Sequence record: OR992646 | Reading direction: 5' to 3' (one strand) | Origin: Escherichia phage ET-SD-TH | Length of the DNA: 33,119 nucleotides | In this document: one piece after another, positions 1 through 33,119 of the stretch | Position numbering within the stretch: position 1 is the stretch's first letter | Layout of the letters: every line of letters begins with the position of its first letter | Notes under the pieces: generated by a model | Database searches by the model: none | What the model was told of the DNA's origin: nothing | Seen by the model: the letters and a program-made list of their open reading frames with translations, nothing else | Position numbers and translations under genes: made by a program

Positions 1-164
1 TCACCGGCCAGGTACGCATCGCGGAATTCTTCAACGTGCGCCTGGTCCACGTCACGGATGTTGTAGCCATCTTCCACATACAGTTCAGCCAGAGGCACCC
101 AAAACACCTTGCGCGGCTTTGCTTCGGTGGCACCTGCTTTATAGAGTTGTCCAATAGTAGCCAT
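1..164 (-). CDS. ParB-like nuclease domain protein, N-terminal fragment (gene runs off the window start)
   Basis: ATG at 164..162; translation MATIGQLYKAGATEAKPRKVFWVPLAELYVEDGYNIRDVDQAHVEEFRDAYLAG has the VP..EL....N.R spacing typical of the ParB N-terminal (ParBc) domain. Only 54 codons visible. Confidence 0.35.
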   Translation of the reverse strand, partial: MATIGQLYKAGATEAKPRKVFWVPLAELYVEDGYNIRDVDQAHVEEFRDAYLAG

Positions 165-239
165 TTACATAAATCCCAACACAAATGAAGTGATTAAAAA
201 TGAAGCCCATACAATAATGATGGGCAGATCACGTTTTTT

Positions 240-252
240 AACAATCATTGTT
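240..252. repeat. 13-bp palindrome AACAATCATTGTT (copy 1 of 3), overlapping the stop codon of the 236-aa gene and preceded by TTTTTT
   Basis: Exact sequence read at 240-252; reverse complement of the copies at 2465-2477 and 5581-5593. Confidence 0.45.
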
Positions 253-955
253 TACGATAACCTTTGCCAGAAATCCAAATTGCAATTTCTGTGGCAACAC
301 CAATGTCAAGACTGGTTTTTGTAGTGGCAGCAAAGTTAGCCAGTTCGTAAAGTATTTCATCACGCGCTTCACATTCATTTAGGTCGGCTTCTAACTGCTC
401 ATCGTTCAATATCGCAGTATCGCGAGGCACAACAATTCCTGCTGGTTGTACTTCGTGAGGATTAACAATGCGGTAAGAAATGATGTCACCGTCACTGCCA
501 GTATGTGACCATGCAAAATATTCTGCTCTGTCATTATTGATATGAAGCGGGCTAGGATTCCGGTATTTGACTTCAACAATTGCGTCACTATCCACAGGAC
601 ATTCACCGCCAGCCCATTCAATCCAGCCGTCAGCGTCGGCAGCAATTGCGGTTTTTCCTGCCCCTGTGTCAGCCGTGTAGTGTTCAGTTGAAACCTGGTA
701 CGGTCGCAGTTCTTTACTGGCTGCCAGCGCGGCTTCGTACTGGTCGCTGGTGATNNNNNNNNNNNNNNNNNNNNNNNNNNNNNNNNNNNNNNNNNNNNNN
801 NNNNNNNNNNNNNNNNNNNNNNNNNNNNNNNNNNNNNNNNNNNNNAGTTCACGGTCTGAATCTTGCGTAATAGCCTTCACTCCTTCCGGCCATCCGCCAC
901 GTTTCGGCAGTTCTTCAACCAGTATTTGCAGCAGGGTTTTATTTGATGTGTTCAT
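245..955 (-). CDS. hypothetical acidic protein (236 aa; 91 nt masked internally)
   Basis: Long minus-strand ORF immediately downstream of the tail D gene; protein-like composition; no motif I can recognise. Residues from 755-845 are unknown. Confidence 0.45.
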   Translation of the reverse strand: MNTSNKTLLQILVEELPKRGGWPEGVKAITQDSDREXXXXXXXXXXXXXXXXXXXXXXXXXXXXXXXITSDQYEAALAASKELRPYQVSTEHYTADTGAGKTAIAADADGWIEWAGGECPVDSDAIVEVKYRNPSPLHINNDRAEYFAWSHTGSDGDIISYRIVNPHEVQPAGIVVPRDTAILNDEQLEADLNECEARDEILYELANFAATTKTSLDIGVATEIAIWISGKGYRKQ

Positions 956-1049
956 GTGGGCATTACCTCGTTATTTATCCGGGCAGGTTATCCGCCCGTT
1001 CAAGGTAATGATATACGATGATGTAGAATGATTGCAACAATGTTTGTTG

Positions 1050-2204
1050 TTATTTTTCTTCGATGACATGGCCAGGGCCATCATCGCCTTCGTTAATGTC
1101 CTTTTCTTCGATCACGTGCCCTGGACCATCATCGTCAGGAGGGTCGCTTTCTTGCGGCTTCCTGCGCTCGATGATTTGCACCTTTGGTTCTTCTTCGCTG
1201 TTCGGCTTCGTTGCTTCCACGTCGCACGAATAACCGTTGTCATCCAGCCTGTGATCTGCGCGGGTAATCAGCCATTCGCCATCAATGCCATCACGGAACT
1301 CAACCAGCACCAGCTTGCATTCTGCGGCAATGGTAGGGTCACCGGGCAGCGTCACGGCAACAGTCACCTGGTTGCGCTGACGCTTCGACAGTTCGGCTTT
1401 GGCGGCGTCCAGCGCCATTGCCTGCGTTGGGTAGTATTTGCCAATCCGTTTGACCGGCTCCCCTTCGCCCACCTTCACTTCGTTGCGCGCTGCCTTCTTC
1501 GTCACCTGGTAGTAAGCCACCACCGTGCCTGCGTTTTCGCGCTTCTGGCTGGTTAGCCGGAATGCGGTGCAATCCTGCGCCGTCAGCGTTATGGTTGGCA
1601 GTTCTTCGCCGCTGGCCGTCTTACCTTCGCCGCGCTTCGTGACCGTGATTTTGCCGCCTGATGGTTTCACTACGCCGTCATATTTCTTGGCCAGTCGCAG
1701 CAACAGGTTCAGGTCAGATTCATCGGCCTGGTCAGTGTGGGGCAGGGTGATTTTGGCCATGCTTTCTGACACGGCTGATTCCATGCCGTGTTCTTCGGCA
1801 ATCTTCTTCACCATGTCGCCAAACTTCGTGCCTTTGGTCCAGCTACGTGATTTTTGCGTTTGCAGGTCGGTTTTGCCGCCCTTTGACTTGTCATAGGTGG
1901 CAGCTCTCGCCCTGATTGTCATGGTGCCTGGCCAGCCAGCCAGTTCCACTTCATCACAGATGAACAAGCCCATGCGCTGTGTCCAGTTATCATAACCCAG
2001 GAACAGTTCCAGTTCTGCGCCTGTTTCCGGCATCTGGATTGGGTTGGCCGGTTCATCATCGGCAAGGCTTATTTCCAGCGTGTCAGATTCCAGCCCTACG
2101 CCGTCAGACAGACTAAGGCTTATCAGGCGTTCATTGATTTTGGCGGTGATGTCATCGCCGTTGGCCAGCACGCGAAACGCTGGCGCAATCCCTGTTAATC
2201 CCAC
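1050..2204 (-). CDS. phage tail protein D (P2 gpD-like, late control D family)
   Basis: 384-aa ORF; N-terminus MGLTGIAPAFRVLANGDDITAKINERLISLSLSD matches the gpD family; sits after U and X as in P2-type tail modules; C-terminus carries a tandem DDGPGHVIEEK repeat. Confidence 0.85.
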   Translation of the reverse strand: MGLTGIAPAFRVLANGDDITAKINERLISLSLSDGVGLESDTLEISLADDEPANPIQMPETGAELELFLGYDNWTQRMGLFICDEVELAGWPGTMTIRARAATYDKSKGGKTDLQTQKSRSWTKGTKFGDMVKKIAEEHGMESAVSESMAKITLPHTDQADESDLNLLLRLAKKYDGVVKPSGGKITVTKRGEGKTASGEELPTITLTAQDCTAFRLTSQKRENAGTVVAYYQVTKKAARNEVKVGEGEPVKRIGKYYPTQAMALDAAKAELSKRQRNQVTVAVTLPGDPTIAAECKLVLVEFRDGIDGEWLITRADHRLDDNGYSCDVEATKPNSEEEPKVQIIERRKPQESDPPDDDGPGHVIEEKDINEGDDGPGHVIEEK

Positions 2205-2404
2205 AATTTCACCCCCTGCGTGGTCGCTGGCGTCGTGATTTCAGGCAGGTTGATGACCAGGCCAGCAGGCAGCACAGGTCCACGGTCTGCCAACCCTTTG
2301 TTGGCGTCCAGCAGTGCTTCCACGGTGCCAGCGTCCTGGTTTCCGTAGTATTTCCAGGCGATGTAATCCGCCGTGTCACCGTCTTTGGTAATGTAAGTTT
2401 GCAT
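2195..2404 (-). CDS. phage tail protein X (P2 gpX-like)
   Basis: 69-aa ORF MQTYITKDGDTADYIAWKYYGNQDAGTVEALLDANKGLADRGPVLPAG resembles P2 gpX; start overlaps the U stop, end overlaps the D start. Confidence 0.8.
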   Translation of the reverse strand: MQTYITKDGDTADYIAWKYYGNQDAGTVEALLDANKGLADRGPVLPAGLVINLPEITTPATTQGVKLWD

Positions 2405-2814
2405 CAGTTGAACCGCCGCAGTTGCAAATTGAATTCCTGTTTGCGCGGCGCACCGAACGCGGCAAACAATGATTGTTTTTCGTCAATGGCTTCAATCACC
2501 CAGCGGCCCCACAGCTTGCCCAGGCCGTCCACCAGCAACAGCGGCTGACCACGGCCAGCCATGCTGCGCATTTGCTCCACCTGCTGAAACCCGCCACGGT
2601 ATTCAGGGTAAATGATGCCAGCCAGGGTGATGGTTTCCTCTCCGATGCCCACGAATTGCGATGATGGTCGCTGGCCAAAGCGGTGCTGCGATGGCCACTT
2701 ATATTCGCTGTGGCGGTTCAGTTCCTGATATGCCGCAGTAAGGATGCAGAACTGGAAGCCGCCCAACATCATCATGATGTTGGTCTGCCCGGTTAAAATC
2801 GTGAAACTGGTCAT
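2404..2814 (-). CDS. phage tail protein U (P2 gpU-like)
   Basis: Contains MMMLGGFQF...SEYKWPSQHRFGQRPSSQFVG...LLLVDGLGKLWGRWVI...PRKQEFNLQLRRF, matching gpU; ATGA start/stop overlap with the tape measure gene (ATG 2814-2812, TGA 2813-2811) with GGAG upstream. An alternative start at the MMM run (2775) is possible. Confidence 0.8.
   Translation of the reverse strand: MTSFTILTGQTNIMMMLGGFQFCILTAAYQELNRHSEYKWPSQHRFGQRPSSQFVGIGEETITLAGIIYPEYRGGFQQVEQMRSMAGRGQPLLLVDGLGKLWGRWVIEAIDEKQSLFAAFGAPRKQEFNLQLRRFN
2465..2477. repeat. 13-bp palindrome AACAATGATTGTT (copy 2 of 3), inside the U coding region
   Basis: Exact sequence read at 2465-2477. Confidence 0.4.
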
Positions 2815-5150
2815 GGTGCCGTCACTCCGTCATTCATCATGCTGCGCTGCCGCACCTGGCGGCGGCGCTCCTGTTCGTCGGCAATACGTTTGGCCAGGTC
2901 TGTGGTGTTCTCACCAGGGCGCTGCACGATCTGCATCGTAGTTTGGCTGTTGTCCTGGTAGGTACTGCCTCCACGGTTAGCCAGTGCCGGTGCTGGCAAT
3001 GCGCTTGCTGGTGTCTGCGGTGTCGCCAGAGTGTTTCCTTCCGGCACGTCATCACCGCCGAACGGGTTTCTGAAAAAGTCTTTTGTTGACTCCCACGCGC
3101 TGCCAGCCATGTCAGAAACGCTGTTTTTGAAATCAATTGCTTTTTGCGTCAGTGCGCCAATGTTGTCAGAAACCCAAATGATCTTATCAATCAGGAACTG
3201 AATTGGCCCCAACACAAAATCAATGCCTGCGGCAAGCGCCTTGCCGAACTTCTGGCCAGCGTCACCGGCCTTTTTCAGTTCTTCGCTGCTGTAGCTCACC
3301 GGTTCTGCCAGTTTTGTGAACCAATCCCACACCTTACCAGCAACGTCAGCAACCCACTGGAACGCGGTTTTGACTGGTCCTAACTTATCCCACAGCGCCT
3401 GGAATTTCTCCGTTACTGGCTGCAACCCTTGCTGGATTCCCTGCAAAGTGCCGGTCATGAACGCTTTGACGCCAGCCCAATTGCGGTAAATCCACAGGCC
3501 GCCAAGCGCCAGTCCGGTAATCAGGGCACCAATGCCGGTGGAAATGAACGCCGCACCGATGGCGCGCACACCAGCGACAACGGCAGGGATTCCACGCGAT
3601 GCCATGCCCACTAGTCCGCCGTTGGCCACGGTAGCTGCGGCACCCACTGCACGCGAGGAAACCGCCGTCAGCGCCATCTGTGCGCGGGCACCAGCCAGGG
3701 CACCTACAACACGAAGCGCACCACCACGCAGGTACGTGAACGCGAAGCCAGCAGCAAACGTGGCAATGCGCATGGTAATCAGTGCGCCAGCCGTGGCTAC
3801 AATGGCTTTGGTGACAACCGGGTGCGCTTGCGCCAGTTCTGTAACCTTGCCAATCCACGGACTAATGGTTTTCAGGACGCTGTTGAATGCTGGAAGCAGC
3901 ACGCTGCCAATAGTGATACCAAGTGCGGTGATCTGGTTTCGGAATATTACCAGTTCGTTTGCCGTTGTTGCGGCCCGTGCCTGGTATTCTTTTTCCATAG
4001 AACCGGCATATTTCATTTTGTTCGCTACAGCGTCAAAATTCTTTTCCAGTTCCTTGATGTTCGTCAGCAATGGCGCAATTGAACCAACAACCTCTTTGCC
4101 AAAAAGCTGCGTCAGAACCGCTGACTGTTCGTGTTTCCGCAGTTTTGCAACCTGCTTGAGAATGACAAGCATGGTTTTTTTGGAGTCCCGTTGCATGGAT
4201 TTTGCAACTGCTGTTGAGGAATAGCCAAGCCGTGCGAATGCTTCTCGCTGCGATTTTGCTTTACCCGCCGTCAGTGACAGCATCAGGTTTTTGATACCAG
4301 TGGCGGCAATCTCGTTTTGCACACCCATGCCGCGCAGTGTCGCACCAAGTGCGGCAATTTCACCGGAAGCAGTACCGGCAACCTCGCCAAGTGGCCCGAT
4401 GCGCTGCACGATCTCCATGATGTCTTTGGCTGATGCGGCAGTGTTATTGCCCAGGTAGTTGATTTTGTCAGCCAGGGCGACAACCTGTTGCTGGTTCATC
4501 TTGAACGCAGAGCGCATCTCTGCCATCGCCTGGCCTGCCTGGTCGGCGGTGATGTCGAACGCCACGCCCATTTTGATGGCTGATTCCGCAAACGTCATCA
4601 GATCTTTGGCTGCAATGCCAGACTGACCACCAGCGGCAACGATCTTGCCAATGTCGTTGGCAGTCATCGGCAGAACTTTTGACATGTTGATAATGTCCTG
4701 CCCCATCTTTTTGAACCCGTCAGGCGTGTCGAAATCAACAACCTTTTTCACGTCAGCCATCGTTGATTCAAAATCAATCGCTGCTTTGACGGGTGCGGCA
4801 ATAGTGGCACCCAGGGCGATGGTGCCCATTATGCCGCTTTTGTATTCTTCGCGCTTATCAAGATTTCGCTGGCGTGCATCCTCCACACGTTTCAGGCGTT
4901 CGGTGGCGGTGCGAAGTTTGTCCACCGCAGCGACGTTTGCGGCATATTTGGCGCGCAGTGAATCAACGTTTTTGCCCTGGCGGCCAAACGTCTGTATGGC
5001 GTTGGTTAGCGTGCGTTGCTCGCGTTCCAGTTTGGCCATTGCCGAGCCAACCTGTTCCACAGATGATTTGACGGTGCCAAATGCGCCTTTAAGGCTGCTT
5101 GAAACTGCCCCGCCTATCGTGATCGTTGCATTGAGCTTCTTATTTGCCAT
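2811..5150 (-). CDS. phage tail tape measure protein (P2 gpT-like)
   Basis: 779-aa ORF rich in Ala/Gly with long helical segments and hydrophobic glycine-rich central stretches; positioned directly after the E/E' chaperone pair; ATG at 5150-5148. Confidence 0.85.
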   Translation of the reverse strand: MANKKLNATITIGGAVSSSLKGAFGTVKSSVEQVGSAMAKLEREQRTLTNAIQTFGRQGKNVDSLRAKYAANVAAVDKLRTATERLKRVEDARQRNLDKREEYKSGIMGTIALGATIAAPVKAAIDFESTMADVKKVVDFDTPDGFKKMGQDIINMSKVLPMTANDIGKIVAAGGQSGIAAKDLMTFAESAIKMGVAFDITADQAGQAMAEMRSAFKMNQQQVVALADKINYLGNNTAASAKDIMEIVQRIGPLGEVAGTASGEIAALGATLRGMGVQNEIAATGIKNLMLSLTAGKAKSQREAFARLGYSSTAVAKSMQRDSKKTMLVILKQVAKLRKHEQSAVLTQLFGKEVVGSIAPLLTNIKELEKNFDAVANKMKYAGSMEKEYQARAATTANELVIFRNQITALGITIGSVLLPAFNSVLKTISPWIGKVTELAQAHPVVTKAIVATAGALITMRIATFAAGFAFTYLRGGALRVVGALAGARAQMALTAVSSRAVGAAATVANGGLVGMASRGIPAVVAGVRAIGAAFISTGIGALITGLALGGLWIYRNWAGVKAFMTGTLQGIQQGLQPVTEKFQALWDKLGPVKTAFQWVADVAGKVWDWFTKLAEPVSYSSEELKKAGDAGQKFGKALAAGIDFVLGPIQFLIDKIIWVSDNIGALTQKAIDFKNSVSDMAGSAWESTKDFFRNPFGGDDVPEGNTLATPQTPASALPAPALANRGGSTYQDNSQTTMQIVQRPGENTTDLAKRIADEQERRRQVRQRSMMNDGVTAP

Positions 5151-5156
5151 TTATTT

Positions 5157-5566
5157 TTAAGCCTTCGGCAATCCTTCCAACCACCACACAAAGCGGGAAA
5201 CCCGCAACCTTTGAATTTCCGATAACTGCCAGCCCGTATGACTTGCGAGCGCCAAAGCGCCCGCGCGTATGTATTCCGGGCTTAATCTAAAAAACTGATG
5301 TAGGCAGCCTGTAGGCGCTTATAGTCTTTCAGAGGCAGGCGGCGGATGTCATCAGGTGCCTGTTCACACAGGTTGGCAAACGTCTGGATTTCGCGCGCAG
5401 CATCGCTGCCGCCCATGTCGCTTGCAATTTCCTGGTCAGCCACGGTTGGTTCACGCATACGCAGCACGGAAACGTCAACGCCTGCGATTTTCAGTGGTCG
5501 TGACAGGGTGATGTCACAGTGGCCGGTTTCGTTGTTGAATTTCAGGTAATCAGGTAATTTCGCCAT
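5157..5566 (-). CDS. tail assembly chaperone E+E' (predicted -1 frameshift product)
   Basis: After the slippery heptamer TTTTTTA (5294..5288) the -1 frame stays open for 43 codons (RLSPEYIRAGALALASHTGWQLSEIQRLRVSRFVWWLEGLPKA) and stops at TAA 5159..5157, 6 nt before the tape measure ATG. It fills the otherwise non-coding 5151-5281 gap exactly as in P2 E/E' and lambda G/GT. Confidence 0.5.
5282..5566 (-). CDS. tail assembly chaperone E (P2 gpE-like)
   Basis: 94-aa ORF MAKLPDYLKFNNETGHCDITLSRPLKIAGVDVSVLRMREPTVADQE..., matching the gpE family; located between tube and tape measure genes. Confidence 0.75.
   Translation of the reverse strand: MAKLPDYLKFNNETGHCDITLSRPLKIAGVDVSVLRMREPTVADQEIASDMGGSDAAREIQTFANLCEQAPDDIRRLPLKDYKRLQAAYISFLD
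5288..5294 (-). other. putative -1 programmed ribosomal frameshift slippery site TTTTTTA (X_XXY_YYZ) at the end of gene E
   Basis: Minus-strand sequence ATC AGT TTT TTA GAT TAA; heptamer T_TTT_TTA lies 1 codon before the E stop. Confidence 0.5.
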
Positions 5567-5580
5567 TTCTTATCGCCTTA

Positions 5581-5593
5581 AACAATGATTGTT
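5581..5593. repeat. 13-bp palindrome AACAATGATTGTT (copy 3 of 3), 15-28 nt upstream of the E start
   Basis: Exact sequence read at 5581-5593. Confidence 0.45.
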
Positions 5594-5599
5594 GAAAAT

Positions 5600-5619
5600 G
5601 GCCAGCCAAATGACTGGCC
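5600..5619 (-). terminator. terminator-like hairpin between tube and E genes (possible attenuator)
   Basis: GGCCAG-N8-CTGGCC stem (5600-5605 / 5614-5619) directly after the tube stop; followed on the minus strand by AUUUUCAACAAUCAUUGUUU. Confidence 0.3.
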
Positions 5620-5626
5620 GTAAAAA

Positions 5627-6133
5627 TTACATCGCCAGCGCGGAACGGATGGCGGCCAGGGTGTCTACACCGTTGATGATGCGCACCATGTTTTCCACGT
5701 CGATTTCGTGGATGGTCTTTCCGTTATGCTGCTGCTTGAAATAGTTCAGGCTGACAGTCACGTTAAGGGAACTTAATTCCCCAGGCGTCCAGGTGCCTGG
5801 CTCCATGCTGGTGATTTTGCCGCGCATGTTCATGACAACGCCTTTCACGCTGCCATCATAGGATTCCAGCGCACCGCGAAACGTCAGCGGAACGCTTGCG
5901 CCTTCTGACAGGCCAAACAGCGCCAACACGTCAGAATCATAGGCACGCAGCGCAAAACTTGCCTCCAGCTTTTCCATGCCCAACGTCACATCAATGGGCG
6001 CGTCCATGCCGCCTGCGCGGAATTCTTCGGTTTGCAGGGTTAAGGTGGGCGGCGTGACGCTCTCCACCTGGCCCGCGTAACCACGGCCATCAACAAATAA
6101 GTTGATGTTTTTCAAAACGTCACGTGCGGCCAT
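5627..6133 (-). CDS. phage tail tube protein (P2 FII-like)
   Basis: 168-aa [46 protein letters not shown]..., matching the contractile-tail tube family; its ATG (6133-6131) overlaps the sheath stop by 1 nt (TAATG). Confidence 0.85.
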   Translation of the reverse strand: MAARDVLKNINLFVDGRGYAGQVESVTPPTLTLQTEEFRAGGMDAPIDVTLGMEKLEASFALRAYDSDVLALFGLSEGASVPLTFRGALESYDGSVKGVVMNMRGKITSMEPGTWTPGELSSLNVTVSLNYFKQQHNGKTIHEIDVENMVRIINGVDTLAAIRSALAM

Positions 6134-7557
6134 TATTCGAATACCTCACTAATATAATCGTTGGTCAACTGGCTGCGGAAGATAATGTGTTCAGCCGGAT
6201 AAACAGGCGTGAAATCAAAATCAAAGTATACCTTACCGTCAGCGATCTGGTCAGCAGTATTTAAGTCAGGGTCAGCCCAACACGTGCCGCCAAGAATTGC
6301 GCCAAGGCTCACCAGGTTGCGCAGGTACGCGTTCACGCCTTCAATCACGTCATTGACGTATTGTTTGGTGATGCCACGGTCTACGGCCCACAGGTGTGCA
6401 CGCAGCAGGCTGTCATTGATGATGTCAGCCGTGCGAACAACGCACAGGAACGCCCATTTCGGATCGCTGGAAGTGGTGCGGTTGCCCCACAGGCGGAAAC
6501 CATCCTGGCGAATGATGGTGGTGACTTCGTTTTCGTTCAGCAGGTTTGCACGGCTGGACGTATCACCCAGGGTGAAATCAATGGTTCTGGCCGTGCCCTG
6601 AATGCCATAGATTTCCTGGTTTGATGGTGACCACCAGAAACCGCGCTCGTTGTCGATGCGGGCAATCAGGCCAGCCACGCGCGGCGATGCCCAATCAGTA
6701 ATCGTGGTGCCATCTTCGTCAAGCACCAGCACTTTTGGGTCAACCACATAAACGCGCTTGCTGCCAAAGTCTTTGCGGTAGGCGATGGCGTCAGCGTCGT
6801 TGGTGTTAGGGCCGTCAGCGATGATGACAGCACGCAGGCGGTTGGCGATGCCAAGCAGTTCAGAAACCACGGCATTGGCTGCAACGCCAACGGATGCGGT
6901 TGCAGTTGCGCCGGTGCCGTTTCCGCCAGTGATGGCTACGGTTGGCGCGCTGGTGTAACCCATGCCGGAATTGGTGACGGTGATTTTGGTGATGACTCCA
7001 CCAACCACAGTGGCTTCCGCAGTTGCGCCAGAACCGCCGCCACCAGTCAGTGTGACTGTCGGTGCCGTGGTGTAGCCGCTGCCGCCATTGCCAATGGTGA
7101 TAGCTGTGACGCCATCCTGAACGCGGGTATGCGTGAATCCAGGCACGCACAGAATGCGAGGCGAGTAGCCAACAACGGATTCAGCGCCAAGCAGTGCGTG
7201 AACGCCTTCATATTTGCCGGTTGATGCGTTAACACCTCCCATGATGTTGGCCAGTGTTGCTGCTTCTTCTTCTCCTTCTTCAACGCGCACAACGATAACT
7301 ACCGCGCCGATCTGGTCCAGGATGGCATCCAGTGCTTTTGGCAGTGTGCCTTCACCGGTTCCAAGTAGGTCCAGTTTAGCCGCTTCTCGCTGGCTGCCAG
7401 CAATCAGGGTAGGGGTGTTAATCGGGAATGCGTCAGGGTCGGCATTCGGCGCTGTGCCTACAATGCCAATGACGCTGGATTTAACGGTTTGAATGACGCG
7501 TGAACCGGAATCAATTTCCAGCACCTCCACGCCATGTAAGAACTCAGTACCTGCCAT
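6133..7557 (-). CDS. phage tail sheath protein (P2 FI-like) with internal repeat-containing insertion
   Basis: 474 aa from ATG 7557-7555 to TAA 6135-6133; N-terminus [54 protein letters not shown] and C-terminal ...[26 protein letters not shown]... follow the FI sheath pattern. The supplied ORF continues into the N run only as an artefact. Confidence 0.9.
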
Positions 7558-7574
7558 TATTCGGTTTCCTATTG

Positions 7575-7588
7575 ACTGTGCACACAGT
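7575..7588. promoter_or_regulatory. inverted repeat ACTGTG-CA-CACAGT in the sheath 5' leader; candidate late-promoter operator
   Basis: Read directly at 7575-7588, 18-31 nt upstream of the sheath ATG; further CACTG copies at 7598-7602 and 7616-7620 (minus-strand orientation). Confidence 0.3.
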
Positions 7589-7649
7589 GAAAATTCGCAG
7601 TGTGATGGTCGCAGGAACAGTGCGTGGCTTCTTCTTGGGGTTTGTCCGT

Positions 7650-7673
7650 AAAAAAAGCCCGCGTGATGCGGGC
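7650..7673 (-). terminator. intrinsic terminator upstream of the sheath gene
   Basis: Minus-strand RNA GCCCGC-AUCA-(C)GCGGGC followed by UUUUUUU (plus-strand A run 7650-7656, stem 7657-7673). Confidence 0.6.
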
Positions 7674-10600
7674 AAAGGCGACAAATCAGTAACNNNNNNN
7701 NNNNNNNNNNNNNNNNNNNNNNNNNNNNNNNNNNNNNNNNNNNNNNNNNNNNNNNNNNNNNNNNNNNNNNNNNNNNNNNNNNNNNNNNNNNNNNNNNNNN
7801 NNNNNNNNNNNNNNNNNNNNNNNNNNNNNNNNNNNNNNNNNNNNNNNNNNNNNNNNNNNNNNNNNNNNNNNNNNNNNNNNNNNNNNNNNNNNNNNNNNNN
7901 NNNNNNNNNNNNNNNNNNNNNNNNNNNNNNNNNNNNNNNNNNNNNNNNNNNNNNNNNNNNNNNNNNNNNNNNNNNNNNNNNNNNNNNNNNNNNNNNNNNN
8001 NNNNNNNNNNNNNNNNNNNNNNNNNNNNNNNNNNNNNNNNNNNNNNNNNNNNNNNNNNNNNNNNNNNNNNNNNNNNNNNNNNNNNNNNNNNNNNNNNNNN
8101 NNNNNNNNNNNNNNNNNNNNNNNNNNNNNNNNNNNNNNNNNNNNNNNNNNNNNNNNNNNNNNNNNNNNNNNNNNNNNNNNNNNNNNNNNNNNNNNNNNNN
8201 NNNNNNNNNNNNNNNNNNNNNNNNNNNNNNNNNNNNNNNNNNNNNNNNNNNNNNNNNNNNNNNNNNNNNNNNNNNNNNNNNNNNNNNNNNNNNNNNNNNN
8301 NNNNNNNNNNNNNNNNNNNNNNNNNNNNNNNNNNNNNNNNNNNNNNNNNNNNNNNNNNNNNNNNNNNNNNNNNNNNNNNNNNNNNNNNNNNNNNNNNNNN
8401 NNNNNNNNNNNNNNNNNNNNNNNNNNNNNNNNNNNNNNNNNNNNNNNNNNNNNNNNNNNNNNNNNNNNNNNNNNNNNNNNNNNNNNNNNNNNNNNNNNNN
8501 NNNNNNNNNNNNNNNNNNNNNNNNNNNNNNNNNNNNNNNNNNNNNNNNNNNNNNNNNNNNNNNNNNNNNNNNNNNNNNNNNNNNNNNNNNNNNNNNNNNN
8601 NNNNNNNNNNNNNNNNNNNNNNNNNNNNNNNNNNNNNNNNNNNNNNNNNNNNNNNNNNNNNNNNNNNNNNNNNNNNNNNNNNNNNNNNNNNNNNNNNNNN
8701 NNNNNNNNNNNNNNNNNNNNNNNNNNNNNNNNNNNNNNNNNNNNNNNNNNNNNNNNNNNNNNNNNNNNNNNNNNNNNNNNNNNNNNNNNNNNNNNNNNNN
8801 NNNNNNNNNNNNNNNNNNNNNNNNNNNNNNNNNNNNNNNNNNNNNNNNNNNNNNNNNNNNNNNNNNNNNNNNNNNNNNNNNNNNNNNNNNNNNNNNNNNN
8901 NNNNNNNNNNNNNNNNNNNNNNNNNNNNNNNNNNNNNNNNNNNNNNNNNNNNNNNNNNNNNNNNNNNNNNNNNNNNNNNNNNNNNNNNNNNNNNNNNNNN
9001 NNNNNNNNNNNNNNNNNNNNNNNNNNNNNNNNNNNNNNNNNNNNNNNNNNNNNNNNNNNNNNNNNNNNNNNNNNNNNNNNNNNNNNNNNNNNNNNNNNNN
9101 NNNNNNNNNNNNNNNNNNNNNNNNNNNNNNNNNNNNNNNNNNNNNNNNNNNNNNNNNNNNNNNNNNNNNNNNNNNNNNNNNNNNNNNNNNNNNNNNNNNN
9201 NNNNNNNNNNNNNNNNNNNNNNNNNNNNNNNNNNNNNNNNNNNNNNNNNNNNNNNNNNNNNNNNNNNNNNNNNNNNNNNNNNNNNNNNNNNNNNNNNNNN
9301 NNNNNNNNNNNNNNNNNNNNNNNNNNNNNNNNNNNNNNNNNNNNNNNNNNNNNNNNNNNNNNNNNNNNNNNNNNNNNNNNNNNNNNNNNNNNNNNNNNNN
9401 NNNNNNNNNNNNNNNNNNNNNNNNNNNNNNNNNNNNNNNNNNNNNNNNNNNNNNNNNNNNNNNNNNNNNNNNNNNNNNNNNNNNNNNNNNNNNNNNNNNN
9501 NNNNNNNNNNNNNNNNNNNNNNNNNNNNNNNNNNNNNNNNNNNNNNNNNNNNNNNNNNNNNNNNNNNNNNNNNNNNNNNNNNNNNNNNNNNNNNNNNNNN
9601 NNNNNNNNNNNNNNNNNNNNNNNNNNNNNNNNNNNNNNNNNNNNNNNNNNNNNNNNNNNNNNNNNNNNNNNNNNNNNNNNNNNNNNNNNNNNNNNNNNNN
9701 NNNNNNNNNNNNNNNNNNNNNNNNNNNNNNNNNNNNNNNNNNNNNNNNNNNNNNNNNNNNNNNNNNNNNNNNNNNNNNNNNNNNNNNNNNNNNNNNNNNN
9801 NNNNNNNNNNNNNNNNNNNNNNNNNNNNNNNNNNNNNNNNNNNNNNNNNNNNNNNNNNNNNNNNNNNNNNNNNNNNNNNNNNNNNNNNNNNNNNNNNNNN
9901 NNNNNNNNNNNNNNNNNNNNNNNNNNNNNNNNNNNNNNNNNNNNNNNNNNNNNNNNNNNNNNNNNNNNNNNNNNNNNNNNNNNNNNNNNNNNNNNNNNNN
10001 NNNNNNNNNNNNNNNNNNNNNNNNNNNNNNNNNNNNNNNNNNNNNNNNNNNNNNNNNNNNNNNNNNNNNNNNNNNNNNNNNNNNNNNNNNNNNNNNNNNN
10101 NNNNNNNNNNNNNNNNNNNNNNNNNNNNNNNNNNNNNNNNNNNNNNNNNNNNNNNNNNNNNNNNNNNNNNNNNNNNNNNNNNNNNNNNNNNNNNNNNNNN
10201 NNNNNNNNNNNNNNNNNNNNNNNNNNNNNNNNNNNNNNNNNNNNNNNNNNNNNNNNNNNNNNNNNNNNNNNNNNNNNNNNNNNNNNNNNNNNNNNNNNNN
10301 NNNNNNNNNNNNNNNNNNNNNNNNNNNNNNNNNNNNNNNNNNNNNNNNNNNNNNNNNNNNNNNNNNNNNNNNNNNNNNNNNNNNNNNNNNNNNNNNNNNN
10401 NNNNNNNNNNNNNNNNNNNNNNNNNNNNNNNNNNNNNNNNNNNNNNNNNNNNNNNNNNNNNNNNNNNNNNNNNNNNNNNNNNNNNNNNNNNNNNNNNNNN
10501 NNNNNNNNNNNNNNNNNNNNNNNNNNNNNNNNNNNNNNNNNNNNNNNNNNNNNNNNNNNNNNNNNNNNNNNNNNNNNNNNNNNNNNNNNNNNNNNNNNNN

Positions 10601-12750
10601 NNNNNNNNNNNNNNNNNNNNNNNNNNNNNNNNNNNNNNNNNNNNNNNNNNNNNNNNNNNNNNNNNNNNNNNNNNNNNNNNNNNNNNNNNNNNNNNNNNNN
10701 NNNNNNNNNNNNNNNNNNNNNNNNNNNNNNNNNNNNNNNNNNNNNNNNNNNNNNNNNNNNNNNNNNNNNNNNNNNNNNNNNNNNNNNNNNNNNNNNNNNN
10801 NNNNNNNNNNNNNNNNNNNNNNNNNNNNNNNNNNNNNNNNNNNNNNNNNNNNNNNNNNNNNNNNNNNNNNNNNNNNNNNNNNNNNNNNNNNNNNNNNNNN
10901 NNNNNNNNNNNNNNNNNNNNNNNNNNNNNNNNNNNNNNNNNNNNNNNNNNNNNNNNNNNNNNNNNNNNNNNNNNNNNNNNNNNNNNNNNNNNNNNNNNNN
11001 NNNNNNNNNNNNNNNNNNNNNNNNNNNNNNNNNNNNNNNNNNNNNNNNNNNNNNNNNNNNNNNNNNNNNNNNNNNNNNNNNNNNNNNNNNNNNNNNNNNN
11101 NNNNNNNNNNNNNNNNNNNNNNNNNNNNNNNNNNNNNNNNNNNNNNNNNNNNNNNNNNNNNNNNNNNNNNNNNNNNNNNNNNNNNNNNNNNNNNNNNNNN
11201 NNNNNNNNNNNNNNNNNNNNNNNNNNNNNNNNNNNNNNNNNNNNNNNNNNNNNNNNNNNNNNNNNNNNNNNNNNNNNNNNNNNNNNNNNNNNNNNNNNNN
11301 NNNNNNNNNNNNNNNNNNNNNNNNNNNNNNNNNNNNNNNNNNNNNNNNNNNNNNNNNNNNNNNNNNNNNNNNNNNNNNNNNNNNNNNNNNNNNNNNNNNN
11401 NNNNNNNNNNNNNNNNNNNNNNNNNNNNNNNNNNNNNNNNNNNNNNNNNNNNNNNNNNNNNNNNNNNNNNNNNNNNNNNNNNNNNNNNNNNNNNNNNNNN
11501 NNNNNNNNNNNNNNNNNNNNNNNNNNNNNNNNNNNNNNNNNNNNNNNNNNNNNNNNNNNNNNNNNNNNNNNNNNNNNNNNNNNNNNNNNNNNNNNNNNNN
11601 NNNNNNNNNNNNNNNNNNNNNNNNNNNNNNNNNNNNNNNNNNNNNNNNNNNNNNNNNNNNNNNNNNNNNNNNNNNNNNNNNNNNNNNNNNNNNNNNNNNN
11701 NNNNNNNNNNNNNNNNNNNNNNNNNNNNNNNNNNNNNNNNNNNNNNNNNNNNNNNNNNNNNNNNNNNNNNNNNNNNNNNNNNNNNNNNNNNNNNNNNNNN
11801 NNNNNNNNNNNNNNNNNNNNNNNNNNNNNNNNNNNNNNNNNNNNNNNNNNNNNNNNNNNNNNNNNNNNNNNNNNNNNNNNNNNNNNNNNNNNNNNNNNNN
11901 NNNNNNNNNNNNNNNNNNNNNNNNNNNNNNNNNNNNNNNNNNNNNNNNNNNNNNNNNNNNNNNNNNNNNNNNNNNNNNNNNNNNNNNNNNNNNNNNNNNN
12001 NNNNNNNNNNNNNNNNNNNNNNNNNNNNNNNNNNNNNNNNNNNNNNNNNNNNNNNNNNNNNNNNNNNNNNNNNNNNNNNNNNNNNNNNNNNNNNNNNNNN
12101 NNNNNNNNNNNNNNNNNNNNNNNNNNNNNNNNNNNNNNNNNNNNNNNNNNNNNNNNNNNNNNNNNNNNNNNNNNNNNNNNNNNNNNNNNNNNNNNNNNNN
12201 NNNNNNNNNNNNNNNNNNNNNNNNNNNNNNNNNNNNNNNNNNNNNNNNNNNNNNNNNNNNNNNNNNNNNNNNNNNNNNNNNNNNNNNNNNNNNNNNNNNN
12301 NNNNNNNNNNNNNNNNNNNNNNNNNNNNNNNNNNNNNNNNNNNNNNNNNNNNNNNNNNNNNNNNNNNNNNNNNNNNNNNNNNNNNNNNNNNNNNNNNNNN
12401 NNNNNNNNNNNNNNNNNNNNNNNNNNNNNNNNNNNNNNNNNNNNNNNNNNNNNNNNNNNNNNNNNNNNNNNNNNNNNNNNNNNNNNNNNNNNNNNNNNNN
12501 NNNNNNNNNNNNNNNNNNNNNNNNNNNNNNNNNNNNNNNNNNNNNNNNNNNNNNNNNNNNNNNNNNNNNNNNNNNNNNNNNNNNNNNNNNNNNNNNNNNN
12601 NNNNNNNNNNNNNNNNNNNNNNNNNNNNNNNNNNNNNNNNNNNNNNNNNNNNNNNNNNNNNNNNNNNNNNNNNNNNNNNNNNNNNNNNNNNNNNNNNNNN
12701 NNNNNNNNNNNNNNNNNNNNNNNNNNNNNNNNNNNNNNNNNNNNNNNNNN

Positions 12751-12947
12751 TCTGCACGCCTGGCTGATGCAAAGCGCGATACAGGCCAGACATCGTGACA
12801 TCATAGCCAATGCGGCGCTGGCCTTCGGCATAAGCCGCCACGGCGTCAAACGCGGCCTGGCGCACCACTTCTGAATCAGGGCCAGGCAGCAGGGTTAATT
12901 CTGCGCTGATGGCGTAGGTGATAATCTGCGCGGAACGAACTTCAACG
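12751..12947 (-). CDS. baseplate J-like protein fragment (both ends masked)
   Basis: Only 197 nt visible; minus-frame translation VEVRSAQIITYAISAELTLLPGPDSEVVRQAAFDAVAAYAEGQRRIGYDVTMSGLYRALHQPGVQ resembles baseplate J (gpJ) family sequence; position upstream of the sheath fits P2 order. Confidence 0.35.
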
Positions 12948-15900
12948 NNNNNNNNNNNNNNNNNNNNNNNNNNNNNNNNNNNNNNNNNNNNNNNNNNNNN
13001 NNNNNNNNNNNNNNNNNNNNNNNNNNNNNNNNNNNNNNNNNNNNNNNNNNNNNNNNNNNNNNNNNNNNNNNNNNNNNNNNNNNNNNNNNNNNNNNNNNNN
13101 NNNNNNNNNNNNNNNNNNNNNNNNNNNNNNNNNNNNNNNNNNNNNNNNNNNNNNNNNNNNNNNNNNNNNNNNNNNNNNNNNNNNNNNNNNNNNNNNNNNN
13201 NNNNNNNNNNNNNNNNNNNNNNNNNNNNNNNNNNNNNNNNNNNNNNNNNNNNNNNNNNNNNNNNNNNNNNNNNNNNNNNNNNNNNNNNNNNNNNNNNNNN
13301 NNNNNNNNNNNNNNNNNNNNNNNNNNNNNNNNNNNNNNNNNNNNNNNNNNNNNNNNNNNNNNNNNNNNNNNNNNNNNNNNNNNNNNNNNNNNNNNNNNNN
13401 NNNNNNNNNNNNNNNNNNNNNNNNNNNNNNNNNNNNNNNNNNNNNNNNNNNNNNNNNNNNNNNNNNNNNNNNNNNNNNNNNNNNNNNNNNNNNNNNNNNN
13501 NNNNNNNNNNNNNNNNNNNNNNNNNNNNNNNNNNNNNNNNNNNNNNNNNNNNNNNNNNNNNNNNNNNNNNNNNNNNNNNNNNNNNNNNNNNNNNNNNNNN
13601 NNNNNNNNNNNNNNNNNNNNNNNNNNNNNNNNNNNNNNNNNNNNNNNNNNNNNNNNNNNNNNNNNNNNNNNNNNNNNNNNNNNNNNNNNNNNNNNNNNNN
13701 NNNNNNNNNNNNNNNNNNNNNNNNNNNNNNNNNNNNNNNNNNNNNNNNNNNNNNNNNNNNNNNNNNNNNNNNNNNNNNNNNNNNNNNNNNNNNNNNNNNN
13801 NNNNNNNNNNNNNNNNNNNNNNNNNNNNNNNNNNNNNNNNNNNNNNNNNNNNNNNNNNNNNNNNNNNNNNNNNNNNNNNNNNNNNNNNNNNNNNNNNNNN
13901 NNNNNNNNNNNNNNNNNNNNNNNNNNNNNNNNNNNNNNNNNNNNNNNNNNNNNNNNNNNNNNNNNNNNNNNNNNNNNNNNNNNNNNNNNNNNNNNNNNNN
14001 NNNNNNNNNNNNNNNNNNNNNNNNNNNNNNNNNNNNNNNNNNNNNNNNNNNNNNNNNNNNNNNNNNNNNNNNNNNNNNNNNNNNNNNNNNNNNNNNNNNN
14101 NNNNNNNNNNNNNNNNNNNNNNNNNNNNNNNNNNNNNNNNNNNNNNNNNNNNNNNNNNNNNNNNNNNNNNNNNNNNNNNNNNNNNNNNNNNNNNNNNNNN
14201 NNNNNNNNNNNNNNNNNNNNNNNNNNNNNNNNNNNNNNNNNNNNNNNNNNNNNNNNNNNNNNNNNNNNNNNNNNNNNNNNNNNNNNNNNNNNNNNNNNNN
14301 NNNNNNNNNNNNNNNNNNNNNNNNNNNNNNNNNNNNNNNNNNNNNNNNNNNNNNNNNNNNNNNNNNNNNNNNNNNNNNNNNNNNNNNNNNNNNNNNNNNN
14401 NNNNNNNNNNNNNNNNNNNNNNNNNNNNNNNNNNNNNNNNNNNNNNNNNNNNNNNNNNNNNNNNNNNNNNNNNNNNNNNNNNNNNNNNNNNNNNNNNNNN
14501 NNNNNNNNNNNNNNNNNNNNNNNNNNNNNNNNNNNNNNNNNNNNNNNNNNNNNNNNNNNNNNNNNNNNNNNNNNNNNNNNNNNNNNNNNNNNNNNNNNNN
14601 NNNNNNNNNNNNNNNNNNNNNNNNNNNNNNNNNNNNNNNNNNNNNNNNNNNNNNNNNNNNNNNNNNNNNNNNNNNNNNNNNNNNNNNNNNNNNNNNNNNN
14701 NNNNNNNNNNNNNNNNNNNNNNNNNNNNNNNNNNNNNNNNNNNNNNNNNNNNNNNNNNNNNNNNNNNNNNNNNNNNNNNNNNNNNNNNNNNNNNNNNNNN
14801 NNNNNNNNNNNNNNNNNNNNNNNNNNNNNNNNNNNNNNNNNNNNNNNNNNNNNNNNNNNNNNNNNNNNNNNNNNNNNNNNNNNNNNNNNNNNNNNNNNNN
14901 NNNNNNNNNNNNNNNNNNNNNNNNNNNNNNNNNNNNNNNNNNNNNNNNNNNNNNNNNNNNNNNNNNNNNNNNNNNNNNNNNNNNNNNNNNNNNNNNNNNN
15001 NNNNNNNNNNNNNNNNNNNNNNNNNNNNNNNNNNNNNNNNNNNNNNNNNNNNNNNNNNNNNNNNNNNNNNNNNNNNNNNNNNNNNNNNNNNNNNNNNNNN
15101 NNNNNNNNNNNNNNNNNNNNNNNNNNNNNNNNNNNNNNNNNNNNNNNNNNNNNNNNNNNNNNNNNNNNNNNNNNNNNNNNNNNNNNNNNNNNNNNNNNNN
15201 NNNNNNNNNNNNNNNNNNNNNNNNNNNNNNNNNNNNNNNNNNNNNNNNNNNNNNNNNNNNNNNNNNNNNNNNNNNNNNNNNNNNNNNNNNNNNNNNNNNN
15301 NNNNNNNNNNNNNNNNNNNNNNNNNNNNNNNNNNNNNNNNNNNNNNNNNNNNNNNNNNNNNNNNNNNNNNNNNNNNNNNNNNNNNNNNNNNNNNNNNNNN
15401 NNNNNNNNNNNNNNNNNNNNNNNNNNNNNNNNNNNNNNNNNNNNNNNNNNNNNNNNNNNNNNNNNNNNNNNNNNNNNNNNNNNNNNNNNNNNNNNNNNNN
15501 NNNNNNNNNNNNNNNNNNNNNNNNNNNNNNNNNNNNNNNNNNNNNNNNNNNNNNNNNNNNNNNNNNNNNNNNNNNNNNNNNNNNNNNNNNNNNNNNNNNN
15601 NNNNNNNNNNNNNNNNNNNNNNNNNNNNNNNNNNNNNNNNNNNNNNNNNNNNNNNNNNNNNNNNNNNNNNNNNNNNNNNNNNNNNNNNNNNNNNNNNNNN
15701 NNNNNNNNNNNNNNNNNNNNNNNNNNNNNNNNNNNNNNNNNNNNNNNNNNNNNNNNNNNNNNNNNNNNNNNNNNNNNNNNNNNNNNNNNNNNNNNNNNNN
15801 NNNNNNNNNNNNNNNNNNNNNNNNNNNNNNNNNNNNNNNNNNNNNNNNNNNNNNNNNNNNNNNNNNNNNNNNNNNNNNNNNNNNNNNNNNNNNNNNNNNN

Positions 15901-18793
15901 NNNNNNNNNNNNNNNNNNNNNNNNNNNNNNNNNNNNNNNNNNNNNNNNNNNNNNNNNNNNNNNNNNNNNNNNNNNNNNNNNNNNNNNNNNNNNNNNNNNN
16001 NNNNNNNNNNNNNNNNNNNNNNNNNNNNNNNNNNNNNNNNNNNNNNNNNNNNNNNNNNNNNNNNNNNNNNNNNNNNNNNNNNNNNNNNNNNNNNNNNNNN
16101 NNNNNNNNNNNNNNNNNNNNNNNNNNNNNNNNNNNNNNNNNNNNNNNNNNNNNNNNNNNNNNNNNNNNNNNNNNNNNNNNNNNNNNNNNNNNNNNNNNNN
16201 NNNNNNNNNNNNNNNNNNNNNNNNNNNNNNNNNNNNNNNNNNNNNNNNNNNNNNNNNNNNNNNNNNNNNNNNNNNNNNNNNNNNNNNNNNNNNNNNNNNN
16301 NNNNNNNNNNNNNNNNNNNNNNNNNNNNNNNNNNNNNNNNNNNNNNNNNNNNNNNNNNNNNNNNNNNNNNNNNNNNNNNNNNNNNNNNNNNNNNNNNNNN
16401 NNNNNNNNNNNNNNNNNNNNNNNNNNNNNNNNNNNNNNNNNNNNNNNNNNNNNNNNNNNNNNNNNNNNNNNNNNNNNNNNNNNNNNNNNNNNNNNNNNNN
16501 NNNNNNNNNNNNNNNNNNNNNNNNNNNNNNNNNNNNNNNNNNNNNNNNNNNNNNNNNNNNNNNNNNNNNNNNNNNNNNNNNNNNNNNNNNNNNNNNNNNN
16601 NNNNNNNNNNNNNNNNNNNNNNNNNNNNNNNNNNNNNNNNNNNNNNNNNNNNNNNNNNNNNNNNNNNNNNNNNNNNNNNNNNNNNNNNNNNNNNNNNNNN
16701 NNNNNNNNNNNNNNNNNNNNNNNNNNNNNNNNNNNNNNNNNNNNNNNNNNNNNNNNNNNNNNNNNNNNNNNNNNNNNNNNNNNNNNNNNNNNNNNNNNNN
16801 NNNNNNNNNNNNNNNNNNNNNNNNNNNNNNNNNNNNNNNNNNNNNNNNNNNNNNNNNNNNNNNNNNNNNNNNNNNNNNNNNNNNNNNNNNNNNNNNNNNN
16901 NNNNNNNNNNNNNNNNNNNNNNNNNNNNNNNNNNNNNNNNNNNNNNNNNNNNNNNNNNNNNNNNNNNNNNNNNNNNNNNNNNNNNNNNNNNNNNNNNNNN
17001 NNNNNNNNNNNNNNNNNNNNNNNNNNNNNNNNNNNNNNNNNNNNNNNNNNNNNNNNNNNNNNNNNNNNNNNNNNNNNNNNNNNNNNNNNNNNNNNNNNNN
17101 NNNNNNNNNNNNNNNNNNNNNNNNNNNNNNNNNNNNNNNNNNNNNNNNNNNNNNNNNNNNNNNNNNNNNNNNNNNNNNNNNNNNNNNNNNNNNNNNNNNN
17201 NNNNNNNNNNNNNNNNNNNNNNNNNNNNNNNNNNNNNNNNNNNNNNNNNNNNNNNNNNNNNNNNNNNNNNNNNNNNNNNNNNNNNNNNNNNNNNNNNNNN
17301 NNNNNNNNNNNNNNNNNNNNNNNNNNNNNNNNNNNNNNNNNNNNNNNNNNNNNNNNNNNNNNNNNNNNNNNNNNNNNNNNNNNNNNNNNNNNNNNNNNNN
17401 NNNNNNNNNNNNNNNNNNNNNNNNNNNNNNNNNNNNNNNNNNNNNNNNNNNNNNNNNNNNNNNNNNNNNNNNNNNNNNNNNNNNNNNNNNNNNNNNNNNN
17501 NNNNNNNNNNNNNNNNNNNNNNNNNNNNNNNNNNNNNNNNNNNNNNNNNNNNNNNNNNNNNNNNNNNNNNNNNNNNNNNNNNNNNNNNNNNNNNNNNNNN
17601 NNNNNNNNNNNNNNNNNNNNNNNNNNNNNNNNNNNNNNNNNNNNNNNNNNNNNNNNNNNNNNNNNNNNNNNNNNNNNNNNNNNNNNNNNNNNNNNNNNNN
17701 NNNNNNNNNNNNNNNNNNNNNNNNNNNNNNNNNNNNNNNNNNNNNNNNNNNNNNNNNNNNNNNNNNNNNNNNNNNNNNNNNNNNNNNNNNNNNNNNNNNN
17801 NNNNNNNNNNNNNNNNNNNNNNNNNNNNNNNNNNNNNNNNNNNNNNNNNNNNNNNNNNNNNNNNNNNNNNNNNNNNNNNNNNNNNNNNNNNNNNNNNNNN
17901 NNNNNNNNNNNNNNNNNNNNNNNNNNNNNNNNNNNNNNNNNNNNNNNNNNNNNNNNNNNNNNNNNNNNNNNNNNNNNNNNNNNNNNNNNNNNNNNNNNNN
18001 NNNNNNNNNNNNNNNNNNNNNNNNNNNNNNNNNNNNNNNNNNNNNNNNNNNNNNNNNNNNNNNNNNNNNNNNNNNNNNNNNNNNNNNNNNNNNNNNNNNN
18101 NNNNNNNNNNNNNNNNNNNNNNNNNNNNNNNNNNNNNNNNNNNNNNNNNNNNNNNNNNNNNNNNNNNNNNNNNNNNNNNNNNNNNNNNNNNNNNNNNNNN
18201 NNNNNNNNNNNNNNNNNNNNNNNNNNNNNNNNNNNNNNNNNNNNNNNNNNNNNNNNNNNNNNNNNNNNNNNNNNNNNNNNNNNNNNNNNNNNNNNNNNNN
18301 NNNNNNNNNNNNNNNNNNNNNNNNNNNNNNNNNNNNNNNNNNNNNNNNNNNNNNNNNNNNNNNNNNNNNNNNNNNNNNNNNNNNNNNNNNNNNNNNNNNN
18401 NNNNNNNNNNNNNNNNNNNNNNNNNNNNNNNNNNNNNNNNNNNNNNNNNNNNNNNNNNNNNNNNNNNNNNNNNNNNNNNNNNNNNNNNNNNNNNNNNNNN
18501 NNNNNNNNNNNNNNNNNNNNNNNNNNNNNNNNNNNNNNNNNNNNNNNNNNNNNNNNNNNNNNNNNNNNNNNNNNNNNNNNNNNNNNNNNNNNNNNNNNNN
18601 NNNNNNNNNNNNNNNNNNNNNNNNNNNNNNNNNNNNNNNNNNNNNNNNNNNNNNNNNNNNNNNNNNNNNNNNNNNNNNNNNNNNNNNNNNNNNNNNNNNN
18701 NNNNNNNNNNNNNNNNNNNNNNNNNNNNNNNNNNNNNNNNNNNNNNNNNNNNNNNNNNNNNNNNNNNNNNNNNNNNNNNNNNNNNNNNNNNNN

Positions 18794-20326
18794 TTGCTGC
18801 CCCATTAACAGTTGTTTATCCATGCCCATGCTTTGCATGACCAGTTTTTCCGCCATTTCGCGGCTGATACCGTGCTGCGTGTACGCCTCAATCATGCGCG
18901 CCACGTCGCTGGCGGTTTCCTTCCAAACGGTGTCAGGGTCGCTGCCACCTTCACGGATGATGCGGCCAGGCGATTGCAGCATGTTGTTTTTGGACCGTTC
19001 AGCGGCTGCCACGTCAGATGACGGGTCAATCCAGGCCCAACGGCGTGGCTGCCATTCAATATCGCTGTAGCGGTCGATGCGTTCCGGTTTCAGGCTTCGG
19101 CCTTTAACGGTGATGCGACCAGCAAGCAGGGCACGCGGCAACCATGCTTCAAAAACGGGTTGATGCAGGTTTTCAATCAACCATTCCTGCAATTCTTTCC
19201 AGTTTTCGCGGCTGTCTAGCGTTCCCTGGCGGATTGAACTGAAATTGACGCCTTCCAGGTCGCTGGCAAGGTCATTGTACGGAACGCCCATACCGGACGC
19301 CATGCCGCGCAGCATTTGTTTGGTGAACACGGCAAATTCGCCGTTGGGGTACTGTGGCGACCAGTCTTTGACGCGTGCGCCCTGTGGCAGCACCTGGAAT
19401 TCACCCGGTTCACTGTCAATGATCAGTTCGTCATCATCTTCAAACTCAGGACCAGCGGAATTTTCATCCCATTCGATGAATCCCATTTTGTTGGCGCCGG
19501 CGCGTGCGTTGACCAGCGCGGCTTCTTCCATGCCGCCCAGGTGGCGCATACGAAACAGGCTGGTGGCCATCCACGGCAGACCGCGTTTCTGTCCAACCAT
19601 GTCATCAAGGAAGCCGTGAAGGATTTCATCAGCGGGGATGCGCACGAAATCACGCCCGGACCAACGGTAGTTATCATCGGATTCATCAACGGTGCTGAAA
19701 TAGTACGCAATAGGCCGCCCGTAGCGGTTAAACTCGATGCCCTGGCGGATGAAATTTCCGTTATTCAGACGATCTTCAACCATGTCCACAGGGCAGCGTT
19801 GCGGGTCCAACAGTTGCAGCGCAAAGCCCCACGGACCGGCATCGGCACCGAACACCAGGCGCACGAAGAATTCACCATCTTTAGCCGCGCTGTTGACGCA
19901 GGCAGCCTGGATGGCTCTCCAGGACAGCTTCCCGGTCACGTCGCAGTTTGACTTGTGCCCCCACTTATCGAAGGCAGTTTCAATGGCTTCGTTGGCAAGG
20001 GTGTCCAGTTTCCCGGTGTTGTCAGTGCTTTTGGCCTGCAACAGAACGCCTTTTGGCCCAACAATATTGTTGCGGCACAGGCGCAGGAATTTTTTGGCGT
20101 AATCGTTATTGGCGGCCTGTTCGCGGGAACGGGCCACCAGGATGCGTTGATTTTTGTTGATTACCTCGTCAGCCGTCAGCGGCTGTGTGCCCCACGCGGT
20201 GCCCAACCGGTCAACACTGGCACCGGTAAACATGCGGGAAGCCAGGCGGTTAAGCGGTAAACGCCGCGTGCGCGGCTGTTGTGCATGTTCGGCAGGCTTA
20301 TTTCTGGTAAATGGCCACAGTTTCAT
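18794..20326 (-). CDS. phage portal protein, lambda gpB family (3' end masked)
   Basis: ATG at 20326-20324; 511 visible codons with ...FTKQMLRGMASGMGVPYNDLASDLEGVNFSSIRQG... similar to lambda gpB; directly follows the terminase large subunit and gpW-like gene. Confidence 0.85.
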
Positions 20327-20865
20327 TAGCGAAGGCTCACCCGTACTTTACGCCCGAACGGGTTTTTGCCGCACTGCGCCTGCTTTTCGCGTGCTACTTC
20401 CAGGCGGTACAAGTCGCGCAGTTTCAACAAATCCGCAATCGGGGTGCGATATAACTCGCGGTTATTGATGCGGTAGCGTTCCTGGTCCATCGTTGCGCGT
20501 CGTTCAATGACCGCTTCAATGGCTTCCAGTGTGCGTTGCGCGTGAGTTTTCCCGTTAAATCCATCACTGGCGCTGGCCAGGTCTGGCAGGATGGTAATCT
20601 GGCCGTTTCCGGCCTCCATAACGTCATCGCCTTTGGTCGCACGCAGCGAATACCAGTAATCACCTGCTGGCCACGTTTGAGTGACGCCAGCGGCAGCGCG
20701 GATGACGTGATCGTTACCATCAGCGACGGCGTTGATGTTAATTGACTGCGGGCCGCGCAGCAGTAGCTGAACGGCCCATTCAGTTGCAGGATAGCCGGGA
20801 AGCGTCAGACGCGTCTCAAATGTCAATCCAGCAGTAATTTTCTGCGGTACTTGGCAGTTTTTCAC
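20326..20865 (-). CDS. gpW-like head-tail joining protein with about 100-aa N-terminal extension of unknown function
   Basis: 179-aa ORF, GTG start at 20865-20863 with GGTGAT Shine-Dalgarno 7 nt upstream; stop overlaps the portal ATG (TAATG). C-terminal about 70 aa (LEAIEAVIERRATMDQERYRINNRELYRTPIADLLKLRDLYRLEV) resembles lambda gpW; the N-terminal part matches nothing I recognise. Confidence 0.45.
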   Translation of the reverse strand: MKNCQVPQKITAGLTFETRLTLPGYPATEWAVQLLLRGPQSININAVADGNDHVIRAAAGVTQTWPAGDYWYSLRATKGDDVMEAGNGQITILPDLASASDGFNGKTHAQRTLEAIEAVIERRATMDQERYRINNRELYRTPIADLLKLRDLYRLEVAREKQAQCGKNPFGRKVRVSLR

Positions 20866-20871
20866 TATTTA

Positions 20872-22920
20872 TCACCAGCGGCTAACCCATCCACCGCCAC
20901 GGCGTTTTGCTGCCCTGGCGGAACGTTTAATGGTCTTAGTCTCTTTGACTTGCTGTTTTTCTTCTTCTTGGGGTTTGTCATTGACCGCTGATGGTGGCTC
21001 CACCGGCTTCATGACAGGTTTTACGTTCGGCAGTCGCTTGCGTCGTTCCGGTGGCGCGTTGTCGTTCGCTACGCCAAACTTTTCAGCCAGACGGCGGAAT
21101 GACGGCTGCATGATTTTAAGCGCGGCCAGCGCATAGTTGCGGCAGTCCAGTGCTTCGTTACGCGCCCGGTCGGGTTTCTTCCATTCGCGGATTGGCTGGC
21201 CCTTCACGTAACGCATGGTTAGCTTTTCAGCGGTGATTTGCTTGAACCATTCTTCATCACGGTCAGCAGGGAAGTGGCAATAACCCGGCCCAGGTGCCGT
21301 CTTGTTTAAACGCCTTGCGGTTATCAGCTTGGCTTCATCGGTTCCCACCAGGAACAAATCCACTTTGCGGGCATCCTTCCCGGATTGCTTGCGCTTCGGC
21401 TTCTCCACGACAGGGCGGCCCCATCCGCCAACGCCTTTGATGGCAAACAGGCGGCGGCCTGTGCGCCCCCTGGCGTATTCGTAGGATGCCTGCGTGTAAC
21501 CGCTGGTGCCCCCTGTATCGAGGCAGGCGGCCATGATCGGCATAATGGCCCCGGTTTCGTGCTGGTAGGTTTCCGCCAGAAGGTCATCCAGTGCATCCCA
21601 GGGGTCAGGCGTCAGTGGGTCACCCCACAGGACGTGGTAACCCAATGACCAGGATTCTTCACCCACACCCCAGGCGACCACCTCACATTCCAGGCGGTCA
21701 ACCTGCATGTCTATGCCTGCGGTGATATACAGCCCACCAGCAGGAACCGGCGCTGCGTATTCCTCGCGGCGGGCCATCAGTGAATCCGGGTCAACCTTGT
21801 CGCCTTCTTCTTCCCAGGTGCGCGCCAGGCTGACGTTGGTGAAGGTTTGCAGGTCGTCGGTTTTCAGCTTGTCCAGGTAGTCACGCACGATGGCCGGAAC
21901 TTTGCGGAACGTGCTGTAAAGTTCGTTCAGATGGTAGCTGGCGTGCCCTTCAAACGGCCTGGATGCCTTCCATCCTGCGCCCTTTCCTTCGGCCTGGCGG
22001 ATAGCCGCTATCCGTTCGCCGTCATTCCACTGCGCGCCGCACGATGGGCAATACAGGTGCGCGGTTTCCGGCTTCTGTTCTTCGATGGCCGCCAGCGTTT
22101 CCGCGTCAGTTTCCCGTTGGCCATCCCATTTGACGTTTTCCCATTCAAGCGTAACGTGATCGTCACAGTGCGGGCAGCAAACAAAGAAGTGCCGCTGGTC
22201 GCCCATTTCATACGCTTTTTCGATGTACGATTCCCCTTTAAGGGTAGGTGTGCTAATTTCCAGCAAAAAACGCTGGTCACCGAAGGTGGCAGAGCGCTGC
22301 CACAGCAGGCCAACAGGGTGGCCTTCGCTGGTTCGTTCATATCCGTCTACCTCGTCACAGACAATCAGCGGCGCTGAACGCCCGCGCATGGTCTTTGGCG
22401 AACCGGACCAGGCGAACATCAGGAACCCGCCAGGGTATGATTTCATTTTCTGGTTGTTCACCCCGTCGCGGCCACGCGGCTTGGCAATGGCGTTGTTTAC
22501 CGGCGCGCATTCTTCCGCCAGCGGGTTGAATTTCGTTTCCAGCCAGGTGCGCAAGTCATCCTGGCTTGGCTGCATCATCATCTGGCTGCGCGGTTCCGCT
22601 GCTACGCTGTACGCCTGCACGCACAGTGCCAGCATGGTTTTGCCCACCTGCGCGCCCCACATCAGGGTCACGCGGTAACAATCAGGGTCAACCAGCATGT
22701 CCATTGGTTCGCGCTGGTATGGCGCGTTATCCAGGCGCAGCGGCCCTGGCACGGCGTTGCCAGACGGAATGCGGATGTTTGCCTGCGCCCACTCTGACGG
22801 CTTCATGTCTGGCGGCGGCAACAATTGTTGTTGTGCGCGCCTGATGGCCTGGTCGATGCCTTCAATGTTGGCAAACGGGTTATTCTTCGCTGTCACCGTC
22901 GCCCCCTTCGTCATAGCCAT
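20872..22920 (-). CDS. terminase large subunit (lambda gpA-like)
   Basis: 682-aa ORF; Walker A-like GAQVGKT; overall similarity to lambda gpA (...FFVCCPHCDDHVTLEWENVKWDGQ...); paired with an Nu1-like small subunit upstream. Confidence 0.9.
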   Translation of the reverse strand: MAMTKGATVTAKNNPFANIEGIDQAIRRAQQQLLPPPDMKPSEWAQANIRIPSGNAVPGPLRLDNAPYQREPMDMLVDPDCYRVTLMWGAQVGKTMLALCVQAYSVAAEPRSQMMMQPSQDDLRTWLETKFNPLAEECAPVNNAIAKPRGRDGVNNQKMKSYPGGFLMFAWSGSPKTMRGRSAPLIVCDEVDGYERTSEGHPVGLLWQRSATFGDQRFLLEISTPTLKGESYIEKAYEMGDQRHFFVCCPHCDDHVTLEWENVKWDGQRETDAETLAAIEEQKPETAHLYCPSCGAQWNDGERIAAIRQAEGKGAGWKASRPFEGHASYHLNELYSTFRKVPAIVRDYLDKLKTDDLQTFTNVSLARTWEEEGDKVDPDSLMARREEYAAPVPAGGLYITAGIDMQVDRLECEVVAWGVGEESWSLGYHVLWGDPLTPDPWDALDDLLAETYQHETGAIMPIMAACLDTGGTSGYTQASYEYARGRTGRRLFAIKGVGGWGRPVVEKPKRKQSGKDARKVDLFLVGTDEAKLITARRLNKTAPGPGYCHFPADRDEEWFKQITAEKLTMRYVKGQPIREWKKPDRARNEALDCRNYALAALKIMQPSFRRLAEKFGVANDNAPPERRKRLPNVKPVMKPVEPPSAVNDKPQEEEKQQVKETKTIKRSARAAKRRGGGWVSRW

Positions 22921-23404
22921 CCAGCAGGGCAGTGGTCACCAGTGATTTCAGCACTTCGTCAATTTCGCCCATCATCACCGATTTGAACCGGCGTTCATCG
23001 GTTTCACCGATAAGCATTGAAACGGTGCGCTGTGGCAGGTTGCGCATACCGGCGCGCACTTCCGCGAAGGCGCGGGCAACGGCGCGTTCAACCTGGTCCA
23101 GCGGTGCCACTTCGCCTTTGGCTTTGGCCAGTTCCAGTTCTGCTTTTTCGGTTTCGGCTGCCAGCTTGCGGCGCTTCAATTCCGTTTCATCGGCCAGCAT
23201 GTCACCGGTGGCCGCTTTCACATCGCGTTCACGCAACCATGCCGCCACCTGCGCGGTGTCGTACTCCCATTCTTTACCGCGCCCGCCAAGTGTTACGTAG
23301 GGCGCGCCGTCTTTTCGCCACTGATCAACTGTTGGCGGTGCTACCCCGAAAACTTCCGCCAGGCCGCTGCGGTTAACTGTTCGGCCCTTTATTACTTTTG
23401 CCAA
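22880..23404 (-). CDS. terminase small subunit (lambda Nu1-like)
   Basis: TVNRSGLAEVFGVAPPTVDQWRKDGAPYVTLGGRGKEWEYDTAQVAAWLRERD aligns with the lambda Nu1 N-terminal winged-HTH (VNKKQLADIFGASIRTIQNWQEQGMPVLRGGGKG...); probable TTG start at 23404 with AAGG upstream; overlaps the large-subunit start by 41 nt. Confidence 0.8.
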   Translation of the reverse strand: MAKVIKGRTVNRSGLAEVFGVAPPTVDQWRKDGAPYVTLGGRGKEWEYDTAQVAAWLRERDVKAATGDMLADETELKRRKLAAETEKAELELAKAKGEVAPLDQVERAVARAFAEVRAGMRNLPQRTVSMLIGETDERRFKSVMMGEIDEVLKSLVTTALLDGYDEGGDGDSEE

Positions 23405-24064
23405 TTAATGTCGCCTTATCTAATGCTAAAATCAATTTTGATTATCCACGCACAACGCGAATNNNNNNNNNNNNNNNNNNNNNNNNNNNNNNNNNNNNNN
23501 NNNNNNNNNNNNNNNNNNNNNNNNNNNNNNNNNNNNNNNNNNNNNNNNNNNNNNNNNNNNNNNNNNNNNNNNNNNNNNNNNNNNNNNNNNNNNNNNNNNN
23601 NNNNNNNNNNNNNNNNNNNNNNNNNNNNNNNNNNNNNNNNNNNNNNNNNNNNNNNNNNNNNNNNNNNNNNNNNNNNNNNNNNNNNNNNNNNNNNNNNNNN
23701 NNNNNNNNNNNNNNNNNNNNNNNNNNNNNNNNNNNNNNNNNNNNNNNNNNNNNNNNNNNNNNNNNNNNNNNNNNNNNNNNNNNNNNNNNNNNNNNNNNNN
23801 NNNNNNNNNNNNNNNNNNNNNNNNNNNNNNNNNNNNNNNNNNNNNNNNNNNNNNNNNNNNNNNNNNNNNNNNNNNNNNNNNNNNNNNNNNNNNNNNNNNN
23901 NNNNNNNNNNNNNNNNNNNNNNNNNNNNNNNNNNNNNNNNNNNNNNNNNNNNNNNNNNNNNNNNNNNNNNNNNNNNNNNNNNNNNNNNNNNNNNNNNNNN
24001 NNNNNNNNNNNNNNNNNNNNNNNNNNNNNNNNNNNNNNNNNNNNNNNNNNNNNNNNNNNNNNNN

Positions 24065-24551
24065 ATGCCGCCACCGTTCCACCGGCGTTGCGATACGCAG
24101 CCAGCAGGTTTGCAATCTTCTGTTCGTGCTGCCCATAACCTGCACCAGGCAGGGAAGCCCAAATGTTGCGAACCTGGCGCACAGCCTGTTCAAACTGACC
24201 GGCCTGAATAAGTGGCAAGGCGCGGCGTTCACGGATTTGTTGAATTGCGATCAAATCCTGTGACAGCGGGCTGAAATCTTTCAGTCCCAATTGCTTTTTG
24301 TAGGCGTCATAATAGCGGCTCAAAAGCTGATAACGGCCAGCAGCCGTGGATTTTATGCCCAGCTTTGGAAGTGCAACCAGCTTGCGTGGATGGTCTTCAT
24401 AACCGGTGAACAGGCCACCACCAACCAGCACGTCGTAGCCGTGGTCATTGGTGCGCTGTCTGCCGTTGTCGGTGCCTTCGCTGTAGGCGATCATATCCAG
24501 GAAAGCACAAACGTTTTTGCCACCTGCCTGTTGTGGAGTAATAACAGCCAT
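24065..24551 (-). CDS. endolysin, lambda R-like lytic transglycosylase (stop codon lies just inside the masked run)
   Basis: ATG 24551-24549 with GAGAGG Shine-Dalgarno; AFLDMIAYSEGTDNGRQRTNDHGYDVLVGGGLFTGYEDHPRKLVAL...GRYQLLSRYYDAYKKQLGLKDFSP...WASLPGAGYGQHEQ is closely similar to lambda R including the catalytic-region EGTD motif. Confidence 0.85.
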
Positions 24552-24553
24552 TA

Positions 24554-24829
24554 TTAATACCTCTCATGTGCGGTTTTGAAACGCTTAAGCCATGATAAAA
24601 AAACGTGACGGGCGCCAACCAGTGCAATGCTGACGTTCATGGTGACAAATGGCCGTTGTGAGTAATGGCCAGTGATGGTGTGAATGATGATTGCCAGTGC
24701 TGATATTGCCACCAGCGAAAAAAACAGTTTTCCAACAATGCCGTCTTTTACTCCGCTGTACACCACGCACCATGATGCCCAGATGAAGATGAAACAGACG
24801 GCGACAAAGTTAATGGCAAAAGTTGTCAT
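24554..24829 (-). CDS. small membrane protein in lysis cassette (function unknown; possible second holin/antiholin)
   Basis: 91-aa ORF with 2-3 hydrophobic helices (FAINFVAVCFIFIWASWCVVY, LFFSLVAISALAIIIHTI); ATGA overlap with the upstream holin gene; stop 2 nt before the endolysin ATG. Confidence 0.45.
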   Translation of the reverse strand: MTTFAINFVAVCFIFIWASWCVVYSGVKDGIVGKLFFSLVAISALAIIIHTITGHYSQRPFVTMNVSIALVGARHVFLSWLKRFKTAHERY

Positions 24830-25149
24830 GCGTTACCACCGAATTTGCTTTTGATAGCCTCAATTAAGGTCGCAATGTCGGCGTTCTGAATCTTCCTGAT
24901 AACAGCCACCACCATCGAACCGCCAAATGATCCCAGCAGGAAACCAATAGCCGAAGTGTATTGCTGCGGGATGCTGTAAAACCATGACGTCCAACCAGTC
25001 AGGAAGTAAGAGCAAGCCAGCCCGCTACAAACAAACCACAGACGGCCTTTGATGCTCTTATCATCGTGAAAAGGAACAGCAATCAACGCACCCATTAAAC
25101 CAGCGATTGCCCATCCAATGTTATCCAGAAACTTCTCAAAAATATTCAT
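24826..25149 (-). CDS. putative holin
   Basis: 107-aa ORF with three hydrophobic segments and a charged C-terminal tail, first gene of the lysis cassette upstream of the endolysin; same size and topology class as lambda S but no clear sequence identity. Confidence 0.5.
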   Translation of the reverse strand: MNIFEKFLDNIGWAIAGLMGALIAVPFHDDKSIKGRLWFVCSGLACSYFLTGWTSWFYSIPQQYTSAIGFLLGSFGGSMVVAVIRKIQNADIATLIEAIKSKFGGNA

Positions 25150-25154
25150 GCCAG

Positions 25155-25589
25155 TTATTGCCCCGTAGTCATTAGTAGTCGGTGCTGATGGTTGTCATTT
25201 GCAGGTGATGTGTCTTTGTGGGGTTTGTCAGTGCAATGGCGCTTTACTGTGCGTTCTGATATGTCCAGCAGTTCCGCAATGGCTTTTGCGTCCATTCCTT
25301 CGCTGTGCATCCGCTTAATGCTGCGGTGAATGAAATGGCGGTAAATGTATTCACAATTAGCCGGGTGAAGCATTTCACCACCGAAGTGCTGCACCATCTT
25401 GCTGGCATCGTGCCACCCCAGGATTTTCACCAGTGGGTCATTGGGTCTAATCCGCTTTGGTACATACAGGATGACTTTGTGGTACTGCTGCGATGGCACC
25501 CACAGTTTTGGCAGTTGACCTATAAGAAAAAGCGCACGTTCACGGCCAATAACGTCAGCTATTTCCTGCACAGTGCGCGGTAATTCCAT
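25155..25589 (-). CDS. Mor-family late transcriptional activator
   Basis: ATG 25589-25587 preceded by GGGGGG; C-terminal GGEMLHPANCEYIYRHFIHRSIKRMHSEGMDAKAIAELLDISERTVKRHC matches the spacing of the Mu Mor GG...HTH region; positioned immediately upstream of the lysis/packaging genes. Confidence 0.55.
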   Translation of the reverse strand: MELPRTVQEIADVIGRERALFLIGQLPKLWVPSQQYHKVILYVPKRIRPNDPLVKILGWHDASKMVQHFGGEMLHPANCEYIYRHFIHRSIKRMHSEGMDAKAIAELLDISERTVKRHCTDKPHKDTSPANDNHQHRLLMTTGQ

Positions 25590-25660
25590 GTAACCCCCCA
25601 ATAATTATAAATAAAAGTCAATATGGGGATTGTAGCACACAGAATATACGAAAGTAACAA

Positions 25661-25928
25661 GGGACTAGCTTGGGACTATCTCGGGAAAAGATAGTCCCAC
25701 TATTATATTATTGATTAACTTGAAGAAAACGCCATTTTCTTGCTAGTTTGGGACAAGTGGGACCAAATTTCCCTATATATACTATTACTCCCCCTATATT
25801 TATAAATAATGTTTTATAAAAAGATAGTCCCTTATAGTCCCAAATGGTGTTTTCGTTATTAATATCAGTAACTTAAAGTGGGACCAGCTCAAAAAAAGAT
25901 AGTCCCATTTGGGACCATAGATAGTCCC
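25661..25928. repeat. array of 11 GGGAC-core repeats (consensus GATAGTCCCA / TGGGACTATC) in AT-rich DNA; candidate replication origin iterons or operator array
   Basis: GGGAC at 25661, 25672, 25750, 25759, 25880, 25911; GTCCC at 25694, 25827, 25837, 25902, 25924; several form inverted pairs; AT-rich tract with CCCTATAT twice (25771-25800) lies in the middle. Confidence 0.6.
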
Positions 25929-25988
25929 AAATCGCATTTGTATGACAATTACTTACCAGAAAAAGTGGTTAATATTGCTAAATCGACC

Positions 25989-26013
25989 AAAAAAAAACCG
26001 CCCGAAGGCGGTT
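25989..26013 (-). terminator. intrinsic terminator ending the leftward early/replication transcription unit
   Basis: Minus-strand RNA AACCGCC-UUCG-GGCGGUU followed by nine U (plus-strand A run 25989-25997, stem-loop 25996-26013), 6 nt after the stop at 26019-26021. Confidence 0.7.
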
Positions 26014-26018
26014 AGTTT

Positions 26019-26273
26019 TCAATCGCGGTTTGGTCCGGTTGGGATGTCGGTAAATCCTCTGCGCTTCCACAGGTGATACAGTCGCCATGCGATGCGTGCG
26101 CGTGGCATTGTTTTGAAGGTTCCCAGTTTGCGTTGATGTTTGCCATCAACGCACGTCACCTGCCAACCCCACGCCAGCCGCTGACAGCCAGGGACGCGCG
26201 CCATGTGCAGGTTGCGGTTGCTGATTGCTGTGACTGCCGGTTTTGGTTTTGCCACCACTGGTGCTGGTTTTTG
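26019..26273 (-). CDS. C-terminal part of a hypothetical protein with AP2-like DNA-binding motif (5' part masked)
   Basis: Frame is open from the N run to TGA at 26021-26019; Pro/Ala/Lys-rich linker then WQVTCVDGKHQRKLGTFKTMPRARIAWRLY resembling the AP2 pattern; terminator follows the stop. Confidence 0.35.
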   Translation of the reverse strand, partial: QKPAPVVAKPKPAVTAISNRNLHMARVPGCQRLAWGWQVTCVDGKHQRKLGTFKTMPRARIAWRLYHLWKRRGFTDIPTGPNRD

Positions 26274-27017
26274 NNNNNNNNNNNNNNNNNNNNNNNNNNN
26301 NNNNNNNNNNNNNNNNNNNNNNNNNNNNNNNNNNNNNNNNNNNNNNNNNNNNNNNNNNNNNNNNNNNNNNNNNNNNNNNNNNNNNNNNNNNNNNNNNNNN
26401 NNNNNNNNNNNNNNNNNNNNNNNNNNNNNNNNNNNNNNNNNNNNNNNNNNNNNNNNNNNNNNNNNNNNNNNNNNNNNNNNNNNNNNNNNNNNNNNNNNNN
26501 NNNNNNNNNNNNNNNNNNNNNNNNNNNNNNNNNNNNNNNNNNNNNNNNNNNNNNNNNNNNNNNNNNNNNNNNNNNNNNNNNNNNNNNNNNNNNNNNNNNN
26601 NNNNNNNNNNNNNNNNNNNNNNNNNNNNNNNNNNNNNNNNNNNNNNNNNNNNNNNNNNNNNNNNNNNNNNNNNNNNNNNNNNNNNNNNNNNNNNNNNNNN
26701 NNNNNNNNNNNNNNNNNNNNNNNNNNNNNNNNNNNNNNNNNNNNNNNNNNNNNNNNNNNNNNNNNNNNNNNNNNNNNNNNNNNNNNNNNNNNNNNNNNNN
26801 NNNNNNNNNNNNNNNNNNNNNNNNNNNNNNNNNNNNNNNNNNNNNNNNNNNNNNNNNNNNNNNNNNNNNNNNNNNNNNNNNNNNNNNNNNNNNNNNNNNN
26901 NNNNNNNNNNNNNNNNNNNNNNNNNNNNNNNNNNNNNNNNNNNNNNNNNNNNNNNNNNNNNNNNNNNNNNNNNNNNNNNNNNNNNNNNNNNNNNNNNNNN
27001 NNNNNNNNNNNNNNNNN

Positions 27018-27157
27018 GGTTTAGCCTCCAGCGATGCCGCCAACTGCCGCAAACACGCCAGTTCAAATTCGCCGCGCAGTGACAGTTCACCGTGGCTGTT
27101 GACCATTTCCAGTTCCGCTATGCGCTCGCGCACGGTGTCAATCGTTACCTGTTTCAT
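27018..27157 (-). CDS. N-terminal fragment of hypothetical protein (3' part masked)
   Basis: ATG at 27157 preceded by GGGGGG; visible translation MKQVTIDTVRERIAELEMVNSHGELSLRGEFELACLRQLAASLEAK; no recognisable motif. Confidence 0.3.
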
Positions 27158-27232
27158 AAACCCCCCACGATTCAATCAGTGCATGTGCCACCAGCAGTGC
27201 GCCGATGGCGTAAATGAAAATGATGTTGTTCA
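27138..27232 (-). CDS. C-terminal fragment of hypothetical membrane protein (5' part masked)
   Basis: Visible C-terminus ...NNIIFIYAIGALLVAHALIESWGVYETGND with one hydrophobic helix; overlaps the start of the next ORF by 20 nt in another frame. Confidence 0.25.
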
Positions 27233-27949
27233 NNNNNNNNNNNNNNNNNNNNNNNNNNNNNNNNNNNNNNNNNNNNNNNNNNNNNNNNNNNNNNNNNNNN
27301 NNNNNNNNNNNNNNNNNNNNNNNNNNNNNNNNNNNNNNNNNNNNNNNNNNNNNNNNNNNNNNNNNNNNNNNNNNNNNNNNNNNNNNNNNNNNNNNNNNNN
27401 NNNNNNNNNNNNNNNNNNNNNNNNNNNNNNNNNNNNNNNNNNNNNNNNNNNNNNNNNNNNNNNNNNNNNNNNNNNNNNNNNNNNNNNNNNNNNNNNNNNN
27501 NNNNNNNNNNNNNNNNNNNNNNNNNNNNNNNNNNNNNNNNNNNNNNNNNNNNNNNNNNNNNNNNNNNNNNNNNNNNNNNNNNNNNNNNNNNNNNNNNNNN
27601 NNNNNNNNNNNNNNNNNNNNNNNNNNNNNNNNNNNNNNNNNNNNNNNNNNNNNNNNNNNNNNNNNNNNNNNNNNNNNNNNNNNNNNNNNNNNNNNNNNNN
27701 NNNNNNNNNNNNNNNNNNNNNNNNNNNNNNNNNNNNNNNNNNNNNNNNNNNNNNNNNNNNNNNNNNNNNNNNNNNNNNNNNNNNNNNNNNNNNNNNNNNN
27801 NNNNNNNNNNNNNNNNNNNNNNNNNNNNNNNNNNNNNNNNNNNNNNNNNNNNNNNNNNNNNNNNNNNNNNNNNNNNNNNNNNNNNNNNNNNNNNNNNNNN
27901 NNNNNNNNNNNNNNNNNNNNNNNNNNNNNNNNNNNNNNNNNNNNNNNNN

Positions 27950-27971
27950 AAAAATGCCCGCCGGTGCGGGC
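27950..27971 (-). terminator. probable intrinsic terminator after the primase gene
   Basis: Minus-strand RNA GCCCGC-ACCG-GCGGGC followed by AUUUUU (plus-strand stem 27956-27971, A run 27950-27954), 11 nt after the primase stop; the continuation is masked. Confidence 0.5.
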
Positions 27972-27981
27972 GAATGAACAA

Positions 27982-30072
27982 TCAAAATGGCCGGTCATCA
28001 TCGTCATGGAATCGCCGGTGGTCAGGGTTTGGCACCTTCGGCGGAATACTGAACAGGCGATTGCTGCCAGACTTCCTGGCAGGCTTGCCAGTGAGTTTTC
28101 TCAGTACCCCTGCACAATGTGTCGTCTGTGCCTTGTTCGGCTTGTCGTAGCCAATTTCTTGCAGCACCTGCGTTGCTGTACGGTCGGTATAGGCTGCCGG
28201 TCTGTCGCAACCCCACTCGTAACGCATCAGTATCATTTCCTCTACCGGGTCAATTGCTTCGTGTTCCTTGTTCACCTGTTCCAGCATGGCTTCTTCTTCT
28301 GCGTTCATCCACCAGCGCTCGCCTTCGCGGTACAACTGCGCCACTTCTGCCCAAACCTGCTGCATATCAATATCGTGTTCGTAGTTGATGCGTGTCACTG
28401 GAATAGTCCACCAGCGAACGTTCCCTGTATCATCCGCAAGGAAGTGTTTCGGGTTCACTGACGCAAAAAACACGGTTCTGCGCTGGTAGGTCGATTCAAG
28501 CCGGTCATAAGGTCTGCGGATTTCGTCACGGTCCTGGCTGATGAATGATTTCAGGCGTGCGATGTCCGATTTACGGAAAGTTGCATCCAGTTCACCAAGC
28601 TCCACCATCCAGCGTCCTATTGCGCTGCTGACGCTATCTTTGTTTGCCGGGTCGATTGTTGCCCCTACCTTAATCAGTTCACGCAGTGTAGGCGGCACCA
28701 GCGAGCGAAACCATGCTGTTTTCCCCAGCGACTGTTCGCCCTGTAGCACCAGAACGCCTTTTGAGTAGAACCCGGTTGGCTGCATCGCGGCAGCAACGGC
28801 GGAAATCAACCAGCGGCGAACCATCATCAACACCAGGCTTCGATCAAAACCTTCCGCCGTTTCCAGTGTATCGCACAGGTCATAAATGCGGCTCACACCA
28901 TCCCACGGTTTTGCGGTGATAAATTCAGATGCCGGATTGTAACGGTTGCTCATGGCAATCAGTTTTACATACTCAGCACAGGAACCAGACGGCATACCGT
29001 TGCGGGCGCACAGGCTGACAATTTCAGTCAATGCGCTGTTCGCTGATGCGTCGTTGCCGTAATCCTTGCCGGGGATCGTAACTACCACATCTTTGCTGAT
29101 TTCGTTGTAACGCGATTTTATGCCGTACTGGGTAAGCAGCCATTCCAGGTTTTCCCACGTGTTAAGCGGTTTTTGCTGGTGGCTCATGTGCGGGAACATG
29201 AACGGGTTTACGCTGGCATCTAGCGGCAGAAAGTTATCATTCACCGGTTCCGGAATCACCGCGTTAATCTGGTTGCATACAGCTTTTAAACCTTCCAGTA
29301 CGTGCAGGTCATTAAAGTCGGTCGGCTTATCGCTAAGGCGCATAAATTTAGGAACCGCCAGCAGGCCACCAGTGGTGATTGATGCCTGGCGAGCGTAGTG
29401 AACGCCATCATTTTGCTTGCCATCTTCGTGCCACTGGTCGTTATCGGCTGCCACAACAATTGTTGCGCGTCCGAACTGCTGACGCATTAGCTTGGCTACG
29501 GTCGGAACGTTGCCAGCATCGAACGCGACCACCACGCAGTAACCGGTAGCCTGGTGGATTGACGCGCCGGTGGAATACCCTTCACAGATAACAATAACCG
29601 GGTTTGCGCCAGTTGGTTTATTGCCAATGACGTGGAAGCACCCACGTTTCTGGCCCCCAGGAAGGTAATCACGGTCACGCCCTAGCTGTGGGTTTTCGTT
29701 CTGGAATATGGCTTGCAGGCTGGTGATCTGCCCGTCAATGTTTCTGATTGGCACCAGCAGCGCGCCATCCTGGTTACGAAAACGACCAATGCGCAGCCCG
29801 AATGATTTAACCAGTTTGCGTTTCAGATATGGGTGTTCATCGCCTTCCAGTTCGGTGGCTGATTCCCATATGGTGTTCGCCTGCGCAGCAGCCTGCGCCA
29901 TACGTTCTGCGCGCAGTTGTTGTTCTTTGCGCTCTTCTTCTTCGCGGCGTTTTTTACGCGCCTGAATCTCTTCGGCAGAAATCGGTGTGCGTTCGTTATC
30001 GTTCAGCGAAAAGCCAAATAACTGCGCCTCACCAATCAGGGTGCCAATCCCAATGCCTCCGTGACGCTTCAC
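27982..30072 (-). CDS. P4-type DNA primase/helicase (Toprim plus D5/P4-like NTPase), as the ORF reinitiating at GTG 30072
   Basis: 696-aa ORF; Toprim-like VIVICEGYSTGASIHQATGYCVVVAFDAGNV and DND motif; Walker A GEQSLGKT in the C-terminal half. The upstream in-frame 120 nt encode the start of a PriCT-2-like domain but are cut off by TAA at 30165-30163. Confidence 0.8.
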   Translation of the reverse strand: MKRHGGIGIGTLIGEAQLFGFSLNDNERTPISAEEIQARKKRREEEERKEQQLRAERMAQAAAQANTIWESATELEGDEHPYLKRKLVKSFGLRIGRFRNQDGALLVPIRNIDGQITSLQAIFQNENPQLGRDRDYLPGGQKRGCFHVIGNKPTGANPVIVICEGYSTGASIHQATGYCVVVAFDAGNVPTVAKLMRQQFGRATIVVAADNDQWHEDGKQNDGVHYARQASITTGGLLAVPKFMRLSDKPTDFNDLHVLEGLKAVCNQINAVIPEPVNDNFLPLDASVNPFMFPHMSHQQKPLNTWENLEWLLTQYGIKSRYNEISKDVVVTIPGKDYGNDASANSALTEIVSLCARNGMPSGSCAEYVKLIAMSNRYNPASEFITAKPWDGVSRIYDLCDTLETAEGFDRSLVLMMVRRWLISAVAAAMQPTGFYSKGVLVLQGEQSLGKTAWFRSLVPPTLRELIKVGATIDPANKDSVSSAIGRWMVELGELDATFRKSDIARLKSFISQDRDEIRRPYDRLESTYQRRTVFFASVNPKHFLADDTGNVRWWTIPVTRINYEHDIDMQQVWAEVAQLYREGERWWMNAEEEAMLEQVNKEHEAIDPVEEMILMRYEWGCDRPAAYTDRTATQVLQEIGYDKPNKAQTTHCAGVLRKLTGKPARKSGSNRLFSIPPKVPNPDHRRFHDDDDRPF

Positions 30073-30165
30073 TGATTTCCAGGTGTCGCGTGCGTCTTTG
30101 CTGTTGTAATTGTCAGACAGGCGTGACCAGTGGTTCCAGACGGTGAAACCGCCGTCGCCTATTTA

Positions 30166-30285
30166 CGATTTGACCGCCATCGCCATGCGCACCCATGTTT
30201 CACGGTCGCAACCGGCGTCGATGTAGGAAAGTGCTTCTGCAATTTCCTGTTCGGTCAAATCCTTATAGTTTTGTTGTGCACTCAT
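30166..30285 (-). other. 5' segment of the primase reading frame (ATG 30285-30283), separated from the main ORF by an in-frame TAA
   Basis: Translation MSAQQNYKDLTEQEIAEALSYIDAGCDRETWVRMAMAVKS then TAA; the same frame continues IGDGGFTVWNHWSRLSDNYNSKDARDTWKSVKRHGGIGIGTLIGEAQLFGF, together resembling one PriCT-2 domain. Confidence 0.55.
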
Positions 30286-30297
30286 AGAACCCCGATT

Positions 30298-30528
30298 TTA
30301 TGGCCTGTTAGCGCGCCATATGGACAGTGCGCGTTGTTCTAGTTCTTCGCGGGCTGTTGCGCCGCGCTGTTTTTCTATCGCTGCCAGCAGGGTGCGCCGT
30401 GCTTCAATGGTTGGCTGATTCAGAACGTATTTGGCTTCGCATTCCAGCAACCATTCCCGGCTATCGCTCAACACTTCGCGCCCATCGTGCAGCGTCACTG
30501 TGGTGGGCTGCCAGGTACAGGCGTTCAC
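30298..30528 (-). CDS. hypothetical protein (76 aa)
   Basis: ORF with ATGA overlap to the upstream methyltransferase-like gene and ending 13 nt before the primase ATG; no recognisable motif. Confidence 0.45.
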   Translation of the reverse strand: MNACTWQPTTVTLHDGREVLSDSREWLLECEAKYVLNQPTIEARRTLLAAIEKQRGATAREELEQRALSIWRANRP

Positions 30529-31223
30529 GCGACCGCCTCACCGCTTGACGGTTCATTGTCGTTAGCGTGGCGCAGGTGAGGCGCGTTGGCGTTGAAAACA
30601 GCAATGGCGAAGCCCAATGGCGTTGCGCTGCGGATGTTTGCACGCTCTGGACCAGGTGGGCATTTATGGATTCTGTCATCTGGTGCGCCCAATGTTTCAT
30701 CGCGGAACGCTTCCGGCATCACGAATCCGCCACCAGTCCAAAGGCATGTTTTCTTCGTGTAGTTGTCGTTCGCACAGTAGCCAGTGTAATCAACAGGGTT
30801 GAAAGCGTGGTCAGGTTTGCGCCAAAGGCTGCTAATCTGGCTAACAGGGTTTTCAACTGCCCACGGCGTGCCAGCCATTTCACCAATGATCTGACACTGC
30901 CAGACAACGTGCATTGCTTTGAACTGAAAGGCCGGGTCAGCTTCGCGTTTTGTGTTGAACCAACGCGCGCCACTCACACCCAAATCAGTGCAAGGCGGGA
31001 ATCCCATAACGAAAACAACGCGGCCAGTAGCCACTGTGCGGCGAAGAATATCCCATGTTGCTGGATGGTCGATGATATGGCCAACGCGGGTGATTGCGCC
31101 ATCAACGTGAACGCCTTCCGGGTGTTGAGGGTCAACAAGAACTGCTTCGTAACCTGCGTCAACCCACGGCTTTGACATTGTGCCAGTGATGTCACACAGG
31201 CAGATGATAATTCCTTTACTCAT
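30525..31223 (-). CDS. putative short C5-cytosine DNA methyltransferase-like protein (orphan)
   Basis: 232-aa ORF with, in canonical order, a beta1-loop-acidic start (IIICLCDITGT...VLVD), a PC motif GFPPCTDLGVSG (motif IV-like) and ENV (WAVENPVS, motif VI-like). Motif I is non-canonical and the target-recognition region is short, so the assignment is tentative. No restriction endonuclease partner is visible. Confidence 0.5.
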   Translation of the reverse strand: MSKGIIICLCDITGTMSKPWVDAGYEAVLVDPQHPEGVHVDGAITRVGHIIDHPATWDILRRTVATGRVVFVMGFPPCTDLGVSGARWFNTKREADPAFQFKAMHVVWQCQIIGEMAGTPWAVENPVSQISSLWRKPDHAFNPVDYTGYCANDNYTKKTCLWTGGGFVMPEAFRDETLGAPDDRIHKCPPGPERANIRSATPLGFAIAVFNANAPHLRHANDNEPSSGEAVA

Positions 31224-31408
31224 AATTTGTCGCCCCCGGACAATTTATACTCAAGCAATTCAAGCTGGTGGGTCGGAATGACTTTCCCACCTTTACACCG
31301 CCAGATAAGCACCGTTTGTTCAGTGCGCCCAAGTAAACGGCCAACATCGCGGCAGGTTAAGCCATGTTCAGCCATAATATTGTGAAGTCGTTCTGTCCTT
31401 TCGTGCAT
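31220..31408 (-). CDS. Cro/YdaS-like helix-turn-helix DNA-binding protein (62 aa)
   Basis: ATG 31408-31406 with GAGG Shine-Dalgarno; LTCRDVGRLLGRTEQTVLIWRCKGGKVIPTHQLELLEYKL matches the HTH then W...G.IP pattern of the YdaS/Cro-like family. The longer ORF from 31453 is rejected because its start lies inside a hairpin and lacks a Shine-Dalgarno. Confidence 0.55.
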   Translation of the reverse strand: MHERTERLHNIMAEHGLTCRDVGRLLGRTEQTVLIWRCKGGKVIPTHQLELLEYKLSGGDKL

Positions 31409-31428
31409 AGTAATAGCCTCGTAATAAC

Positions 31429-31454
31429 AATGCGCCCATAGTACAGGGCGCATT
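31429..31454 (-). terminator. 9-bp-stem hairpin between the small-protein genes and the HTH gene (possible attenuator or partial terminator)
   Basis: AATGCGCCC-N8-GGGCGCATT read at 31429-31454; followed on the minus strand by UUGUUAUUAC. Confidence 0.3.
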
Positions 31455-31488
31455 TCCGAAAGTAAATATCTTTTGAAATAATCTTACG

Positions 31489-31713
31489 TCATCTTGATGA
31501 TCGCGGCATCACGAAACGGAAACCGGCCTGGTGCTTCATGGCCATTGCGCCTGCCAGGCGTATCAGTTCAGCGAAAGGGTCTTTGCCCATTGCTGACGTT
31601 GTGCGGTATTGCTGCGCCGCGTAGTCAGCCGCGTGCTGCGCTGTGCCAGGTGATGCGCCTTGCTTCACCAGTTCGGCAATGACTTGTTTTTTGATGAAGT
31701 CTACCGGGTTCAT
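31489..31713 (-). CDS. hypothetical protein (74 aa)
   Basis: ORF with ATGA overlap to the upstream gene; protein-like composition; no recognisable motif. Confidence 0.4.
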   Translation of the reverse strand: MNPVDFIKKQVIAELVKQGASPGTAQHAADYAAQQYRTTSAMGKDPFAELIRLAGAMAMKHQAGFRFVMPRSSR

Positions 31714-31943
31714 GCTGCCGCCCTCCGGTTGCGCTCCTTTCGTGCCTTGCGGCGCATAGCTGCAATGCCAGTGAAACGTGAACGGCGCAGCCCTGGCTTC
31801 GGGTAGTCCAGCACCACTTGCATTGACCGCACTGGATGGCGGAAACCAGCTTTAACTGCCCAAAGCCGCAGGCTTAACGCTGTTGCGGCCATTGCGCTGG
31901 TGAAACCATCCTTAATGCGTTTAAACGCTTCTGATAAGTTCAT
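31710..31943 (-). CDS. hypothetical protein (77 aa) with basic C-terminal tail
   Basis: ORF MNLSEAFKRIKDGF...RRKARKERNRRAAA; its ATG overlaps the stop of the upstream 54-aa ORF (ATGA). Confidence 0.4.
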   Translation of the reverse strand: MNLSEAFKRIKDGFTSAMAATALSLRLWAVKAGFRHPVRSMQVVLDYPKPGLRRSRFTGIAAMRRKARKERNRRAAA

Positions 31944-32104
31944 TCAACACCCCACGTTTGTTTCAGGTTTTCCACTTCAAGCTCCGTCAACATGCCGTAA
32001 CGGTTCAGATTCCACATTGCTGTTTTCGCTGCCAGGAACGTGATGTGGTTCCTGGTCGCCAGTGCTTCTGCAAACAGTCTGCGAATGCTTTCTATTGTCA
32101 TCAT
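31940..32104 (-). CDS. hypothetical protein (54 aa; below the size cut-off of the supplied ORF track)
   Basis: My own translation MMTIESIRRLFAEALATRNHITFLAAKTAMWNLNRYGMLTELEVENLKQTWGVE; GGAGTGG Shine-Dalgarno 8 nt upstream; ATGA overlap with the downstream gene. Competes with the track ORF 31977..32183 in another frame. Confidence 0.35.
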   Translation of the reverse strand: MMTIESIRRLFAEALATRNHITFLAAKTAMWNLNRYGMLTELEVENLKQTWGVE

Positions 32105-32179
32105 GGTTTAGCCACTCCATCATTGATTGTCCGGTTTCGACGCTGTAGCGCAGCGCGTCTGCTGCTATGTGTTTTATGC

Positions 32180-32683
32180 TCATTTTCCGAACACCAGTTT
32201 TTCAGCGTCATCCACTGACCGCACAACACCGGCGCGGCCCCCGTTATCATTCACCGCGTTGATGAAGTTGCGTTGCAACGGTGACACGCGGGCACCGTCT
32301 TTGACTTCCAGGCCGGTGAAGATGGCCACTTTCTGGCCCACCATGTCAGGCGTGATTTCCACACTGACCAGGCCGAACAGGTCGGAAAACCCTGGCGGCA
32401 GCCCGGTGTCAAACGGCCTGGCGTTTTTCAGCAGCACGTCACGCGGCCCCATCACAACAGGCATCTGGCGCGGCACCTTCACCACTTCATTGCTTGTGTA
32501 AGCCTTGCCAACGTTGGCGCGAAACAGCAGGCAGCGGCCTGCCAGTGCGTTGCGGATTGCGTTCTGCAACGCGTGTTCTTTGTTAGCCATAGATAACCCC
32601 CACCAGGACGCAGCCAGAACCACCAGCAGCCAGAATAATTCATCATTCAGCATCGCCAGGACGCCACGCATGAACAGTTTCAT
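32180..32683 (-). CDS. VRR-NUC-like nuclease domain protein (start ambiguous: 32683 or 32590)
   Basis: GFSDLF...TGLEVKDGARVSPLQRNFINAVNDNGGRAGVVRSVDDAEKL follows the VRR-NUC pattern (PDL...EVK...Q...G...VV). ATG 32683 is ATGA-coupled to the upstream gene but adds a hydrophobic N-terminus; internal ATG 32590 has a strong GGTGGGGG Shine-Dalgarno. Confidence 0.5.
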   Translation of the reverse strand: MKLFMRGVLAMLNDELFWLLVVLAASWWGLSMANKEHALQNAIRNALAGRCLLFRANVGKAYTSNEVVKVPRQMPVVMGPRDVLLKNARPFDTGLPPGFSDLFGLVSVEITPDMVGQKVAIFTGLEVKDGARVSPLQRNFINAVNDNGGRAGVVRSVDDAEKLVFGK

Positions 32684-33072
32684 TTGACGGCCCCCGGATA
32701 TTCACCAGAATTGCAGCGCATCCACACACGCAGGCCAACTTGTTCAGGGCGAAGGCTTGCCGATTGTGGCCAGAACACCTGGCGCGCCACCCAAATGATG
32801 CGGTTCTGGTTGTTGTTGGCCAGCAGGGTGACCACGCCCTGTTCGCCTGCGCCTTTGTCGCGCAGTTCAGCGATTTTGACGGCGATTTTTTGCAGTTCCA
32901 GGCAGTAGTAAACCTGGTCAACGTCCTGCAATTCCGGCTGTGGTGCCGGTTCCTGTTCTTCCGTCACCTGGCAGTTGTCCTTTGCCGGGTCCATTCCTGG
33001 CAGGCATTCGCGCGCCTGTGCTGCTGCGCTGGTGGCCGCCAGGATGAAAGCGGCGATGATAAGTTTTTTCAT
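32680..33072 (-). CDS. predicted secreted/periplasmic protein with N-terminal signal peptide and 4 cysteines
   Basis: ATG 33072-33070 with AGGTGA Shine-Dalgarno; MKKLIIAAFILAATSAAAQA looks like a Sec signal peptide (no lipobox); mature part about 110 aa with 4 Cys; no recognisable family. The track start at 33102 is also possible. Confidence 0.5.
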   Translation of the reverse strand: MKKLIIAAFILAATSAAAQARECLPGMDPAKDNCQVTEEQEPAPQPELQDVDQVYYCLELQKIAVKIAELRDKGAGEQGVVTLLANNNQNRIIWVARQVFWPQSASLRPEQVGLRVWMRCNSGEYPGAVK

Positions 33073-33119
33073 GGTGTCACCTGTGAGAATTGCCCGGCGC
33101 ACCGGGCATGGGTTGTTAT

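Follow-up and report, generated by a model that had tools for sequence, protein, structure and literature searches.

The gene that follows the tail operon of Escherichia phage ET-SD-TH (sequence record OR992646) encodes an acidic protein of 236 residues, p236, and is best explained as a moron-like cassette for a non-structural host-interaction protein, located beside an orphan ParB-like regulator of the KorB/Noc type. The probability of this explanation is put at about 0.45, somewhat less than even. The protein would bind a variable target protein of the host or of a competitor and act as a counter-defence or host-takeover adaptor. Its variable N-terminal and β modules would recognize the target, and its conserved hairpin would dock or oligomerize. 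This mode of action is proposed from the evolutionary pattern and the gene context, because no characterized family or solved fold matches p236. The window, i.e. the whole stretch of DNA analyzed, is 33,119 nucleotides long.

The window is about 93 - 94% identical at the nucleotide level to Escherichia phage vB_EcoM_ECO1230-10, a Jilinvirus, and the locus is ordinary in the sense that databases already contain other alleles of its genes, from ECO1230-10 and its relatives. Every gene described here is carried by the minus strand, at the coordinates given in Table 1. The preliminary description reported a tail operon ending in D, followed by an acidic open reading frame of 236 residues and the start of a ParB-like gene truncated by the window edge; this layout and its coordinates were confirmed. 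GpX (PF05489) and gpU (PF06995) precede gpD, which is 96 - 99% identical in six Escherichia and Salmonella relatives and 80% identical in Enterobacter phage Arya. The start-stop mini-ORF on the minus strand that abuts the ParB-like gene is kept in the six aligned Escherichia and Salmonella relatives, and the Arya row of the alignment ends before this site. Scans of bases 1 - 2300 for tandem and inverted repeats returned only the palindromes of Table 1. A megablast search with bases 1 - 1060 gave no match in complete E. coli genomes, so no close prophage copy is present there. Bases 755 - 845, within the N-terminal domain of p236, are masked as N, and 31 residues are consequently missing from the window's own p236.

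Table 1. Features of the locus downstream of gpD (positions within the window)
Feature	Position	Strand	Remarks
gpD	2204..1050	-	Last tail/baseplate-hub gene; marks the locus boundary; Pfam Phage_GPD PF05954, 47.4 bits
Palindrome AACAA-N3-TTGTT, second copy	1036..1048		Just past the gpD stop codon; overlaps the -35 element
Sigma-70-like promoter candidate TTGCAA-18-TATCAT	1008..1037	-	Ahead of p236; 9/12 in consensus scan
Predicted structured leader	961..1010	-	Stem 1010..1001 / 970..961 buries the GAGG ribosome-binding site; GC hairpin cap 998..980
p236 (236-residue acidic ORF)	955..245	-	ATG start; orthologue of ECO1230-10 gp06; three modules
N-terminal α/β domain, p236 residues 1-81	713..955	-	Conserved cap LPKxGGWP..QD.D and hypervariable insert
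Central β domain of p236, ~60 residues, GWIxWxGGECPV...W.H...DIIAYR	455..643	-	
C-terminal helical hairpin, p236 residues ~193-236	248..379	-	Best-conserved part of p236; ends GYRKQ
Palindrome AACAA-N3-TTGTT	240..252		Overlaps the p236 stop codon; 76 bp upstream of the ParB-like ATG
Terminator-like hairpin GCCCAT-N9-ATGGGC (225..205), then UUCAUUUUU (204..196)	196..225	-	Downstream of p236
ATG-TAA start-stop mini-ORF	165..170		Abuts the ParB-like start codon; read straight from the sequence
ParB-like gene, first 54 codons	164..1	-	Cut by the window edge; orphan; full-length orthologues have 291 residues

The genes beyond gpD form an accessory locus at the scale of the family, as had been proposed. 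A tRNA-Arg and an integrase come immediately after gpD in Pseudomonas phage Persinger. In Xanthomonas phage FoX2, three tiny ORFs and a tRNA occupy this place, and the ParB-like gene belongs instead to the early operon. The block is thus absent after gpD in both phages. In Jilinviruses, p236 and the ParB-like gene are followed by small genes, two to four in number and typically of ~103 and 70 - 89 residues; this genus-specific block is inserted between gpD and the tRNA-Arg/integrase junction, where the latter is present. Both p236 and the ParB-like gene are present in all 10 Jilinvirus genomes examined. As to whether the locus is a variable hotspot among relatives, the variation lies in its alleles and not in its gene content: there is no presence/absence variation within the genus.

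The base composition sets p236 apart from the genes on either side. Its GC content is 47% (40% at third codon positions, GC3), compared to 55% (61%) for gpD and 59% (68%) for the ParB-like gene, the GC content of which is at or above that of its neighbors. The idea of cargo, raised for both genes in the preliminary description, suits p236 in view of its low GC3, its predicted promoter and terminator, and its mosaic hypervariability. It does not suit the ParB-like gene, which is 95 - 97% identical across the six Escherichia and Salmonella relatives.

Several predicted control signals surround p236. The hexamers of the promoter candidate are kept in relatives, although its score of 9/12 is not significant by itself, the scan having found one site versus 1.7 expected by chance. 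The leader RNA has a predicted folding energy of -23.3 kcal/mol (z = -5.1; none of 200 shuffled sequences folds as well), and both strands of its stem are invariant in eight phages, whereas the loop is variable. Transcription starting about 7 nt past the -10 element, near position 1001, would omit the anti-Shine-Dalgarno strand. Translation of p236 would then depend on its own promoter and not on late tail mRNA, since the ribosome-binding site would be buried in transcripts that read through. The terminator-like hairpin (RNA fold of -16 kcal/mol, z = -3.3) has a stem that is kept in all relatives; the consensus scan missed it because the loop has 9 nt.

These signals bear on whether p236 might be a structural protein made late, or one that assists tail assembly, such as a chaperone. 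It comes right after gpD in the same orientation, which would suit such a role. The idea is nevertheless highly improbable, given the predicted promoter, leader and terminator of its own, the expected burial of its ribosome-binding site on read-through RNA and a base composition atypical of the tail operon. Furthermore, sister genera share the tail module but lack p236, and its homologs in other phages are found outside the tail modules, in clusters of small or early genes. Neither a role in tail-fiber assembly nor any other structural role emerged for the locus.

In line with the first reading of this DNA, p236, with or without the ParB-like gene, could be cargo that is expressed in the lysogen and protects the host, by defence or by superinfection exclusion. 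The moron-like architecture adjoining the tRNA-Arg/integrase junction and the sigma-70-type promoter candidate are both consistent with this proposal, and bona fide prophages of the Jilinvirus group exist (PMC11990801). The temperate setting assumed for it was not borne out: Jilinviruses behave as virulent phages, and the integrase is intact in only some of them (PMC11990801). Moreover, p236 is kept in Jilinviruses that plate as virulent and have a lost or decayed integrase (PMC11990801), and many phages isolated as lytic have homologs of it, located in small-gene or early clusters adjoining lysis genes or the gene for the single-stranded DNA-binding protein (SSB). A PADLOC search returned no matches for p236, the ParB-like protein or two of the small downstream proteins, which argues against defence genes at this site. 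Overall, expression as protective cargo of a lysogen is quite unlikely.

That p236 is a real gene follows from its match to phrog_26870 (E-value of 1e-103) and from its 1,378 database homologs. The protein was described earlier as acidic and of an unmatched family, and both statements stand. Its pI is 4.5, with 35 Asp and Glu residues versus 18 Lys and Arg residues among the 206 readable ones, and it has no match in Pfam, NCBIfam or PADLOC. A Foldseek comparison of p236 with the Protein Data Bank gave nothing at E <1, a profile search of the PDB sequences gave no match, and p236 has no nucleotide-binding motif. The low pI of the entire family (~4.5 - 4.9) recalls the acidic DNA mimics that counteract restriction, of the Ocr/ArdA type. 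Such an identity for p236 is extremely improbable, since neither its sequence nor its fold is similar to any solved structure, and since HeidiAbel (Bas97), which carries a p236 orthologue, is very sensitive to restriction-modification systems (PMC11990801). The latter property implies that p236 is not an effective general anti-restriction factor.

The hypervariability of p236 speaks for a role in host interaction. The amino acid identity of p236 among relatives is 56 - 69%, making the gene the diversity hotspot of the region, and the nucleotide identity drops to 0.23 - 0.55 only inside the p236 ORF, including the part that encodes the N-terminal domain. The dN/dS ratio is 0.27 - 0.67 for p236, compared to 0.00 - 0.15 for the tail genes and 0.04 - 0.21 for the ParB-like gene. 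In the same genome pairs, the dN of p236 exceeds that of gpD by a factor of 7 - 40, whereas its dS is 0.6 - 6 times that of gpD, with a difference of at most threefold in six of the seven pairs. Some alleles differ in domain content: that of phage ep3 is without the N-terminal domain, and that of PT1 has a different hairpin. As the gene-wide dN/dS of p236 does not reach 1, this diversity could have arisen from relaxed constraint together with recombination, without an arms race.

The three modules of p236 differ in their conservation. In the model of an orthologue, the N-terminal domain has pLDDT values of 74 - 89, and its hypervariable columns are seen in the alignment. The C-terminal hairpin is modeled as two helices, residues 193 - 211 and 217 - 229, with a pLDDT of ~80. 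It is ~90% identical even in Arya, and other alleles carry alternative types of hairpin. Two possible origins of the flanking modules were rejected. The hairpin is not a decayed DUF3310 domain (hhalign probability of 0.2%), and the N-terminal domain is not a divergent copy of the β repeat, as the β profile matched the window only once. DUF3310 itself (PF11753) has no Pfam match in p236, and its HPxHY motif is absent from the readable window.

The central β domain has neither a Pfam family nor a structural relative, but it is abundant, matching 7,271 protein clusters (clustered at 50% identity), and is frequently found as tandem copies. Cluster look-ups named its relatives 'hypothetical protein' or gave no name, and the phage annotations are almost all 'hypothetical'. 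Among 148 representatives, the domain co-occurs with DUF3310 in eight, with PF18909 in five, with DUF6378 in four and with PF04447 in one; about 12% of them carry such enzyme domains. DUF3310 is the T7 gp1.7 nucleotide-kinase/SaV domain; SaV, a toxic early protein of a lactococcal phage, is linked to AbiV sensitivity (PMC10700055, PMC8306868). PF18909 and PF04447 are dNTP pyrophosphohydrolases (PMC12884076). In Skate-like siphoviruses the p236 homolog lies within small accessory gene clusters. In a group of phage contigs of roughly 27 - 39 kb the homolog is immediately upstream of the SSB gene, and DUF3310 is present there as a fused domain or as a separate gene that comes next. These DUF3310-associated relatives keep the N-terminal and β-domain backbone of p236 with 56 - 63% identity.

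The latter arrangement, in which the p236 backbone is fused to or followed by DUF3310 and abuts SSB in another group of phages, suggests that p236 could be an accessory subunit or adaptor of nucleotide-pool or replication functions, perhaps regulating or localizing a kinase, a pyrophosphohydrolase or SSB, rather than a host-interaction or counter-defence protein. The co-occurrence of the β domain with three kinds of nucleotide-pool enzyme domains points in the same direction (PMC10700055, PMC12884076). However, the readable window has no DUF3310-type motif, the C terminus of p236 is unrelated to DUF3310, and the enzyme domains are found only in the small fraction of β-domain representatives given above. 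A housekeeping role is also not expected to go along with evolution that is ~20 times faster than that of the neighboring genes, or with loss of the N-terminal domain. A nucleotide-pool function is thus rather unlikely, though not negligible, compared to the preferred assignment of p236 to host interaction. On a broader and quite speculative view, the β domain may mark a large unrecognized superfamily of phage adaptors, which would recognize variable host targets and carry exchangeable effectors at the C-terminus, among them helical hairpins, dNTP pyrophosphohydrolases and a nucleotide kinase. In this doubtful scheme, p236 would be a member that has no effector and diversifies rapidly, serves in counter-defence or as a decoy, and is controlled by a KorB-like phage ParB.

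The second gene of the locus was examined largely by means of its full-length orthologues, because the 54 residues encoded in the window have no domain match on their own. This fragment is 91 - 98% identical to the starts of the 291-residue ParB-like proteins in the six Escherichia and Salmonella relatives and 50% identical to that in Arya; for the full-length proteins the values are 95 - 97% and 62%, respectively. The orthologue matches phrog_1033 and contains an HTH_ParB domain (PF17762, 48.7 bits versus a cut-off of 22.6), and residues 1 - 54 lie upstream of this domain. It aligns to the structures of Spo0J, Noc and KorB. A phmmer search aligned residues 41 - 175 of the orthologue to Spo0J/ParB structures with an E-value of 1e-10 (residues 44 - 174 of Spo0J), and the TIGR00180 score, 46.8 bits, is under the cut-off of 58.45. 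The protein had been called a ParB-nuclease-domain protein. This name derives solely from the Spo0J alignment, for PF02195, the ParB-like nuclease domain, was not detected in the full-length orthologue even at E-values up to 5. Nor does the protein resemble the ParB-like proteins of DNA modification or defence with which it had been compared, as it has a plain ParB architecture with no methyltransferase or nuclease fusion (PMC12704722).

The CTP-binding boxes of the ParB-like orthologue, as defined by the motifs GERRxRA (box II) and ENLQR (box III) (PMC12704722), are degenerate when compared to those of Spo0J: GERRYRA is replaced by GHHRFAG and ENLQRE by SSQGKP. Clamp-type behavior of the protein is uncertain because the canonical residues of both boxes are missing. 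The ParB-like protein, which belongs to the genus core, is most likely similar to KorB or Noc and would function without ParA as a site-specific DNA-binding regulator or clamp. Candidate binding sites are provided by the 13-bp palindromes that flank p236, and another phage protein with a helix-turn-helix is equally compatible with them. Perfect copies of the palindrome are found five times in the window versus 0.03 expected, and seven times in the ECO1230-10 genome, and their positions are conserved across the genus.

Dispersed palindromes could also serve as centromere-like sites, in which case the ParB-like protein would be a true partition protein for a plasmid-prophage state, with p236 or the small downstream genes supplying its partner. 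The ParB-type architecture and the lifestyle of the genus, which has been called enigmatic (PMC11990801), agree with this possibility. However, neither ParA nor any other NTPase is present in the block of any relative examined, and the 103-residue block protein matches no family, despite its annotation as 'ATPase'. The LG(R/K)GL motif, which binds ParA, is absent from the N-terminus of the ParB-like protein, and the potential partner p236 is devoid of a nucleotide-binding motif, as stated above. In addition, close homologs of the ParB-like protein occur in virulent siphoviruses, far from the p236-like genes of those phages. A partition function is therefore very unlikely, and a KorB/Noc-like regulator is preferred.

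The significance of p236 is that it diversifies amid genes that are 95 - 98% identical in the closest relatives, and that it is built on an abundant, undescribed domain that repeatedly partners nucleotide-pool enzymes. Screens of phage-host conflict would have in it a cheap and well defined candidate, for example with the BASEL phage HeidiAbel. The orphan ParB-like protein and the dispersed 13-bp palindrome give a testable handle on the gene regulation and lifestyle of Jilinviruses.

The closest known counterparts of p236 are gp06 of ECO1230-10, a 'conserved phage protein' of phrog_26870, and its Jilinvirus orthologues, which correspond to p236 in both position and architecture. Gp06 is 83% identical to p236 over the 205 readable aligned residues; the two are distinct alleles of a hypervariable gene, and no member of the phrog_26870 family has an assigned function. 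With the DUF3310 proteins p236 is connected through close relatives that carry DUF3310 as a C-terminal module or as the next gene and that, like SaV, are located in early gene clusters; p236 itself is without the DUF3310 domain.

The morons of lambdoid and P2-like phages have their own promoter and terminator and are inserted between conserved genes. Similarly, p236 is found where the conserved tail operon ends, and it shares with them the deviant GC content and the absence from sister genera, and is predicted to have a promoter and terminator of its own. Unlike morons, it is fixed throughout the genus, with allelic variation rather than presence or absence, and most members of the genus behave as virulent phages. 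The ParB-like protein differs from ParB/Spo0J in that GERR of box II is GHHR and ENLQR of box III is SSQGK, and in that it has neither a ParA partner nor the ParA-binding motif. Nevertheless, its orthologue has the build of ParB/Spo0J, Noc and KorB, with HTH_ParB placed between a ParB-type N-terminal domain and a C-terminal region, and, like KorB, the protein could make use of short palindromes near promoters.

The tail module of phage ET-SD-TH is followed by an accessory, moron-like and hypervariable gene, p236, which adjoins a conserved orphan ParB-like gene; this description has good support. The window, 33,119 bp long, is collinear with positions ~2840-35966 of the Jilinvirus vB_EcoM_ECO1230-10 (ECO1230-10), a member of the Iiscvirinae, at a nucleotide identity of ~93-94%. 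In the full ECO1230-10 genome a single strand carries almost every gene of the stretch that runs from the helicase, by way of the early, lysis and head genes, to the tail, and the two genes are the far end of this array, past the last tail gene. That p236, standing directly behind the tail genes, is itself a structural protein is unlikely. Six runs of N (755-845, 7694-12750, 12948-18793, 23463-24064, 26274-27017 and 27233-27949) mask ~13 kb of the window and yield very long artefactual ORFs in its ORF list. The first run falls within the p236 ORF and hides 31 codons of its hypervariable part.

Features of the p236 locus and of the p236 protein (window positions unless stated otherwise)
Feature	Position	Strand	Remark
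Tape-measure gene	5150..2811	(-)	
gpU	2814..2404	(-)	Pfam-confirmed
gpX	2404..2195	(-)	Pfam-confirmed
gpD	2204..1050	(-)	Pfam-confirmed
p236, 236 aa	955..245	(-)	ORF directly after gpD
ParB-like ORF, incomplete	start at 164	(-)	exits window edge
Palindrome AACAA-N3-TTGTT, all window copies	240-252, 1036-1048, 2465-2477, 5581-5593, 22820-22832		
Further palindrome copies, ECO1230-10 (L016)	12537-12549, 40470-40482		
Spacer palindrome	1036-1048		overlaps gpD stop codon and -35 of promoter candidate
Sigma-70-like promoter candidate, TTGCAA-18-TATCAT	spacer 5' of p236		score 9/12, not significant alone
GC hairpin	spacer upstream of p236		
Leader structure	961-1010	(-)	outer stem, -23.3 kcal/mol, z = -5.1; conserved
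N-terminal alpha/beta domain	residues 1-81		pLDDT 74-89
Disordered linker	between N-terminal and beta domains		
Small beta domain	residues ~106-165		
Disordered acidic linker	between beta domain and hairpin		
Helical hairpin	residues 193-229		

The preliminary description placed two genes beyond gpD, one for an acidic 236-residue protein and the cut-off start of a ParB-like gene, and the ORFs and their homologues bear this out. p236 is a real gene because it matches phrog_26870 (unknown function) with an E-value of 1e-103 and has 1,378 homologues in the database search; it has no match in Pfam, NCBIfam or PADLOC. Its pI, computed over 206 readable residues, is 4.5. A DNA mimic is unlikely: phage HeidiAbel (Bas97), one of the carriers of a p236 orthologue, shows high sensitivity to restriction-modification (PMC11990801). 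The 54-residue ParB-like fragment taken alone gives no domain match; six Escherichia/Salmonella relatives encode 291-aa proteins whose N-termini match it at 91-98% identity, and in the distant Enterobacter phage Arya the figure is 50%. HTH_ParB scores 48.7 bits in the full-length relatives, and their residues 41-175 align to the structures of Spo0J, Noc and KorB. The former label 'ParB-nuclease-domain' thus holds for the ParB kinship, but PF02195 was not detected. Database entries already exist for both genes, namely ECO1230-10 gp05 and gp06 and orthologues, annotated as ParB-like and hypothetical. New here are the demonstration that p236 is a local diversity hotspot, the cassette-like control elements around it, and the very abundant undescribed domain on which it is built.

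All 10 Jilinvirus genomes or contigs examined have the order gpD, p236, ParB-like gene and 2-4 small genes, typically of ~103 and 70-89 aa. Those that contain the junction continue with a tRNA-Arg, an integrase (intact in some genomes only) and the converging SSB and replication genes. Pseudomonas phage Persinger, with the same tail module, has tRNA-Arg and integrase directly after gpD; Xanthomonas phage FoX2 has three tiny ORFs and a tRNA there, and its early operon holds a distant ParB-like gene (~30% identity). These arrangements identify the p236/ParB-like block, at the level of gene order, as a genus-specific insertion at the gpD-tRNA/integrase junction. The gene content of the block is fixed inside the genus. 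The nearest relatives of both proteins outside the genus (~50% identity each) belong to one group of enterobacterial and Vibrio siphoviruses of 45-48 kb, among them Klebsiella phage VLCpiS13d (L003) and Salmonella phage Skate (L004). The two genes lie ~10 kb apart in this group, which suggests that a common gene pool donated them. The 103-aa protein downstream of the ParB-like gene (ECO1230-10 gp04, L001 1820-2131) is annotated 'putative ATPase'; Pfam, NCBIfam and PADLOC give this no support, and its sole match is phrog_2529, of unknown function. It too is variable, with 48-56% identity between relatives, yet 95% in the Jilinvirus ep3.

The diversity is concentrated in p236. Compared with ECO1230-10, the six Escherichia/Salmonella relatives retain 96-98% amino-acid identity in gpD and 95-97% in the ParB-like protein; p236 retains 56-69% across the columns that align, and indels are numerous in it. 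Mean pairwise nucleotide identity among 11 genomes is 0.84-0.93 in the spacer and gpD, leaving out one indel-rich stretch close to the 3' end of gpD, then 0.23-0.55 within p236, and returns to 0.72-0.83 at its 3' end and past it. Between the window and ECO1230-10, dS is similar in p236 and gpD (0.23 vs 0.18), whereas dN is 0.101 vs 0.006. Over seven genome pairs dN/dS is 0.27-0.67 for p236, 0.00-0.15 for gpU, gpX and gpD, and 0.04-0.21 for the ParB-like gene. In several pairs dS is raised too, which indicates that recombination has also imported divergent segments. The ep3 allele (159 aa) is without the N-terminal domain, PT1 and several metagenomic alleles have C-terminal hairpins of another kind, and when the homologues are clustered at 90% identity, almost all clusters consist of one to a few sequences. 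The C-terminus of gpD (window ~1050-1140, minus strand) carries an acidic peptide, DDGPGHVIEEK, in two copies; this tail, with a nucleotide identity of 0.36, is the sole poorly conserved part of gpD, whose length differs between relatives (333, 368 or 384 aa).

The AlphaFold model of the p236 orthologue (mean pLDDT 70.5) comprises five segments, and searches with the whole model gave no meaningful match. The small beta domain is covered by no Pfam family; a search of 1.84 billion proteins with its profile yields, at E up to 0.001, 7,271 representative clusters. In the best 148 of the 7,271 representatives it occurs in 1-4 tandem copies, together with DUF3310 (8), PF18909 (5), DUF6378 (4) and PF04447 (1). 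DUF3310 has been linked to nucleotide-kinase activity in T7 gp1.7 (PMC10700055) and is likewise the domain of lactococcal SaV, an early protein that is toxic and governs AbiV sensitivity (PMC8306868); both PF18909 and PF04447 are domains of dATP/dGTP pyrophosphohydrolases (PMC12884076). In p236 relatives the C-terminal module behind a conserved junction motif, DLN(D/E)CIGQ, comes in three versions, namely a GYRKQ-type hairpin, DUF3310, and a further beta domain with a hairpin. A p236-like gene abuts SSB in one group of phage contigs of roughly 27-39 kb (L014 4001-5226, L015 4001-5624), with DUF3310 either fused to it or encoded by a separate 74-aa gene between the two. By sequence, this fusion/fission pair ties the p236 family to DUF3310. 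The p236 hairpin was considered as a DUF3310 relative and rejected, the two being unrelated; the readable part of the window has no DUF3310 motif.

In the main rival reading p236 plays an accessory part in nucleotide functions or in replication. We favour a non-structural host-interaction protein, a putative counter-defence or host-takeover adaptor, because of the diversification pattern, the modular swapping, and the kinship and adjacency with early proteins of the SaV/gp1.7 type. A defence gene, as proposed earlier, or a superinfection-exclusion gene is possible; the proposal found no positive support, PADLOC included, and fits poorly with the retention of p236 in virulent phages.

p236 differs in composition from its neighbors, with GC/GC3 of 47%/40% vs 55/61% in gpD and 59/68% in the ParB-like gene. 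The 94-bp spacer upstream is ~90% conserved even in Arya. The outer stem of the leader pairs the GAGG ribosome-binding site of p236 with sequence right after the -10 element, and this anti-SD strand overlaps with the predicted start of transcription. RNA begun ~7 nt past the -10 element would be free of that strand, so that the translational block would hit only transcripts that read through from the tail operon: these would leave p236 untranslated, and RNA from its own promoter would be translatable. The p236 stop codon is immediately followed by another palindrome copy and by a hairpin (z = -3.3) that resembles a terminator and ends in a U-rich tail. A start-stop mini-ORF, ATG-TAA (165-170, minus strand), lies immediately 5' of the ParB-like ATG and may act in translational coupling or control; it is conserved in the six Escherichia/Salmonella relatives whose alignment covers it.

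The ParB-like orthologue has a ParB-type N-terminal domain, HTH_ParB and an acidic C-terminal region. Box II reads GHHR, not GERR, and box III SSQGK, not ENLQR (motifs as defined in PMC12704722), and the score is under the TIGR00180 cut-off. Since neither a ParA gene nor a ParA-binding motif accompanies it, the protein is, on sequence criteria, a divergent orphan of the kind surveyed in PMC12704722; p236 as its partition partner is unlikely. The 13-bp palindrome is strongly over-represented: the window has 5 copies where 0.03 would be expected, and ECO1230-10 has 7, all perfect. The copies keep their positions across Jilinviruses, some intergenic and just 5' of genes, others within coding regions. 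Two copies bracket p236, 81 bp upstream of its start and 76 bp upstream of the ParB-like start. The palindrome may be an operator or a parS-like site, assignable to the ParB-like protein or to another phage regulator, and its arrangement is similar to the dispersed 13-bp operators of KorB.

Follow-up and report, generated by a model that had tools for sequence, protein, structure and literature searches.

A dispersed 13-bp palindrome in Jilinvirus genomes is a candidate DNA site for a dimeric protein, tentatively the orphan ParB/KorB-like protein of the phage

The closest described counterparts of the sites reported here are the operators of RK2 KorB, a ParB-family protein with a CTPase-type N-terminal domain and a helix-turn-helix (HTH), which is also the best structural match (8qa9) to a protein encoded by the phage. 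Like the phage sites, the OB operators, whose core is TTTAGCGGCTAAA (TTTAGC-G-GCTAAA), are odd palindromes of 13 bp that have G/C in the middle (PMC11790492). They too are distributed over the whole replicon, with copies both at promoters and at a distance from any, although their sequence is unrelated to that of the phage motif. Unlike RK2, the phage has neither a KorA nor an IncC/ParA partner, carries GHHR at the position of the GERR box, and is a mostly virulent phage rather than a plasmid, for which binding is a candidate property. Chromosomal ParB-parS and Noc-NBS systems share with the phage the HTH_ParB domain (PF17762; Spo0J, E = 1e-10), and their sites are likewise palindromic, multicopy, often intragenic and clustered near parB. 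However, parS and NBS are 16-bp even palindromes whose half-sites are unrelated to AACAAT, and the phage shows no ParA, no origin-proximal logic and no evident role in partition. The linear plasmid-prophage N15 has a few SopB centromere palindromes scattered among genes for lytic functions, much as the Jilinvirus sites are, but N15 is a plasmid prophage with SopA and SopB, whereas Jilinviruses lack the partner ATPase and have no known plasmid state.

Two repeat families of mycobacteriophages are also comparable. Cluster O phages carry more than 30 copies of a 17-bp repeat, TGTTCGG-N3-CCGAACA (PMC4351075). Like the sites described here, these repeats are dyad-symmetric, scattered through non-temperate genomes and mostly away from promoters; a dimeric binder has been predicted for them and a ParB-like gene is present, two elements between which the authors drew no link (PMC4351075). 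They differ in their longer and unrelated sequence, in their higher copy number, and in host and phage type. The stoperators of Cluster A, 13-bp sequences present in many copies within operons and often at gene junctions, are thought to block the elongating polymerase (PMC4351075); they lack symmetry, follow the direction of transcription and are recognised by the immunity repressor. Stoperator-type repressor sites were rejected as a model for the phage motif, since the latter is symmetric, has no copy in the cI operator region and is kept in phages without CI.

The window, a 33,119-nucleotide stretch of Escherichia phage ET-SD-TH (OR992646), contains 20,062 real bases, the remainder consisting of six N-masked blocks (~13 kb). 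Exact members of the AACAAT(C/G)ATTGTT family, matching the pattern AACAATSATTGTT, occur at 240-252, 2465-2477 and 5581-5593, as an earlier note on this DNA had reported, with C as the central base of the + strand at the first and G at the other two. None was found in 100 dinucleotide-preserving shuffles, and the ~13 kb of masking makes the excess of the exact 13-mer larger still; no other palindrome with 6-base arms recurs at least three times in the window. The one-mismatch copy placed by the same note at 1037-1049 is in fact at 1036-1048, and its assignment of the motif to the tail region describes the copies in the window but not a restriction to tail genes, as relatives carry copies all round the genome. 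Counting in the complete genomes of these relatives, a check which the note had proposed, revealed a further exact copy, the fifth strong site, in a replication gene outside the window, so that each genome has four exact copies and one conserved variant. Relaxed copies (ACAA-N3-TTGT) number 10-13 per complete genome against 0.45 expected, and those of the form AACAA-N3-TTGTT 6-7 against 0.025, the related sites, about 11-13 in all, being dispersed around each ~42-kb Jilinvirus genome. Within this family of dyad-symmetric sites, which has the consensus aACAAt-S-aTTGTt, the 13-mer represents the strongest form. The shuffles, the conservation and the synonymous-site test given below together rule out chance or a codon artefact.

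All genes in the region of the sites lie on the - strand. The first site, S1 (AACAATCATTGTT on the + strand; 240-252), has its centre at the second base of the TGA (247-245) that ends a 236-aa ORF, 82 nt upstream of the start codon of an orphan ParB/KorB-family gene, of which the 5' end (first 54 codons; 1-164, - strand) is contained in the window and the remainder lies past its edge. A terminator-like hairpin, GCCCAT...ATGGGC followed by a T-rich run (205-225, - strand), separates S1 from the parB ribosome-binding site. The one-mismatch copy, Sdeg (AACAATGTTTGTT, with the variant AACAAACATTGTT read on the - strand; 1036-1048), starts one base past the stop codon of the D-like gene (1050-1052) and overlaps by two bases, at its upstream edge, the -35 hexamer of a predicted sigma-70-type promoter for the 236-aa gene and parB (TTGCAA-18-TATCAT; 1008-1037, - strand). 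This promoter is a consensus match only, at 9 of 12 positions, and its -10 region is conserved in relatives including Serratia phage MQ-4. S2 (2465-2477) is within the U-like tail gene, where it spans the codons K-Q-S-L-F (AAA CAA TCA TTG TTT) and precedes the start codon of the next gene by 67 nt. S3 (5581-5593) occupies the spacer between the tube and E-like genes: it lies 6 nt past a terminator-like hairpin 3' of the tube gene (GGCCAGTCATTTGGCTGGCC; 5600-5619, - strand), which has an 8-bp stem in the centroid structure and is invariant in seven genomes; the ribosome-binding site follows directly, and the ATG of the E-like gene (5566) is 14 nt from the end of the site. The coordinates agree with the gene-boundary placements first described, upstream of E, over the 236-aa stop and at the D stop. 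Two weaker sequences in the window are AACAATTGTTGTT (AACAA-N3-TTGTT, two mismatches; 22820-22832), ~70 nt into the large-terminase gene and at an orthologous position in relatives, where the arms are kept and the central three bases vary, and ACAACAATTGT (ACAA-N3-TTGT; 29453-29463), a weak match of uncertain membership inside the primase gene. Six of 11 sites lie 15-130 nt ahead of a start codon (P = 0.004), and about half are deep within genes, distant from junctions. Several sites adjoin internal terminator hairpins or precede the next gene by 20-125 nt.

Identity of the window to vB_EcoM_ECO1230-10, an E. coli myovirus of the genus Jilinvirus, is ~95%. Position conservation in related phages, which the earlier note had asked about, was found in six genomes: the sites are orthologous in ECO1230-10, ep3, ECOO78, Bas97, Arya and KA2-1, the last two keeping the site positions at only ~75% DNA identity. 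S1 is conserved in ECO1230-10, ep3, ECOO78 and Bas97, has one mismatch in Arya, and in KA2-1 has A as its centre base, with retention of a TAA stop. The 'mismatch' of Sdeg is retained identically in five relatives, and the same variant is present twice in MQ-4. Seven genomes agree at every synonymous position within the motif at S2; of comparable codons elsewhere in the U-like gene, 58% vary. Codons that overlap the motif are invariant in 13 of 16 cases, compared with 48% of other amino-acid-conserved codons (Fisher p = 0.008), with the three variable positions outside the motif proper, and the coding sites are read in differing frames (QSL, IIV). The S3 spacer is better conserved than the coding sequence on either side, and the equivalent place holds related cores in MQ-4 (CAAATCATTTG) and in PPpW-3 and Persinger (AAATCATTT). 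The fifth copy lies ~120 nt upstream of an HTH_17 gene in all Jilinviruses and in MQ-4. These comparisons show that selection maintains the sites as nucleotide sequence, both in coding and in non-coding DNA. Read on the sense strand, almost all Jilinvirus sites have C in the centre, a bias that MQ-4 does not show, that is slight in the Pseudomonas phages, and that is forced in the QSL frame because a central G gives a stop codon; though partly imposed by coding, it would not be predicted by a fully symmetric DNA site and is counted against one.

The folding energies of the motif (-0.3 and -0.7 kcal/mol) are no better than those of shuffles, an Rfam search with the motif matched no family, and stable hairpins adjoin the motif rather than form from it. 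Folding energy and Rfam thus rule out an RNA hairpin or a known RNA family, in agreement with the original view that so small a loop would not form one. The companion suggestion, a DNA site for a dimeric protein, is supported by nucleotide-level conservation between genes and in differing frames, and we consider the palindrome a well-supported candidate for the site of a sequence-specific dimeric protein. A nucleoid protein had been offered as one option, but nothing points there: the motif is lineage-specific and differs in related phages of other hosts.

As the binder we tentatively favour the phage's own orphan ParB-family protein, a candidate that the earlier note had overlooked. Its full-length orthologue in ECO1230-10 contains HTH_ParB (PF17762, E = 9e-13) and matches PDB chains of Spo0J (1e-10) and KorB (3e-4), as well as of ParB and Noc; its AlphaFold2 model (pLDDT 88) has the KorB-KorA-DNA complex 8qa9 as its best PDB match (E = 2e-9). 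The protein combines a ParB/CTPase-type fold at the N-terminus with a ParB helix-turn-helix and, at the C-terminus, a helical domain. Nucleotide-binding box II (GERRxRA) reads GHHRFAGA in the E. coli phages and GQHRYLGA in Arya, KA2-1 and MQ-4. No ParA partner is present, the 103-aa ORF downstream having no Pfam match, and the locus is therefore not classifiable as a partition system; the altered GERR box and the missing partner also count against this candidate, and a CTP-driven clamp would be no more than a possibility. None of the five strong sites is farther than 5.9 kb from parB on the circular map (P = 0.0018), and a site adjoins parB in four lineages, including those in which the gene has moved. 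In the Jilinviruses these are S1 and Sdeg; in MQ-4, CACAATCATTGTT is centred 26 nt ahead of the parB ATG; and in PPpW-3 and Persinger, where parB belongs to the early operon, one of only five sites is at the operon head. The recognition helix RSPSDV(A/R)N(M/F)LALA, found in ParBs that are ~50% identical overall, pairs with CAAT-S-ATTG, the helix TRQRVDQLL pairs with AAAT-S-ATTT, and the helices TRQH/SRTH (FoX2, Mano and MD8) belong to phages without such a motif. Three helix classes thereby match three motif states, two of which have the inner core AAT-S-ATT in common. The protein P0027, considered as a possible case of a shared ParB helix on an unrelated backbone, is encoded by a phage whose tail genes are Mu-like; its helix is altered, and the motif is missing there.

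Some observations count against ParB. The AAT-S-ATT core is common to the Enterobacteria and Pseudomonas classes despite their quite different recognition helices. Acinetobacter phage Alexa has the same genome plan without a ParB, and yet carries eight copies of a dispersed palindrome of its own, CGTTTAAACG; if this is the same phenomenon, the binder would be another protein. The motif is absent from other enterobacterial phages with ParB homologues 47-60% identical, most of which have no enriched palindrome, and where GTGAC-NN-GTCAC is enriched in phages with ParB homologues its agreement with the ParB helix is imperfect. Two further comparisons gave no pointer either way. Plasmid homologues, apart from five records at 50-55% identity, are only ~31% identical and did not lead to any site already described; and when the presence and absence of all 56 proteins was profiled across relatives with and without the motif, no protein showed a matching pattern.

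If ParB is the binder, the sites may work like the OB operators of RK2 KorB. By touching the -35 of the predicted promoter of the 236-aa gene and parB, Sdeg could serve in autoregulation, the remaining copies would be loading or roadblock sites within the long late operon and the replication operon, and from these sites ParB could adjust how strongly the genes downstream are expressed, or organise the DNA of the phage. It is possible, although we hold it to be doubtful, that the orphan ParB/KorB-like protein and about a dozen parS-like palindromes form a genome-wide control or organising system of lytic growth, operating without ParA and with co-evolving sites (CAAT-S-ATTG in phages of Enterobacteria, AAAT-S-ATTT in Pseudomonas phages). 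Phages of the genus form clear plaques and most lack an integrase and a repressor (PMC11990801), and a search of 5,426 complete E. coli genomes detected no prophage of this kind; an assay with lysate from induced lysogens, as first proposed, is therefore unsuited to them.

The evidence for a protein-binding DNA site would apply equally to another dimeric DNA-binding protein of the phage, acting on a dispersed regulon or as a roadblock, which is an unlikely but serious alternative. Candidates are a 75-aa HTH_17 protein (excisionase/MerR-like; FoX2 also encodes it), a 62-aa HTH 'repressor', a 144-aa late activator, or a small uncharacterised protein such as Orf42 or Orf55. The HTH_17 gene is the one preceded by the fifth exact copy, Alexa retains both the HTH_17 protein and the late activator alongside its palindrome, and the position of six of 11 sites shortly before start codons is that expected of operators or activator sites. 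However, the recognition region of the HTH_17 protein is invariant among phages with three different motifs or none, while in the 62-aa protein and the late activator the helices vary among phages with a common motif and agree among phages without one in common. No Jilinvirus site lies upstream of the genes for these last two proteins or in the main early and late control regions, and S3 leaves no space for a promoter ahead of the E-like gene. Two specific versions can be discarded: a CI-like repressor operator, as there is no copy in the cI/early-gene spacer of Bas97 and the motif persists in phages without CI, the repressor being absent from most members; and a late-promoter activator site, as no copies occur in the spacers before the late activator, terminase and sheath genes and S3 is too near the E-like ATG.

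A recruited host protein, with the lineage differences reflecting the hosts (CAAT-S-ATTG in Enterobacteria, AAAT-S-ATTT in Pseudomonas, the Alexa palindrome in Acinetobacter), would account for one motif being common to two Pseudomonas phages of different genera and another to phages of E. coli, Klebsiella, Enterobacter and Salmonella, and the 7-1-7 layout of Fur-family boxes may offer a likeness to the AAT-N-ATT centre. We nevertheless find it distinctly unlikely. Host group is confounded with phage phylogeny, unrelated enterobacterial phage contigs (L009-L051) have no copy at one mismatch or fewer, and each of the 120 stretches listed from a scan of bacterial genomes with the 14-mer, a listing without the E. 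coli chromosome, had one scattered match and came from an unrelated taxon. A generic host repeat of the REP or MITE type, which would have many and often clustered copies in host chromosomes, showed no such pattern among those stretches. No E. coli regulator is known to have this consensus; a comparison by eye with the Fur 7-1-7 box, the NrdR box, the 434 operator (ACAA-N6-TTGT), KdgR, IHF, Ter and rrn boxA gave no agreement in spacing or sequence.

An element acting in the mRNA, as a processing or protein-binding signal that sets the ratio of upstream to downstream products, would suit the sense-strand C at almost all Jilinvirus sites. It would also suit the layout repeated at S3, S1 and the MQ-4 parB site, in which a terminator hairpin is followed by an AATCATT core and a Shine-Dalgarno sequence, and which is retained even in the Pseudomonas phages. 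It is nonetheless improbable, given that the motif has no stable fold, that perfect dyad symmetry is unnecessary for an RNA signal, that about half of the sites are away from junctions, and that the strand bias fails in MQ-4, fades in the Pseudomonas phages and is forced in the QSL frame.

That the copies serve as brief stretches of common sequence where modules meet, promoting recombination or gene-cassette exchange between related phages, is hardly credible: S1 and Sdeg do flank the 236-aa gene, the most variable one here (its protein is 35-40% identical, compared with 78% for the D-like neighbour) and absent from MQ-4, but S2, S3 and the helicase copy are in well-conserved syntenic DNA without a boundary, a length of 13 bp offers very little for homologous exchange, and the 236-aa proteins are homologous with a common C-terminus (GYRKQ), which points to divergence rather than cassette replacement. 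A link to DNA modification through the 236-aa neighbour, which has no Pfam or PDB match, was rejected because it is unrelated to the Nmad5 protein at that position in Alexa and because the ParB-activated T-dioxygenase system uses ParBs without an HTH (PMC13229309).

Orphan ParB-like proteins are widespread on mobile genetic elements (PMC12704722), homologues of the one considered here occur in more than 300 phage records, and we found no role assigned in the literature to the orphan ParB of this phage family. A small, culturable group of E. coli phages now has a defined candidate DNA target with five strong sites, some at easily mutated synonymous positions, so that the matter is open to direct test. 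Should ParB prove to be the binder, long-range control of the KorB type would extend from plasmids to lytic phages, and graded expression within the 27-kb late operon would be explained. If it is not, the sites would still mark a sequence-specific factor acting genome-wide, and for annotation they mean that the genes of these phages contain conserved non-coding information.

The palindrome AACAATSATTGTT, where S is C or G, occurs in three exact copies in the window, at 240-252 (S1), 2465-2477 (S2) and 5581-5593 (S3), as the earlier note had claimed, and in the excess over chance that it had seen (0 of 100 shuffles contained the motif). A one-mismatch copy exists as well, although one base away from where the note had placed it, at 1036-1048 (Sdeg), and a two-mismatch copy is found at 22820. 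No other palindrome with six-base arms recurs in this genome or its relatives and, as the flanks of the copies have nothing in common, the motif unit is really about 13 bp. The gene-boundary placements proposed for the copies agree with the gene coordinates. All genes in positions 1-6200 are on the minus strand, in the order tube (6133-5627), E-like chaperone (5566-5282), tape measure (5150-2811), U-like (2814-2404), 69-aa hub protein (2404-2195), D-like (2204-1050), a 236-aa ORF of unknown function (955-245) and the first 54 codons of a ParB-like gene (164-1). Between the E-like and tape measure genes, a gap of 131 nt (5150-5282) presumably holds a putative frameshift extension of the tail chaperone, as in the annotation of phage Mano. 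The observation of a repeated palindrome is thus confirmed and extended; papers mentioning Jilinvirus, the genus of the phage's relatives, were found to hold no description of the motif.

Masking affects what can be counted in the window, since 13,057 of its 33,119 bases are N, in six blocks (755-845, 7694-12750, 12948-18793, 23463-24064, 26274-27017 and 27233-27949) that hide any weaker copies within them, create spurious giant ORFs (e.g., 4,260 aa at 7544-20326) and put a run of X in the 236-aa protein. The unmasked sequence shares about 95% identity with Escherichia phage vB_EcoM_ECO1230-10, which has motif copies at 12537, 15763 and 18637, positions orthologous to the N blocks, and 89-93% with ECOO78, ep3, Bas97 and others. 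These relatives are Jilinvirus myoviruses (subfamily Iiscvirinae), about 42 kb in size, whose tail genes are P2-like. Phages of this type form clear plaques and have decayed lysogeny modules (PMC11990801), and no Jilinvirus-like prophage was found among 5,426 complete E. coli genomes. Within positions 1-6200, a single 500-bp piece of the tape measure gene (3073-3572) matched prophage tape measure genes in 26 complete E. coli genomes, at about 92% identity in five and 60-90% in the remaining 21, which looks like a local mosaic exchange.

The sites are conserved, as the follow-up proposed in the earlier note could establish: all four lie at orthologous positions in the six complete relatives compared (ECO1230-10, ep3, ECOO78, Bas97, Enterobacter phage Arya and Klebsiella phage KA2-1), including Arya and KA2-1, which are roughly 75% identical to the window. 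A fifth exact copy, outside the window, lies near the 3' end of the replication helicase/AAA gene in all six genomes. Because five relatives carry the same Sdeg variant (AACAAACATTGTT in gene orientation), this site is a conserved variant and not a decaying copy. In KA2-1 the copy covering the stop codon is centred on A, whereby the stop is kept as TAA; the central position is therefore free. Sixteen codons in four genes overlap sites, and 13 of them are without synonymous change; among other codons whose amino acid is conserved, this holds for 48% (Fisher p = 0.008). In the three site codons that vary, the changes fall just outside the motif. As the sites are also read in different frames (K-Q-S-L in three genes, I-I-V in two others), the constraint acts on DNA or RNA rather than on protein.

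The genome-wide count that had been suggested, made on full phage genomes with relaxed patterns, reveals a whole family of sites: 6-7 copies per genome of AACAA-N3-TTGTT (0.025 expected), 5-8 of ACAAT-N-ATTGT (0.025 expected) and 10-13 of ACAA-N3-TTGT (0.45 expected). The 11 sites of ECO1230-10 are spaced more evenly than random (gap coefficient of variation 0.48, P = 0.012), six of them lie 15-130 nt ahead of the next start codon (P = 0.004), and the five strong ones are all within 5.9 kb of parB (P = 0.0018). Taken over all possible binders, there is good indirect support for the earlier reading, in which a dimeric protein binds the motif as DNA, and that reading is probably correct.

As the binder itself we infer, tentatively, the phage's own ParB/KorB-like protein. 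Its gene, which begins 82 nt away from the S1 centre, encodes a 291-aa ParB-family protein that matches HTH_ParB (E 9e-13), Spo0J (1e-10) and KorB (3e-4), and its confident AlphaFold2 model (pLDDT 88) is closest to the RK2 KorB-KorA-DNA complex 8qa9 (E 2e-9), followed by ParB and Noc. In this protein (gene at window 1-164, in part, and at L001 2128-3003), box II reads GHHRFAGA, and GQHRY in Arya, KA2-1 and MQ-4, versus the canonical CTP-binding GERRxRA. No ParA partner was found, and the 103-aa ORF downstream of parB, annotated as 'ATPase', has no detectable domain. On the other side of S1, between parB and the D-like gene, the 236-aa ORF (245-955, minus strand) matched nothing in Pfam or PDB and no functional PHROG, and it varies more than any other gene here: its identity is 35-40% in Arya and KA2-1, the ep3 version is shorter, and MQ-4 has none. 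Its leader (956-1015, minus strand) folds far better than shuffles (-29.2 kcal/mol, z = -4.5), pairing the ribosome-binding region AGGUAAUG with CAUUACCU around an inner GC hairpin; the structure is kept in relatives and looks like a translational control element.

The putative association of motif and ParB recognition helix was tested across relatives. ParBs of the Enterobacteria group that are only about 50% identical have RSPSDVAN(M/F)LALA and the same motif in common. Serratia phage MQ-4, with the same genome plan but without the 236-aa gene, has the ParB helix RSPSDVRNMLALA and seven copies of CAAT-S-ATTG, along with a single CAATAATTG (0.38 expected), with CACAATCATTGTT centred 26 nt before the parB ATG. 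In the Pseudomonas phages PPpW-3 and Persinger, members of different genera, parB is relocated to the early operon; their ParBs are 59% identical overall and have a common helix, TRQRVDQLL. AAAT-S-ATTT occurs exactly five times in each genome (0.06-0.09 expected), at 3420, 16142, 28920, 33563 and 36507 in PPpW-3 (site form AAAATCATTTC) and at 2682, 7761, 16662, 29448 and 34612 in Persinger, where they account for every AATSATT in the genome; in both, the tube/E junction has one of the copies, and another heads the small parB-containing operon. The motif is absent from FoX2, Mano (17 kb examined) and MD8, whose helices are TRQH or SRTH. Xanthomonas phage FoX2 has four copies of CGGAA-N-TTCCG (0.05 expected; 3125, 5919, 10650 and 15079), which may be its counterpart of the motif.

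Several observations stand against a link to ParB. Acinetobacter phage Alexa lacks ParB yet has eight copies of the 10-bp palindrome CGTTTAAACG (0.04 expected; 3163, 10660, 10918, 16720, 22243, 26230, 33867 and 36229), some inside genes and some at junctions, a scatter much like that of the Jilinvirus motif. The inner AAT-S-ATT is common to classes with differing ParB helices; part of KorB specificity is reported to come from contacts outside the HTH. When all 56 proteins were profiled for presence and absence, none matched the motif cleanly. In other enterobacterial phages with ParB homologues there is no enriched palindrome or there is GTGAC-NN-GTCAC, which does not track the ParB helix cleanly. 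Such IMG/VR contigs carry the 12-14-bp palindrome (C/T)GTGAC(A/G)TGTCAC(G/A) at 2-4 copies per 20 kb, one of them about 0.5 kb past the end of parB, or 1.34 kb or so downstream from its start; the palindrome resembles the matS consensus but has one base fewer. A different phage protein is a possible binder, if an unlikely one: the HTH_17 protein has one unchanging recognition region in phages of every motif state, and neither the 62-aa repressor nor the late activator has a helix that varies with motif class. A host-encoded factor seems improbable. In a scan of bacterial genomes with a 14-mer, the matches listed were single and scattered over unrelated taxa, as chance predicts.

A role at the RNA level is improbable. 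The earlier note had argued against an RNA hairpin, rightly, as folding of the isolated motif yields -0.3 to -0.7 kcal/mol, which shuffled sequences equal, and an Rfam search with it found no family. Genuine structures do lie nearby, namely a conserved terminator-like stem 6 nt upstream of S3 and a second such stem between S1 and parB. The sense-strand centre is C at nearly all Jilinvirus sites and a layout of terminator hairpin, AATCATT core and Shine-Dalgarno recurs at two junctions and in several genera, which leaves room for an RNA-level or orientation-dependent role. This bias towards C is absent in MQ-4 and is partly forced, since in the QSL frame a G at the centre would create a stop codon. 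No copies occur in spacers where late promoters are expected. An operator of the CI-like repressor retained by some members was rejected, as no copy is present in the cI control region and all sites persist where CI is missing.

Of the published systems, two come closest: the 17-bp palindromes of Cluster O mycobacteriophages (PMC4351075), which are unexplained, and the OB sites of KorB, which, like the phage motif, are 13-bp palindromes with a central G/C (oligonucleotide sequence, PMC11790492) scattered over the replicon. Sdeg overlaps the -35 hexamer of a predicted promoter, TTGCAA-18-TATCAT, the sole such match beside a site on the gene strand of this stretch, and this promoter would drive both the 236-aa gene and parB.

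Follow-up and report, generated by a model that had tools for sequence, protein, structure and literature searches.

The baseplate hub gene of Escherichia phage ET-SD-TH ends in a stretch that encodes the same 11 residues, DDGPGHVIEEK, twice over, in two DNA copies that are not identical. This raises the question of whether the repeat is the product of a recent slip at the end of a gene, or whether selection has acted on the peptide itself, as a preliminary description of the locus had proposed. It also raises the question of what such a peptide might do at the end of a tail protein. We addressed both in a stretch of 33,119 nucleotides from sequence record OR992646 (hereafter the window), of which about 13 kb is masked as N. 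The gene that carries the repeat and the tail genes upstream of it are as follows.

1050..2204, minus strand: baseplate hub gene, homologue of P2 gpD and R2 pyocin PA0628, taken from the list of open reading frames; 384 aa, GTG start, stop codon at 1050-1052
2195..2404, minus strand: gpX-like LysM baseplate protein (BW4 'glue'), directly upstream of the hub; PF05489 at 70.2 bits and a LysM match
2404..2814, minus strand: gpU-like tube initiator or baseplate centrepiece; PF06995, E = 2e-38
2811..5150, minus strand: tape measure protein, 779 aa, with the basic C-terminus ...EQERRRQVRQRS...; open reading frame and annotated orthologues

The preliminary description called the product tail protein D, a baseplate hub protein, and this name is right, given the Pfam, PDB and Foldseek matches and the gene order. 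The protein matches Pfam PF05954 (Phage_GPD) over residues 115-323 with 47.4 bits (cut-off, 30.1 bits) and phrog_52, 'tail protein', with E = 4e-119, and its sole sequence match in the PDB is the R2 pyocin hub PA0628 (6u5h_C, E = 1.7e-41, residues 7-330). An AlphaFold (AF2) model of the hub, made with 80 homologues as input, had a pTM of 0.71. The best Foldseek match of this model was the same pyocin hub (6u5h_A, E = 2.8e-23, probability 1.00), the probability was also 1.00 for 3cdd, 1wru, 9ki1 and 1k28, and further matches comprised eCIS, VgrG, MuSo2, Mu gp44, P1 and T4 gp27 hubs. The gpX-like gene overlaps the hub start by 10 nt, and the order of tape measure protein, gpU, gpX and gpD, all on the minus strand, gives the hub the context of a contractile-tail module arranged as in R-pyocins. 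For the role of the gpX-like LysM protein in pyocin and Milano baseplates, and for the nomenclature of the gpU-like protein, we follow published work (PMC10811340). The gene at 1050..2204 thus encodes an ordinary baseplate hub of the gpD/gp27 family.

The window region is 94-95% identical at the DNA level to Escherichia phages ECO1230-10, ECOO78, ep3, HeidiAbel (Bas97) and Alux-21 and to Salmonella phage PT1, all of which belong to the genus Jilinvirus (Iiscvirinae) or are close relatives of it. These identities place ET-SD-TH in Jilinvirus. ECO1230-10 has a hub protein 99.2% identical to the one in the window, and complete Escherichia coli genomes contained no near match to the window region.

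The hub reading frame ends in ...SDPPDDDGPGHVIEEKDINEGDDGPGHVIEEK, or, over a longer stretch up to the stop, in ...ERRKPQESDPPDDDGPGHVIEEKDINEGDDGPGHVIEEK. Its last 27 residues are DDGPGHVIEEK-DINEG-DDGPGHVIEEK, so the duplication that had been described at the gpD end is present, with the following layout.

1101..1133, minus strand: motif copy 1 (internal), DDGPGHVIEEK, residues 358-368
1086..1100, minus strand: linker DINEG, residues 369-373
1053..1085, minus strand: motif copy 2 (C-terminal), DDGPGHVIEEK, residues 374-384

The repeat has a period of 48 nt (16 aa), and with a five-residue linker between them the copies are not strictly head to tail. A repeat finder run on the DNA placed them at 1054-1086 and 1102-1134, with 85% identity and a spacing of 48. 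The preliminary description had spoken of a tandem repeat at 1054-1088 and 1102-1136; the repeat itself stands, while those positions lie 1-3 nt off the codon register and the copies are separated by the linker. It had also counted five synonymous third-position differences, all of which are there, and had overlooked a sixth. Between copy 1 and copy 2, the window reads GGT/GGC, CCA/CCT, GGG/GGC, CAC/CAT, GTG/GTC and, as the sixth, AAG/AAA.

All six of these differences fall in third codon positions and are synonymous, leaving the peptide unchanged. Only 20 of the 99 single substitutions possible in the motif segment are synonymous, and when we simulated six random substitutions, the probability that all were synonymous ranged from 2.5e-5 (kappa 1) to 1.1e-4 (kappa 4). 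An antisense open reading frame at 1032-1556 on the plus strand was considered as a coding alternative and rejected, since the two copies give different translations in that frame. We also searched the sequence at the hub stop for a frameshift or read-through signal and found no slippery heptamer.

A repeat of this kind could in principle be an error of assembly. The two-copy form occurs, however, in two isolates (ECO1230-10 and ECOO78) and in five independent metagenome contigs, each with silent variants of its own, and an assembly artefact is thereby excluded. The exact two-copy peptide was thus already in GenBank, in ECO1230-10 and ECOO78.

We compared the hub end with those of relatives. 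The sequenced Jilinvirus hubs (ECO1230-10, ECOO78, ep3, HeidiAbel/Bas97, Alux-21, PT1, Arya and KA2-1) are orthologues with 78-99% protein identity, and all of them carry DDGPGHVI at the C-terminus. Six of these eight have a single copy: ep3, Bas97, Alux-21 and PT1 end in ...DDGPGHVIEEK*, and the more distant Arya and KA2-1 (78% identity) end in ...DDGPGHVITE*. The other two, ECO1230-10 and ECOO78, have a two-copy peptide identical to that of the window, from which they differ within the repeat by synonymous changes only. Of 120 homologues taken from databases, all with 73% identity or more carried the motif, and all with 72% or less lacked it. Such motif-less hubs, from Serratia phage MQ-4, Pseudomonas phage Persinger, Ralstonia phage phiRSP and others, end about 10 residues past the conserved ...CDVEAEKPN in a short, usually acidic tail.

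Within the motif-bearing group, 21 distinct tails all have an unaltered DDGPGHVI as their first or only copy. The 8 to 10 residues that precede it vary in the same tails (RKKPQESDPP, KKKPKEGDQP, HKRSTSSSWNP and others), so that the motif forms a conserved island between fast-evolving flanks, the spacer on one side and the linker on the other. Compared across these proteins, DDGPGHVI is conserved at the protein level throughout the genus.

The motif also seems to be confined to these hubs. A 24-nt degenerate-codon pattern searched against IMG/VR returned four contigs, all of them Jilinvirus hubs. Among the matches listed for a 21-nt pattern in metagenome and genome collections, we found chance ones in GC-rich DNA, and those listed that lay near a stop codon had unrelated contexts only, for example a reading frame ending in ...DGPGHVIDRYNA. 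A phmmer search with residues 331-384 against 1.84 billion protein representatives gave three weak matches, to unrelated repetitive proteins, and the motif did not recur either elsewhere in the window or within the first 22 kb of ECO1230-10, which contain its structural module. The titles and abstracts of the papers that we found on these phages make no mention of the hub tail. The DDGPGHVI tail is a genus-specific C-terminal decoration that these papers do not appear to treat.

The DNA directly past the hub stop is a separate matter.

1008..1049, minus strand: conserved intergenic element right after the hub stop, upstream of the next gene and outside the repeat

This element, which is conserved separately from the repeat that it abuts, contains the palindrome CAACAAACATTGTTG (1035-1049), which overlaps a sigma70-like -35 sequence, TTGCAA (1037->1032); a -10 sequence, TATCAT, follows at 1013->1008. 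An origin of the hub extension by read-through was rejected, because the hub stop of the motif-less MQ-4 directly abuts the same promoter-like sequence. The extension is thus an insertion and not a translated former spacer.

To reconstruct the history of the duplication, we collected DNA for 18 hub genes, eight of which have two copies (the window, ECO1230-10, ECOO78 and five metagenome contigs). When the hub bodies were placed in a neighbour-joining tree, the eight grouped as a single clade, with an internal divergence of 4-6%, whose sister group comprises the one-copy phages of E. coli and Salmonella (ep3, PT1, Alux-21 and Bas97). All eight genes have GTG...AAG in copy 1 and GTC...AAA in copy 2, the latter being the single-copy state of most one-copy relatives in the E. 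coli group (more distant ones have GTA, and one has AAG). The remaining third positions vary between phages, in copy 1 as well as in copy 2, and the number of differences between copies ranges from three (P0133) to six (the window) of 33 nt. Among 27 proteins, the copy number is only ever one or two, with two fixed in one clade and one in its sister. Since the two-copy genes are monophyletic and have the fixed differences GTG/GTC and AAG/AAA in common, the simplest account of these sequences is a single duplication, and not a recent one, in the common ancestor of the two-copy clade. The six differences in the window would then be two or three fixed ancestral ones (GTG/GTC, AAG/AAA and perhaps ATA/ATC) with later lineage-specific drift. 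A slippage-prone contingency repeat was rejected on the grounds that the units differ by 3-6 of 33 nt, that copy number is fixed by clade and that Tandem Repeats Finder gives the copy pair no score.

Since the duplication, copy 1 has accumulated at least six synonymous changes and no non-synonymous ones, and its peptide is invariant in the DNA of all eight two-copy genes. Copy 2 has undergone at least seven synonymous changes and has two altered codons (His to Gly and Glu to Gly), which occur in the P0001/P0126 lineage only, where it has degenerated to GPGGVIGEK; it is intact in six of the eight genes. In P0003, copy 2 reads HVIEGK (Glu to Gly). The adjoining five-codon linker behaved quite differently over the same period, with four non-synonymous changes and no synonymous ones (DINEG, DITEG, DIAEG, DVDEG), and the contrast between motif and linker in synonymous and non-synonymous changes is significant (Fisher p = 0.004). 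The earlier proposal, that selection has acted on the peptide and that the repeat is no recent slip, is therefore borne out by the invariance of the motif in 21 tails, by the age of the two-copy clade and by the contrast with the linker, and these comparisons support selection acting at the peptide level.

Whether this selection extends to both copies is a different question. It could be argued that only one copy is functional and that the duplication was neutral, arising where the structural module ends, at the 3' end of its last gene, with the internal copy taking over and the young, harmless terminal copy slowly decaying. One copy does suffice in most relatives, the altered residues noted above all lie in copy 2, and the module stops at the hub 3' end, beyond which the DNA is variable: temperate relatives have a tRNA, attP and an integrase there, and Jilinvirus has a hypervariable gene. 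A freely decaying copy 2 would, however, be expected to resemble the linker, and instead most of the two-copy genes have kept it intact through its synonymous changes. We consider wholly neutral decay possible but on balance unlikely. The terminal copy is nonetheless, to judge from the P0001/P0126 sequences, dispensable or relaxed in at least one lineage, and it does not follow that both copies are needed. Given the loss of His and Glu there, the second copy may simply be tolerated.

We next consider where the repeat sits in the protein.

1053..1214, minus strand: C-terminal tail, residues 331-384, past the part that can be aligned to solved hubs (the PDB alignment stops at residue 330)

The preliminary description had spoken of an acidic C-terminal extension, and the composition agrees: residues 331-384 contain 17 Asp/Glu and 7 Lys/Arg, for a net charge of -10. 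In the AlphaFold model, the body is confident up to a short strand at residues 342-346, pLDDT falls to 30-47 for residues 354-384 (nt 1053-1145), and there is no contact between the tail and the hub body. Both motif copies thus lie in a tail that is predicted to be disordered.

The nearest known hubs lack this arrangement. R2 pyocin PA0628 (6u5h) and P2 gpD have the same fold and belong to the same family as the window hub, which is 30% identical to P2 gpD, yet PA0628 (329 aa) aligns only up to residue 330 of the window hub, and P2 gpD has a short acidic end, ...SDVEYETEDDE, about 16 residues past the aligned body. Unlike the window hub, neither has an extension beyond a short tail, DDGPGHVI or a repeat; together with the motif-less relatives, they end about 10-16 residues past the last conserved strand. 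The Mu hub gp44 (1wru, 9ki1) likewise has the same hub fold, at about 13% identity, and no comparable motif. In type VI secretion systems, C-terminal extensions of VgrG spikes recruit effectors and thus provide a docking appendage on a gp27-like hub module. In VgrG-type proteins, the hub module runs straight into the spike, being fused to a gp5-like spike, and the appendage follows the spike and not the hub. VgrG structures are among the fold matches of the window hub, and a cargo candidate from the neighbouring gene looks unlikely here.

[quoted passage not shown] From these contacts and from the continuity of hub and spike in VgrG, the tail of the window hub should emerge at the junction of hub, spike and tape measure. 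The tape measure of ECO1230-10, an orthologue of that in the window, has a net charge of +25 and a basic C-terminus. No other tail protein there is strongly basic, and the tape measure is thus a candidate for electrostatic pairing with the acidic end of the hub. We also looked for a partner by co-varying lengths, but the spike and baseplate proteins are near-identical in length between Jilinvirus and the motif-less MQ-4, and nothing pointed to a partner. Tape-measure length was rejected as a correlate of the motif: it does differ from that of MQ-4, yet the motif-less Persinger has the long form.

We lean, by a modest degree of belief, towards the reading that the hub carries a disordered acidic tail with a selected short motif, duplicated once, which acts as a docking motif near the hub-spike-tape-measure junction. 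The evidence supports the descriptive part of this reading well (a disordered tail, a selected motif and one old duplication). Docking and the identity of the partner are what we infer by analogy, and docking seems the most likely role in light of the contacts of the hub C-terminus in Mu and the hub-spike continuity of VgrG. The protein has a gp27/gpD-type body and then a strongly acidic C-terminal tail of about 50 residues, predicted to be disordered. At its end, the tail carries DDGPGHVI as a short linear motif, to which EEK or TE is appended. The last 16 codons were duplicated once in the ancestor of a sub-clade (the window, ECO1230-10, ECOO78 and several metagenomic relatives), and a hub trimer would thus show six motifs instead of three. 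As a docking peptide, DDGPGHVI may form a tight Asp-Gly-Pro-Gly turn and then a short His-Val-Ile strand, which would clamp a neighbouring baseplate component (the spike, the C-terminus of the tape measure or an inner wedge protein) during assembly or before firing, with the acidic spacer as a flexible tether. The duplication would add valency or redundancy, the latter in the sense of a spare: the internal copy never varies, and the terminal copy can decay. Conservation tells us that the peptide matters, but not what it does, and the motif may instead serve in chaperoning of assembly, metal binding or contact with the host envelope, as alternatives outside a role in the virion.

A more specific form of the docking reading would make the tail a dedicated latch that holds the spike and the tape-measure plug until firing, or a device for recruiting a periplasm-bound protein in the manner of VgrG effector loading, with the duplication tuning the number of sites from three to six per virion. 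We regard so particular a role as improbable.

Alternatively, the motif could be a metal-binding site, in which three (or six) tails, arranged about the three-fold axis, would contribute Asp-Asp and His to hold a divalent cation, comparable to the Fe or Ca in the spike tips of P2, Mu and Milano. Two Asp and one His do belong to the conserved residues, within a Gly-Pro-Gly turn, and the hub trimer sits on the axis where spike proteins bind Fe via His motifs (PMC10811340, PMC11915804). The sequence departs from the EF-hand or DxDxDG pattern (D-x-[DN]-x-[DNS]-G-x-[ILV]-x-x-x-E), however, as position 5 is Pro and position 12 is Lys or absent; moreover, some copies have Gly, Ile, Val or Glu in place of the first Asp, the His has been lost from copy 2 of one lineage, and the motif region is predicted to be disordered. 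Metal binding thus strikes us as very improbable.

It is also conceivable that a nucleic-acid element, and not the peptide, is what has been conserved. The motif DNA is quasi-palindromic, and the two copies could fold, as RNA or DNA, into a long hairpin at the 3' terminus of the tail operon that serves as an mRNA stabiliser, an attenuator or a protein-binding site. A transcript of 990-1150 does fold stably, at -49.1 kcal/mol (z = -3.36 against shuffles), with a 23-pair helix between the copies (arms 1109-1134 and 1061-1086), and across the eight two-copy genes 89.7% of cells pair. Covariation in those eight genes is nevertheless not above the control, as 445 of 500 shuffles scored as high, and third-position changes break the pairs 39-87, 42-84 and 51-76 in five to six of the eight sequences. 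The pairing depends on codon positions 1 and 2, which are set by the peptide; the one-copy phages vary where single-copy pairing would occur; and there was no Rfam match at E <= 1 and no terminator-like site. The helix looks like a by-product of the codons, and we give the idea of a conserved nucleic-acid element very little credence.

Least probable of all is that the tail recruits the product of the neighbouring gene (245-955) as cargo or as an accessory subunit, as VgrG tails recruit effectors: this gene does lie between the hub and parB in every motif-bearing genome examined and is missing from the motif-less MQ-4, Persinger, PPpW-3 and FoX5, but that co-occurrence amounts to one phylogenetic event, the gene has a promoter-like site of its own, its product shares just 53% identity between ECO1230-10 and ECOO78, against an unchanging motif, and is truncated to 159 aa in ep3, and homologues occur in Klebsiella and Salmonella siphoviruses without a gpD-type hub.

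The repeat at the end of the hub is a real and neatly selected feature of modest importance, with nothing in it that would surprise a specialist. If the motif does not dock a partner, it would serve as a small, classic example of purifying selection acting on a short peptide once it has been duplicated, which helps annotation and leaves the view of these tails unchanged. If docking is its role, the motif would give a small entry point, specific to this genus, for studying how a minimal baseplate of the P2/pyocin type keeps hub, spike and tape measure together and lets them go, and Bas97 and ECO1230-10, as culturable phages, would offer a natural comparison of one copy with two.

Among baseplate hub genes with two copies of the peptide motif DDGPGHVIEEK, to which the window's own belongs, we found more silent differences per codon in the motif copies (window 1053-1133; 0.21) than in the remainder of the hub gene (1050-2204; 0.13), a contrast with a pairwise Fisher p of approximately 0.02-0.03 among pairs that are not independent of one another. 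This higher silent rate probably reflects the four-fold degenerate glycine, proline and valine codons of the motif, and selection against DNA identity between the two copies is an alternative candidate explanation. The stretch encoding DDGPGHVI is itself a quasi-palindrome, and the two motif copies are therefore able to pair with each other in RNA. On the minus-strand transcript, the arms at 1061-1086 and 1109-1134 can form an imperfect helix of 23 pairs (z = -3.36), for which we found no support from covariation across the eight two-copy relatives.

We also examined how the hub is annotated in the records of related phages. In those of Bas97 (HeidiAbel) and PT1, relatives with a single motif copy, the hub coding sequence (1002 nt) is about 35 codons too short; the full reading frame in both begins with GTG, matching the window, and in the Bas97 locus compared here the hub lies at 1669-2775. 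Older records name the hub a "putative transcriptional regulator," presumably a legacy of the designation "late control gene D." Masking with N affects 13,057 of the window's 33,119 bases. It takes in the greater part of the region for baseplate, fibre and sheath, and for this reason the spike and wedge genes were taken from ECO1230-10 instead.

Recurrent palindrome and masked stretches (window coordinates)
1035-1049, 5580-5594, 22819-22833, 29451-29465: CAACAA-N3-TTGTTG, at most one mismatch
755-845, 7694-12750, 12948-18793, 23463-24064, 26274-27017, 27233-27949: masked (N)

The palindrome CAACAA-N3-TTGTTG occurs at four sites in the window at this threshold, where shuffled sequences predict 0.14, and two of the four are intergenic. 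The one at 1035-1049 lies directly 3' of the hub stop codon, overlapping the -35 element of a sigma70-like promoter, and is kept together with its flanks as far as the more distant motif-bearing phages Arya and KA2-1, and in part in MQ-4, a relative without the motif. The other falls between a terminator-like hairpin, downstream of the tube gene, and the start of the gene that follows. This palindrome may act as an operator or a promoter element of the phage.

Features flanking the hub 3' end
Window 245-955, minus strand: gene after the hub (phrog_26870/9174), masked at 755-845
Persinger 3541-3619, antisense: annotated tRNA-Arg gene beginning at the hub stop codon, integrase next
PPpW-3 ~3540-3620: unannotated sequence much like the Persinger tRNA-Arg, same place, integrase next

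The gene that follows the hub matched no Pfam family and is hypervariable, its protein being 53% identical between ECO1230-10 and ECOO78 versus approximately 94-96% for the flanks, and it ranges from 159 to 308 aa among relatives. Homologues are present in Klebsiella and Salmonella siphoviruses, and the gene is missing from MQ-4, Persinger, PPpW-3 and FoX5. Its position, where the structural module ends, has the look of a hot spot for accessory genes. In the temperate relatives Persinger and PPpW-3, given the tRNA-Arg-type sequence and the integrase found there, the hub 3' end abuts a presumed attP/integration module, a neighbour that may account for the evolutionary plasticity of this end of the hub gene.

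Follow-up and report, generated by a model that had tools for sequence, protein, structure and literature searches.

A probable -1 programmed frameshift joining gene E to an unannotated E' frame in the tail operon of Escherichia phage ET-SD-TH

A gap of 131 nt separates the stop codon of the tail assembly chaperone gene, E, from the ATG of the tape measure gene in Escherichia phage ET-SD-TH, and the question raised by this locus is whether the gap is translated and, if so, how ribosomes would reach it. The window analysed is the whole stretch of record OR992646, 33,119 nt long. ET-SD-TH is a Jilinvirus of the subfamily Iiscvirinae and lies outside the P2-like phages (Peduoviridae). Its closest relative is vB_EcoM_ECO1230-10 (Jilinvirus, Iiscvirinae), with 95.7% nucleotide identity across 6.8 kb, and phages ECOO78, ep3, Bas97 and PT1 are 90-94% identical to it. 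When the region was compared by Megablast with 5,426 complete E. coli genomes, no match was returned, and there is thus no evidence for a resident prophage copy. The E, E', tube and tape measure genes are all found on the minus strand, a point on which the earlier note is silent, and the genes around the gap, in the order in which they would be transcribed, are the following:

6133-7557, minus strand: sheath gene (PF04984 / PF17482)
5627-6133, minus strand: tail tube gene, 168 aa, directly 5' of E (PF04985 Phage_tube, E=4.3e-57)
5282-5566, minus strand: gene E, tail assembly chaperone, 94 aa (PF10109 Phage_TAC_7, E=1.8e-18)
2811-5150, minus strand: tape measure gene, 779 aa (PF10145, E=6.4e-37)
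2404-2814, minus strand: gpU gene (PF06995)
1050-2204, minus strand: gpD gene (PF05954)

The tape measure orthologue in ECO1230-10 carries the RefSeq label "tail length tape measure protein". Elsewhere in the window, an ORF of 4260 aa at 7544-20326 was remarkable at first sight and was rejected as an artefact of N-runs.

Gene E begins with the ATG at 5566 and ends with the TAA at 5284-5282. Its zero-frame product, of 10.5 kDa, has the C-terminus ...YISFLD* and scores 66.8 bits against PF10109 over residues 19-93, the gathering cut-off being 25. The final codons of the gene are TAC ATC AGT TTT TTA GAT TAA, and four features can be placed at or beyond them:

5291-5294, minus strand: tetramer T_TTT, formed by the last base of AGT and the Phe codon (the family-invariant T_TTY)
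5288-5294, minus strand: slippery heptamer T_TTT_TTA, the proposed -1 shift site (in-frame heptamer scan)
5282-5284, minus strand: E stop codon TAA, two codons past the Phe codon
5157-5288, minus strand: predicted E' extension in the -1 frame, 43 codons plus TAA (translation, conserved peptide)

The heptamer lies in the X_XXY_YYZ register of the E frame, and a single codon (GAT) stands between it and the E stop. Past the heptamer, the -1 frame has AGA (5288-5286) as the first and GCT (5162-5160) as the last of its 43 sense codons and closes with a TAA at 5159-5157; the peptide encoded by these codons is RLSPEYIRAGALALASHTGWQLSEIQRLRVSRFVWWLEGLPKA. The E' stop is followed by six nucleotides (AAATAA) and then, at 5150, by the ATG of the tape measure gene. 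Direct reading of the strand bore out two statements of an earlier note on this DNA, namely that T_TTT_TTA is located one codon ahead of the E stop and that the -1 frame is open for 43 codons and ends 6 nt ahead of the tape measure start. Two of its figures had to be corrected, the gap counting 131 nt instead of 130 and the predicted E+E' fusion 136 aa (~15.4 kDa) instead of about 137. The E and E' ORFs overlap and lie between the tube and tape measure genes on the same strand. Upstream, the -1 frame is closed by a TAA at 5321-5319 and is open from 5318, so a shift must fall in the last 11 codons of E; between that TAA and the E stop the T-run is the sole slippery motif.

The information contained in this one sequence can be compared with what chance would produce. 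In-frame X_XXY_YYZ heptamers are rare, with 4 among 2023 codon positions in six tail genes. A -1 frame open for at least 45 codons is obtained in 10% of dinucleotide shuffles of the 144 nt from 5294 to 5151, that is, from the heptamer to the base preceding the ATG, and the +1 frame of ET-SD-TH is likewise open, for 47 codons beyond the E stop. The open -1 frame taken alone is weak evidence for a frameshift. Judged by sequence, the decisive support for the frameshift is comparative, and the support given by the ET-SD-TH sequence alone is moderate.

The comparison was made with 40 viral-contig loci carrying relatives of E (32-96% identity) together with GenBank phages, and alignments were built from 27 distinct homologues whose E is 35-96% identical to that of ET-SD-TH. 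A -1 frame closed downstream of E in homologues had been named in the earlier note as the observation that would speak against it; the frame was found open for 39-47 codons past the E stop in essentially all loci with E at least 35% identical, and it ends a few nucleotides from the tape measure start or overlaps that start. The -1 peptide is conserved in the 27 homologues, even where E identity is 35-60%, with the consensus xRLSxxYIRxGxLALASHTGWxxxEIxxMRxSRFxWWLEGLP and the invariant residues L13, L15, A16, G20, W21 and L41. The +1-frame translation past the E stop is not conserved in the same homologues. Pairwise nucleotide difference at codon positions 1, 2 and 3 of the -1 frame is 0.34, 0.26 and 0.60 (27 sequences), and variability peaks at third bases of the E frame before the site and at third bases of the -1 frame after it (0.59 vs 0.20 and 0.29). 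In phage Alux-21 the nucleotide sequence is heavily diverged right after the E stop, yet the E' peptide is kept.

The same sequences were searched for a start codon that could serve E'. The -1 ORF of ET-SD-TH contains TTG and GTG codons and no ATG, the E' alignment has no conserved start-codon column, and among minus-strand ORFs of 40 aa or more that have a start codon none lies in the gap. The third-position bias, the conserved peptide and the absent start together indicate that E' is translated and is reachable only from E. The comparative sequences thereby show the -1 frame to be protein-coding, under purifying selection and without a start of its own. A database search with the fusion gave, as its best 120 homologues, exclusively proteins of 81-102 aa that cover the E part only, so no lineage among these 120 has fused the two frames.

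These observations are best accounted for, at a probability of about 0.9, by programmed ribosomal frameshifting in the -1 direction on the U-run, which would yield a minor 136-aa E+E' protein beside the major 94-aa E. The proposal of the earlier note, that a -1 frameshift produces an E+E' tail chaperone, is thus upheld by the PF10109 assignment, the gene context, the conserved -1 peptide and the annotation of Achromobacter phage Mano. A search of the literature on Jilinvirus and its relatives found no report of a frameshift or a fusion protein. The course of events set out next is inferred, and this applies to the slip and how often it occurs, to what the hairpin contributes and to what E' does. 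Most ribosomes on the tail operon mRNA would stop at the E TAA and release the 94-aa chaperone, while a minority would move back by one nucleotide on UUUUUUA, at 5294-5288 and one to two codons ahead of the E stop. The slipped ribosomes would then read the 43 codons of the -1 frame, giving the 136-aa E+E' that ends just before the tape measure start. During the slip tRNA-Phe would re-pair from UUU to UUU, either alone (U_UUY tetramer) or together with tRNA-Leu (U_UUU_UUA). Both routes would give a product of 136 aa in which residue 93 alone differs (F or L). A stem-loop at 5282-5231, 5-8 nt downstream, probably raises the slip frequency. By analogy with lambda G/GT and P2 E/E+E', the E part would coat the tape measure protein and the E' part would recruit the tube protein, and the frameshift would fix the ratio of E to E+E'.

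The register of the slip within the U-run can be approached through the family. A T_TTY with a stop exactly two codons later is found in all 27 sequences and is the sole invariant shift element, alignment columns T6, T7 and T8 being identical at every site. The Phe codon is TTT in 24/27 and TTC in 3/27, and the E stop occupies the same columns as TGA (18), TAA (8) or TAG (1). Seventeen of the 27 have a canonical heptamer with the Phe codon in the A site (14 G_GGT_TTT and 3 A_AAT_TTT), and T_TTT_TTN is present one codon downstream in five, of which three have both registers. The remaining group of eight carries the tetramer only, with a canonical heptamer in neither register, and must rely on the tetramer. 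At the family-homologous register ET-SD-TH reads C_AGT_TTT, which is noncanonical and has a P-site codon that cannot re-pair.

A serious competitor to tandem slippage on T_TTT_TTA, to which we give somewhat less than an even chance, therefore places the slip one codon earlier, with tRNA-Phe in the A site on U_UUU (5294-5291) and a non-re-pairing AGU in the P site, so that the product would contain ...ISFFRLS... and not ...ISFLRLS.... The invariant T_TTY stands at exactly this aligned position, the eight sequences with the tetramer only point the same way, and the hairpin would then lie 8 nt downstream, within the usual spacing. With a 3' stimulator, U_UU.C is the second and U_UU.U the third most shift-prone tetramer in E. 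coli (PMC4066793). Heptamers of the form H_HH.U_UU.Y are among the most efficient in E. coli, and U_UUU_UUA is absent from the list of heptamers that shift at >0.10% in that host without stimulators (PMC4066793). Evidence on the other side comes from Jilinvirus itself, where two versions of the site differ by several linked substitutions: PT1, Bas97 and ECOO78 read GTA AAT TTT ATC GAC TAA, and ET-SD-TH, ECO1230-10, ep3 and Alux-21 read ATC AGT TTT TTA GAY TAA. The loss of A_AAT_TTT thus coincides with the gain of T_TTT_TTA one codon downstream. This paired loss and gain suggests selection for a full tandem-slippage heptamer, and the fact that a full heptamer has been kept but moved by one codon within the genus argues that T_TTT_TTA is functional. 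In P2 the site studied by experiment is the equivalent T_TTT_TTG (PMC3091744).

In either register, the frameshift on the U-run could be assisted by RNA structure 3' of the site, and folding of the ET-SD-TH sequence gives one candidate:

5231-5282, minus strand: predicted RNA stem-loop, candidate stimulator (folding, -26.8 kcal/mol)

The predicted stem-loop has an outer stem AGCCCG/CGGGCU around the hairpin GCGGGCGC-UUUG-GCGCUCGC and starts 5 nt past TTA and 8 nt past the Phe codon. Its z-score is -2.2 when dinucleotide shuffles are the reference and -1.4 with synonymous recodings, which places it only modestly above chance. In the family, the 73 nt 3' of the site have a mean z of -2.66, with 67% of sequences at or below -2, compared with a mean z of -0.34 in control windows (n=291) from E and the tape measure gene. 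The difference from the controls (Mann-Whitney p=9e-10) and the excess over synonymous recodings that keep the E' protein (family mean z -1.73, 10/27 at or below -2, Wilcoxon p=2e-5) have optimistic p-values, which overstate independence because the sequences in the family share ancestry. In 16/27 sequences, 5-9 nt separate the Phe codon from the start of the first helix. The arms are formed by the codons right after the stop and by the invariant GGC-TGG (Gly-Trp) codons of E', and three or more different registers occur.

A check for a downstream stimulatory structure, proposed in the earlier note, is thus answered by a predicted stem-loop and a family-wide excess of structure, and a consensus fold and covariation were both missing. 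RNAalifold found no consensus structure on the 27 aligned sites, and the pairs of the ET-SD-TH stem-loop were 61% paired on that alignment, which is not above shuffles, with no covariation in fixed columns. The fold is not conserved even inside Jilinvirus, and an Rfam search of 4900-5700 gave no match. Since there is no consensus fold and the pairs stay at shuffle level, the claim is limited to an excess of local structure and does not extend to a conserved fold. The downstream structure is a probable candidate for the frameshift stimulator.

These properties of the site allow a further, tentative suggestion, namely that the family may possess a recoding cassette distinct from a heptamer-only site and composed of a minimal U_UUY tetramer read by tRNA-Phe, an obligatory stop exactly two codons on and a 3' hairpin that is strong yet fluid in evolution. 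Within such a three-part arrangement, unshifted ribosomes might end translation at the base of the downstream helix, a step that we regard as possible and somewhat doubtful. The P-site half of the heptamer might likewise be optional, coming and going or hopping by one codon, and this part of the suggestion is also put forward with low confidence. On the same suggestion, the E' module would have moved into the +1/-2 frame in a sister clade.

A -1 frameshift by the ribosome is not the only process that could join the two frames. If RNA polymerase added one U on the T6 run, the fusion could be made by standard translation, and fusions of this kind are known to arise through transcriptional slippage as well (PMC5009743). 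The run at the ET-SD-TH site is indeed a homopolymeric T6, but most family members have only four T (GGT TTT ATC and similar) and three have TTTC. Such runs are shorter than those known to support productive transcriptional slippage. The conserved element is instead a codon-phased T_TTY, which fits re-pairing of a tRNA, and the excess structure in the RNA 5-9 nt downstream agrees with a stimulator of ribosomal slippage. Slippage of the polymerase is very unlikely on this evidence, and ribosomal frameshifting is the better explanation of the fusion.

A separate small gene for E', translated from its own start codon with no frameshift, is slightly less probable again. It would agree with the practice of NCBI, in which P2-type E' ORFs are called as stand-alone proteins of 35-60 aa named "GpE family phage tail protein", and the TTG and GTG codons inside the ET-SD-TH -1 ORF could be taken as possible starts. 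The first TTG, however, lies beyond the conserved RLSPEYIRAGA, with no Shine-Dalgarno sequence nearby, and the lack of an ATG, of a conserved start column and, in the gap, of any start-bearing ORF of 40 aa or more has been described above. Peptide conservation and -1 periodicity begin directly at the Phe codon, not at a start codon. Pure coincidence, in which the open -1 frame and the heptamer arose by chance and the 131-nt gap is an untranslated spacer, has in its favour the roughly 10% of shuffles with an open frame and the open +1 frame, and it can be set aside as scarcely credible given the third-position bias, a peptide conserved across E identities of 35-96% and its retention in Alux-21.

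The frameshifted tail chaperone is a textbook phenomenon and is already annotated in Mano. ET-SD-TH adds one more lineage to the well-established tail chaperone frameshift rule. The practical consequence is for annotation, as the GenBank/RefSeq records of ECO1230-10, ep3, PT1, Bas97 and Alux-21 have the gap of ~131 nt with E' not annotated, and these records thereby omit a probable essential tail assembly protein. The ECOO78 record likewise has no feature annotated in the gap. For engineering of small E. coli myoviruses, the T-run, the -1 frame and probably the hairpin must stay intact. The family also provides a natural series (tetramer alone, two heptamer registers, variable hairpins and a fixed stop) that could be used to study how the P-site half and a nearby stop affect efficiency. 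Modest by-products of the analysis are the invariant tetramer plus stop, the heptamer that hops one codon, the fluid and enriched hairpin, and a sister clade with its E'-like peptide in the +1/-2 frame.

One of the closest known systems is that of Achromobacter phage Mano (MT708550), a distant relative in which CPT_Mano_020/021 are annotated as "tape measure chaperone" and "frameshift product". Mano agrees with ET-SD-TH in protein family, gene order and E' peptide (SHLSAQYIRQCALGLASHTGWSQAEIMNMRVSRFLWWIDGLP), and its shift is placed at the homologous Phe codon. The Mano site is a canonical G_GGT_TTT with Phe in the A site, whereas ET-SD-TH has C_AGT_TTT there and its heptamer one codon downstream. 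The E' of Mano overlaps the tape measure start by 41 nt, whereas that of ET-SD-TH stops 6 nt short of it. A weak match of E' was also found in PHROGs, to phrog_10636 (E=1.4e-3), a family of unknown function, and the fusion protein had no match among NCBIfam and PDB sequences.

Phage Mu belongs to the same protein family, since PF10109 names E of P2, 41 of Mu and 14 among its members. Mu makes its tail chaperone pair through a -2 frameshift (Xu et al. 2004, as cited in PMC5009743), whereas ET-SD-TH uses the -1 frame. As a side observation, a sister clade among the loci collected here (L040, L041 and L043) has an E'-like peptide in the +1 (= -2) frame, which recalls Mu.

The earlier note had likened the arrangement to those of P2 and lambda, and the likeness to P2 holds for the protein family and the gene order and fails in two respects, as the phage is not P2-like and its E' has no PF06528 match. 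The E of P2 belongs to PF10109, as does that of ET-SD-TH, with P2 gpE scoring 47.8 bits, and P2 has its genes in the same order, FII-E-E'-T-U-D. TTTTTTG is the reported site of the -1 frameshift in P2 (Christie et al. 2002, as cited in PMC3091744 and PMC5009743), and the P2 record reads GGT TTT TTG where ET-SD-TH reads AGT TTT TTA, so that the two sites are near-identical. E and E+E' are 91 and 142 aa in P2 and 94 and 136 aa in ET-SD-TH, and the P2 E' likewise ends at or overlaps the tape measure start. The heptamer is one codon from the E stop in ET-SD-TH and six codons from it in P2. A downstream hairpin is predicted in ET-SD-TH, whereas none is reported for P2 (PMC3091744).

The E' extensions of the two phages have also been compared directly, as the earlier note had suggested. 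PF06528 (Phage_P2_GpE) gave no match for the 43-aa E' at E up to 10 or for the fusion at E up to 0.1, compared with 76.3 bits for P2 E+E'. Profile alignment with hhalign was weak, the 23-sequence E' alignment reaching a probability of 37% (pairwise E 3.5e-4) against P2 E' and 33% (pairwise E 4.6e-4) against 17 P2-type E'. The aligned block was the same both times, ALASHTGWxxSEIxxMxxSRFxWW against DVAVIFHWPPSELYPMSLTELITW. The direct comparison of E' with P2 E' thus produced no domain match and a weak profile alignment at 33-37% probability.

The slippery heptamer of lambda is G_GGA_AAG, and the lambda extension is much longer than E'. Lambda G and GT have a common N-terminal part, are encoded between the major tail and tape measure genes and have their ratio set by a low-frequency -1 slip close to the end of the first ORF (PMC5009743). 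The ratio of G to GT is ~30:1, with P2 frameshifting 2- to 3-fold more efficiently (PMC5009743). In lambda the tape measure protein is bound by the part common to G and GT and the tube subunit by the extension, and the proportion of G to GT matters for assembly (PMC5009743). Lambda has a siphovirus tail, and the same frameshift logic is proposed for the tail operon of ET-SD-TH.

In all 27 of the 27 distinct homologues whose shift sites were aligned, the stop codon of the tail assembly chaperone gene E (columns 16-18 of the alignment, 5282-5284 in the window) lies exactly two codons past the Phe codon of the shift site. With the E stop fixed at this position, the overlapping -1-frame Leu codon must have A or G as its last nucleotide, and the following -1-frame codon must begin with A (G in the single TAG case). 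The fixed stop may be a component of the frameshift signal, or may instead reflect a constraint on the length of E.

Within the genus Jilinvirus, the shift site exists in two alternative forms, as seen when window positions 5282-5299 are aligned with phages ECO1230-10, ep3, Alux-21, PT1, Bas97 and ECOO78. One form reads ATC AGT TTT TTA GAY TAA whereas the other reads GTA AAT TTT ATC GAC TAA, so that several linked substitutions separate them. The canonical heptamer is retained in both forms with its position moved by one codon. Alux-21 and ep3 show mosaic junctions in this region. Alux-21 (junction at locus positions 640-790) shares about 92% identity with the window up to and including E; its nucleotide sequence then diverges sharply just 3' of the E stop, while the peptide encoded by E', the -1-frame extension of E, is kept. 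The ep3 locus departs from the window where E' ends and the tape measure gene begins (locus position about 760 onward). The comparison suggests recombination breakpoints on both sides of the E' module.

The window contains masked stretches of N that produce spurious giant ORFs on both strands. The true genes near E and the masked stretches are as follows.

5627-6133, tail tube protein gene (PF04985, E=4e-57)
6133-7557, true sheath gene
755-845, N-run
7694-12750, N-run
12948-18793, N-run
23463-24064, N-run
26274-27017, N-run
27233-27949, N-run

The ORFs at 7544-20326 (4260 aa) and 6133-12849 result from these N-runs and were rejected as spurious. Several public records name the tail tube protein "head closure" or "connector", which is probably a propagated mis-annotation; the entries concerned are ECOPH_gp12 (NC_027995), Bas97_0019 (PQ850606) and the RefSeq copy of P2 gene FII (NC_001895).

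ARAGORN found no tRNA genes in the window outside its masked stretches. When window positions 5100-5620 were compared by Megablast with 5,426 complete E. coli genomes, there were no hits, so these genomes give no sign of the Jilinvirus segment as a prophage.

Three IMG/VR contigs (L040, L041 and L043) form a sister clade in which E again lies between the tube and tape measure genes and is 34% identical to the window's E. Their E'-like peptide (NAATLKAAARRLAKETGFSAAEIKAMPFSEMMWWLTD) is encoded in the +1 frame, equivalent to the -2 frame, around locus positions 1690-1880, where the -1 frame is Arg-rich and interrupted. Over the last nine E codons, L040 and L043 differ at three nucleotides, none of which changes an amino acid of E. 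This pattern suggests that a shift in this clade would occur at or near GAC GTN TAA C. Mu is reported to employ -2 frameshifting for its tail chaperone pair (Xu et al. 2004, cited in PMC5009743).

Follow-up and report, generated by a model that had tools for sequence, protein, structure and literature searches.

A repeated box and -10-like hexamer behind a conserved terminator form a predicted activator-dependent late promoter before the tail sheath gene of Jilinvirus phages

How is a tail sheath gene transcribed when a strong intrinsic terminator stands directly ahead of it? This question is raised by a gap of 128 nt (7558-7685) between the sheath gene and the stop codon of the gene upstream of it, in a stretch of 33,119 nt from Escherichia phage ET-SD-TH (sequence record OR992646) that we analysed as a whole and refer to as the window. 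The window belongs to a Jilinvirus (Iiscvirinae) myophage: region 1-7693 shares 95.5% identity with Escherichia phage vB_EcoM_ECO1230-10 (NC_027995.1; below, ECO1230-10) and 90-93% with phages ep3, ECOO78, Alux-21 and HeidiAbel/Bas97, and a search of complete E. coli genomes with the window region gave no match. Nearly all genes in the window are encoded on the minus strand. Six stretches, about 13 kb in all, are masked by N, and one of these (7694-12750) adjoins the gap on its upstream side. We read the masked content from the complete ECO1230-10 genome (L003 in our set of loci), to which the window maps at an offset of 2841. Annotated relatives have the P2 gene order, with V, W, J and I followed by the fibre genes and then by sheath, tube, E, tape measure, U, X and D. 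The sheath gene is thus the first of a sheath-tube-chaperone-tape measure-U-X-D operon, and the next genes are a P2 FII-type tube gene (Pfam Phage_tube FII) and an E-type chaperone gene. In the literature on Jilinvirus, Iiscvirinae, ECO1230-10 and PPpW-3, we found no transcription analysis, transcript data or binding data. The features discussed below are collected in Table 1.

Table 1. Features of the gap before the sheath gene and of the related promoter positions (window coordinates, given where the feature was located in the window)
Feature	Position	Strand	Details	Basis
Tail sheath gene	6133..7557	-	474 aa	Pfam PF04984 + PF17482 (Phage_sheath_1 + C-terminal domain); annotation of relatives
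Shine-Dalgarno of sheath gene	7566..7570	-	AGGAA	sequence
Leader dyad	7575..7588	-	ACTGTG-TG-CACAGT, core TGTGTGCACA; about +11 to +24	inspection, alignment
CACTG copies	7622-7618, 7602-7598, 7589-7585	-		inspection
Predicted transcription start	7596..7600	-	about 7598 (G), 7 nt after the -10; overlaps second CACTG	inferred from -10 position and W copies
-10-like hexamer	7605..7610	-	GACCAT	22-site alignment
Unconserved spacer	7611..7627	-	17 nt; holds first CACTG (7622-7618) and TG at 7613-7612	alignment of sites
Late-promoter box	7628..7646	-	GACAAACCCCAAGAAGAAG, 19 nt; predicted activator site, about -48 to -30 from the predicted start	repetition, synteny, conservation
Intrinsic terminator	7650..7673	-	stem GCCCGC/GCGGGC, loop ATCAC (7673-7657); T7 (7656-7650)	terminator scan
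Stop codon of upstream small tail-fibre-region gene	7686..7688	-	TGA; gene is gp14-like in ECO1230-10, rest of it N-masked	
Second visible promoter copy	20938..20979	-	inside 3' end of large terminase gene; box 20979-20961, hexamer GAGACT 20943-20938	
Degenerate third copy	25188..25229	-	inside 3' end of activator gene; box GACAAACCCCACAAAGACA 25229-25211, hexamer AACCAT 25193-25188	
Late transcriptional activator, candidate box reader	25155..25589	-	144 aa, C-terminal helix-turn-helix	phrog_836
Promoter position 1			3' end of activator gene, before holin gene	five-genome synteny
Promoter position 2			3' end of terL, before next head gene	five-genome synteny
Promoter position 3			inside protease/scaffold-capsid fusion gene, about 100 nt before internal Shine-Dalgarno and ATG	five-genome synteny
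Promoter position 4			V/W baseplate gap	five-genome synteny
Promoter position 5			gap before sheath gene	five-genome synteny

The strong terminator that a first-pass annotation of the window had noticed is present where it was described; it was detected by a terminator scan, and its hairpin of six GC pairs folds at -11.6 kcal/mol. A GC-rich hairpin with a T-run is found 0-18 nt (mostly 0-7) upstream of the conserved box described below in 24 of 31 box-bearing related loci, and its stem shows compensatory changes in relatives (GCCGCC/GGCGGC, GCCGCCC/GGGCGGC, GCCACCC/GGGTGGC, GGCCGC/GCGGCC and others). The terminator is real and above chance, and it is the structure that is conserved, not the sequence. 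Since a clear terminator signal is missing at seven box-bearing loci, the terminator and the box are separable. A search of the region against Rfam with a permissive threshold returned sub-threshold, terminator-like tails alone (rseX and isrK).

An alignment of the gap, built from 13 phages whose hosts belong to seven genera, contains two conserved blocks that the first-pass annotation had left unflagged. The first block, directly after the T-run, is GGACAAACCCCAAGAAGAAGC in phages of E. coli and GGAAATCCCACAAGAGGAAC in those of Pseudomonas, Achromobacter and Ralstonia. The second block, 17 nt beyond the first, reads GCGACCAT or GGGACAAT. We call the 19-nt element after the T-run the box; in the window it starts 3 nt after the last T. 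Its consensus, G-A-M-A-A-N-C-C-N-C-A-A-G-A-R-G-A-A-C, is asymmetric, and positions G1, A4, C7, C8, A11, A14 and G16 are invariant. A search for dyad symmetry in the -62 to -23 region found 5 of 8 pairs at best, which 72% of shuffles equalled. The box variants of Pseudomonas and Achromobacter phages end in GGAAC.

The second block contains a hexamer that resembles a sigma-70 -10 element. Across 22 aligned sites of five genomes, the A at the second and the T at the sixth position of the hexamer, which are positions 38 and 42 counted from the start of the box, are invariant in all 22, while the 17 spacer positions have almost no information content. Position 40 is an A in 17 of the 22 sites, so that the resulting hexamer is nAnAAT or nAnAcT. 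As judged from this alignment, the invariant A38 and T42 are the two key bases of a sigma-70 -10 hexamer, kept at a fixed distance from the box. The TG in the window's spacer fits an extended -10, and TGC precedes the hexamer. The bases at the -35 position are AAGAAG, with nothing that resembles TTGACA, and a scan of 5000-7693 for sigma-70 consensus promoters found none in the gap.

This arrangement of box, spacer and hexamer is not confined to the sheath gene. The window contains two exact copies of the box, where 0.00 are expected (7646-7628 and 20979-20961), and ECO1230-10 contains four copies with at most two mismatches, where 0.01 are expected, as well as a fifth with four mismatches. We compared five complete genomes (ECO1230-10, Arya, PPpW-3, Mano and MQ-4) and found the box, the 17-nt spacer and the hexamer at four to five syntenic late-gene positions, counting orthologous sites that are not phylogenetically independent; in Arya, four of the five positions were detected when up to 4-5 mismatches were allowed. 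All box copies are on the late-gene strand, and a search of the five complete genomes with up to four mismatches found no opposite-strand copies. The distance from box to start codon varies from 50 to about 115 nt across copies. In the window, the second copy is 72 nt ahead of the next gene, and the degenerate third copy is 38 nt ahead of the holin gene.

Three of the five copies are embedded in genes. The invariant box bases have a 3-nt periodicity and correspond to codon positions 1 and 2 of these gene-embedded copies (D-K-P-Q-E-E), and coding constraint may thus account for part of the box's conservation pattern by shaping which positions can drift. The conserved C-terminal tail PQE....ANDN of the activator family, which has low model confidence, corresponds to the embedded box and -10.

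The arrangement is also widespread among metagenomic sheath loci. Using a model of box, spacer and hexamer, 30 of 59 non-redundant IMG/VR sheath loci scored above the 99th percentile of shuffles (the lowest scorer of these is probably a false hit), and in 29 of the 30 the best spacer is exactly 17 nt, with the site located 35-48 nt before the ATG. In a more distant clade the box is missing, and CTAGAAT or CTAGACT is found in its stead, about 25 nt ahead of the ATG.

The copy in the V/W gap is informative as to where transcription from such a promoter would start. In all five genomes, the conserved W start codon (the protein begins M-x-G-T/I-N/D-A in the five phages) follows the last T of the hexamer by only 7-8 nt, and no Shine-Dalgarno sequence was found before it, though other genes here have strong ones. 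Because the W ATG is this close to the hexamer and has no Shine-Dalgarno sequence, it supports the start-site assignment; a transcript that starts at this ATG implies a leaderless W mRNA. The position of the W ATG also excludes an alternative -10 further downstream. We rejected one such candidate, GAATTT at box positions 51-56, which would place the box near -55 as in P2: the other promoter classes do not have it, and it cannot apply to the W copy, whose ATG falls at positions 49-53. By the rule taken from the W copy, the sheath transcript would start at about 7598. Counted from the conserved hexamer, and so dependent on this predicted start, the box would extend from about -48 to -30, the second CACTG would coincide with the start site, and the palindrome would lie within the leader.

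This palindrome, an inverted repeat at 7575-7588, and the three copies of CACTG were the motifs that the first-pass annotation had listed when it proposed a promoter here. Both are present as described, but neither holds up as a promoter element. Shuffling the gap yields some 5-mer in three or more copies in 24-61% of cases, so the triple CACTG is at chance level, and its first copy, which sits in the unconserved spacer, is CACGG in all five closest relatives. The inverted repeat is clade-specific and missing from the other promoter copies. Its core, TGTGTGCACA, of 10-12 nt, is kept in phages of Escherichia, Enterobacter, Klebsiella and Serratia, while the leader has otherwise diverged, and it is absent in the Pseudomonas, Achromobacter and Ralstonia relatives of the 13-phage alignment, where the box and the -10 are kept. 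The dyad is 17 nt before the sheath ATG (7557) and 4 nt before the Shine-Dalgarno sequence, the sequence TGTGCACA occurs once in the window, and the dyad is absent at the other late-promoter copies. A 6-bp inverted repeat arises by chance in 7-10% of gap shuffles, and it is conservation alone that gives this one any weight. We regard the palindrome as a clade-specific leader element outside the promoter, which may be an operator or else a minor structure in the RNA.

It is possible, although we would not expect it, that the dyad tunes sheath expression, either as an operator (for example, a repressor roadblock) or as an RNA element (a 5' stem that affects stability or translation); such a role would add to the box promoter and not replace it. 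The conservation of the core in an otherwise diverged leader across four host genera, its uniqueness in the genome and the presence of some dyad between -10 and Shine-Dalgarno in many distant relatives are consistent with this idea. However, the dyad by itself is not significant in the shuffles, and no candidate binding protein was identified. As an RNA hairpin, moreover, the palindrome is weak (-3.4 kcal/mol, z -0.6; leaders fold at -3.4 to -5.5, with z near 0), and the RNAalifold consensus of six leaders, at -1.17 kcal/mol, has no covariation, so we did not retain it as an RNA structure.

If the box is the site of an activator, the question becomes which protein reads it. The box varies between genomes, and each variant is common to all copies of one genome: GACAAACCCCAAGAAGAAG, GACACCCCGCACGAAGAAG, GCAAACCCACAAGAGGAAC and GAAAATCCGCAAGAGGAAC, with rarer forms that contain CCGGAGGA, CCAGAGGA or ACGTGGAA, or that begin AAGAACCC. 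We compared the copy at the sheath gene with that in the activator gene, about 17 kb away, in 12 genomes. The two differ by 0.75 positions per 16 nt within a genome, versus 3.80 between genomes, and none of 20,000 permutations matched as well as the true pairing. Since host sigma-70 region 4 is conserved across hosts, this parallel change argues for a reader that is encoded by the phage. The 144-aa protein in Table 1 matches phrog_836, 'late transcriptional activator' (E 3.6e-31), and has generic helix-turn-helix Pfam matches. Its gene is directly before the lysis genes, and among the 80 loci listed, homologues are present on 11 of 11 long box-positive contigs and on 0 of 7 box-negative ones. 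From this distribution and annotation, the 144-aa protein most probably reads the box. When recognition helix and box variant were compared by eye across loci, no clean rule was apparent, and shared ancestry confounds this comparison. Other conserved small DNA-binding proteins, such as a 62-aa helix-turn-helix protein, are alternative candidates.

The first-pass annotation had suggested that a Mor-like protein perhaps serves the promoter. The 144-aa protein is indeed the most plausible candidate, but its likeness to Mor is weak both in sequence and in fold. The window protein has no Pfam Mor match at E<=1, and those of its homologues that match Mor do so weakly (best 9.8e-5). With hhalign, the segment FGGEiLqPanC...HTH was aligned to LGGGQVYIPRG...HTH of Mor at E 0.02, which is weak at 2% probability, and nothing useful was obtained against Mu C. 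In the annotation of phage Mano, the activator is reported to match Mor 1RR7 by HHpred. The activator would thus be at best a very distant relative of Mor and C.

The layout of the predicted promoter nevertheless invites comparison with Mu. Mu late promoters have a -10 but are missing the -35, and the activator site overlaps the -35 position, with a C footprint from -30 to -55 (PMC2582627). C and Mor recognise imperfect dyads of 16 bp with their centre at -43.5 (PMC2582627; PMC4390567), and cryo-EM indicates that C and Mor bind as tetramers (bioRxiv 10.1101/2025.05.02.651988). Like the C-dependent Plys, PI, PP and Pmom and the Mor-dependent Pm, the promoter predicted here has a recognisable -10 and no -35, and its predicted activator site (about -48 to -30) overlaps the -35 position as in the C promoters. 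Furthermore, several promoter copies head late operons in both systems, and the activator gene is immediately before the lysis genes, as Mu C is before lys. The activators are likewise small proteins in which a C-terminal helix-turn-helix is preceded by an FGG...P linker (PMC2582627; bioRxiv 10.1101/2025.05.02.651988). Unlike the 16-bp dyads of Mu, however, the box is asymmetric and unrelated in sequence, and one promoter copy is located inside the coding sequence of the activator itself, which is not so in Mu. An asymmetric box is known from T4 middle promoters, in which a MotA box replaces the -35 at a fixed distance from a sigma-70 -10, with sigma appropriation by AsiA. The box described here is similarly phage-specific, lies at -35 and has a fixed distance to a sigma-70-type -10, but we saw no MotA or AsiA homologue, and the box reaches further upstream, to about -48.

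The analogy with the P2 F operon that the first-pass annotation had drawn is correct for the genomic place and fails for the signals. PF, the Ogr-activated promoter of the F operon (FI, FII, E, T, U, D), also follows fibre genes and a terminator and precedes the genes that correspond to sheath-tube-chaperone-tape measure-U-X-D. In addition, the tail module is P2-like, and in both cases the promoter is activator-dependent (here by prediction) and has no -35. Unlike PF, the promoter predicted here has no TGT-N12-ACA dyad at about -55, and its box overlaps the -35 position instead of lying upstream of it. A search of the gap for TGT-N11-13-ACA gave one near-match, TGTTCCTGCGACCATCACA; this sequence overlaps the -10 and requires a T where the closest relatives have a G. 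A tblastn search for an Ogr/Delta zinc-finger gene (PF04606) in the window, of which 13 kb are masked, and in ECO1230-10, Arya, PPpW-3 and Mano found nothing significant; the complete ECO1230-10 genome is likewise without Ogr/Delta. Among the compared phages, an Ogr/Delta protein is encoded in Serratia phage MQ-4 only (1.8e-19), and we therefore rejected Ogr as the reader of the box.

We also considered whether the same DNA elements could be used in another way. The box might be a -35-type element that is read by a single sigma-region-4-like helix-turn-helix of the 144-aa protein, or by some other phage factor. Instead of acting as a dimer or tetramer of the Mor/C type, this reader would take over from sigma-70 region 4 or re-target it, as in sigma appropriation or with a mini-sigma. 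Several observations fit this idea, which we nonetheless judge to be unlikely. The box is asymmetric, the distance between its 3' half and the -10 is exactly 17 nt in nearly all convincing cases, which is how bipartite sigma promoters are spaced, and the variants of Pseudomonas and Achromobacter phages have the GGAAC ending. Moreover, in Pfam the activator family matches Sigma70_r4_2 (31 of 42 homologues) and GerE (27 of 42) at least as well as Mor (25 of 42). Against it, these generic helix-turn-helix matches do not discriminate a sigma-4-like protein from one of the Mor/C type, the 144-aa protein is without a sigma region 2, and the -10 resembles the sigma-70 hexamer. The FGGE-L-P-C ... HTH segment aligns with the beta-linker and helix-turn-helix of Mor, and the HHpred match reported for Mano points in the same direction.

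An extended form of this idea, to which we give similarly little credence, is that a single sigma-region-4-like domain of the 144-aa protein would replace sigma-70 region 4, while RNA structures would silence read-through RNA. This would amount to a minimal, one-protein sigma appropriation in which only promoter-initiated transcripts are translated. Two observations belong to this reading: there is a hairpin over the W start codon, in a gene whose mRNA would be leaderless if made from its own promoter, and a UUCCU in the promoter spacer of the window can pair with the Shine-Dalgarno sequence of the sheath gene.

A quite improbable explanation is that there is no new promoter at all. The terminator would be leaky, the sheath operon would be transcribed by read-through, and the box would be an RNA-level or other DNA signal, such as a processing site, a site for an RNA-binding or antitermination factor, or a translation enhancer. 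It is true that the box is CA-rich and unstructured, that it would be within read-through RNA and always in the sense strand, and that three of five box copies are inside coding sequence. However, an RNA signal leaves unexplained the invariant A-N3-T that follows the box after 18 nt with a free spacer in between, the W start codon that coincides with the expected start site and has no Shine-Dalgarno sequence, and the varying distances between box and start codon. Nor would one expect a strong terminator ahead of the genes for the tail proteins made in greatest amount unless transcription began anew behind it, and the Rfam matches are sub-threshold and terminator-like alone. Finally, the palindrome (ACTGTG-N2-CACAGT), the CACTG repeats or both are very improbable as the site that an activator binds at a P2 PF-like promoter. 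Enterobacterial relatives do keep the dyad, one locus (L033) preserves it by a compensatory T:A to C:G double change, and its place between the fibre genes and the sheath gene is that of PF. However, its proximity to the ATG and Shine-Dalgarno sequence leaves no room for a downstream -10 and start, it is missing from the Pseudomonas, Achromobacter and Ralstonia relatives and the other promoter copies, the CACTG triple is at chance level with a first copy that is not conserved, and neither a conserved TGT-N12-ACA nor an Ogr homologue was found in the window or ECO1230-10.

The box, the hexamer, their repetition and their synteny indicate that an activator-dependent late promoter of the sheath and tube operon is very probably located in the gap, as had been proposed from the letters of the window. 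We consider it likely that the gap as a whole consists of a terminator and an activator-dependent, -35-less late promoter that is similar in layout to Mu C promoters and is present in about five copies. Under this reading, transcripts from the baseplate and fibre genes would end at the hairpin and T-run, and a phage-specific late promoter would begin three bases further on, with the box, a 17-nt spacer with its TG and a weak sigma-70-type -10. Without a -35 hexamer, host RNA polymerase would depend on a phage protein that occupies the box and overlaps the -35 position, and this protein would most probably be the 144-aa late activator. Transcription from about 7598 would give a leader of about 41 nt, which carries the palindrome and AGGAA, and would raise expression again for the sheath and tube proteins, which are abundant. 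Promoters of the same type would serve four further late units, namely the lysis genes, the head genes after terL, a nested start in the scaffold/capsid gene, and the baseplate genes from W onward.

A junction of terminator and promoter before the sheath gene is expected from the biology of P2 and Mu. What the predicted promoters would provide is a testable map of late transcription for Jilinvirus, Iiscvirinae and related genera, in which one activator gene is combined with about five promoters that have defined invariant bases and predicted start sites. This group of phages infects Escherichia, Enterobacter, Klebsiella, Serratia, Pseudomonas, Achromobacter and Ralstonia. Annotation would gain the true start codon of W, a nested start in the scaffold/capsid gene, and an account of the activator's 'conserved' C-terminal tail as an embedded promoter. 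Such a map would also help to engineer these phages, which are candidates for therapy, and the genome-specific variants of the box may offer natural, orthogonal pairs of activator and promoter.

The conserved start codon of the baseplate gene W lies 7-8 nt 3′ of the late-promoter −10 at all five V|W copies compared (in ECO1230-10, in Serratia phage MQ-4, and at loci L014, L015 and L016), and none of these copies has a Shine-Dalgarno sequence for it. This combination of close spacing and missing Shine-Dalgarno sequence implies that the W mRNA would be leaderless. For both PPpW-3 and Mano, the annotation probably places the start of W too far upstream. A hairpin, ATGCGGGC-ATCATT-GCCCGCAT, takes in both the −10 and the W ATG, and would mask the start codon in read-through RNA.

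In the sheath gap of the window, the predicted fold of the read-through RNA pairs UUCCUG of the promoter spacer (7615-7620) with UAGGAA of the sheath Shine-Dalgarno region (7566-7571), with a z-score of only −1.75. A transcript from the predicted start at ~7598 could not form this pairing. The phages of E. coli and Serratia conserve TTCCT, whereas Arya and KA2-1 do not.

Another copy of the late promoter lies within the gene encoding a 682-aa protease/scaffold-capsid fusion in ECO1230-10, where an internal GAGGA and ATG follow ~100 nt downstream. Together, these features suggest a nested product with its own transcription, by analogy with lambda C/Nu3.

Features outside the sheath gap, with coordinates.
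Feature	Sequence	Coordinates	Remarks
V|W gap with late-promoter copy	ECO1230-10 (L003)	16730-16782	N-masked in window
V|W equivalents	L014; L015; L016; MQ-4 (L018)	~9535; ~9704; ~9568; ~9597	
Late-promoter copy in fusion gene	ECO1230-10 (L003)	21081-21040	N-masked in window, ~18240
Densely packed direct and inverted repeats TGGGACTATCT / AGATAGTCCCA / AAGTGGGACCA	window	25655-25940	gap upstream of activator gene
ATAGGTACAA-CGATT ... TATAGT	ECO1230-10 (L003)	30691-30816 and 36632-36735	two early-region gaps
Ogr/Delta zinc-finger gene	MQ-4 (L018)	25115-25357	PF04606, 1.8e-19

The gene for the predicted late activator (window 25155-25589) also contains a predicted promoter. The C-terminus of this family carries a nearly invariant ‘PQE....ANDN’ motif, located in a low-confidence tail, and the coding position of the motif coincides with the box and −10 of the embedded lysis promoter (25188-25229). 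Given both observations, the protein conservation probably reflects constraint at the DNA level. The repeats upstream of this gene look like operators or iterons for its control, or an origin. The element common to two early-region gaps of ECO1230-10 is probably a sigma-70 promoter, early or middle, that both gaps share and that comes with an operator; where the window is not masked, no copy of it is visible.

MQ-4 carries a clear Ogr/Delta gene, absent from the other four complete genomes, as well as the activator gene and box promoters. Among the IMG/VR sheath loci, a more distant clade (L058-L098) has neither box nor terminator; a conserved CTAGAAT or CTAGACT, which may represent a different promoter type, lies ~25 nt 5′ of its sheath ATG, at the stop codon of the upstream gene. 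In one activator clade (IMG/VR loci L159-L167 and L172-L177), the match of the activator homologue is confined to residues 2-79, followed by ...PANCSGNKGGRPKKNP..., and no HTH is recognisable. A box variant, AAAAACCCCGACGTGGAA, with the −10 CAGAAT is still embedded in this clade, and the same ACGTGGAA variant occurs at the sheath loci of the two contigs common to the activator and sheath searches. The DNA-binding part of the activator may have been split off or replaced in this clade.

Follow-up and report, generated by a model that had tools for sequence, protein, structure and literature searches.

The open reading frame located at 20326..20865 on the minus strand of Escherichia phage ET-SD-TH (OR992646; the whole stretch of 33,119 nucleotides analysed here is referred to as the window) very probably codes for the head-to-tail adaptor (also termed head completion protein) of an E. 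coli myophage of the Jilinvirus type, in its full-length, two-domain form, with its roles assigned from the adaptor of roseophage R4C. The analysis demonstrated a reading frame with conserved placement beside the portal gene. Both halves of its product were shown to be under purifying selection, and the protein to be homologous to the R4C adaptor in both sequence and predicted fold. The protein was already known, an almost identical allele being annotated in other phages.

The ORF listing gave a product of 179 aa on the minus strand, starting with GTG at 20865-20863 and ending with TAA at 20328-20326, and the completeness of this head-to-tail adaptor ('head-tail joining') ORF was supported by the profile of PHROG 5774, by relatives and by the PDB chain 8GTD_M described below. 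The sequence-only reading had proposed an ORF of this length with a GTG start between the terminase and portal genes, which was confirmed with an identical translation. The gene directly upstream (20872..22920, minus strand) encodes a gpA-type large terminase (GpA_ATPase, 3.1e-75; GpA_nuclease, 7.4e-98), and 6 bases lie between its stop codon and the adaptor GTG. On the other side, the adaptor TAA and the ATG of the portal gene share one base (TAATG). This gene (18794..20326, minus strand), encoding a lambda-family portal (Phage_portal_2, 3.5e-93) as the putative binding partner of the adaptor, was readable for its first approximately 510 codons, the rest being N. The GTG start was retained in all five phage genomes compared, and a GGTGA(T/C) motif ahead of it was likewise kept across the five related phages, including ECO1230-10, Alux-21, HeidiAbel and PT1. 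In the window, this motif is GGTGAT at 20871..20876 (minus strand), located 5 nt ahead of the GTG and overlapping the TGA stop of the terminase gene. The Shine-Dalgarno sequence earlier regarded as good was thus present but only partial. Further upstream, a Nu1-like small terminase gene with a TTG start was found at 22880-23404 (minus strand). The start of the large-terminase gene was ambiguous, as the longest ORF from the ATG at 22920 (682 aa) overlaps the small-terminase gene by 41 nt; the gene is annotated with 2025 nt in the RefSeq entry of ECO1230-10 and with 2043 nt in Alux-21.

The DNA of this region was 95-97% identical to that of Escherichia phages vB_EcoM_ECO1230-10, ep3, ECOO78 and Alux-21, the first two of which are named Escherichia species of the genus Jilinvirus, and 83-85% identical to that of HeidiAbel_Bas97 and Salmonella phage PT1. 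No near-identical copy of the region was detected in the complete E. coli genomes searched, and it is therefore not a common prophage. At the protein level, the adaptor shared 98-99% identity with the proteins annotated as head-tail joining in the Jilinvirus phages ECO1230-10, ep3 and ECOO78. The counterpart in ECO1230-10 is Orf29 (YP_009168911.1), and RefSeq labels the orthologous 540-nt gene 'head-tail joining'. The profile of PHROG 5774 ('head-tail joining') matched with an E-value of 3.2e-73, aligning residues 4-179 with positions 1-175 of its 177 positions, and each half searched alone matched it at approximately 1e-33. [quoted passage not shown] The members of PHROG 5774 include proteins from ECO1230-10, ep3, ECOO78, Alux-21, HeidiAbel, Arya, PPpW-3, Persinger, FoX1-5, VP882 and phiHAP-1; the synteny is the same and nothing of substance differs, the ET-SD-TH protein being one more allele of this annotated family. 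As for Pfam, no model for the family was available; DUF7016 (PF22858) scored 14.3-16.7 bits (E 0.042 to 0.0076), below its gathering threshold of 27 bits.

A search with the family profile against 1.84 billion cluster representatives at 50% identity retrieved 4,501 representatives at E<=1e-3 and 2,934 at E<=1e-10. Among the best 150 matches, 134 were 165-200 aa in length and aligned end to end, and all 91 diverse homologs selected from the family matched PHROG 5774. The family was carried by 51 deposited phage genome records, which included Jilinvirus, Arya, PPpW-3, Persinger, Mica, Mano, Alexa, phiRSP and FoX1-5, as well as VP882, phiHAP-1, R4C, S-CBS1/3 and the RcCronus group. The adaptor gene was located directly upstream of the portal gene at every locus inspected (ECO1230-10, HeidiAbel, PT1, Alux-21, FoX3 and RcCronus). 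This wide spread together with the conserved placement indicated that the two-domain form is the ancestral and standard architecture of a large family extending across siphophages and myophages. The fusion supposed earlier is not specific to this phage: the same architecture is standard in approximately 4,500 clusters at 50% identity, and near-identical relatives already carry the RefSeq label 'head-tail joining'.

The conservation of the two halves was then informative on whether the whole ORF is translated. When compared with the counterparts in HeidiAbel and PT1, the N half showed dS of approximately 1.0-1.1 and dN of approximately 0.19, giving a dN/dS of 0.18, and the corresponding ratio for the C half was 0.13-0.16. 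No frame breaks were found within the first 100 residues in an alignment of 33 homologs (53-81% identity), in which 14 residues of the N domain were invariant (P7, A12, G13, W30, R37, G38, G50, T62, W65, G68, Y70, R75, E84 and D95). Judging from these substitution patterns, both halves are translated and under purifying selection. The earlier view that the N-terminal extension is translated was borne out by the dN/dS ratio, the 14 invariant residues among the 33 homologs and the conserved GTG.

It had been considered that a start at an internal ATG would speak against the extension. Such a start, for example at M83 (20619-20617, minus strand), would yield only a short protein of gpW size, and the sequence ahead of it in the ORF would be untranslated or wrongly called as part of the gene. 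The in-frame ATG at codon 83 and the length of lambda gpW, only 68 aa, are compatible with this idea, but M83 is replaced by V in HeidiAbel, PT1 and most homologs, and it sits within the last beta-strands of the N domain, which was confidently predicted by AlphaFold. In addition, the part upstream of M83 is the very region that showed the dN/dS of 0.18 and the 14 invariant residues, and the equivalent domain of the R4C homolog was modelled in the virion structure (PMC10276861). Codons 96-107, forming the linker between the two domains, were also inspected for in-frame ATG, GTG or TTG, and none was present. The internal start at M83 was thus rejected on the grounds of the unconserved ATG, its position inside a folded domain and the purifying selection upstream of it, and we regard it as highly improbable. 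The chance that the 179-aa ORF is an artefact, in which two neighbouring genes were fused by a frameshift or an assembly error, appears negligible; the unusual length relative to lambda gpW was the sole point in its favour, and nine records of related phages as well as thousands of metagenomic clusters contained the uninterrupted 179-aa ORF too, so that this explanation was likewise rejected.

The structure of the full-length adaptor was predicted by AlphaFold with an overall pLDDT of 80.9. The model consisted of a beta-sandwich spanning residues 9-93 (pLDDT of approximately 90), a linker, a helix at 108-125, a loop, a second helix at 143-165 and a tail, in agreement with the two-part nature suggested earlier. 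The N-terminal Ig-like beta-sandwich, called the 'attachment domain' in R4C terms, comprises residues 1-97 (20575..20865, minus strand), the strands and the fold being assigned from the model and Foldseek. It is followed by a flexible linker of residues 98-107 (20545..20574, minus strand), which had no secondary structure in the model and was variable in the homolog alignment. The tube domain is formed by a first helix of residues 108-125 (20491..20544, minus strand) and a second helix of residues 143-165 (20371..20439, minus strand), which were assigned from the model and aligned to residues 107-130 and 149-166 of the R4C protein, respectively. Between the two helices lies the 'adaptor loop' DQERYRINNRELYRT, residues 126-142 (20440..20490, minus strand). 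This loop was the most conserved stretch of the family, with D127, Q128, R130, Y131, R132, I133, N135, R136, E137, L138 and Y139 invariant in the homolog alignment, and was poorly ordered with low pLDDT in the monomer model. The C-terminal hook GKNPFGRKVRVSLR, residues 166-179 (20329..20370, minus strand), was an extended tail in the model and contains the conserved residues G166, G171 and V176. With regard to the N-terminal Ig-like domain, 23 of the 91 family members also matched phrog_1084 (best E 1.5e-8), a family of 123 positions with unknown function; these profile matches hint that the domain may exist in another protein context.

Comparison with structures in the PDB supported the same assignment. 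A sequence search of the PDB detected one clear relative, chain M of the entry 8GTD, a 'Head-to-tail joining protein' of 178 aa present as 12 chains in the entry. The similarity covered residues 25-171 in phmmer (E 1e-17) and residues 23-162 with the family profile (E 1.2e-21). Foldseek with the adaptor model also returned 8GTD_M first, aligned along the full length (E 1.4e-11, TM 0.65, 29% identity over 185 columns), and the matches following it were Ig-like domains of filamin, antibody V domains and phage baseplate Ig domains. The entry 8GTD shows the adaptor vBDshSR4C_004 of roseophage vB_DshS-R4C in complex with the portal. Residues 1-106 of this adaptor form an Ig-like attachment domain, which a long flexible loop links to a tube domain made up of residues 107-130 and 149-166; the adaptor loop occupies residues 131-148 and the C-terminal hook residues 167-178 (PMC10276861). 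In R4C, the portal is capped on the outside of the capsid by twelve adaptor copies, whose attachment domains touch the major capsid proteins around the portal vertex; the hook joins the portal clip in hybrid beta-sheets and the adaptor loop binds the stopper (PMC10276861). The neck map had a resolution of 4.7 A and the models, begun from predictions, were backbone-only (PMC10276861); the contact details are therefore soft.

The ET-SD-TH protein resembles the R4C adaptor in length (179 and 178 aa) and in having the attachment domain, the linker, the helix-loop-helix tube domain and the hook in the same order, and the boundaries of the R4C parts map onto it almost residue for residue. In both phages, the adaptor gene directly precedes the portal gene. 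Similarity over both domains, the predicted fold and the gene placement upstream of the portal thus all agreed with an adaptor of the R4C type, although the sequence identity was just 29-34%. The two phages also differ in that R4C, a siphophage, has an alphaproteobacterial host, whereas the present phage infects E. coli and has P2-type contractile-tail genes, and owing to this difference in tail type the surroundings of the N domain at the neck could differ. The 'attachment domain' of the adaptor of siphophage Avs-1 was considered as another comparison and set aside, as that protein is a different adaptor of the DT57C/RcGTA type.

Lambda gpW is the first protein added to the portal. The C half of the adaptor had been described as gpW-like, and several features agreed with this description: the location of the gene between those for a gpA-type terminase and a lambda-family portal, the presumed role as the first protein on the portal, and the similar order of helix, loop or hairpin, helix and C-terminal tail. 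Unlike the adaptor, lambda gpW (Pfam PF02831; PHROG 75, 'head-tail adaptor Ad1') consists of 68 aa without an Ig domain. In Pfam searches, neither the whole adaptor nor its C half matched gpW (PF02831) even at E<=10, and none of the 91 diverse family members matched it at E<=0.01, whereas lambda gpW itself, used as the control, scored 5.8e-38. Alignment by hhalign of the adaptor with lambda gpW alone and with an alignment of gpW homologs gave E-values of 0.11, 0.069 and 0.039 with a probability of approximately 1%, the set of homologs being narrow (Neff ~1.9) and the profile accordingly insensitive. These alignments always fell on one short register, NNRELYRTPIADL against DGRRVEFTATSVSDL. No significant link between the adaptor and gpW emerged from profile searches of PDB sequences, and gpW was not matched in fold searches with the adaptor. 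A direct relationship between the C half and lambda gpW was thus not demonstrated by Pfam, hhalign or PDB profile searches.

The C half alone was instead matched by phrog_118 ('head-tail adaptor', a profile of 76 positions) over residues 107-176, nearly the whole profile (E 1.6e-5), and this family was matched by 61 of the 91 diverse family members with a best E-value of 7.4e-12. For lambda gpW itself, the match to phrog_118 reached only E 0.031. The small adaptors of phrog_118 possess the C-terminal module only, without the Ig-like domain. By these profile matches, the C half of the ET-SD-TH protein is a genuine module of the small head-tail adaptors. It corresponds to gpW in position and function and has a similar layout, but is not filed in the gpW family. 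The term gpW-like therefore holds for position, role and the helix-loop-helix-tail layout, and not for homology, which remained below significance.

The window also contains a P2-type contractile-tail gene set at 245-6133 (minus strand), comprising the tail tube FII (5630-6133), the tape measure (2814-5150), gpU (2407-2814) and the gpD hub (1053-2204), all on the minus strand. This is therefore a contractile-tailed phage, in which a lambda-type packaging and head module, represented by the terminase and portal genes, is combined with a P2-type tail. Other genes found on the minus strand were those for a Toprim and VapE-like primase/helicase (27985-30072), a VRR-NUC nuclease (32183-32683) and a small HTH protein (25158-25601), which by its position appears to correspond to the 'late transcriptional activator' annotated in ECO1230-10. 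Six runs of N (755-845, 7694-12750, 12948-18793, 23463-24064, 26274-27017 and 27233-27949), amount to approximately 13 kb altogether; downstream of the first approximately 510 codons of the portal gene, they hide the majority of the genes for head and neck. The '4260-aa' ORF at 7544-20326 and other ORFs running through these stretches are artefacts of masking.

The masked part could be viewed in the relatives. A gene for an approximately 682-aa 'major head protein' follows the portal gene (8543-10591 in the ECO1230-10 locus, L001, and 1-1593 in locus L003), overlapping its end by 23 nt, and the corresponding part of the window is masked. The counterpart in PT1 is annotated as protease C / scaffold Nu3, and the 'major head protein' of the relatives may be a protease-scaffold-capsid fusion. 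A gene for the head-closure protein Hc1 is annotated further down the head module of ECO1230-10, again matching a masked region of the window. The gene for 'endonuclease VII' was located between the two terminase subunits in FoX3 (L006, 609-1202) and after the major head gene in ECO1230-10 (L001, 8189-8491); the differing places in related phages suggest that this nuclease gene of the packaging and head module is mobile or shuffled.

On the basis of the homology to R4C, we infer the stoichiometry, the contacts and the bracing role of the adaptor in neck assembly as follows. When DNA packaging ends and the terminase leaves, twelve copies of the adaptor would bind under the portal. The C-terminal hook (residues 166-179) would insert into the portal clip, and the helices of residues 108-125 and 143-165 would lengthen the channel. 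The adaptor loop (residues 126-142) would then provide the docking site for a hexameric stopper of the Hc1/gpFII type, which in turn would receive the tail. The Ig-like domain (residues 1-97), held by the flexible linker, would fold back on the outer capsid around the portal vertex and brace the junction between portal and capsid.

The bracing role of the Ig-like domain was the part of this scheme for which another function had to be weighed. The domain might not brace the capsid and might instead be an exposed module for decoration or adhesion, with weak binding to glycans of the host surface or the environment, or an anchor for a neck component such as a collar or whiskers in these contractile-tailed phages. 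Its fold resembles those of filamin, antibody V domains and phage baseplate Ig domains, single members of the adaptor family match the E-set, FnIII and PKD families of Pfam, and the homolog in Acinetobacter phage Alexa is annotated as 'capsid decoration protein'. The flexibility of the interdomain linker in the model and a tail type differing from that of R4C are also compatible with such a function. However, R4C provides the only solved homolog, and there the domain was seen at the portal vertex lying against the capsid, a position from which the authors argued that a role in adsorption is unlikely (PMC10276861). The N domain of the present adaptor was also fairly conserved (dN/dS 0.18) and does not resemble a fast-evolving receptor binder. 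We accordingly consider a non-bracing, decorating or anchoring domain very unlikely. A broader conjecture, in which the Ig-like domain of the Jilinvirus type is non-bracing, serving as a neck or collar anchor or contacting host glycans, and in which, as a separate matter, the C module of the phrog_118 type represents a remote evolutionary bridge to gpW, is in our estimation unlikely. The capsid-bracing adaptor remained the preferred reading.

For annotation, these results mean that an R4C-type head-to-tail adaptor carrying an Ig-like attachment domain at its N-terminus is the correct label for the gene, rather than a fusion of gpW with an unknown domain. The importance of the individual gene extends little beyond its correct annotation. 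The adaptor family travels with the head module of gpA-type terminase and lambda-type portal in both siphophages and myophages. As the family occurs with both tail types, the extra, presumably capsid-contacting domain would belong to the head module, independently of the type of tail.

Follow-up and report, generated by a model that had tools for sequence, protein, structure and literature searches.

An array of GGGAC iterons beside the late-activator gene of Escherichia phage ET-SD-TH: a likely replication origin of the self-loading helicase-initiator type

Between its early (replication) operon and its late-activator gene, Escherichia phage ET-SD-TH carries a dense array of short repeats, which raises the question of which protein reads these repeats and to what end. 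The DNA analysed here (the window) is a stretch of 33,119 nucleotides (33 kb) that represents nearly the whole phage genome and is 96% identical to Escherichia phage vB_EcoM_ECO1230-10 (ECO1230-10 from here on), a myophage of the genus Jilinvirus, subfamily Iiscvirinae. N masking covers about 13 kb of this stretch, and whole-window counts refer to the 20,062 unmasked bases. Jilinvirus and the other Iiscvirinae are small myophages with a therapy-oriented use, the biology of which has been termed 'enigmatic' in the literature, and an incomplete literature search found no published description of a replication origin for these phages. Megablast returned no match to a prophage or plasmid copy in 5,426 complete E. 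coli genomes or in PLSDB.

The pentamer GGGAC or its complement occurs 11 times within positions 25661-25928 (268 bp), where local composition predicts 0.17 copies. The preliminary description had reported the same eleven cores in both orientations against an expectation of about 0.5; its count is correct, and the chance expectation is lower than it had supposed. In order of ascending coordinate the cores are oriented + + - + + - - + - + -. The recurring 10-mers are likewise as described there, with TGGGACTATC located at 25671-25680 and GATAGTCCCA at 25690-25699, 25898-25907 and 25920-25929. A consensus built from 125 sites of 12 loci defines the iteron unit as the 8-mer TGGGACnA. Elsewhere the core is scarce: in the remaining 19.8 kb of unmasked sequence there are 3 copies of GGGAC, for 49 expected from independent bases and 8.7 from a third-order Markov model. 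In the complete genome of ECO1230-10 (41.7 kb), 11 of the 24 GGGAC copies are within the array, which is the sole cluster of that genome and contains 11 of its 14 GGGAC[TCA]A sites, the other matches being singletons. A specific avoidance of GGGAC outside the array was considered and rejected, since a third-order Markov model expects 22 copies in ECO1230-10 and 13 are seen outside the array. The low count elsewhere occurs mostly because GGG and GGGA words are rare, and is thus not a motif-specific avoidance.

All genes around the array are on the minus strand, and the order of transcription is primase-helicase, four small ORFs (partly masked), terminator, array and late activator. The placement of the array between the early-operon terminator and a Mor-like gene, already proposed in the preliminary description, is borne out by a terminator scan, by PHROG 836 and by Pfam, and the nearby primase/helicase mentioned there corresponds to a protein with Toprim and VapE-like primase-helicase domains encoded upstream. 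The rho-independent terminator (25986..26013, minus strand) consists of a stem (26013..25996) of 7 pairs, 5 of which are G-C, followed by a T run. It closes the early (replication) operon and is the distal edge of the origin region proposed below, and its sequence is the same in ECO1230-10 and in the sister phage ECOO78 despite their differing arrays. At the other end of the gap, the late transcriptional activator ('Mor-like', 144 aa, with a C-terminal HTH; 25155..25589, minus strand) is assigned by PHROG 836 (E 7e-30) and Pfam HTH families, and is annotated as a late transcriptional activator in NC_027995. This gene is the first of the lysis/structural operon and is followed by the genes for holins, endolysin, Rz, a Nu1-like small terminase (terS), the large terminase (terL) and head and tail proteins.

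The array has a defined internal organisation, with five iterons to the left and six to the right of a central AT-rich tract. This tract, given earlier as 25771-25822 and confirmed here as 25771..25823, is the proposed DNA-unwinding element; it contains the least stable 50 bp of both the window and the 41.7-kb ECO1230-10 genome, with a nearest-neighbour dG of about -50 kcal/mol against a mean of -74 (sd 5). It is flanked by two inner iteron pairs that converge across it, one on the late-gene side (25750..25763, plus strand, units at 25750 and 25759) and one on the terminator side (25827..25841, minus strand, units at 25827 and 25837), both pointing to the AT tract. Further out are two clusters. 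The proximal one (25661..25699) contains units at 25661(+), 25672(+) and 25694(-), of which the last two form the inverted pair TGGGACTATC-N9-GATAGTCCCA, and the distal one (25880..25929) contains four TGGGACnA units at 25880(+), 25902(-), 25911(+) and 25924(-); a distal-type cluster is also present in relatives with other motifs. An IHF-like site is located between each outer cluster and the inner iterons. The distal one, TATCAGTAACTTA (25863..25875, plus strand), has one mismatch to WATCAANNNNTTR, and the same position in ECO1230-10 reads TATCAATAACTTA, a perfect match. The proximal one, AATCAATAATATA (25704..25716, minus strand), mirrors the distal site and also has one mismatch, and its AATCAA is kept in 7 of 7 enterobacterial relatives though the adjoining iterons change type. 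No DnaA box (TTWTNCACA with at most one mismatch) is present in 25590-26020. GC and AT skew track gene orientation, with extremes at the points of divergent and convergent transcription and no inflection at the array.

Comparison with related phages shows that the cores are maintained while the spacers drift. In the window, ECO1230-10 and two further GGGAC-type enterobacterial loci (L007 and L008), 0 of 55 core positions are variable, compared with 83 of 248 non-core positions (Fisher p = 5e-9), a pattern indicating that the array is under selection. More distant relatives have kept the place and changed the word. ECOO78 has a matching gap, the identical terminator and the identical 46 bp beside the late-activator gene, yet its array consists of 13 GGTGAC and 0 GGGAC, and the same gap, terminator and promoter-proximal 46 bp are found, with 8-13 GGTGAC replacing GGGAC, across ECOO78, ep3, Arya, PT1, KA2-1, HeidiAbel and Alux-21. 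The unit of these sister phages is mostly GGTGACnA, and the gap and layout are as in the window. With the late activator as query, IMG/VR yielded 62 loci, and about 30 metagenomic relatives among them have an array at the same place and built on the same plan, namely outer cluster, convergent pair, AT-rich centre, convergent pair and outer cluster. The units of these arrays include TGGGAC, GGTGAC, GGTTAC, GGTAAC, AGTGAC, GGGTAC and others; irrespective of the motif, almost every related locus has the convergent tandem pairs on either side of its AT tract, and in all relatives the array immediately precedes the late-activator gene. The preliminary description had proposed to check the conservation of the motif and its spacing in related phages: GGGAC cores are invariant in the four sequences and the layout is kept, but the unit itself is replaced, mostly by GGTGACnA, in the sister phages. 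A constant layout with a changing unit implies that the reader of the array is a conserved protein family with changing specificity. As a separate observation, the early divergent region of ECO1230-10 contains a lone perfect GGGACTATC (position 38134 of L002), which was set aside as a further site of the system; the equivalent place in ECOO78, ep3 and Arya is without GGTGAC, and the match is probably due to chance.

The protein that changes together with the iteron is the primase-helicase (27982..30285, minus strand), here the proposed initiator, which combines PriCT-2, Toprim and VapE-like helicase domains with a C-terminal winged helix. In the window its gene contains an in-frame TAA at 30163-30165, a premature stop. 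The VapE-like helicase domain is recognised by PF05272 (E 2e-51), and with phmmer the helicase part matches PDB 7pds (E 9e-18), the SaPI1 Rep1-DNA complex deposited under the title 'The structure of PriRep1 with dsDNA'. The Toprim part is 30% identical to P4 alpha over 254 aa (BLASTP, E 3e-16), with Toprim_3 in both proteins. Pfam gave no match to Zn_Ribbon_Prim, D5_N or Pox_D5 in the primase-helicase, and DUF5906 (E 8e-4) stayed below the cut-off. Between the enterobacterial clades, 24 of the 51 primase-helicase columns that discriminate between iteron types fall in the last ~70 residues. In the C-terminal half, compared over the 17 loci that carry it, the fully type-separating columns are the adjacent residues aa 740-742, and the N-terminal half (11 loci) has two further separating columns. 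The difference resides in a wing motif, which reads (R/K)K-SGSxR(L/V)F in GGGAC phages and (K/R)(K/R)-TK(N/A)GRFF in GGTGAC phages. All 13 loci with an SGS-type wing (12 SGS, one TGS) have 4-13 GGGAC and 0-1 GGTGAC, and all 12 loci with a TKxG-type wing (10 TKxG, one SKNG, one KKVG) have 6-13 GGTGAC and 0-1 GGGAC. For three of them (L013, L015 and L025) the wing was typed before the array was counted, and all three fit. These 25 of 25 loci are related and do not amount to 25 independent trials, the number of independent swaps being about three or more.

That the match is more than common descent follows from the helicase core, in the phylogeny of which the iteron types are interleaved. L007 and L008, for example, have a helicase core 96% identical to that of the GGTGAC phage ECOO78 and a winged-helix region 94% identical to that of the window; similarly, the cores of L027 (GGGAC) and L017 (GGTGAC) are 93% identical, and those of L029 and L023 87%. 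Interleaved cores with matched wings imply at least three independent swaps of iteron and wing together, and not simple shared ancestry. Phages with GGTTAC or GGTAAC iterons (L012, L021, L028 and Serratia phage MQ-4) have a different and longer C-terminal region. From this co-variation, the iteron sequence appears to be matched to the C-terminal domain of the primase-helicase. Moreover, a segment of the primase part (aa 151-180) swaps with the wing in the enterobacterial clade, so that the primase domain, too, may take part in reading the iteron. We know of no description of such a two-point iteron recognition for SaPI Rep or P4 alpha.

The comparison extended to all conserved proteins shared by the loci. 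Several other proteins were considered as partners of the array and rejected. When GGGAC and GGTGAC loci are compared, no type-separating column is found in the late activator, gp42, the gp44 'repressor', terS or terL. The ParB-like protein was rejected as specificity partner, its HTH being nearly unchanged between types (one R-to-K). The second gene upstream of the array, gp38, encodes a mosaic accessory protein (PHROG 60, DUF551-like); ECO1230-10 and ECOO78 share only 35% identity in this protein, and the other phages of GGGAC type do not conserve it.

The C-terminal 120 residues of the primase-helicase were modelled with AlphaFold2 from an alignment of 34 sequences. The model has a mean pLDDT of 79, with a core above 90, and the fold of this C-terminal domain is confidently modelled as a winged helix, composed of a helix (57-64), a recognition helix (71-85) and a β-hairpin wing (90-100). 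The discriminating residues G93, S94 and N95 (model numbering) form the wing tip. In the window the core of this domain, which is the proposed iteron-binding domain, is encoded at 28045..28188 (minus strand), with the wing-tip G-S-N encoded at 28060-28068. None of the Foldseek matches of the domain model is individually significant (E > 0.05).

Taken on comparative sequence evidence, the array is likely to be the replication origin of the phage, and to belong to the self-loading helicase-initiator (SaPI/P4-type) class. An iteron-type origin served by the primase/helicase had been the first choice of the preliminary description, and this choice is supported by the co-variation of wing and iteron in 25 of 25 loci, by the instability of the AT tract, by the homology with SaPI1 Rep1 and by the constant layout with a changing unit. 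Its 'P4-type' label fits the Toprim part, which is homologous to P4 alpha, but not the helicase, which is VapE-like and not D5/Pox_D5-like. In the model that we propose, the C-terminal winged helix of the primase-helicase would bind the eleven 8-bp TGGGACnA iterons, and the pairs 25750/25759 and 25827/25837 would position two helicase hexamers head to head on the AT tract. The tract would then melt and the helicases would load themselves, after which the fused Toprim primase would prime both strands and initiation would proceed bidirectionally. The outer clusters (25661-25699 and 25880-25929) may raise the local occupancy or concentration of the initiator, possibly aided by bending at the two IHF-like sites, where IHF may have a role. 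Counting against the origin reading are the lack of a GC-skew inflection at the array, the distance of about 2 kb between the array and the primase-helicase gene, and the premature stop in the window's own copy of that gene. In addition, the phage genome encodes other helicase-like and recombination proteins (gp51, gp52 and gp53), including an exonuclease VIII-like one. Replication at later stages may therefore be independent of the origin, and recombination-dependent replication could leave a fixed origin partly dispensable.

The closest parallel to such an origin is found in the staphylococcal pathogenicity islands (SaPIs). The Rep proteins of these elements are self-loading helicases and initiators, the C-terminal winged helix of which recognises penta- or hexanucleotide iterons, and their origins consist of six to twelve iterons with an AT-rich region approximately at the centre and at least two oppositely pointing iterons on each side (PMC9371898). 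The phage system shares with them a homologous VapE-like helicase (Rep1, 7pds) bearing a C-terminal winged helix that, here as predicted from sequence, determines iteron specificity. Also shared are short iterons with a core of 5-6 nt (11 copies here, for 6-12 described in SaPIs), a centre rich in AT that is flanked on either side by two or more oppositely directed iterons, and the exchange of iteron and C-terminal domain as a pair between relatives. The SaPI origin, however, is located immediately after rep, whereas the array is ~2 kb downstream of the primase-helicase gene, behind four small ORFs and a terminator. Further differences are that the element is here a complete myophage of a Gram-negative host and not a satellite, that a Toprim resembling that of P4 alpha, together with an N-terminal PriCT-2, makes up the primase part, that the array abuts the late-activator promoter, and that IHF-like sites are present.

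With satellite phage P4, the system has in common a single chain that combines primase, helicase and a C-terminal origin-binding domain (the latter proposed here), as well as octamer iterons in both orientations with a spacing of ~9-11 bp. The layout is also comparable, in that the crr iteron block of P4 follows the alpha terminator and its ori is just upstream of the late sid-delta-psu operon. However, P4 alpha has D5_N/DUF5906, Pox_D5 and a Zn-ribbon, in contrast to the VapE-like helicase and unassigned winged helix without Zn-ribbon of the phage protein; ori and crr of P4 are separate loci, whereas the complete ECO1230-10 genome has a single array; and the iteron sequences differ. The array is thus best grouped, judging by these likenesses, among the self-loading helicase origins of SaPI type, the primase module being P4-like. 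In lambdoid phages, initiator and iterons are exchanged together as a specificity module, as they appear to be here, and the iterons of ori-lambda also adjoin an AT-rich region. Lambda O, unlike the primase-helicase, is no helicase itself and brings in host DnaB via P; ori-lambda, with its four 19-bp iterons, is situated within the O gene. Iteron plasmids (pSC101, R6K, P1 oriR) likewise place repeated initiator sites beside an AT-rich unwinding element, often with IHF in an architectural role, but their iterons are direct repeats of 17-22 bp in one orientation, accompanied by DnaA boxes. Here the units are of 8 bp and in both orientations, there is no DnaA box, and the proposed initiator is the helicase-primase itself.

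The strongest rival explanation is that the array is mainly an operator or enhancer that times the late-activator promoter, bound by the C-terminal domain of the primase-helicase or by another regulator, with replication starting elsewhere or by recombination. A sigma-70 consensus scan found no full promoter upstream of the late activator, which suggests a regulated one. By eye, a putative extended -10 (TGcTACAAT; 25629..25637, minus strand) is inferred, and gCTACAAT with the next 45 bp is conserved in 7 of 7 enterobacterial relatives. Some 15-26 nt separate the conserved TACAAT from the end of the nearest iteron upstream, which is positioned over the -35 region, and the proximal iterons are at about -30 to -45 of the likely promoter. 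This position, the invariable location of the array directly upstream of the late-activator gene and the lack of an origin signal in the GC skew count in favour of transcriptional control. Nevertheless, the HTHs of the late activator and gp44 are unchanged across repeat types, with no separating column in the Mor-like protein (11 versus 8 loci) or in gp44 (9 versus 6 loci), and the recognition helix of the Mor-like protein, SERTVKRH, does not differ between GGGAC and GGTGAC phages. The only protein that co-varies with the array is a replication enzyme, and eleven sites in 270 bp, with convergent pairs around the least stable DNA, represent the architecture of an origin and not that of a typical operator. 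Transcriptional control as the main function is therefore quite improbable, and an operator array for the late activator, which the preliminary description had offered as its alternative, is unsupported as the primary function by the Mor-like and gp44 HTHs, neither of which co-varies with the repeats. A pairing of CCCCA with TGGGGG in the 5' leader of the late-activator RNA was also considered and dropped, as it folds no better than shuffled sequences (z = -1.4).

The replication origin that we favour would leave room for control of transcription as a second role, and the proximal iterons may have a secondary regulatory effect on the late-activator promoter alongside their function in the origin. 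The terminator insulates the late activator from the early operon, so that the promoter under the proximal iterons is the only one able to express this gene. An origin that doubles as an early-to-late switch, possibly with a second layer in which the primase domain also reads the iteron, is a tentative extension that we regard as rather unlikely.

A partition (parS-like) or packaging (cos/pac) site, read by the ParB-like protein or by the Nu1-like small terminase, is a much weaker candidate. The array resembles centromeres and some pac sites, which likewise consist of short repeats running in both orientations, and the phage encodes both a ParB-like HTH protein (gp05) and a Nu1-type small terminase; lysogeny genes, moreover, are kept in some relatives (PMC11990801). 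However, the ParB-like protein is 96-97% identical across iteron types, and its HTH differs by one conservative R-to-K. A search of IMG/VR for close relatives of this protein returned other phage groups, with ECOO78 alone as overlap with the array-bearing set. In the small terminase (98% identity) no column is type-specific, and its gene, terS, is 2 kb away from the array, beyond the lysis genes, all of which makes a partition or packaging function very improbable. Least probable of all, and practically negligible, is that the repeats are structural hairpins of RNA or DNA (extra terminators, a small RNA) or a chance low-complexity tract: two inverted iteron pairs do score as terminator-like (25671-25699 on the plus strand and 25918-25899 on the minus strand), but most units are outside hairpin-forming pairs, an Rfam scan of the gap gave no match at E < 0.3, the conserved core, drifting spacers and whole-unit swaps that keep position and orientation fit protein recognition, and 11 copies are observed for 0.17 expected.

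In all, origins of this type are already known, and the one proposed here is new for a phage group that has been little studied. It would be the first replication module to be defined in Iiscvirinae, of use in phage engineering and in studies of host range and defence. The iteron swaps found in nature, each matched by small changes at the tip of the wing in an otherwise conserved winged helix, constitute a data set on how self-loading helicase-initiators read DNA, which predicts a specificity switch in which the change from SGS to TKxG should change T1/G3 to G1/T3 in the 8-mer. The location of the origin beside the late-activator promoter also raises the question of a link between replication and late transcription. 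If this link is true, occupancy or unwinding by the primase-helicase would gate late transcription, and the expression of the lysis and virion genes would be coupled to the start of replication.

A second segment of the primase-helicase, the proposed initiator at the array of GGGAC-core iterons read as a putative replication origin, co-segregates with iteron type (GGGAC or GGTGAC) in the enterobacterial clade. This segment, residues 151-180 (about 29746-29835 of the window, minus strand), lies directly N-terminal of the Toprim domain and occurs in this clade in two alternatives according to iteron type, RIGRF----RNQDG versus RVGRFWTEKRSIDG. In L007, an enterobacterial relative with GGGAC-type iterons, the segment goes with that of the window (92% identity) and the helicase core goes with that of ECOO78, a relative with GGTGAC-type iterons. 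Residues 151-180 may contact either the DNA or the C-terminal domain of the protein.

The primase-helicase gene of the window carries an in-frame TAA at codon 41 (30163-30165, minus strand), which cuts short the PriCT-2 domain, where ECO1230-10, a 96%-identical relative with GGGAC iterons, has GAA (tcgTAAata in the window versus tcgGAActa). The next possible start, a GTG at 30072, would yield a protein of 696 amino acids. Possible sources of this TAA are a sequencing error, a genuine nonsense mutation and a mutant that can be suppressed. The window also contains six N-masked stretches totalling about 13 kb (755-845, 7694-12750, 12948-18793, 23463-24064, 26274-27017 and 27233-27949), which hide genes for the tail and head, Rz, and the equivalents of gp37-gp40, the small ORFs that separate the primase-helicase from the array. 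ORFs read through N, such as one of "4260 aa", are artefacts of masking.

A 232-aa protein encoded at 30525-31223 (minus strand) is a DNA methyltransferase according to the ECO1230-10 annotation and has no Pfam match. It is found in the window, ECO1230-10 and KA2-1, with homologues in the related loci L012 and L019, whereas ECOO78 and ep3 lack it and encode another methyltransferase behind the primase gene. The distribution of the 232-aa protein does not track iteron type.

Two IHF-like sites, each with one mismatch, are placed in mirror fashion within the array (25704-25716, minus strand, and 25863-25875, plus strand), out of 15 such near-matches in the whole window; at the distal site, ECO1230-10 matches the consensus perfectly. 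Outside the window, ECO1230-10 has a single perfect GGGACTATC at 38132-38140, where the early leftward operon begins, adjoining the divergent early promoter gap. Because ECOO78, ep3 and Arya contain no equivalent GGTGAC site, this lone copy is probably a chance occurrence. The late-activator gene has a conserved leader (25591-25626, minus strand) in which CCCCA is able to pair with the ribosome-binding-site sequence TGGGGG, and the leader folds no better than shuffled sequence (z = -1.4).

Two IMG/VR relatives carry arrays (L038, 6230-6580; L066, 2637-2939) with no primase-helicase homologue upstream, within 7 kb in L038 and, in L066, within the roughly 3.4 kb that remain before the contig ends. 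In both, the ORF immediately upstream of the array encodes a small protein of 100-116 aa with a C-terminus similar to the recognition helix and wing (e.g., ...RRNVGRWLREAGIEPRKVGGEQLFQL); this protein may act as a stand-alone origin-binding protein.

Follow-up and report, generated by a model that had tools for sequence, protein, structure and literature searches.

An in-frame ochre codon within a cluster of transversions splits the PriCT-2 domain of the primase-helicase gene of Escherichia phage ET-SD-TH

It has been reported that the 56-kDa form of the T7 gene 4 protein, which is made without the N-terminal zinc-binding domain, is fully active as a helicase and carries out no template-directed priming (PMC2910064). 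Small helical domains, among them the PriCT-1/helix-bundle domain of pRN1 ORF904, PriL-CTD and PriX, are reported to bind template DNA or initiating nucleotides, and priming by pRN1-type enzymes requires helix-bundle/PriCT domains (PMC2965215, PMC5862659); an important part in primer synthesis has also been ascribed to PriCT domains, for which, PriCT-2 included, homology with PriL-CTD and PriX has been proposed (PMC5862659). The closest described counterparts of the gene studied here are ECO1230-10 gp41 (YP_009168923) and the primases of the Jilinvirus phages ep3, ECOO78, Arya and HeidiAbel/Bas97, which represent the same gene in the same place, between a DUF7696-like small gene and the late region. 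ECO1230-10, ep3, KA2-1 and Arya each annotate one uninterrupted gene of about 767 aa that begins at the same ATG as the frame described below.

In this study, we analysed a window of 33,119 nucleotides from Escherichia phage ET-SD-TH (OR992646), that is, the whole stretch of DNA presented, in which the orthologue of ECO1230-10 gp41, a primase-helicase gene with a PriCT-2 domain, a Toprim domain, a VapE/D5-like helicase and a C-terminal winged-helix-like region, lies on the minus strand at 27982-30285. Its ATG at 30285 opens a frame of 768 codons, counting the internal TAA and the terminal TGA, which is interrupted once, by the ochre codon at 30165-30163 (codon 41), and then runs on for 726 more codons to the TGA at 27984-27982. 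The preliminary description had placed an in-frame TAA in a primase/helicase, and ORF calling and translation reproduced every position that it gave. The residual 40-codon ORF before the stop (30163-30285, minus strand) reads MSAQQ...AMAVKS, ends in ETWVRMAMAVKS and comprises the first helix and half of the second in the PriCT-2 bundle, and the frame resumes after the stop with IGDGGFTVWNHWSRLSDNYNSKDARDTWKSVKRHGGIGIGTL. The first canonical in-frame start past the TAA is GTG at 30072 (codon 72), which opens an ORF of 696 aa (27982-30072, minus strand). Since the 768 codons match those of the intact ECO1230-10 gene and of six metagenomic relatives with zero indels, the uninterrupted frame past the TAA is more than chance. 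Nucleotide identity to ECO1230-10 gp41 is 94.7%, with the same PriCT_2-Toprim-VapE architecture, and the metagenomic relatives share 98-99% amino-acid identity with the primase of this phage.

A Pfam scan of the read-through translation, with the stop masked, returned three domains. PriCT_2 (PF08707) scored 69 bits against a cut-off of 22 over residues 16-86 (30028-30240, minus strand), covering profile positions 2-76 of 77, and this match crosses the stop, as anticipated by the earlier suggestion that the two pieces belong to one PriCT-2-type domain. When the pieces were scanned singly, the 40-aa piece matched profile positions 1-28 and the piece after the stop positions 36-76; with the TAA at codon 41, the domain is not encoded as a single uninterrupted polypeptide in this phage. 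The Toprim_3 match (41.2 bits against a cut-off of 27.2) spans residues 231-332, an intact region at 29290-29595 on the minus strand. E235 is kept in nearly all of 58 homologues and D281 and D283 in every one, and all three acidic residues are present in the translation of this phage, within CEGYSTG and AADNDQW; the profile match together with the Glu and the DxD identifies a Toprim domain of DnaG type, the catalytic domain of a primase. The VapE-like match (PF05272; 174.8 bits against a cut-off of 25) covers residues 460-676 (28258-28908, minus strand), likewise intact, and includes the Walker A motif GEQSLGKT, whose G516, G521 and K522 are invariant in the homologues. The profile, the Walker A motif and the similarity to 7pds described below assign this part to the VapE/D5-like P-loop helicases, with helicase activity as a prediction.

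To view the interruption in structural terms, an AlphaFold2 model was made of P0001, an intact homologue that is 99% identical to the protein of this phage (mean pLDDT 84). The model shows an N-terminal four-helix bundle (helices 12-20, 28-54, 62-71 and 80-89), followed by a long helix at 104-142, the Toprim domain, the helicase and a small C-terminal domain. In this model codon 41 lies midway along the longest bundle helix, and a product begun at GTG72 or at ATT80, an in-frame codon considered below as a possible restart site, would retain just the last bundle helix. In the profile scan, neither of these two products gave a PriCT_2 match, and the Toprim and VapE matches were complete in both. 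The helicase half resembles PriRep1 (7pds) both in sequence (E=8e-18) and in Foldseek comparison (E=2e-18, TM 0.66 on the target), and the fold search also matched other D5-like helicases with this half, and the DnaG RPD and T7 gp4 primase with the central Toprim part. Because the central part matches the DnaG RPD and T7 gp4, the PriCT-2 bundle occupies the place of the zinc-binding domain of DnaG-type primases.

Codon 41 is GAA in all four annotated phages and in the six metagenomic relatives. The preliminary description had proposed an alignment against intact homologous primases and had listed GAA, CAA, AAA and TAT as codons one substitution away from the stop; the alignment gave Glu at this position in every one of the 40 close homologues and, among diverse homologues (down to about 48% identity), in 57 of 58, and the original codon is therefore the first of those four. 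The search of the protein collection yielded 631 homologues, of which the best 120 are nearly all 737-777 aa long with PriCT_2. The preliminary description had named homologues that naturally start near the GTG at 30072 as a finding that would refute it; none among the best 120 of the 631 starts near codon 72, and it thus stands on this point. A degenerate pattern with the TAA fixed at codon 41 found no match in the genome, viral and metagenome collections, so that the stop is unique to this sequence among those searched.

An exact look-up of the 40-aa product brought up two independent metagenome contigs from different samples, L009 (4719-4840) and L010 (1757-1878), both of which end exactly two bases into primase codon 41. 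They were rejected as support for the stop, being contig-end truncations that carry the wild-type ...TCGGA. The shared end is probably an assembly-graph branch point at which co-occurring Jilinvirus lineages start to diverge. As a separate observation, the first 240 nt or so of the primase gene (30046-30285) and the gp42-like gene upstream of it (30298-30528) are near-identical between the ECO1230-10-type and the ep3 lineage, with 0-2 differences per 60 nt, synonymous sites included, whereas the genes overall are only about 83% identical. The pattern points to a segment homogenised by recombination or to an additional constraint at the DNA or RNA level at the 5' end of the gene.

Given that the frame continues perfectly past the stop, it could be proposed that the full-length protein is still made, by an ochre suppressor tRNA, by programmed read-through or by codon reassignment. 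Known ochre suppressors could in principle insert Gln, Lys or Tyr, and codon 41 could in principle take any of these. However, 8 of 21 genes genuinely end in TAA and no tRNA was found in the readable part of the window, which together argue that there is no recoding. Moreover, this is the only in-frame stop, no relative has a stop at codon 41, the context (TAA-A) contains no recognisable read-through signal, and a near-invariant E41 as well as four other non-synonymous changes would remain to be accommodated. Neither stop-codon reassignment nor programmed read-through is thus indicated in the readable sequence, and we regard the production of the full-length protein past this stop as very improbable.

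The stop is not an isolated change. In addition to what the preliminary description had observed, comparison with the relatives revealed that it is the first of seven private substitutions, all transversions, within 117 nt of the gene (nt 121-237; 30049-30165, minus strand), private meaning unique to this sequence against a panel of seven relatives. On the coding strand these are G>T at 30165 (E41*), C>A at 30162 (L42I), G>C at 30132 (D52H), A>T at 30119 (Q56L), G>T at 30109 (K59N), C>A at 30058 (G76, synonymous) and C>G at 30049 (G79, synonymous). The whole primase gene has 22 private substitutions, and the occurrence of seven of them within 117 of 2304 nt is unlikely under a binomial model (P=7.5e-5). 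Transversions account for 7 of 7 changes in the patch versus 6 of 15 in the rest of the gene (Fisher P=0.01) and for about 48% of private changes across the window; six of the seven affect G:C pairs and four are of the G<->T or A<->C type. The patch consists of substitutions only, without indels, its flanks are identical to those of the relatives, and codons 1-40 carry no private change.

The patch falls in one of the bins that vary least in the relatives, with 6 variable sites across the six genomes. E41*, L42I, D52H, Q56L and K59N all affect residues that are invariant in the 40 close homologues; in the wider family of 58 homologues only E41 and L42 of these five are strongly conserved, I42 and H52 occur in none, and L56 and N59 in only one or two. 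The similarly distant relatives L008, L011 and L012 have 14-21 private substitutions, none of them non-synonymous.

Such a block might have been acquired as a unit, a 117-nt segment from an unsampled divergent lineage or a paralogue, the stop having arisen in the donor or after the transfer. These phages often carry mosaic patches, for example in the gp37-like gene at about 26150-26175, and a cluster of unique residues in the homologue P0032 matches the ep3-like lineage. In P0032, encoded on a 5.6-kb ENA contig, five residues within 302-316 are unique among the close homologues and match the ep3-like P0044, a clear case of a short recombination patch inside the Toprim domain, in contrast to the donor-less patch described here. 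Genuine patches carry residues of other lineages and are mostly synonymous or conservative, whereas I42 and H52 are in 0 of 58 homologues and the patch residues occur together in none of the best 120 of the 631. Furthermore, a back-translated pattern for DNA encoding WNHWSRLSDNY had no match in the viral and metagenome collections, the window contains no internal donor, and the flanks of the patch are those of the relatives. Import by recombination is accordingly the explanation to which we give the least credence.

Several other sources of the changes were considered and set aside. Templated or quasi-palindrome mutagenesis was rejected as the window holds no second copy of any mutated 11-13-mer, and the nearby repeats and inverted repeats miss the mutated bases. 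Changes linked to a diversity-generating retroelement (DGR-type) or to methylation motifs were rejected on inspection of the seven sites, at which the changed bases are not adenine-specific and share no common motif. The creation of a new internal promoter was likewise dropped, with no promoter-like site in 29700-30600. An old stop under relaxed selection does not fit codons 1-40 without private change, a patch denser than elsewhere and composed of transversions alone, or the absence of an excess of unique residues in the rest of the gene, which outside the patch has two, the control homologues having a median of 1 and at most 5.

The remainder of the gene and genome provides the background against which the patch has to be judged. 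The window is collinear with positions 2840-35966 of ECO1230-10 at 92-96% identity (80-99.7% per gene), and the collinear order and the high nucleotide identity identify it as a genome of Jilinvirus (Iiscvirinae), the taxonomy being that of the ECO1230-10 record. Runs of N at 755-845, 7694-12750, 12948-18793, 23463-24064, 26274-27017 and 27233-27949 make up 13,057 nt, or 39% of the window, and cover most of the genes for tail, baseplate and head, the spanin region and the small genes that lie directly downstream of the primase; the statements that the primase is the only broken gene and that there is no tRNA hold for the readable part. In that part, among 18 ungapped genes and gp37, which was checked by hand, an internal stop was found in the primase only. 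The primase differs from that of ECO1230-10 at 98 codons synonymously versus 17 non-synonymously, and the other readable genes compared show normal, synonymous-dominated divergence, under purifying selection.

The preliminary description had offered prophage decay as one cause of the stop, and this found no backing: the window, collinear with a complete Jilinvirus genome, contains no host DNA, and among the genes compared the primase alone is broken. The 5,426 complete E. coli genomes gave only 76%-identical partial matches, plasmids gave no close copy, and species-representative bacterial genomes gave distant relatives only. A decaying prophage or pseudogenised element was rejected on the lack of host flanks, the single disrupted gene and the synonymous-dominated divergence in the readable 61%. 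The lifestyle of Jilinvirus has been described as enigmatic, possibly facultatively temperate (bioRxiv 10.1101/2024.09.12.612763), and for this reason this genome might, in principle, still be of prophage origin.

Some features of the readable sequence away from the patch deserve mention in their own right. The gp37-like ORF (minus strand) contains at 26150-26175 an equal-length variant block, DGKHQRKL for DGKKKRTL in the relatives, where L012 is also highly divergent; the ORF is intact and the block is ordinary mosaic variation. A terminator-like hairpin with a T-run, AACCGCCTTCGGGCGGTTTTTT on the minus strand, follows directly after the gp37 stop. The AT-rich intergenic region at 25590-26030, between the gp37-like ORF and the late-activator (gp36-like) gene, holds many repeats, including direct and inverted copies of TGGGACTATCT / AGATAGTCCCA and of AAGTGGGACCA, which are kept in six of six relatives and one of which forms a perfect 11-nt palindromic pair (25671-25681 / 25689-25699). 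These motifs look like putative regulator-binding sites or iterons, of a late promoter region or an origin. The Holliday-junction-resolvase-like gene at 32180-32683 (minus strand) shares only about 80% identity with ECO1230-10 gp48, from which several small indels also separate it, and its longest ORF is 167 aa versus 137 aa annotated in ECO1230-10; either the allele is divergent or the gene has an alternative start further upstream. The cargo genes around the primase, a part mostly masked in this window, differ among L008, L011, L012, L013 and L015. Upstream there is a 232-aa protein (a DNA methyltransferase according to the ECO1230-10 record) versus a 417-aa PF00145 methylase in L012; downstream the relatives carry variable small ORFs, a Vut_1 (PF02592) protein in L011, and dATP/dGTP pyrophosphohydrolase-like (PF04447) genes of 210-299 aa.

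The question is then whether the patch exists in the phage or only in its consensus sequence, the true genome having GAA and an intact gene, with one or a few low-quality or damaged reads over a coverage dip as the cause of the difference. An all-transversion spectrum, with four of seven changes of the G<->T or A<->C type and six at G:C pairs, is at least as compatible with base-calling or damage artefacts as with a biological event, and 117 nt is about the length of one short read. The patch strikes residues invariant in 40 of 40 close homologues, in a very conserved bin; none of its changes occurs in any other public sequence in the collections searched; and the gene outside it is ordinary, with no relaxed selection. 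In addition, a phage sampled from virions would a priori only rarely carry a defective allele of a probably essential replication gene while the rest of its genome is pristine, and most of the close relatives come from metagenome assemblies, some of low coverage (the record name of L010 gives cov 3.0). On the other hand, about 12 kb of other comparable sequence is without similar damage and has no other stops or frameshifts, the private amino-acid changes elsewhere are conservative, and the patch is without indels. Generally poor sequence was rejected on these grounds: no other gene is broken, and the other dense private stretches that exist proved ordinary, in gp37 base by base, with conservative amino-acid changes. 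Taken together, the clean remainder of the readable window favours a real event, and a patch of about read length, composed of transversions alone, without a counterpart in the databases and situated in a probably essential gene, speaks for an artefact. We consider an error in the consensus or assembly a substantial possibility, and incline tentatively, at a confidence somewhat short of probable, to a real, very recent, clustered and disabling mutation.

A further possibility is that the mutation is real and the phage viable, through re-initiation at GTG72 or ATT80, with a Toprim-helicase lacking PriCT-2 as the product; priming would then not need the domain or would be supplied by the host, and the private change that creates a Shine-Dalgarno (SD) sequence, described below, would be compensatory. 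All 726 codons after the stop are open, with synonymous-dominated divergence, both products keep full Toprim and VapE matches, and the T7 56-kDa gene 4 protein is a precedent for a helicase without its N-terminal domain (PMC2910064). Re-initiation at GTG 30072, which the preliminary description had put forward, nevertheless appears weak. This codon lies 93 nt past the stop, its anti-SD pairing of -3.3 kcal/mol is unchanged from that of the relatives (ATG129 reaches +0.2), and codon 72 encodes Val in only 16 of 58 homologues versus Ile in 30, so that no internal start is conserved there; M129 is present in 5 of 58. A primase-helicase with two isoforms, of the T7 gene 4A/4B type, is not indicated either, as there is no conserved internal start with a ribosome-binding site.

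A more speculative restart site is created by the patch itself. The private C>A at 30058 turns GGCGG into GGAGG (30060-30056), 7 nt upstream of the in-frame ATT80 (30048-30046; the site as a whole 30046-30060, minus strand), and the predicted anti-SD duplex is -9.5 kcal/mol versus -5.0 in the relative L011, a pairing that equals the best SDs of the window. This change might be compensatory. Against this, ATT initiates very poorly in E. coli, and random substitutions in the patch would create so strong an SD with a chance of about 5%. The other four amino-acid changes have no evident compensatory role, nearly all of the best 120 of 631 homologues retain PriCT-2, and in characterised systems priming depends on PriCT/helix-bundle domains (PMC2965215, PMC5862659). 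A tolerated truncation is therefore unlikely in our view. If it were true, PriCT-2 would be dispensable for this class of primase-helicase, or host DnaG would take over priming, and the phage would provide a natural counterpart of the T7 56-kDa gene 4 protein.

The real and disabling mutation that we prefer may have arisen as follows. A single local event, possibly a patch of error-prone or damage-induced synthesis, would have left seven transversions in 117 nt, among them the G->T that turned the near-invariant Glu41 codon (GAA) of a Jilinvirus primase-helicase into an ochre stop. Ribosomes starting at ATG 30285 would stop after 40 residues, in the middle of the longest PriCT-2 helix, and for this reason the full-length enzyme could not be made. 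The remaining 726 codons would be expressed only through inefficient re-initiation at GTG72 or ATT80, giving a protein with Toprim and helicase and without PriCT-2, which by analogy with the characterised enzymes would at best act as a helicase and prime little or not at all. Too little time would have passed since the lesion for decay, so that the rest of the gene is intact, and this copy of the genome would probably be replication-impaired or defective.

In either case the TAA is an ordinary lesion or a sequence error, not a programmed feature or a novel mechanism, and it matters little beyond annotation. If the change is real, it represents a null or severely hypomorphic allele of the only primase-helicase, and the annotation should show one disrupted gene instead of two genes or a 696-aa "primase"; if it is an artefact, the source sequence needs correcting over 117 nt. 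Should the phage prove viable, it would carry a natural deletion of an uncharacterised N-terminal PriCT-2 domain in a Toprim-VapE enzyme, and thereby offer a direct test of the role of that domain.

Compared with the Jilinvirus primases, which are uninterrupted, the gene of ET-SD-TH differs by the TAA in place of GAA at codon 41 and by the six private transversions downstream. The PriRep1 and SaPI5 primase-helicases and the C-terminal region of NrS-1 (7pds, 7ola, 6k9c) have a similar VapE/D5-like helicase half; they use AEP-type primase domains, whereas here a Toprim domain is preceded by PriCT-2, and they are uninformative on the lesion. The small helical domains of pRN1 ORF904, PriL-CTD and PriX are found on AEP primases, usually C-terminal to the catalytic domain, in contrast to the PriCT-2 domain here, which is N-terminal to a Toprim primase and to which a role in priming may be ascribed by analogy only. 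The 63-kDa and 56-kDa products of T7 gene 4 are alike in that a Toprim-type primase is fused to a helicase, hexameric in T7, and is preceded by a small N-terminal domain for template recognition. However, the T7 short form comes from a natural and efficient internal start, while no internal start is conserved here; the N-terminal domain is a zinc ribbon in T7 and a helical PriCT-2 bundle in this phage; and the T7 helicase is DnaB-like, that of ET-SD-TH VapE/D5-like, of the SF3 type, as in PriRep1 (7pds).

Follow-up and report, generated by a model that had tools for sequence, protein, structure and literature searches.

A C5-methyltransferase-fold cassette gene and a palindrome in the replication gene array of a Jilinvirus myophage

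Orphan phage C5-cytosine methyltransferases of the family PHROG 757 are annotated in Drexlerviridae, Stephanstirmvirinae/Vequintavirinae-like and many other phages; their homologues are spread over 1,545 phage records and number at least 3,784 protein clusters in databases. The members are about 215–260 residues long and solitary, and are located in early or replication modules of prophages and other phages, with no nuclease partner. A different cytosine modification is written by CmoX of Synechococcus phage S-B43 (PDB: 8YF3), a phage DNA cytosine C5-carboxymethyltransferase (PMC12783734). Arg-350 of CmoX replaces the Asn of motif X (N304 in HhaI) and binds the carboxymethyl group; the enzyme takes only Cx-SAM, and E. 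coli CmoA is able to supply this cofactor in vivo (PMC12783734). Lambdoid Cro and the controller proteins of restriction-modification (RM) systems are single-domain helix-turn-helix (HTH) proteins of 60–70 residues, the promoters of which are overlapped by an upstream palindrome. In acr-aca operons, a small HTH gene comes after one or more small genes that lack annotation. One promoter is located upstream of acr, as are the inverted repeats bound by Aca, and the same aca family is combined with different acr genes in diverse mobile elements.

Here we describe a locus from a 33,119-nucleotide stretch of DNA of Escherichia phage ET-SD-TH, referred to as the window. The source genome is that of a Jilinvirus myophage with approximately 91% nucleotide identity to ECO1230-10. 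Overall, the locus is a further example of already known kinds of element. All features between positions 30298 and 32683 lie on the minus strand, within a replication gene array that extends from the helicase and VRR-NUC genes to the primase gene (Table 1). The small open reading frames, the hairpin, the HTH gene and the methyltransferase-like gene described in an earlier note on this DNA are all present where it placed them. Orthologues of equal length and in the same order are found in 16 other related genomes or contigs, with amino acid identities of 59–98%, and the open reading frames have PHROG matches with E-values from 1e-17 to 1e-80, which together show that they are real genes.

The start of the VRR-NUC gene overlaps the stop codon of the preceding 140-residue gene, and the nuclease is encoded by all relatives, irrespective of whether the methyltransferase-like gene is present. 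The codon-position bias of the 75-nt spacer between the VRR-NUC gene and gene A is weak and does not settle whether the spacer is coding or non-coding. At the other end of the locus, the start of the DUF7696 gene overlaps the stop codon of the 232-residue methyltransferase-like gene. DUF7696 directly precedes the primase gene in all relatives and is a constant partner of the HTH and primase genes. The primase gene is interrupted here by an in-frame TAA at positions 30163–30165; this is a substitution, and a frameshift was ruled out.

The region is a segment of a leftward early/replication array, and its most likely reading is one of two units rather than one counter-defence operon. Unit 1 would be the tail of a translationally coupled chain formed by the 140-residue gene, the VRR-NUC gene and genes A, B and C. 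Unit 2 would be transcribed from a conserved sigma-70-like promoter and contain the HTH gene, an optional cassette, the DUF7696 gene and the primase gene. We consider it probable, with moderate confidence, that the array includes an autoregulated HTH promoter and an optional orphan cytosine-modifying enzyme that protects phage DNA.

Table 1. Features of the locus; positions refer to the window.
Feature	Position	Strand	Remarks
PriCT_2/Toprim/VapE-like primase gene	27982..30285	-	downstream end of the HTH-led unit
DUF7696 gene, 76 aa	30298..30528	-	GTG start; Pfam DUF7696, E = 2e-16
Orphan C5-cytosine-methyltransferase-fold gene, 232 aa	30525..31223	-	PHROG 757
Small Cro-like HTH gene, 62 aa	31220..31408	-	first gene past the promoter-like site
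Palindrome AATGCGCCC-N8-GGGCGCATT	31429..31454		candidate operator and/or terminator hairpin
-10-like hexamer TACTAT	31438-31443	-	in the palindrome loop
-35-like hexamer TTTACT	31461..31466	-	upstream of the HTH gene; read from sequence
Gene C, 74 aa	31489..31713	-	PHROG 4439; ATGA overlap with B
Gene B, 77 aa	31710..31943	-	PHROG 21931; ATGA overlap with A
Gene A, 54 aa	31940..32104	-	PHROG 19635 (family without assigned function); own GGAG Shine-Dalgarno site
VRR-NUC (Holliday-junction-resolvase-like) nuclease gene	32180..32683	-	upstream context; Pfam VRR_NUC, E = 5e-6, above gathering score

Palindrome, promoter-like site and HTH gene

Gene C and the HTH gene are separated by an 80-nt spacer, which holds both the palindrome and the promoter-like site. 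The hairpin proposed in the earlier note was borne out: it has 9-bp arms, an 8-nt loop and a folding energy of -17.7 kcal/mol (z = -3.96), and none of 200 shuffled sequences folds as well. The palindrome occurs once in the window, and a search of the window at up to three mismatches found no copy upstream of gene A. The arms co-vary among relatives, with AATGGTCCT/AGGACCATT in Arya and …GCGCCG/CGGCGC… in MQ-4, which is compatible with an RNA hairpin and with a protein operator alike. The hexamer in the loop is always TAnnAT over 15 loci (TACTAT, TATTAT, TATAGT, TATCAT, TACAAT). Over the same number of loci, the -35-like hexamer is TTTACT, TTTAAA or TTTACA, and it is separated from the -10-like hexamer by 17–18 nt. 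The site in this window agrees with the consensus at a score of only 8/12, and the consensus scan did not report it. The promoter of Unit 2 is predicted to be TTTACT-17 nt-TACTAT, the -10 element of which would be displayed in the loop of the palindrome with 9-bp arms. In transcripts that read through from Unit 1, the palindrome would form a hairpin and attenuate transcription.

It is possible, if somewhat doubtful, that the palindrome is only the intrinsic terminator or attenuator of the VRR-NUC-A-B-C transcript and that the HTH protein regulates other targets. The GC-rich stem is stable enough for such a role, an A-tract is located upstream of it and a T-rich tail (TTGTTATT) downstream, and co-variation of the arms is expected of an RNA helix. 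However, the tail is a weak T-tract, and no terminator was called here by the scan. Furthermore, the loop of 8–9 nt is long, and the -10-like hexamer is kept at a fixed spacing from the -35-like hexamer in 15/15 loci; a loop that conserves such a hexamer is more than a plain terminator requires. The roles of terminator and of promoter or operator are, in addition, not exclusive.

The open reading frame of the HTH gene delimited mechanically has 77 codons (31220–31453) and starts inside the hairpin. The ATG at position 31408 is the likely start, given its GAGG Shine-Dalgarno site, the annotation of ECO1230-10 and KA2-1, and the PHROG match, which begins at residue 16 of the longer frame. The protein matches the N-terminal 59 positions of the profile of PHROG 14341, "transcriptional repressor", with an E-value of 3e-17. 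Among the Pfam families, HTH_23 reaches 19.9 bits (cut-off 24.6; E = 6e-4), which is below the threshold, and HTH_31 and HTH_26 are weaker. The call of an HTH gene in the earlier note is reasonable. The 15 relatives of the HTH protein are found only on Jilinvirus-like contigs of 38–44 kb, with constant downstream genes. The DUF7696 and primase genes invariably come after the HTH gene, even in the distant relative L024, where genes A–C are replaced, and the HTH gene is present with or without the modification gene.

The 62-residue Cro-like protein most likely binds the palindrome as a dimer. Such binding would autoregulate transcription of the HTH gene, the optional cassette, and the DUF7696 and primase genes. 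The predicted arrangement resembles that of the Cro and controller proteins in the size and single-domain build of the regulator and in the palindrome that overlaps its promoter, and here too the downstream genes, including a DNA-modification gene, would depend on the HTH promoter. The sequence of the HTH protein, however, does not significantly match the Cro, YdaS, XRE or C-protein families. The locus also differs from RM controller-protein systems in that it contains no restriction gene and that the HTH gene is kept whether the modification gene is present or absent.

Small genes A, B and C

Genes A and B, and B and C, overlap by 4 nt each (ATGA), and the three genes are therefore tightly coupled, as the earlier note had observed. 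That note had found no recognisable motifs in their products. This holds for Pfam, NCBIfam and PADLOC, where nothing was above threshold for A, B or C, and for the PDB, where no sequence match was below E = 0.1; all three nevertheless match PHROG families, the functions of which are unassigned. The HTH and methyltransferase-like proteins likewise had no match above threshold in these four databases, and the above-threshold matches at the locus were those of the neighbouring genes (DUF7696, VRR_NUC and PriCT_2). In 16 Jilinvirus-like genomes, the position of genes A–C within the replication array is fixed. Gene A has 67–96% amino acid identity across 14 related loci, and genes A and C together have 62–96% over 15 loci. 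The N-terminal approximately 35 residues of gene B are hypervariable, whereas its C-terminal 42 residues hardly vary and are rich in Arg (HPVRSMQVVLDYPKPGxRxSRFTGIAAMRRxARxxRNRR). Only six relatives of gene B were recovered when 1.84 billion representative proteins were searched exhaustively with HMMER. The product of gene C is predicted to form a three-helix bundle (AlphaFold pLDDT 86.5). A comparison of the model with PDB folds gave a best E-value of 2, with helical matches at chance level and no Acr among them; the best neighbours, none of them significant, were sigma-2-like helical domains, RuvA and lambda P. The 21 relatives of gene C are all on Jilinvirus-like contigs and added no new contexts. 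All three small proteins are specific to this lineage.

The small-gene region is more variable than its flanks. In some relatives, extra small genes are inserted between A and B and between B and C, and in L024 other genes stand in place of the entire A-B-C block, while the helicase, VRR-NUC, HTH, DUF7696 and primase genes are kept. We doubt that genes A–C are replication or recombination accessory factors or host take-over factors with no counter-defence role, for instance proteins that bind nucleic acids or that modulate the helicase, the VRR-NUC resolvase or the primase. Their position between the helicase and VRR-NUC genes and the primase gene in every Jilinvirus-like genome is consistent with such functions, as are the translational coupling to VRR-NUC, the nearly invariant Arg-rich tail of gene B, which is of a type seen in nucleic-acid binding, and the occurrence of RuvA, lambda P and sigma-2-like domains among the non-significant fold neighbours of gene C. 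However, A–C have no homology to any known replication factor, the fold matches of gene C do not exceed chance, and the block is dispensable in L024, in which the same replication genes are retained. A secondary and improbable reading of gene B, prompted by the contrast of a hypervariable N-terminal half with an invariant tail rich in Arg, is that of a factor which targets the host or its defences and evolves under diversifying selection.

The cassette slot and the 232-residue enzyme

The slot between the HTH and DUF7696 genes was compared in 17 relatives. It is occupied by the 232-residue gene in four genomes and by a canonical PF00145 methylase in one (contig L015; E = 3e-30), and is empty in 12. 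Both types of cassette end in the same C-terminal tail and junction. The cassette does not stand out as foreign by its GC content. The start of the 232-residue gene overlaps the stop codon of the HTH gene by 4 nt. No restriction-endonuclease gene is linked to the methyltransferase gene, the neighbours of which are the HTH and DUF7696 genes, and no nuclease is gained or lost along with the cassette in relatives between which its presence is the only difference; the enzyme is thus an orphan. The VRR-NUC nuclease was considered as a restriction partner and rejected, as it is present regardless of the cassette. The absence of a nuclease partner remarked on in the earlier note was confirmed, and close relatives either carry or lack the gene, which is thus an accessory cassette. 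Other PHROG 757 methyltransferases differ from that of the Jilinvirus group, in which the gene is confined to one defined slot.

The optional slot, filled by a canonical PF00145 methylase in one relative, supports the proposal of the earlier note that the gene serves orphan DNA modification and anti-restriction. The enzyme, which would be made early together with the replication genes, most likely modifies cytosines of the phage DNA in a sequence-specific manner. This would protect the DNA against host restriction enzymes that share the specificity of the enzyme, so that the optional gene probably shields the phage from restriction. Phage HeidiAbel, which lacks the methylase and carries genes A, B, C and the HTH gene at 59–96% identity, has been reported as "very sensitive to RM systems". 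The BASEL study speaks against a protective role: in Drexlerviridae it found no simple link between the methyltransferase genes that the phages carry and their resistance to restriction.

The 232-residue protein is a divergent C5-cytosine-methyltransferase-fold enzyme. Residues 1–226 match positions 12–231 of the 247 positions of PHROG 757, "DNA methyltransferase", with an E-value of 5.8e-80, so the protein resembles the orphan phage enzymes along its full length and shares their fold and their PC and EN(V/P) motifs. Its best structural neighbours are canonical C5 DNA methyltransferases. The motifs are FPPCT (motif IV, catalytic C78), ENP (VI, E124), PDD (IX-like, residues 181–183) and RSATP (X-like, R198). 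FPPC, ENP, KKTCLW and RSxT are invariant among PHROG 757 members down to 29% identity. The catalytic Pro-Cys of motif IV is followed by the Glu-Asn of motif VI in the order and spacing of C5 methyltransferases, and the two motifs are in register with those of Dcm and CmoX in hhalign. Motif I, LCDITGT, in which only G14 is invariant, is without the FxGxG signature, and motif X reads I-R198-S-A-T-P, with Arg in place of Asn and no Gly-Asn-(Ser/Ala)-Val. Because of these two departures, the use of SAM and methyl transfer are not assured.

The enzyme shares with M.HhaI, Dcm, DNMT3 and other canonical C5 methyltransferases (PF00145) a Rossmann-type fold and the order and spacing of motifs I, IV, VI, IX-like and X. 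Unlike them, it is about 100 residues shorter, with a minimal target-recognition region, and it has LCDxTG instead of FxGxG, PPCT instead of PCQ, ENP instead of ENV and Arg instead of Asn in motif X. The comparison with the Dcm family envisaged in the earlier note held for motifs IV and VI, which hhalign places in register, whereas the Pfam PF00145 threshold was missed. Neither the protein nor 25 family members matched PF00145 at E ≤ 10, and all remain below the gathering threshold; the distant family member from phAPEC8 reached E = 0.18. No significant sequence link of the 232-residue protein to PF00145, NCBIfam or any solved structure was found, and the family profile aligned to single canonical methylases in hhalign without reaching significance. 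Only against a small CmoX-led profile of CmoX and canonical sequences was the hhalign result significant (E = 8e-5), and there motifs I, IV and VI line up. A literature search retrieved no functional studies of PHROG 757 members, or of the Jilinvirus genes described here.

The motif-X arginine, which is invariant (25/25 and 11/11 family sequences), may correspond to that of CmoX, which binds the transferable group of the cofactor, and the enzyme may thus have an activity other than methylation. It is nevertheless unlikely that the 232-residue protein is a CmoX-like carboxymethyltransferase that uses host-made carboxy-SAM (E. coli CmoA) and writes 5-carboxymethylcytosine in phage DNA. R198 aligns with R350 of CmoX in a global hhalign alignment with PDD in register (probability 17%), and the motif spacing agrees, with R-x3-P-L and PDD 17–18 residues upstream, at this low alignment probability. 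In both proteins, PPC is followed by a hydroxyl residue (PPCT; SPPCS in CmoX), whereas the two canonical comparators, Dcm of E. coli and the methylase of L015, carry PCQ; hhalign gives E = 1e-3 against CmoX, and 0.015 and 0.13 against two canonical methylases. However, the published signature of CmoX is SPPC (S95-P-P-C98), whereas it is FPPC here, with F75 in 10/11 diverse PHROG 757 members and H in 1/11. Overall identity is only about 12%, the enzyme has 232 residues compared with 372 in CmoX, and no cmoA or cmoY gene is adjacent. In the contexts examined, no cmoA or amide-ligase gene adjoins family members: a TIGR00740 search of their neighbours gave no match, with the CmoA of S-B43 as a positive control (E = 3e-33). 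A class-I methyltransferase in an Agrobacterium prophage was rejected as a cmoA candidate by the same search. Furthermore, the Asn-type canonical methylase in the same slot of L015 argues for functional equivalence with ordinary methylation, and the arginine could contact DNA instead. PHROG 757 is represented in over 1,500 sequenced phages, the hosts of which include enterobacteria, pseudomonads and campylobacters. The wider proposal, in which the whole of this family consists of minimal CmoX-like transferases and the motif-X arginine selects host carboxy-SAM or another non-methyl donor, is just as improbable. If it were true, common coliphages would carry 5-carboxymethylcytosine or a related mark while encoding no cofactor pathway.

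Comparison with acr-aca operons and biological meaning

The earlier note had read the locus as a possible acr-aca operon and the whole block as a single counter-defence module. Small open reading frames followed by an HTH gene are insufficient alone for an acr-aca call, and here the call is disfavoured by the position of the operator and by the constant downstream partners. The locus shares with acr-aca operons its gene order, in which small genes lacking annotation precede a small HTH gene, and the association of a palindrome with a promoter. Unlike in those operons, the sole palindrome, together with the promoter-like site, is located downstream of A–C, the 80-nt spacer parts gene C from the HTH gene, and genes A–C are coupled to VRR-NUC and conserved in position. 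The HTH gene is found only on Jilinvirus-like contigs, with different upstream genes in L024; its constant linkage to DUF7696 and primase indicates that it heads a replication unit and does not close an anti-defence operon. The layout is best read as one of two units. A comparison with known Acr and Aca families, which the earlier note had suggested, gave no match for the small proteins in Pfam, PADLOC or the PDB. Among known anti-restriction and anti-CRISPR families (Ocr, ArdA, ArdB/KlcA and solved Acr proteins), no sequence likeness to A–C and no fold likeness to the model of gene C was found.

It is very unlikely that A, B and C are anti-defence proteins which form one early counter-defence module with an Aca-like HTH repressor and the methyltransferase: their small size, lineage restriction and lack of annotation, the hypervariable half of gene B amid highly conserved neighbours, the extra small genes in some relatives, the exchange of the block in L024 with retention of the HTH gene, and the placement of the HTH gene after the small genes would fit such a module, but the palindrome is downstream of A–C, A and C are well conserved at a fixed position in 15 loci, the homologues found of the HTH gene keep to DUF7696 and primase rather than to varied small genes across mobile elements, no Acr, Aca or anti-restriction family or structure is matched, and HeidiAbel is RM-sensitive in spite of carrying A, B, C and the HTH gene.

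If the two-unit reading with an optional cytosine-modifying enzyme is correct, the locus would be an ordinary but clean case of counter-restriction carriage by small virulent or temperate-derived myophages, in which alternative cytosine-modifying cassettes are swapped at one recombination slot inside a primase operon with a small autoregulated HTH promoter. ECO1230-10 and KA2-1, which carry the cassette, and HeidiAbel and ep3, which do not, provide a natural isogenic series for the effect of the orphan enzyme on host range. PHROG 757 is very common in therapeutic-candidate coliphages and in Klebsiella phages, and no curated protein family covers it. The arginine of motif X raises the question of whether PHROG 757 enzymes write 5-methylcytosine or 5-carboxymethylcytosine.

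Gene order and small genes A-C

The 3-kb region is matched along its whole length by Escherichia phage vB_EcoM_ECO1230-10 (90.8% nucleotide identity), and further matches are to the Jilinvirus/Iiscvirinae myophages KA2-1, Alux-21, HeidiAbel_Bas97, PT1, ep3, ECOO78, and Arya. All genes at 30100-33119 are on the minus strand. Annotated relatives have a helicase gene followed by small genes, the VRR-NUC "resolvase", three hypothetical genes, the "transcriptional repressor", in some cases a DNA methyltransferase gene, a hypothetical gene, and the primase gene; this order places genes A-C, the HTH gene, and the methyltransferase-like gene for a 232-aa protein inside a leftward early/replication array. 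Orthologues of these five genes, alike in size and order, occur among 16 further genomes and contigs. The three tightly coupled small ORFs described in the earlier note are present, with an ATGA overlap at each junction.

Open reading frames around the HTH gene
Feature	Coordinates	Strand	Length	Junction
ORF A	31940-32104	minus	54 aa	
ORF B	31710-31943	minus	77 aa	ATGA overlap with A
ORF C	31489-31713	minus	74 aa	ATGA overlap with B
232-aa ORF	30525-31223	minus	232 aa	start overlaps HTH ORF stop
DUF7696 gene	30298-30528	minus		GTG start overlaps 232-aa ORF stop

A, B, and C belong to PHROGs 19635, 21931, and 4439, all of function unknown; searches of Pfam, NCBIfam, PADLOC, and the PDB gave no match. 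By tblastn, their occurrence is confined to Jilinvirus, Arya, and MQ-4, in 12-13 phage records. B has six relatives in 1.84 billion representative proteins, and the 21 database relatives of C are all on contigs of Jilinvirus-like type. C is confidently predicted to form a three-helix bundle (pLDDT 86.5), and a fold search with this model returned no match better than E = 2. B is only ~60% identical to its orthologues, whereas the adjoining A and C are ~95% identical, because B is modular: at least four unrelated-looking allelic types exist for the N-terminal ~35 residues, and the C-terminal 42 residues (HPVRSMQVVLDYPKPGPRxSRFTGIAAMRRxARxxRNRR) hardly vary. Additional small genes, for which no known function was found, are inserted at the A-B or B-C junction in contigs L014 and L021, ECOO78, and MQ-4. 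Contig L024 is a more distant relative; seven other genes, one of them HNH-like, occupy its VRR-NUC-to-HTH interval, and A, B, and C are absent. The A-B-C block is a lineage-specific, moderately plastic part of the replication array. HeidiAbel, which is reported to be very sensitive to restriction-modification (RM) systems, carries A, B, C, and the HTH gene without the methyltransferase; A-C and the HTH gene therefore seem to confer no general anti-restriction. The database searches and the fold search of C provided no positive evidence for an anti-defence role of A, B, or C.

Several other features of the array were observed. The 75-nt spacer between VRR-NUC and A opens with an ATG overlapping the VRR-NUC stop (ATGA), from which a 68-aa ORF extends out of frame with A (31977-32183, minus strand). 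KA2-1 and Arya differ in the spacer by an indel of 12 nt that keeps the frame, and conservation of the peptide (…ALRYSxETG…) is partial; this candidate fourth tiny gene or leader peptide shows a weak codon-position bias (9/11/17 variable sites). A 140-aa protein of PHROG 22028 (32680-33102, minus strand), translationally coupled to VRR-NUC, has a signal-peptide-like N-terminal segment (MKKLIIAAFILAATSAAAQA) and is apparently a secreted or periplasmic protein, unexpected within a replication module.

The primase gene (27982-30285) contains an in-frame TAA at 30163-30165 (minus strand), where ECO1230-10 and HeidiAbel have GAA, leaving a 40-aa PriCT_2 fragment and a 696-aa ORF restarting at GTG 30072. 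Several other substitutions are clustered nearby, and the TAA could be a nonsense mutation, a sequencing error, or the mark of a pseudogene. Directly 3' of the primase, 27233-28000 is a further variable stretch: it had zero megablast matches among 50,697 phage records, and the sequences on either side match Jilinvirus phages. The Jilinvirus-like metagenome contigs L014, L016, and L017 encode an Nmad5 protein (PF18757, nucleotide-modification-associated) just 3' of the helicase and a dATP/dGTP pyrophosphohydrolase domain protein (PF04447) downstream of the primase. In the window, 27017-27157 (region 26156-27175) encodes a homologue of the N-terminus of the PF04447 protein, in an ORF that has no Pfam match. 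These genes hint at more nucleotide-metabolism functions in the Jilinvirus-like group.

The palindrome and the HTH gene

The hairpin noted earlier 5' of the HTH gene is present at 31429-31454 (AATGCGCCC-N8-GGGCGCATT; -17.7 kcal/mol, z = -3.96), in a single copy within the window, and equally good folds were obtained in 0 of 200 shuffles. When the C-to-HTH spacers from 15 loci were aligned, the arms were found to co-vary, being GCGCCC/GGGCGC in most, GGTCCT/AGGACC in Arya, GCGCCG/CGGCGC in MQ-4, and shorter (GCGCC/GGCGC) in L024. The loop of 8-9 nt always contains a TAnnAT hexamer (TACTAT, TATTAT, TATAGT, TATCAT, or TACAAT), which is preceded 17-18 nt upstream by TTTACT, TTTAAA, or TTTACA. In sequence terms, the layout is that of a sigma-70 promoter with the -10 element bracketed by an inverted repeat. 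The promoter-like site scores 8/12 in the window, where the promoter scan did not call it, and 9-10/12 in several relatives. The stem and T-rich tail would also attenuate read-through, but a plain terminator does not need a long loop with a conserved sequence. The palindrome probably belongs to a promoter-operator through which the adjacent HTH protein would regulate its own expression.

The mechanically called HTH ORF is 77 aa long and begins within the hairpin. Translation probably starts at ATG 31408, which has a GAGG site 5' of it and gives a 62-aa protein; ECO1230-10 and KA2-1 are annotated with this start, and the PHROG match also begins there. For this protein, the match to PHROG 14341 ("transcriptional repressor") has E = 3e-17, and those to Pfam HTH_23, HTH_31, and HTH_26 fall below threshold. 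Its 15 database relatives are all on Jilinvirus-like contigs of 38-44 kb, and in every case the HTH gene is followed by DUF7696 and a PriCT_2/Toprim/VapE-like primase. In an acr-aca operon, the operator is located 5' of the acr genes, whereas here the promoter-like palindrome is 3' of A-C, between C and the HTH gene. The acr-aca arrangement proposed previously was thus not borne out: the HTH gene heads a putatively autoregulated primase unit and does not close an acr operon.

The 232-residue methyltransferase-like protein

The 232-aa protein gives a full-length match to PHROG 757, "DNA methyltransferase" (E = 6e-80). Searches by sequence, using the single sequence, 25 members individually, and profiles, identified no curated family or solved structure. 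The family is large and tightly conserved, with at least 3,784 database clusters, the best 120 of which are 60-97% identical and come from enterobacteria, pseudomonads, and Agrobacterium. It also occurs in 1,545 phage records, among them those of Drexlerviridae, phAPEC8-like, Campylobacter, and Arthrobacter phages. AlphaFold modelled the 232-aa protein with confidence (pLDDT 84.4, pTM 0.83), and DNMT3A, DNMT3B, and DNMT1 make up nearly all significant Foldseek matches (E < 1e-3). Among members as little as 29% identical, the invariant residues are G14, P76-P77-C78-T79, S84-G85, E124-N125-P126, K157/T159-C160/W162, and R198-S199/T201/G204; these are the counterparts of C5-methyltransferase motifs I (in part), IV, VI, VIII-like, and X-like. 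The hhalign alignment to E. coli Dcm places motifs IV and VI in register and is not significant (E = 0.13); that to a small profile built from CmoX, Dcm, and a canonical phage methylase covers 214 columns (E = 8e-5).

It is unlikely that the enzyme is a carboxymethyltransferase similar to CmoX, the cytosine C5-carboxymethyltransferase of Synechococcus phage S-B43. The specificity of CmoX rests on Arg-350, in place of the motif-X Asn (N304 in HhaI), and its published signature is SPPC plus R350; it accepts only carboxy-SAM, which E. coli CmoA can supply in vivo (PMC12783734). The CmoX gene (L027:48586-49704) was checked and encodes SPPC at 95-98 and R at 350, a position at which Dcm and the methylase of contig L015 have GNS. 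In a global hhalign alignment, the family-invariant R198 aligns with R350, and PDD(R/F)I, 17-18 residues upstream, is also in register. The catalytic Cys is followed by Thr in the 232-aa protein, Ser in CmoX, and Gln in both canonical comparators used, and hhalign scored best against CmoX (E = 1e-3, versus 0.015 and 0.13 for canonical methylases). However, the alignment to CmoX is weak, the motif is FPPC rather than SPPC, no cmoA or ligase gene adjoins the family members whose neighbourhoods were inspected (S-B43 CmoA positive control, E = 3e-33), and an ordinary Asn-type methylase is accepted at the same genomic position.

The optional slot between the HTH and DUF7696 genes

The most informative result is the polymorphism of the junction between the HTH and DUF7696 genes. 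Four genomes (this window, ECO1230-10, KA2-1, and contig L014) carry the 232-aa gene in this slot, which is empty in 12 others (HeidiAbel, ep3, PT1, ECOO78, Alux-21, Arya, MQ-4, L016, L017, L020, L021, and L024). In contig L015, it is occupied by a canonical 350-aa PF00145 C5-methylase (E = 3e-30). The canonical and short enzymes have a common C-terminal tail (…HANDNQPASGEATA and …HANDNEPSSGEAVA, respectively), and the DNA junction into DUF7696 is identical for both cassettes, so one cassette replaced the other by recombination in the slot. No nuclease gene is gained or lost along with the cassette, and the 232-aa enzyme is therefore an orphan, as had been claimed. Homologues elsewhere are located in early/replication modules without nucleases, some directly 3' of a small HTH gene.

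The latter arrangement, with overlapping stop and start, was observed for short PHROG 757 enzymes in an Agrobacterium prophage (L009, 5705-6708) and Arthrobacter phage SerialPhiller (L012, 1780-2597), which suggests that the pairing recurs beyond Jilinvirus in unrelated phages.

The slot polymorphism, orphan status, and nuclease-free contexts of the homologues support a DNA-cytosine-modifying, counter-restriction role for the 232-aa enzyme. Caution is advised by Drexlerviridae, in which methyltransferase genes were observed to bear no simple relation to RM resistance (PMC8594841). Of the counter-defence block put forward in the earlier note, the part concerning A-C is not supported, whereas the methyltransferase-like gene is plausibly an orphan counter-restriction cassette of a widespread family.
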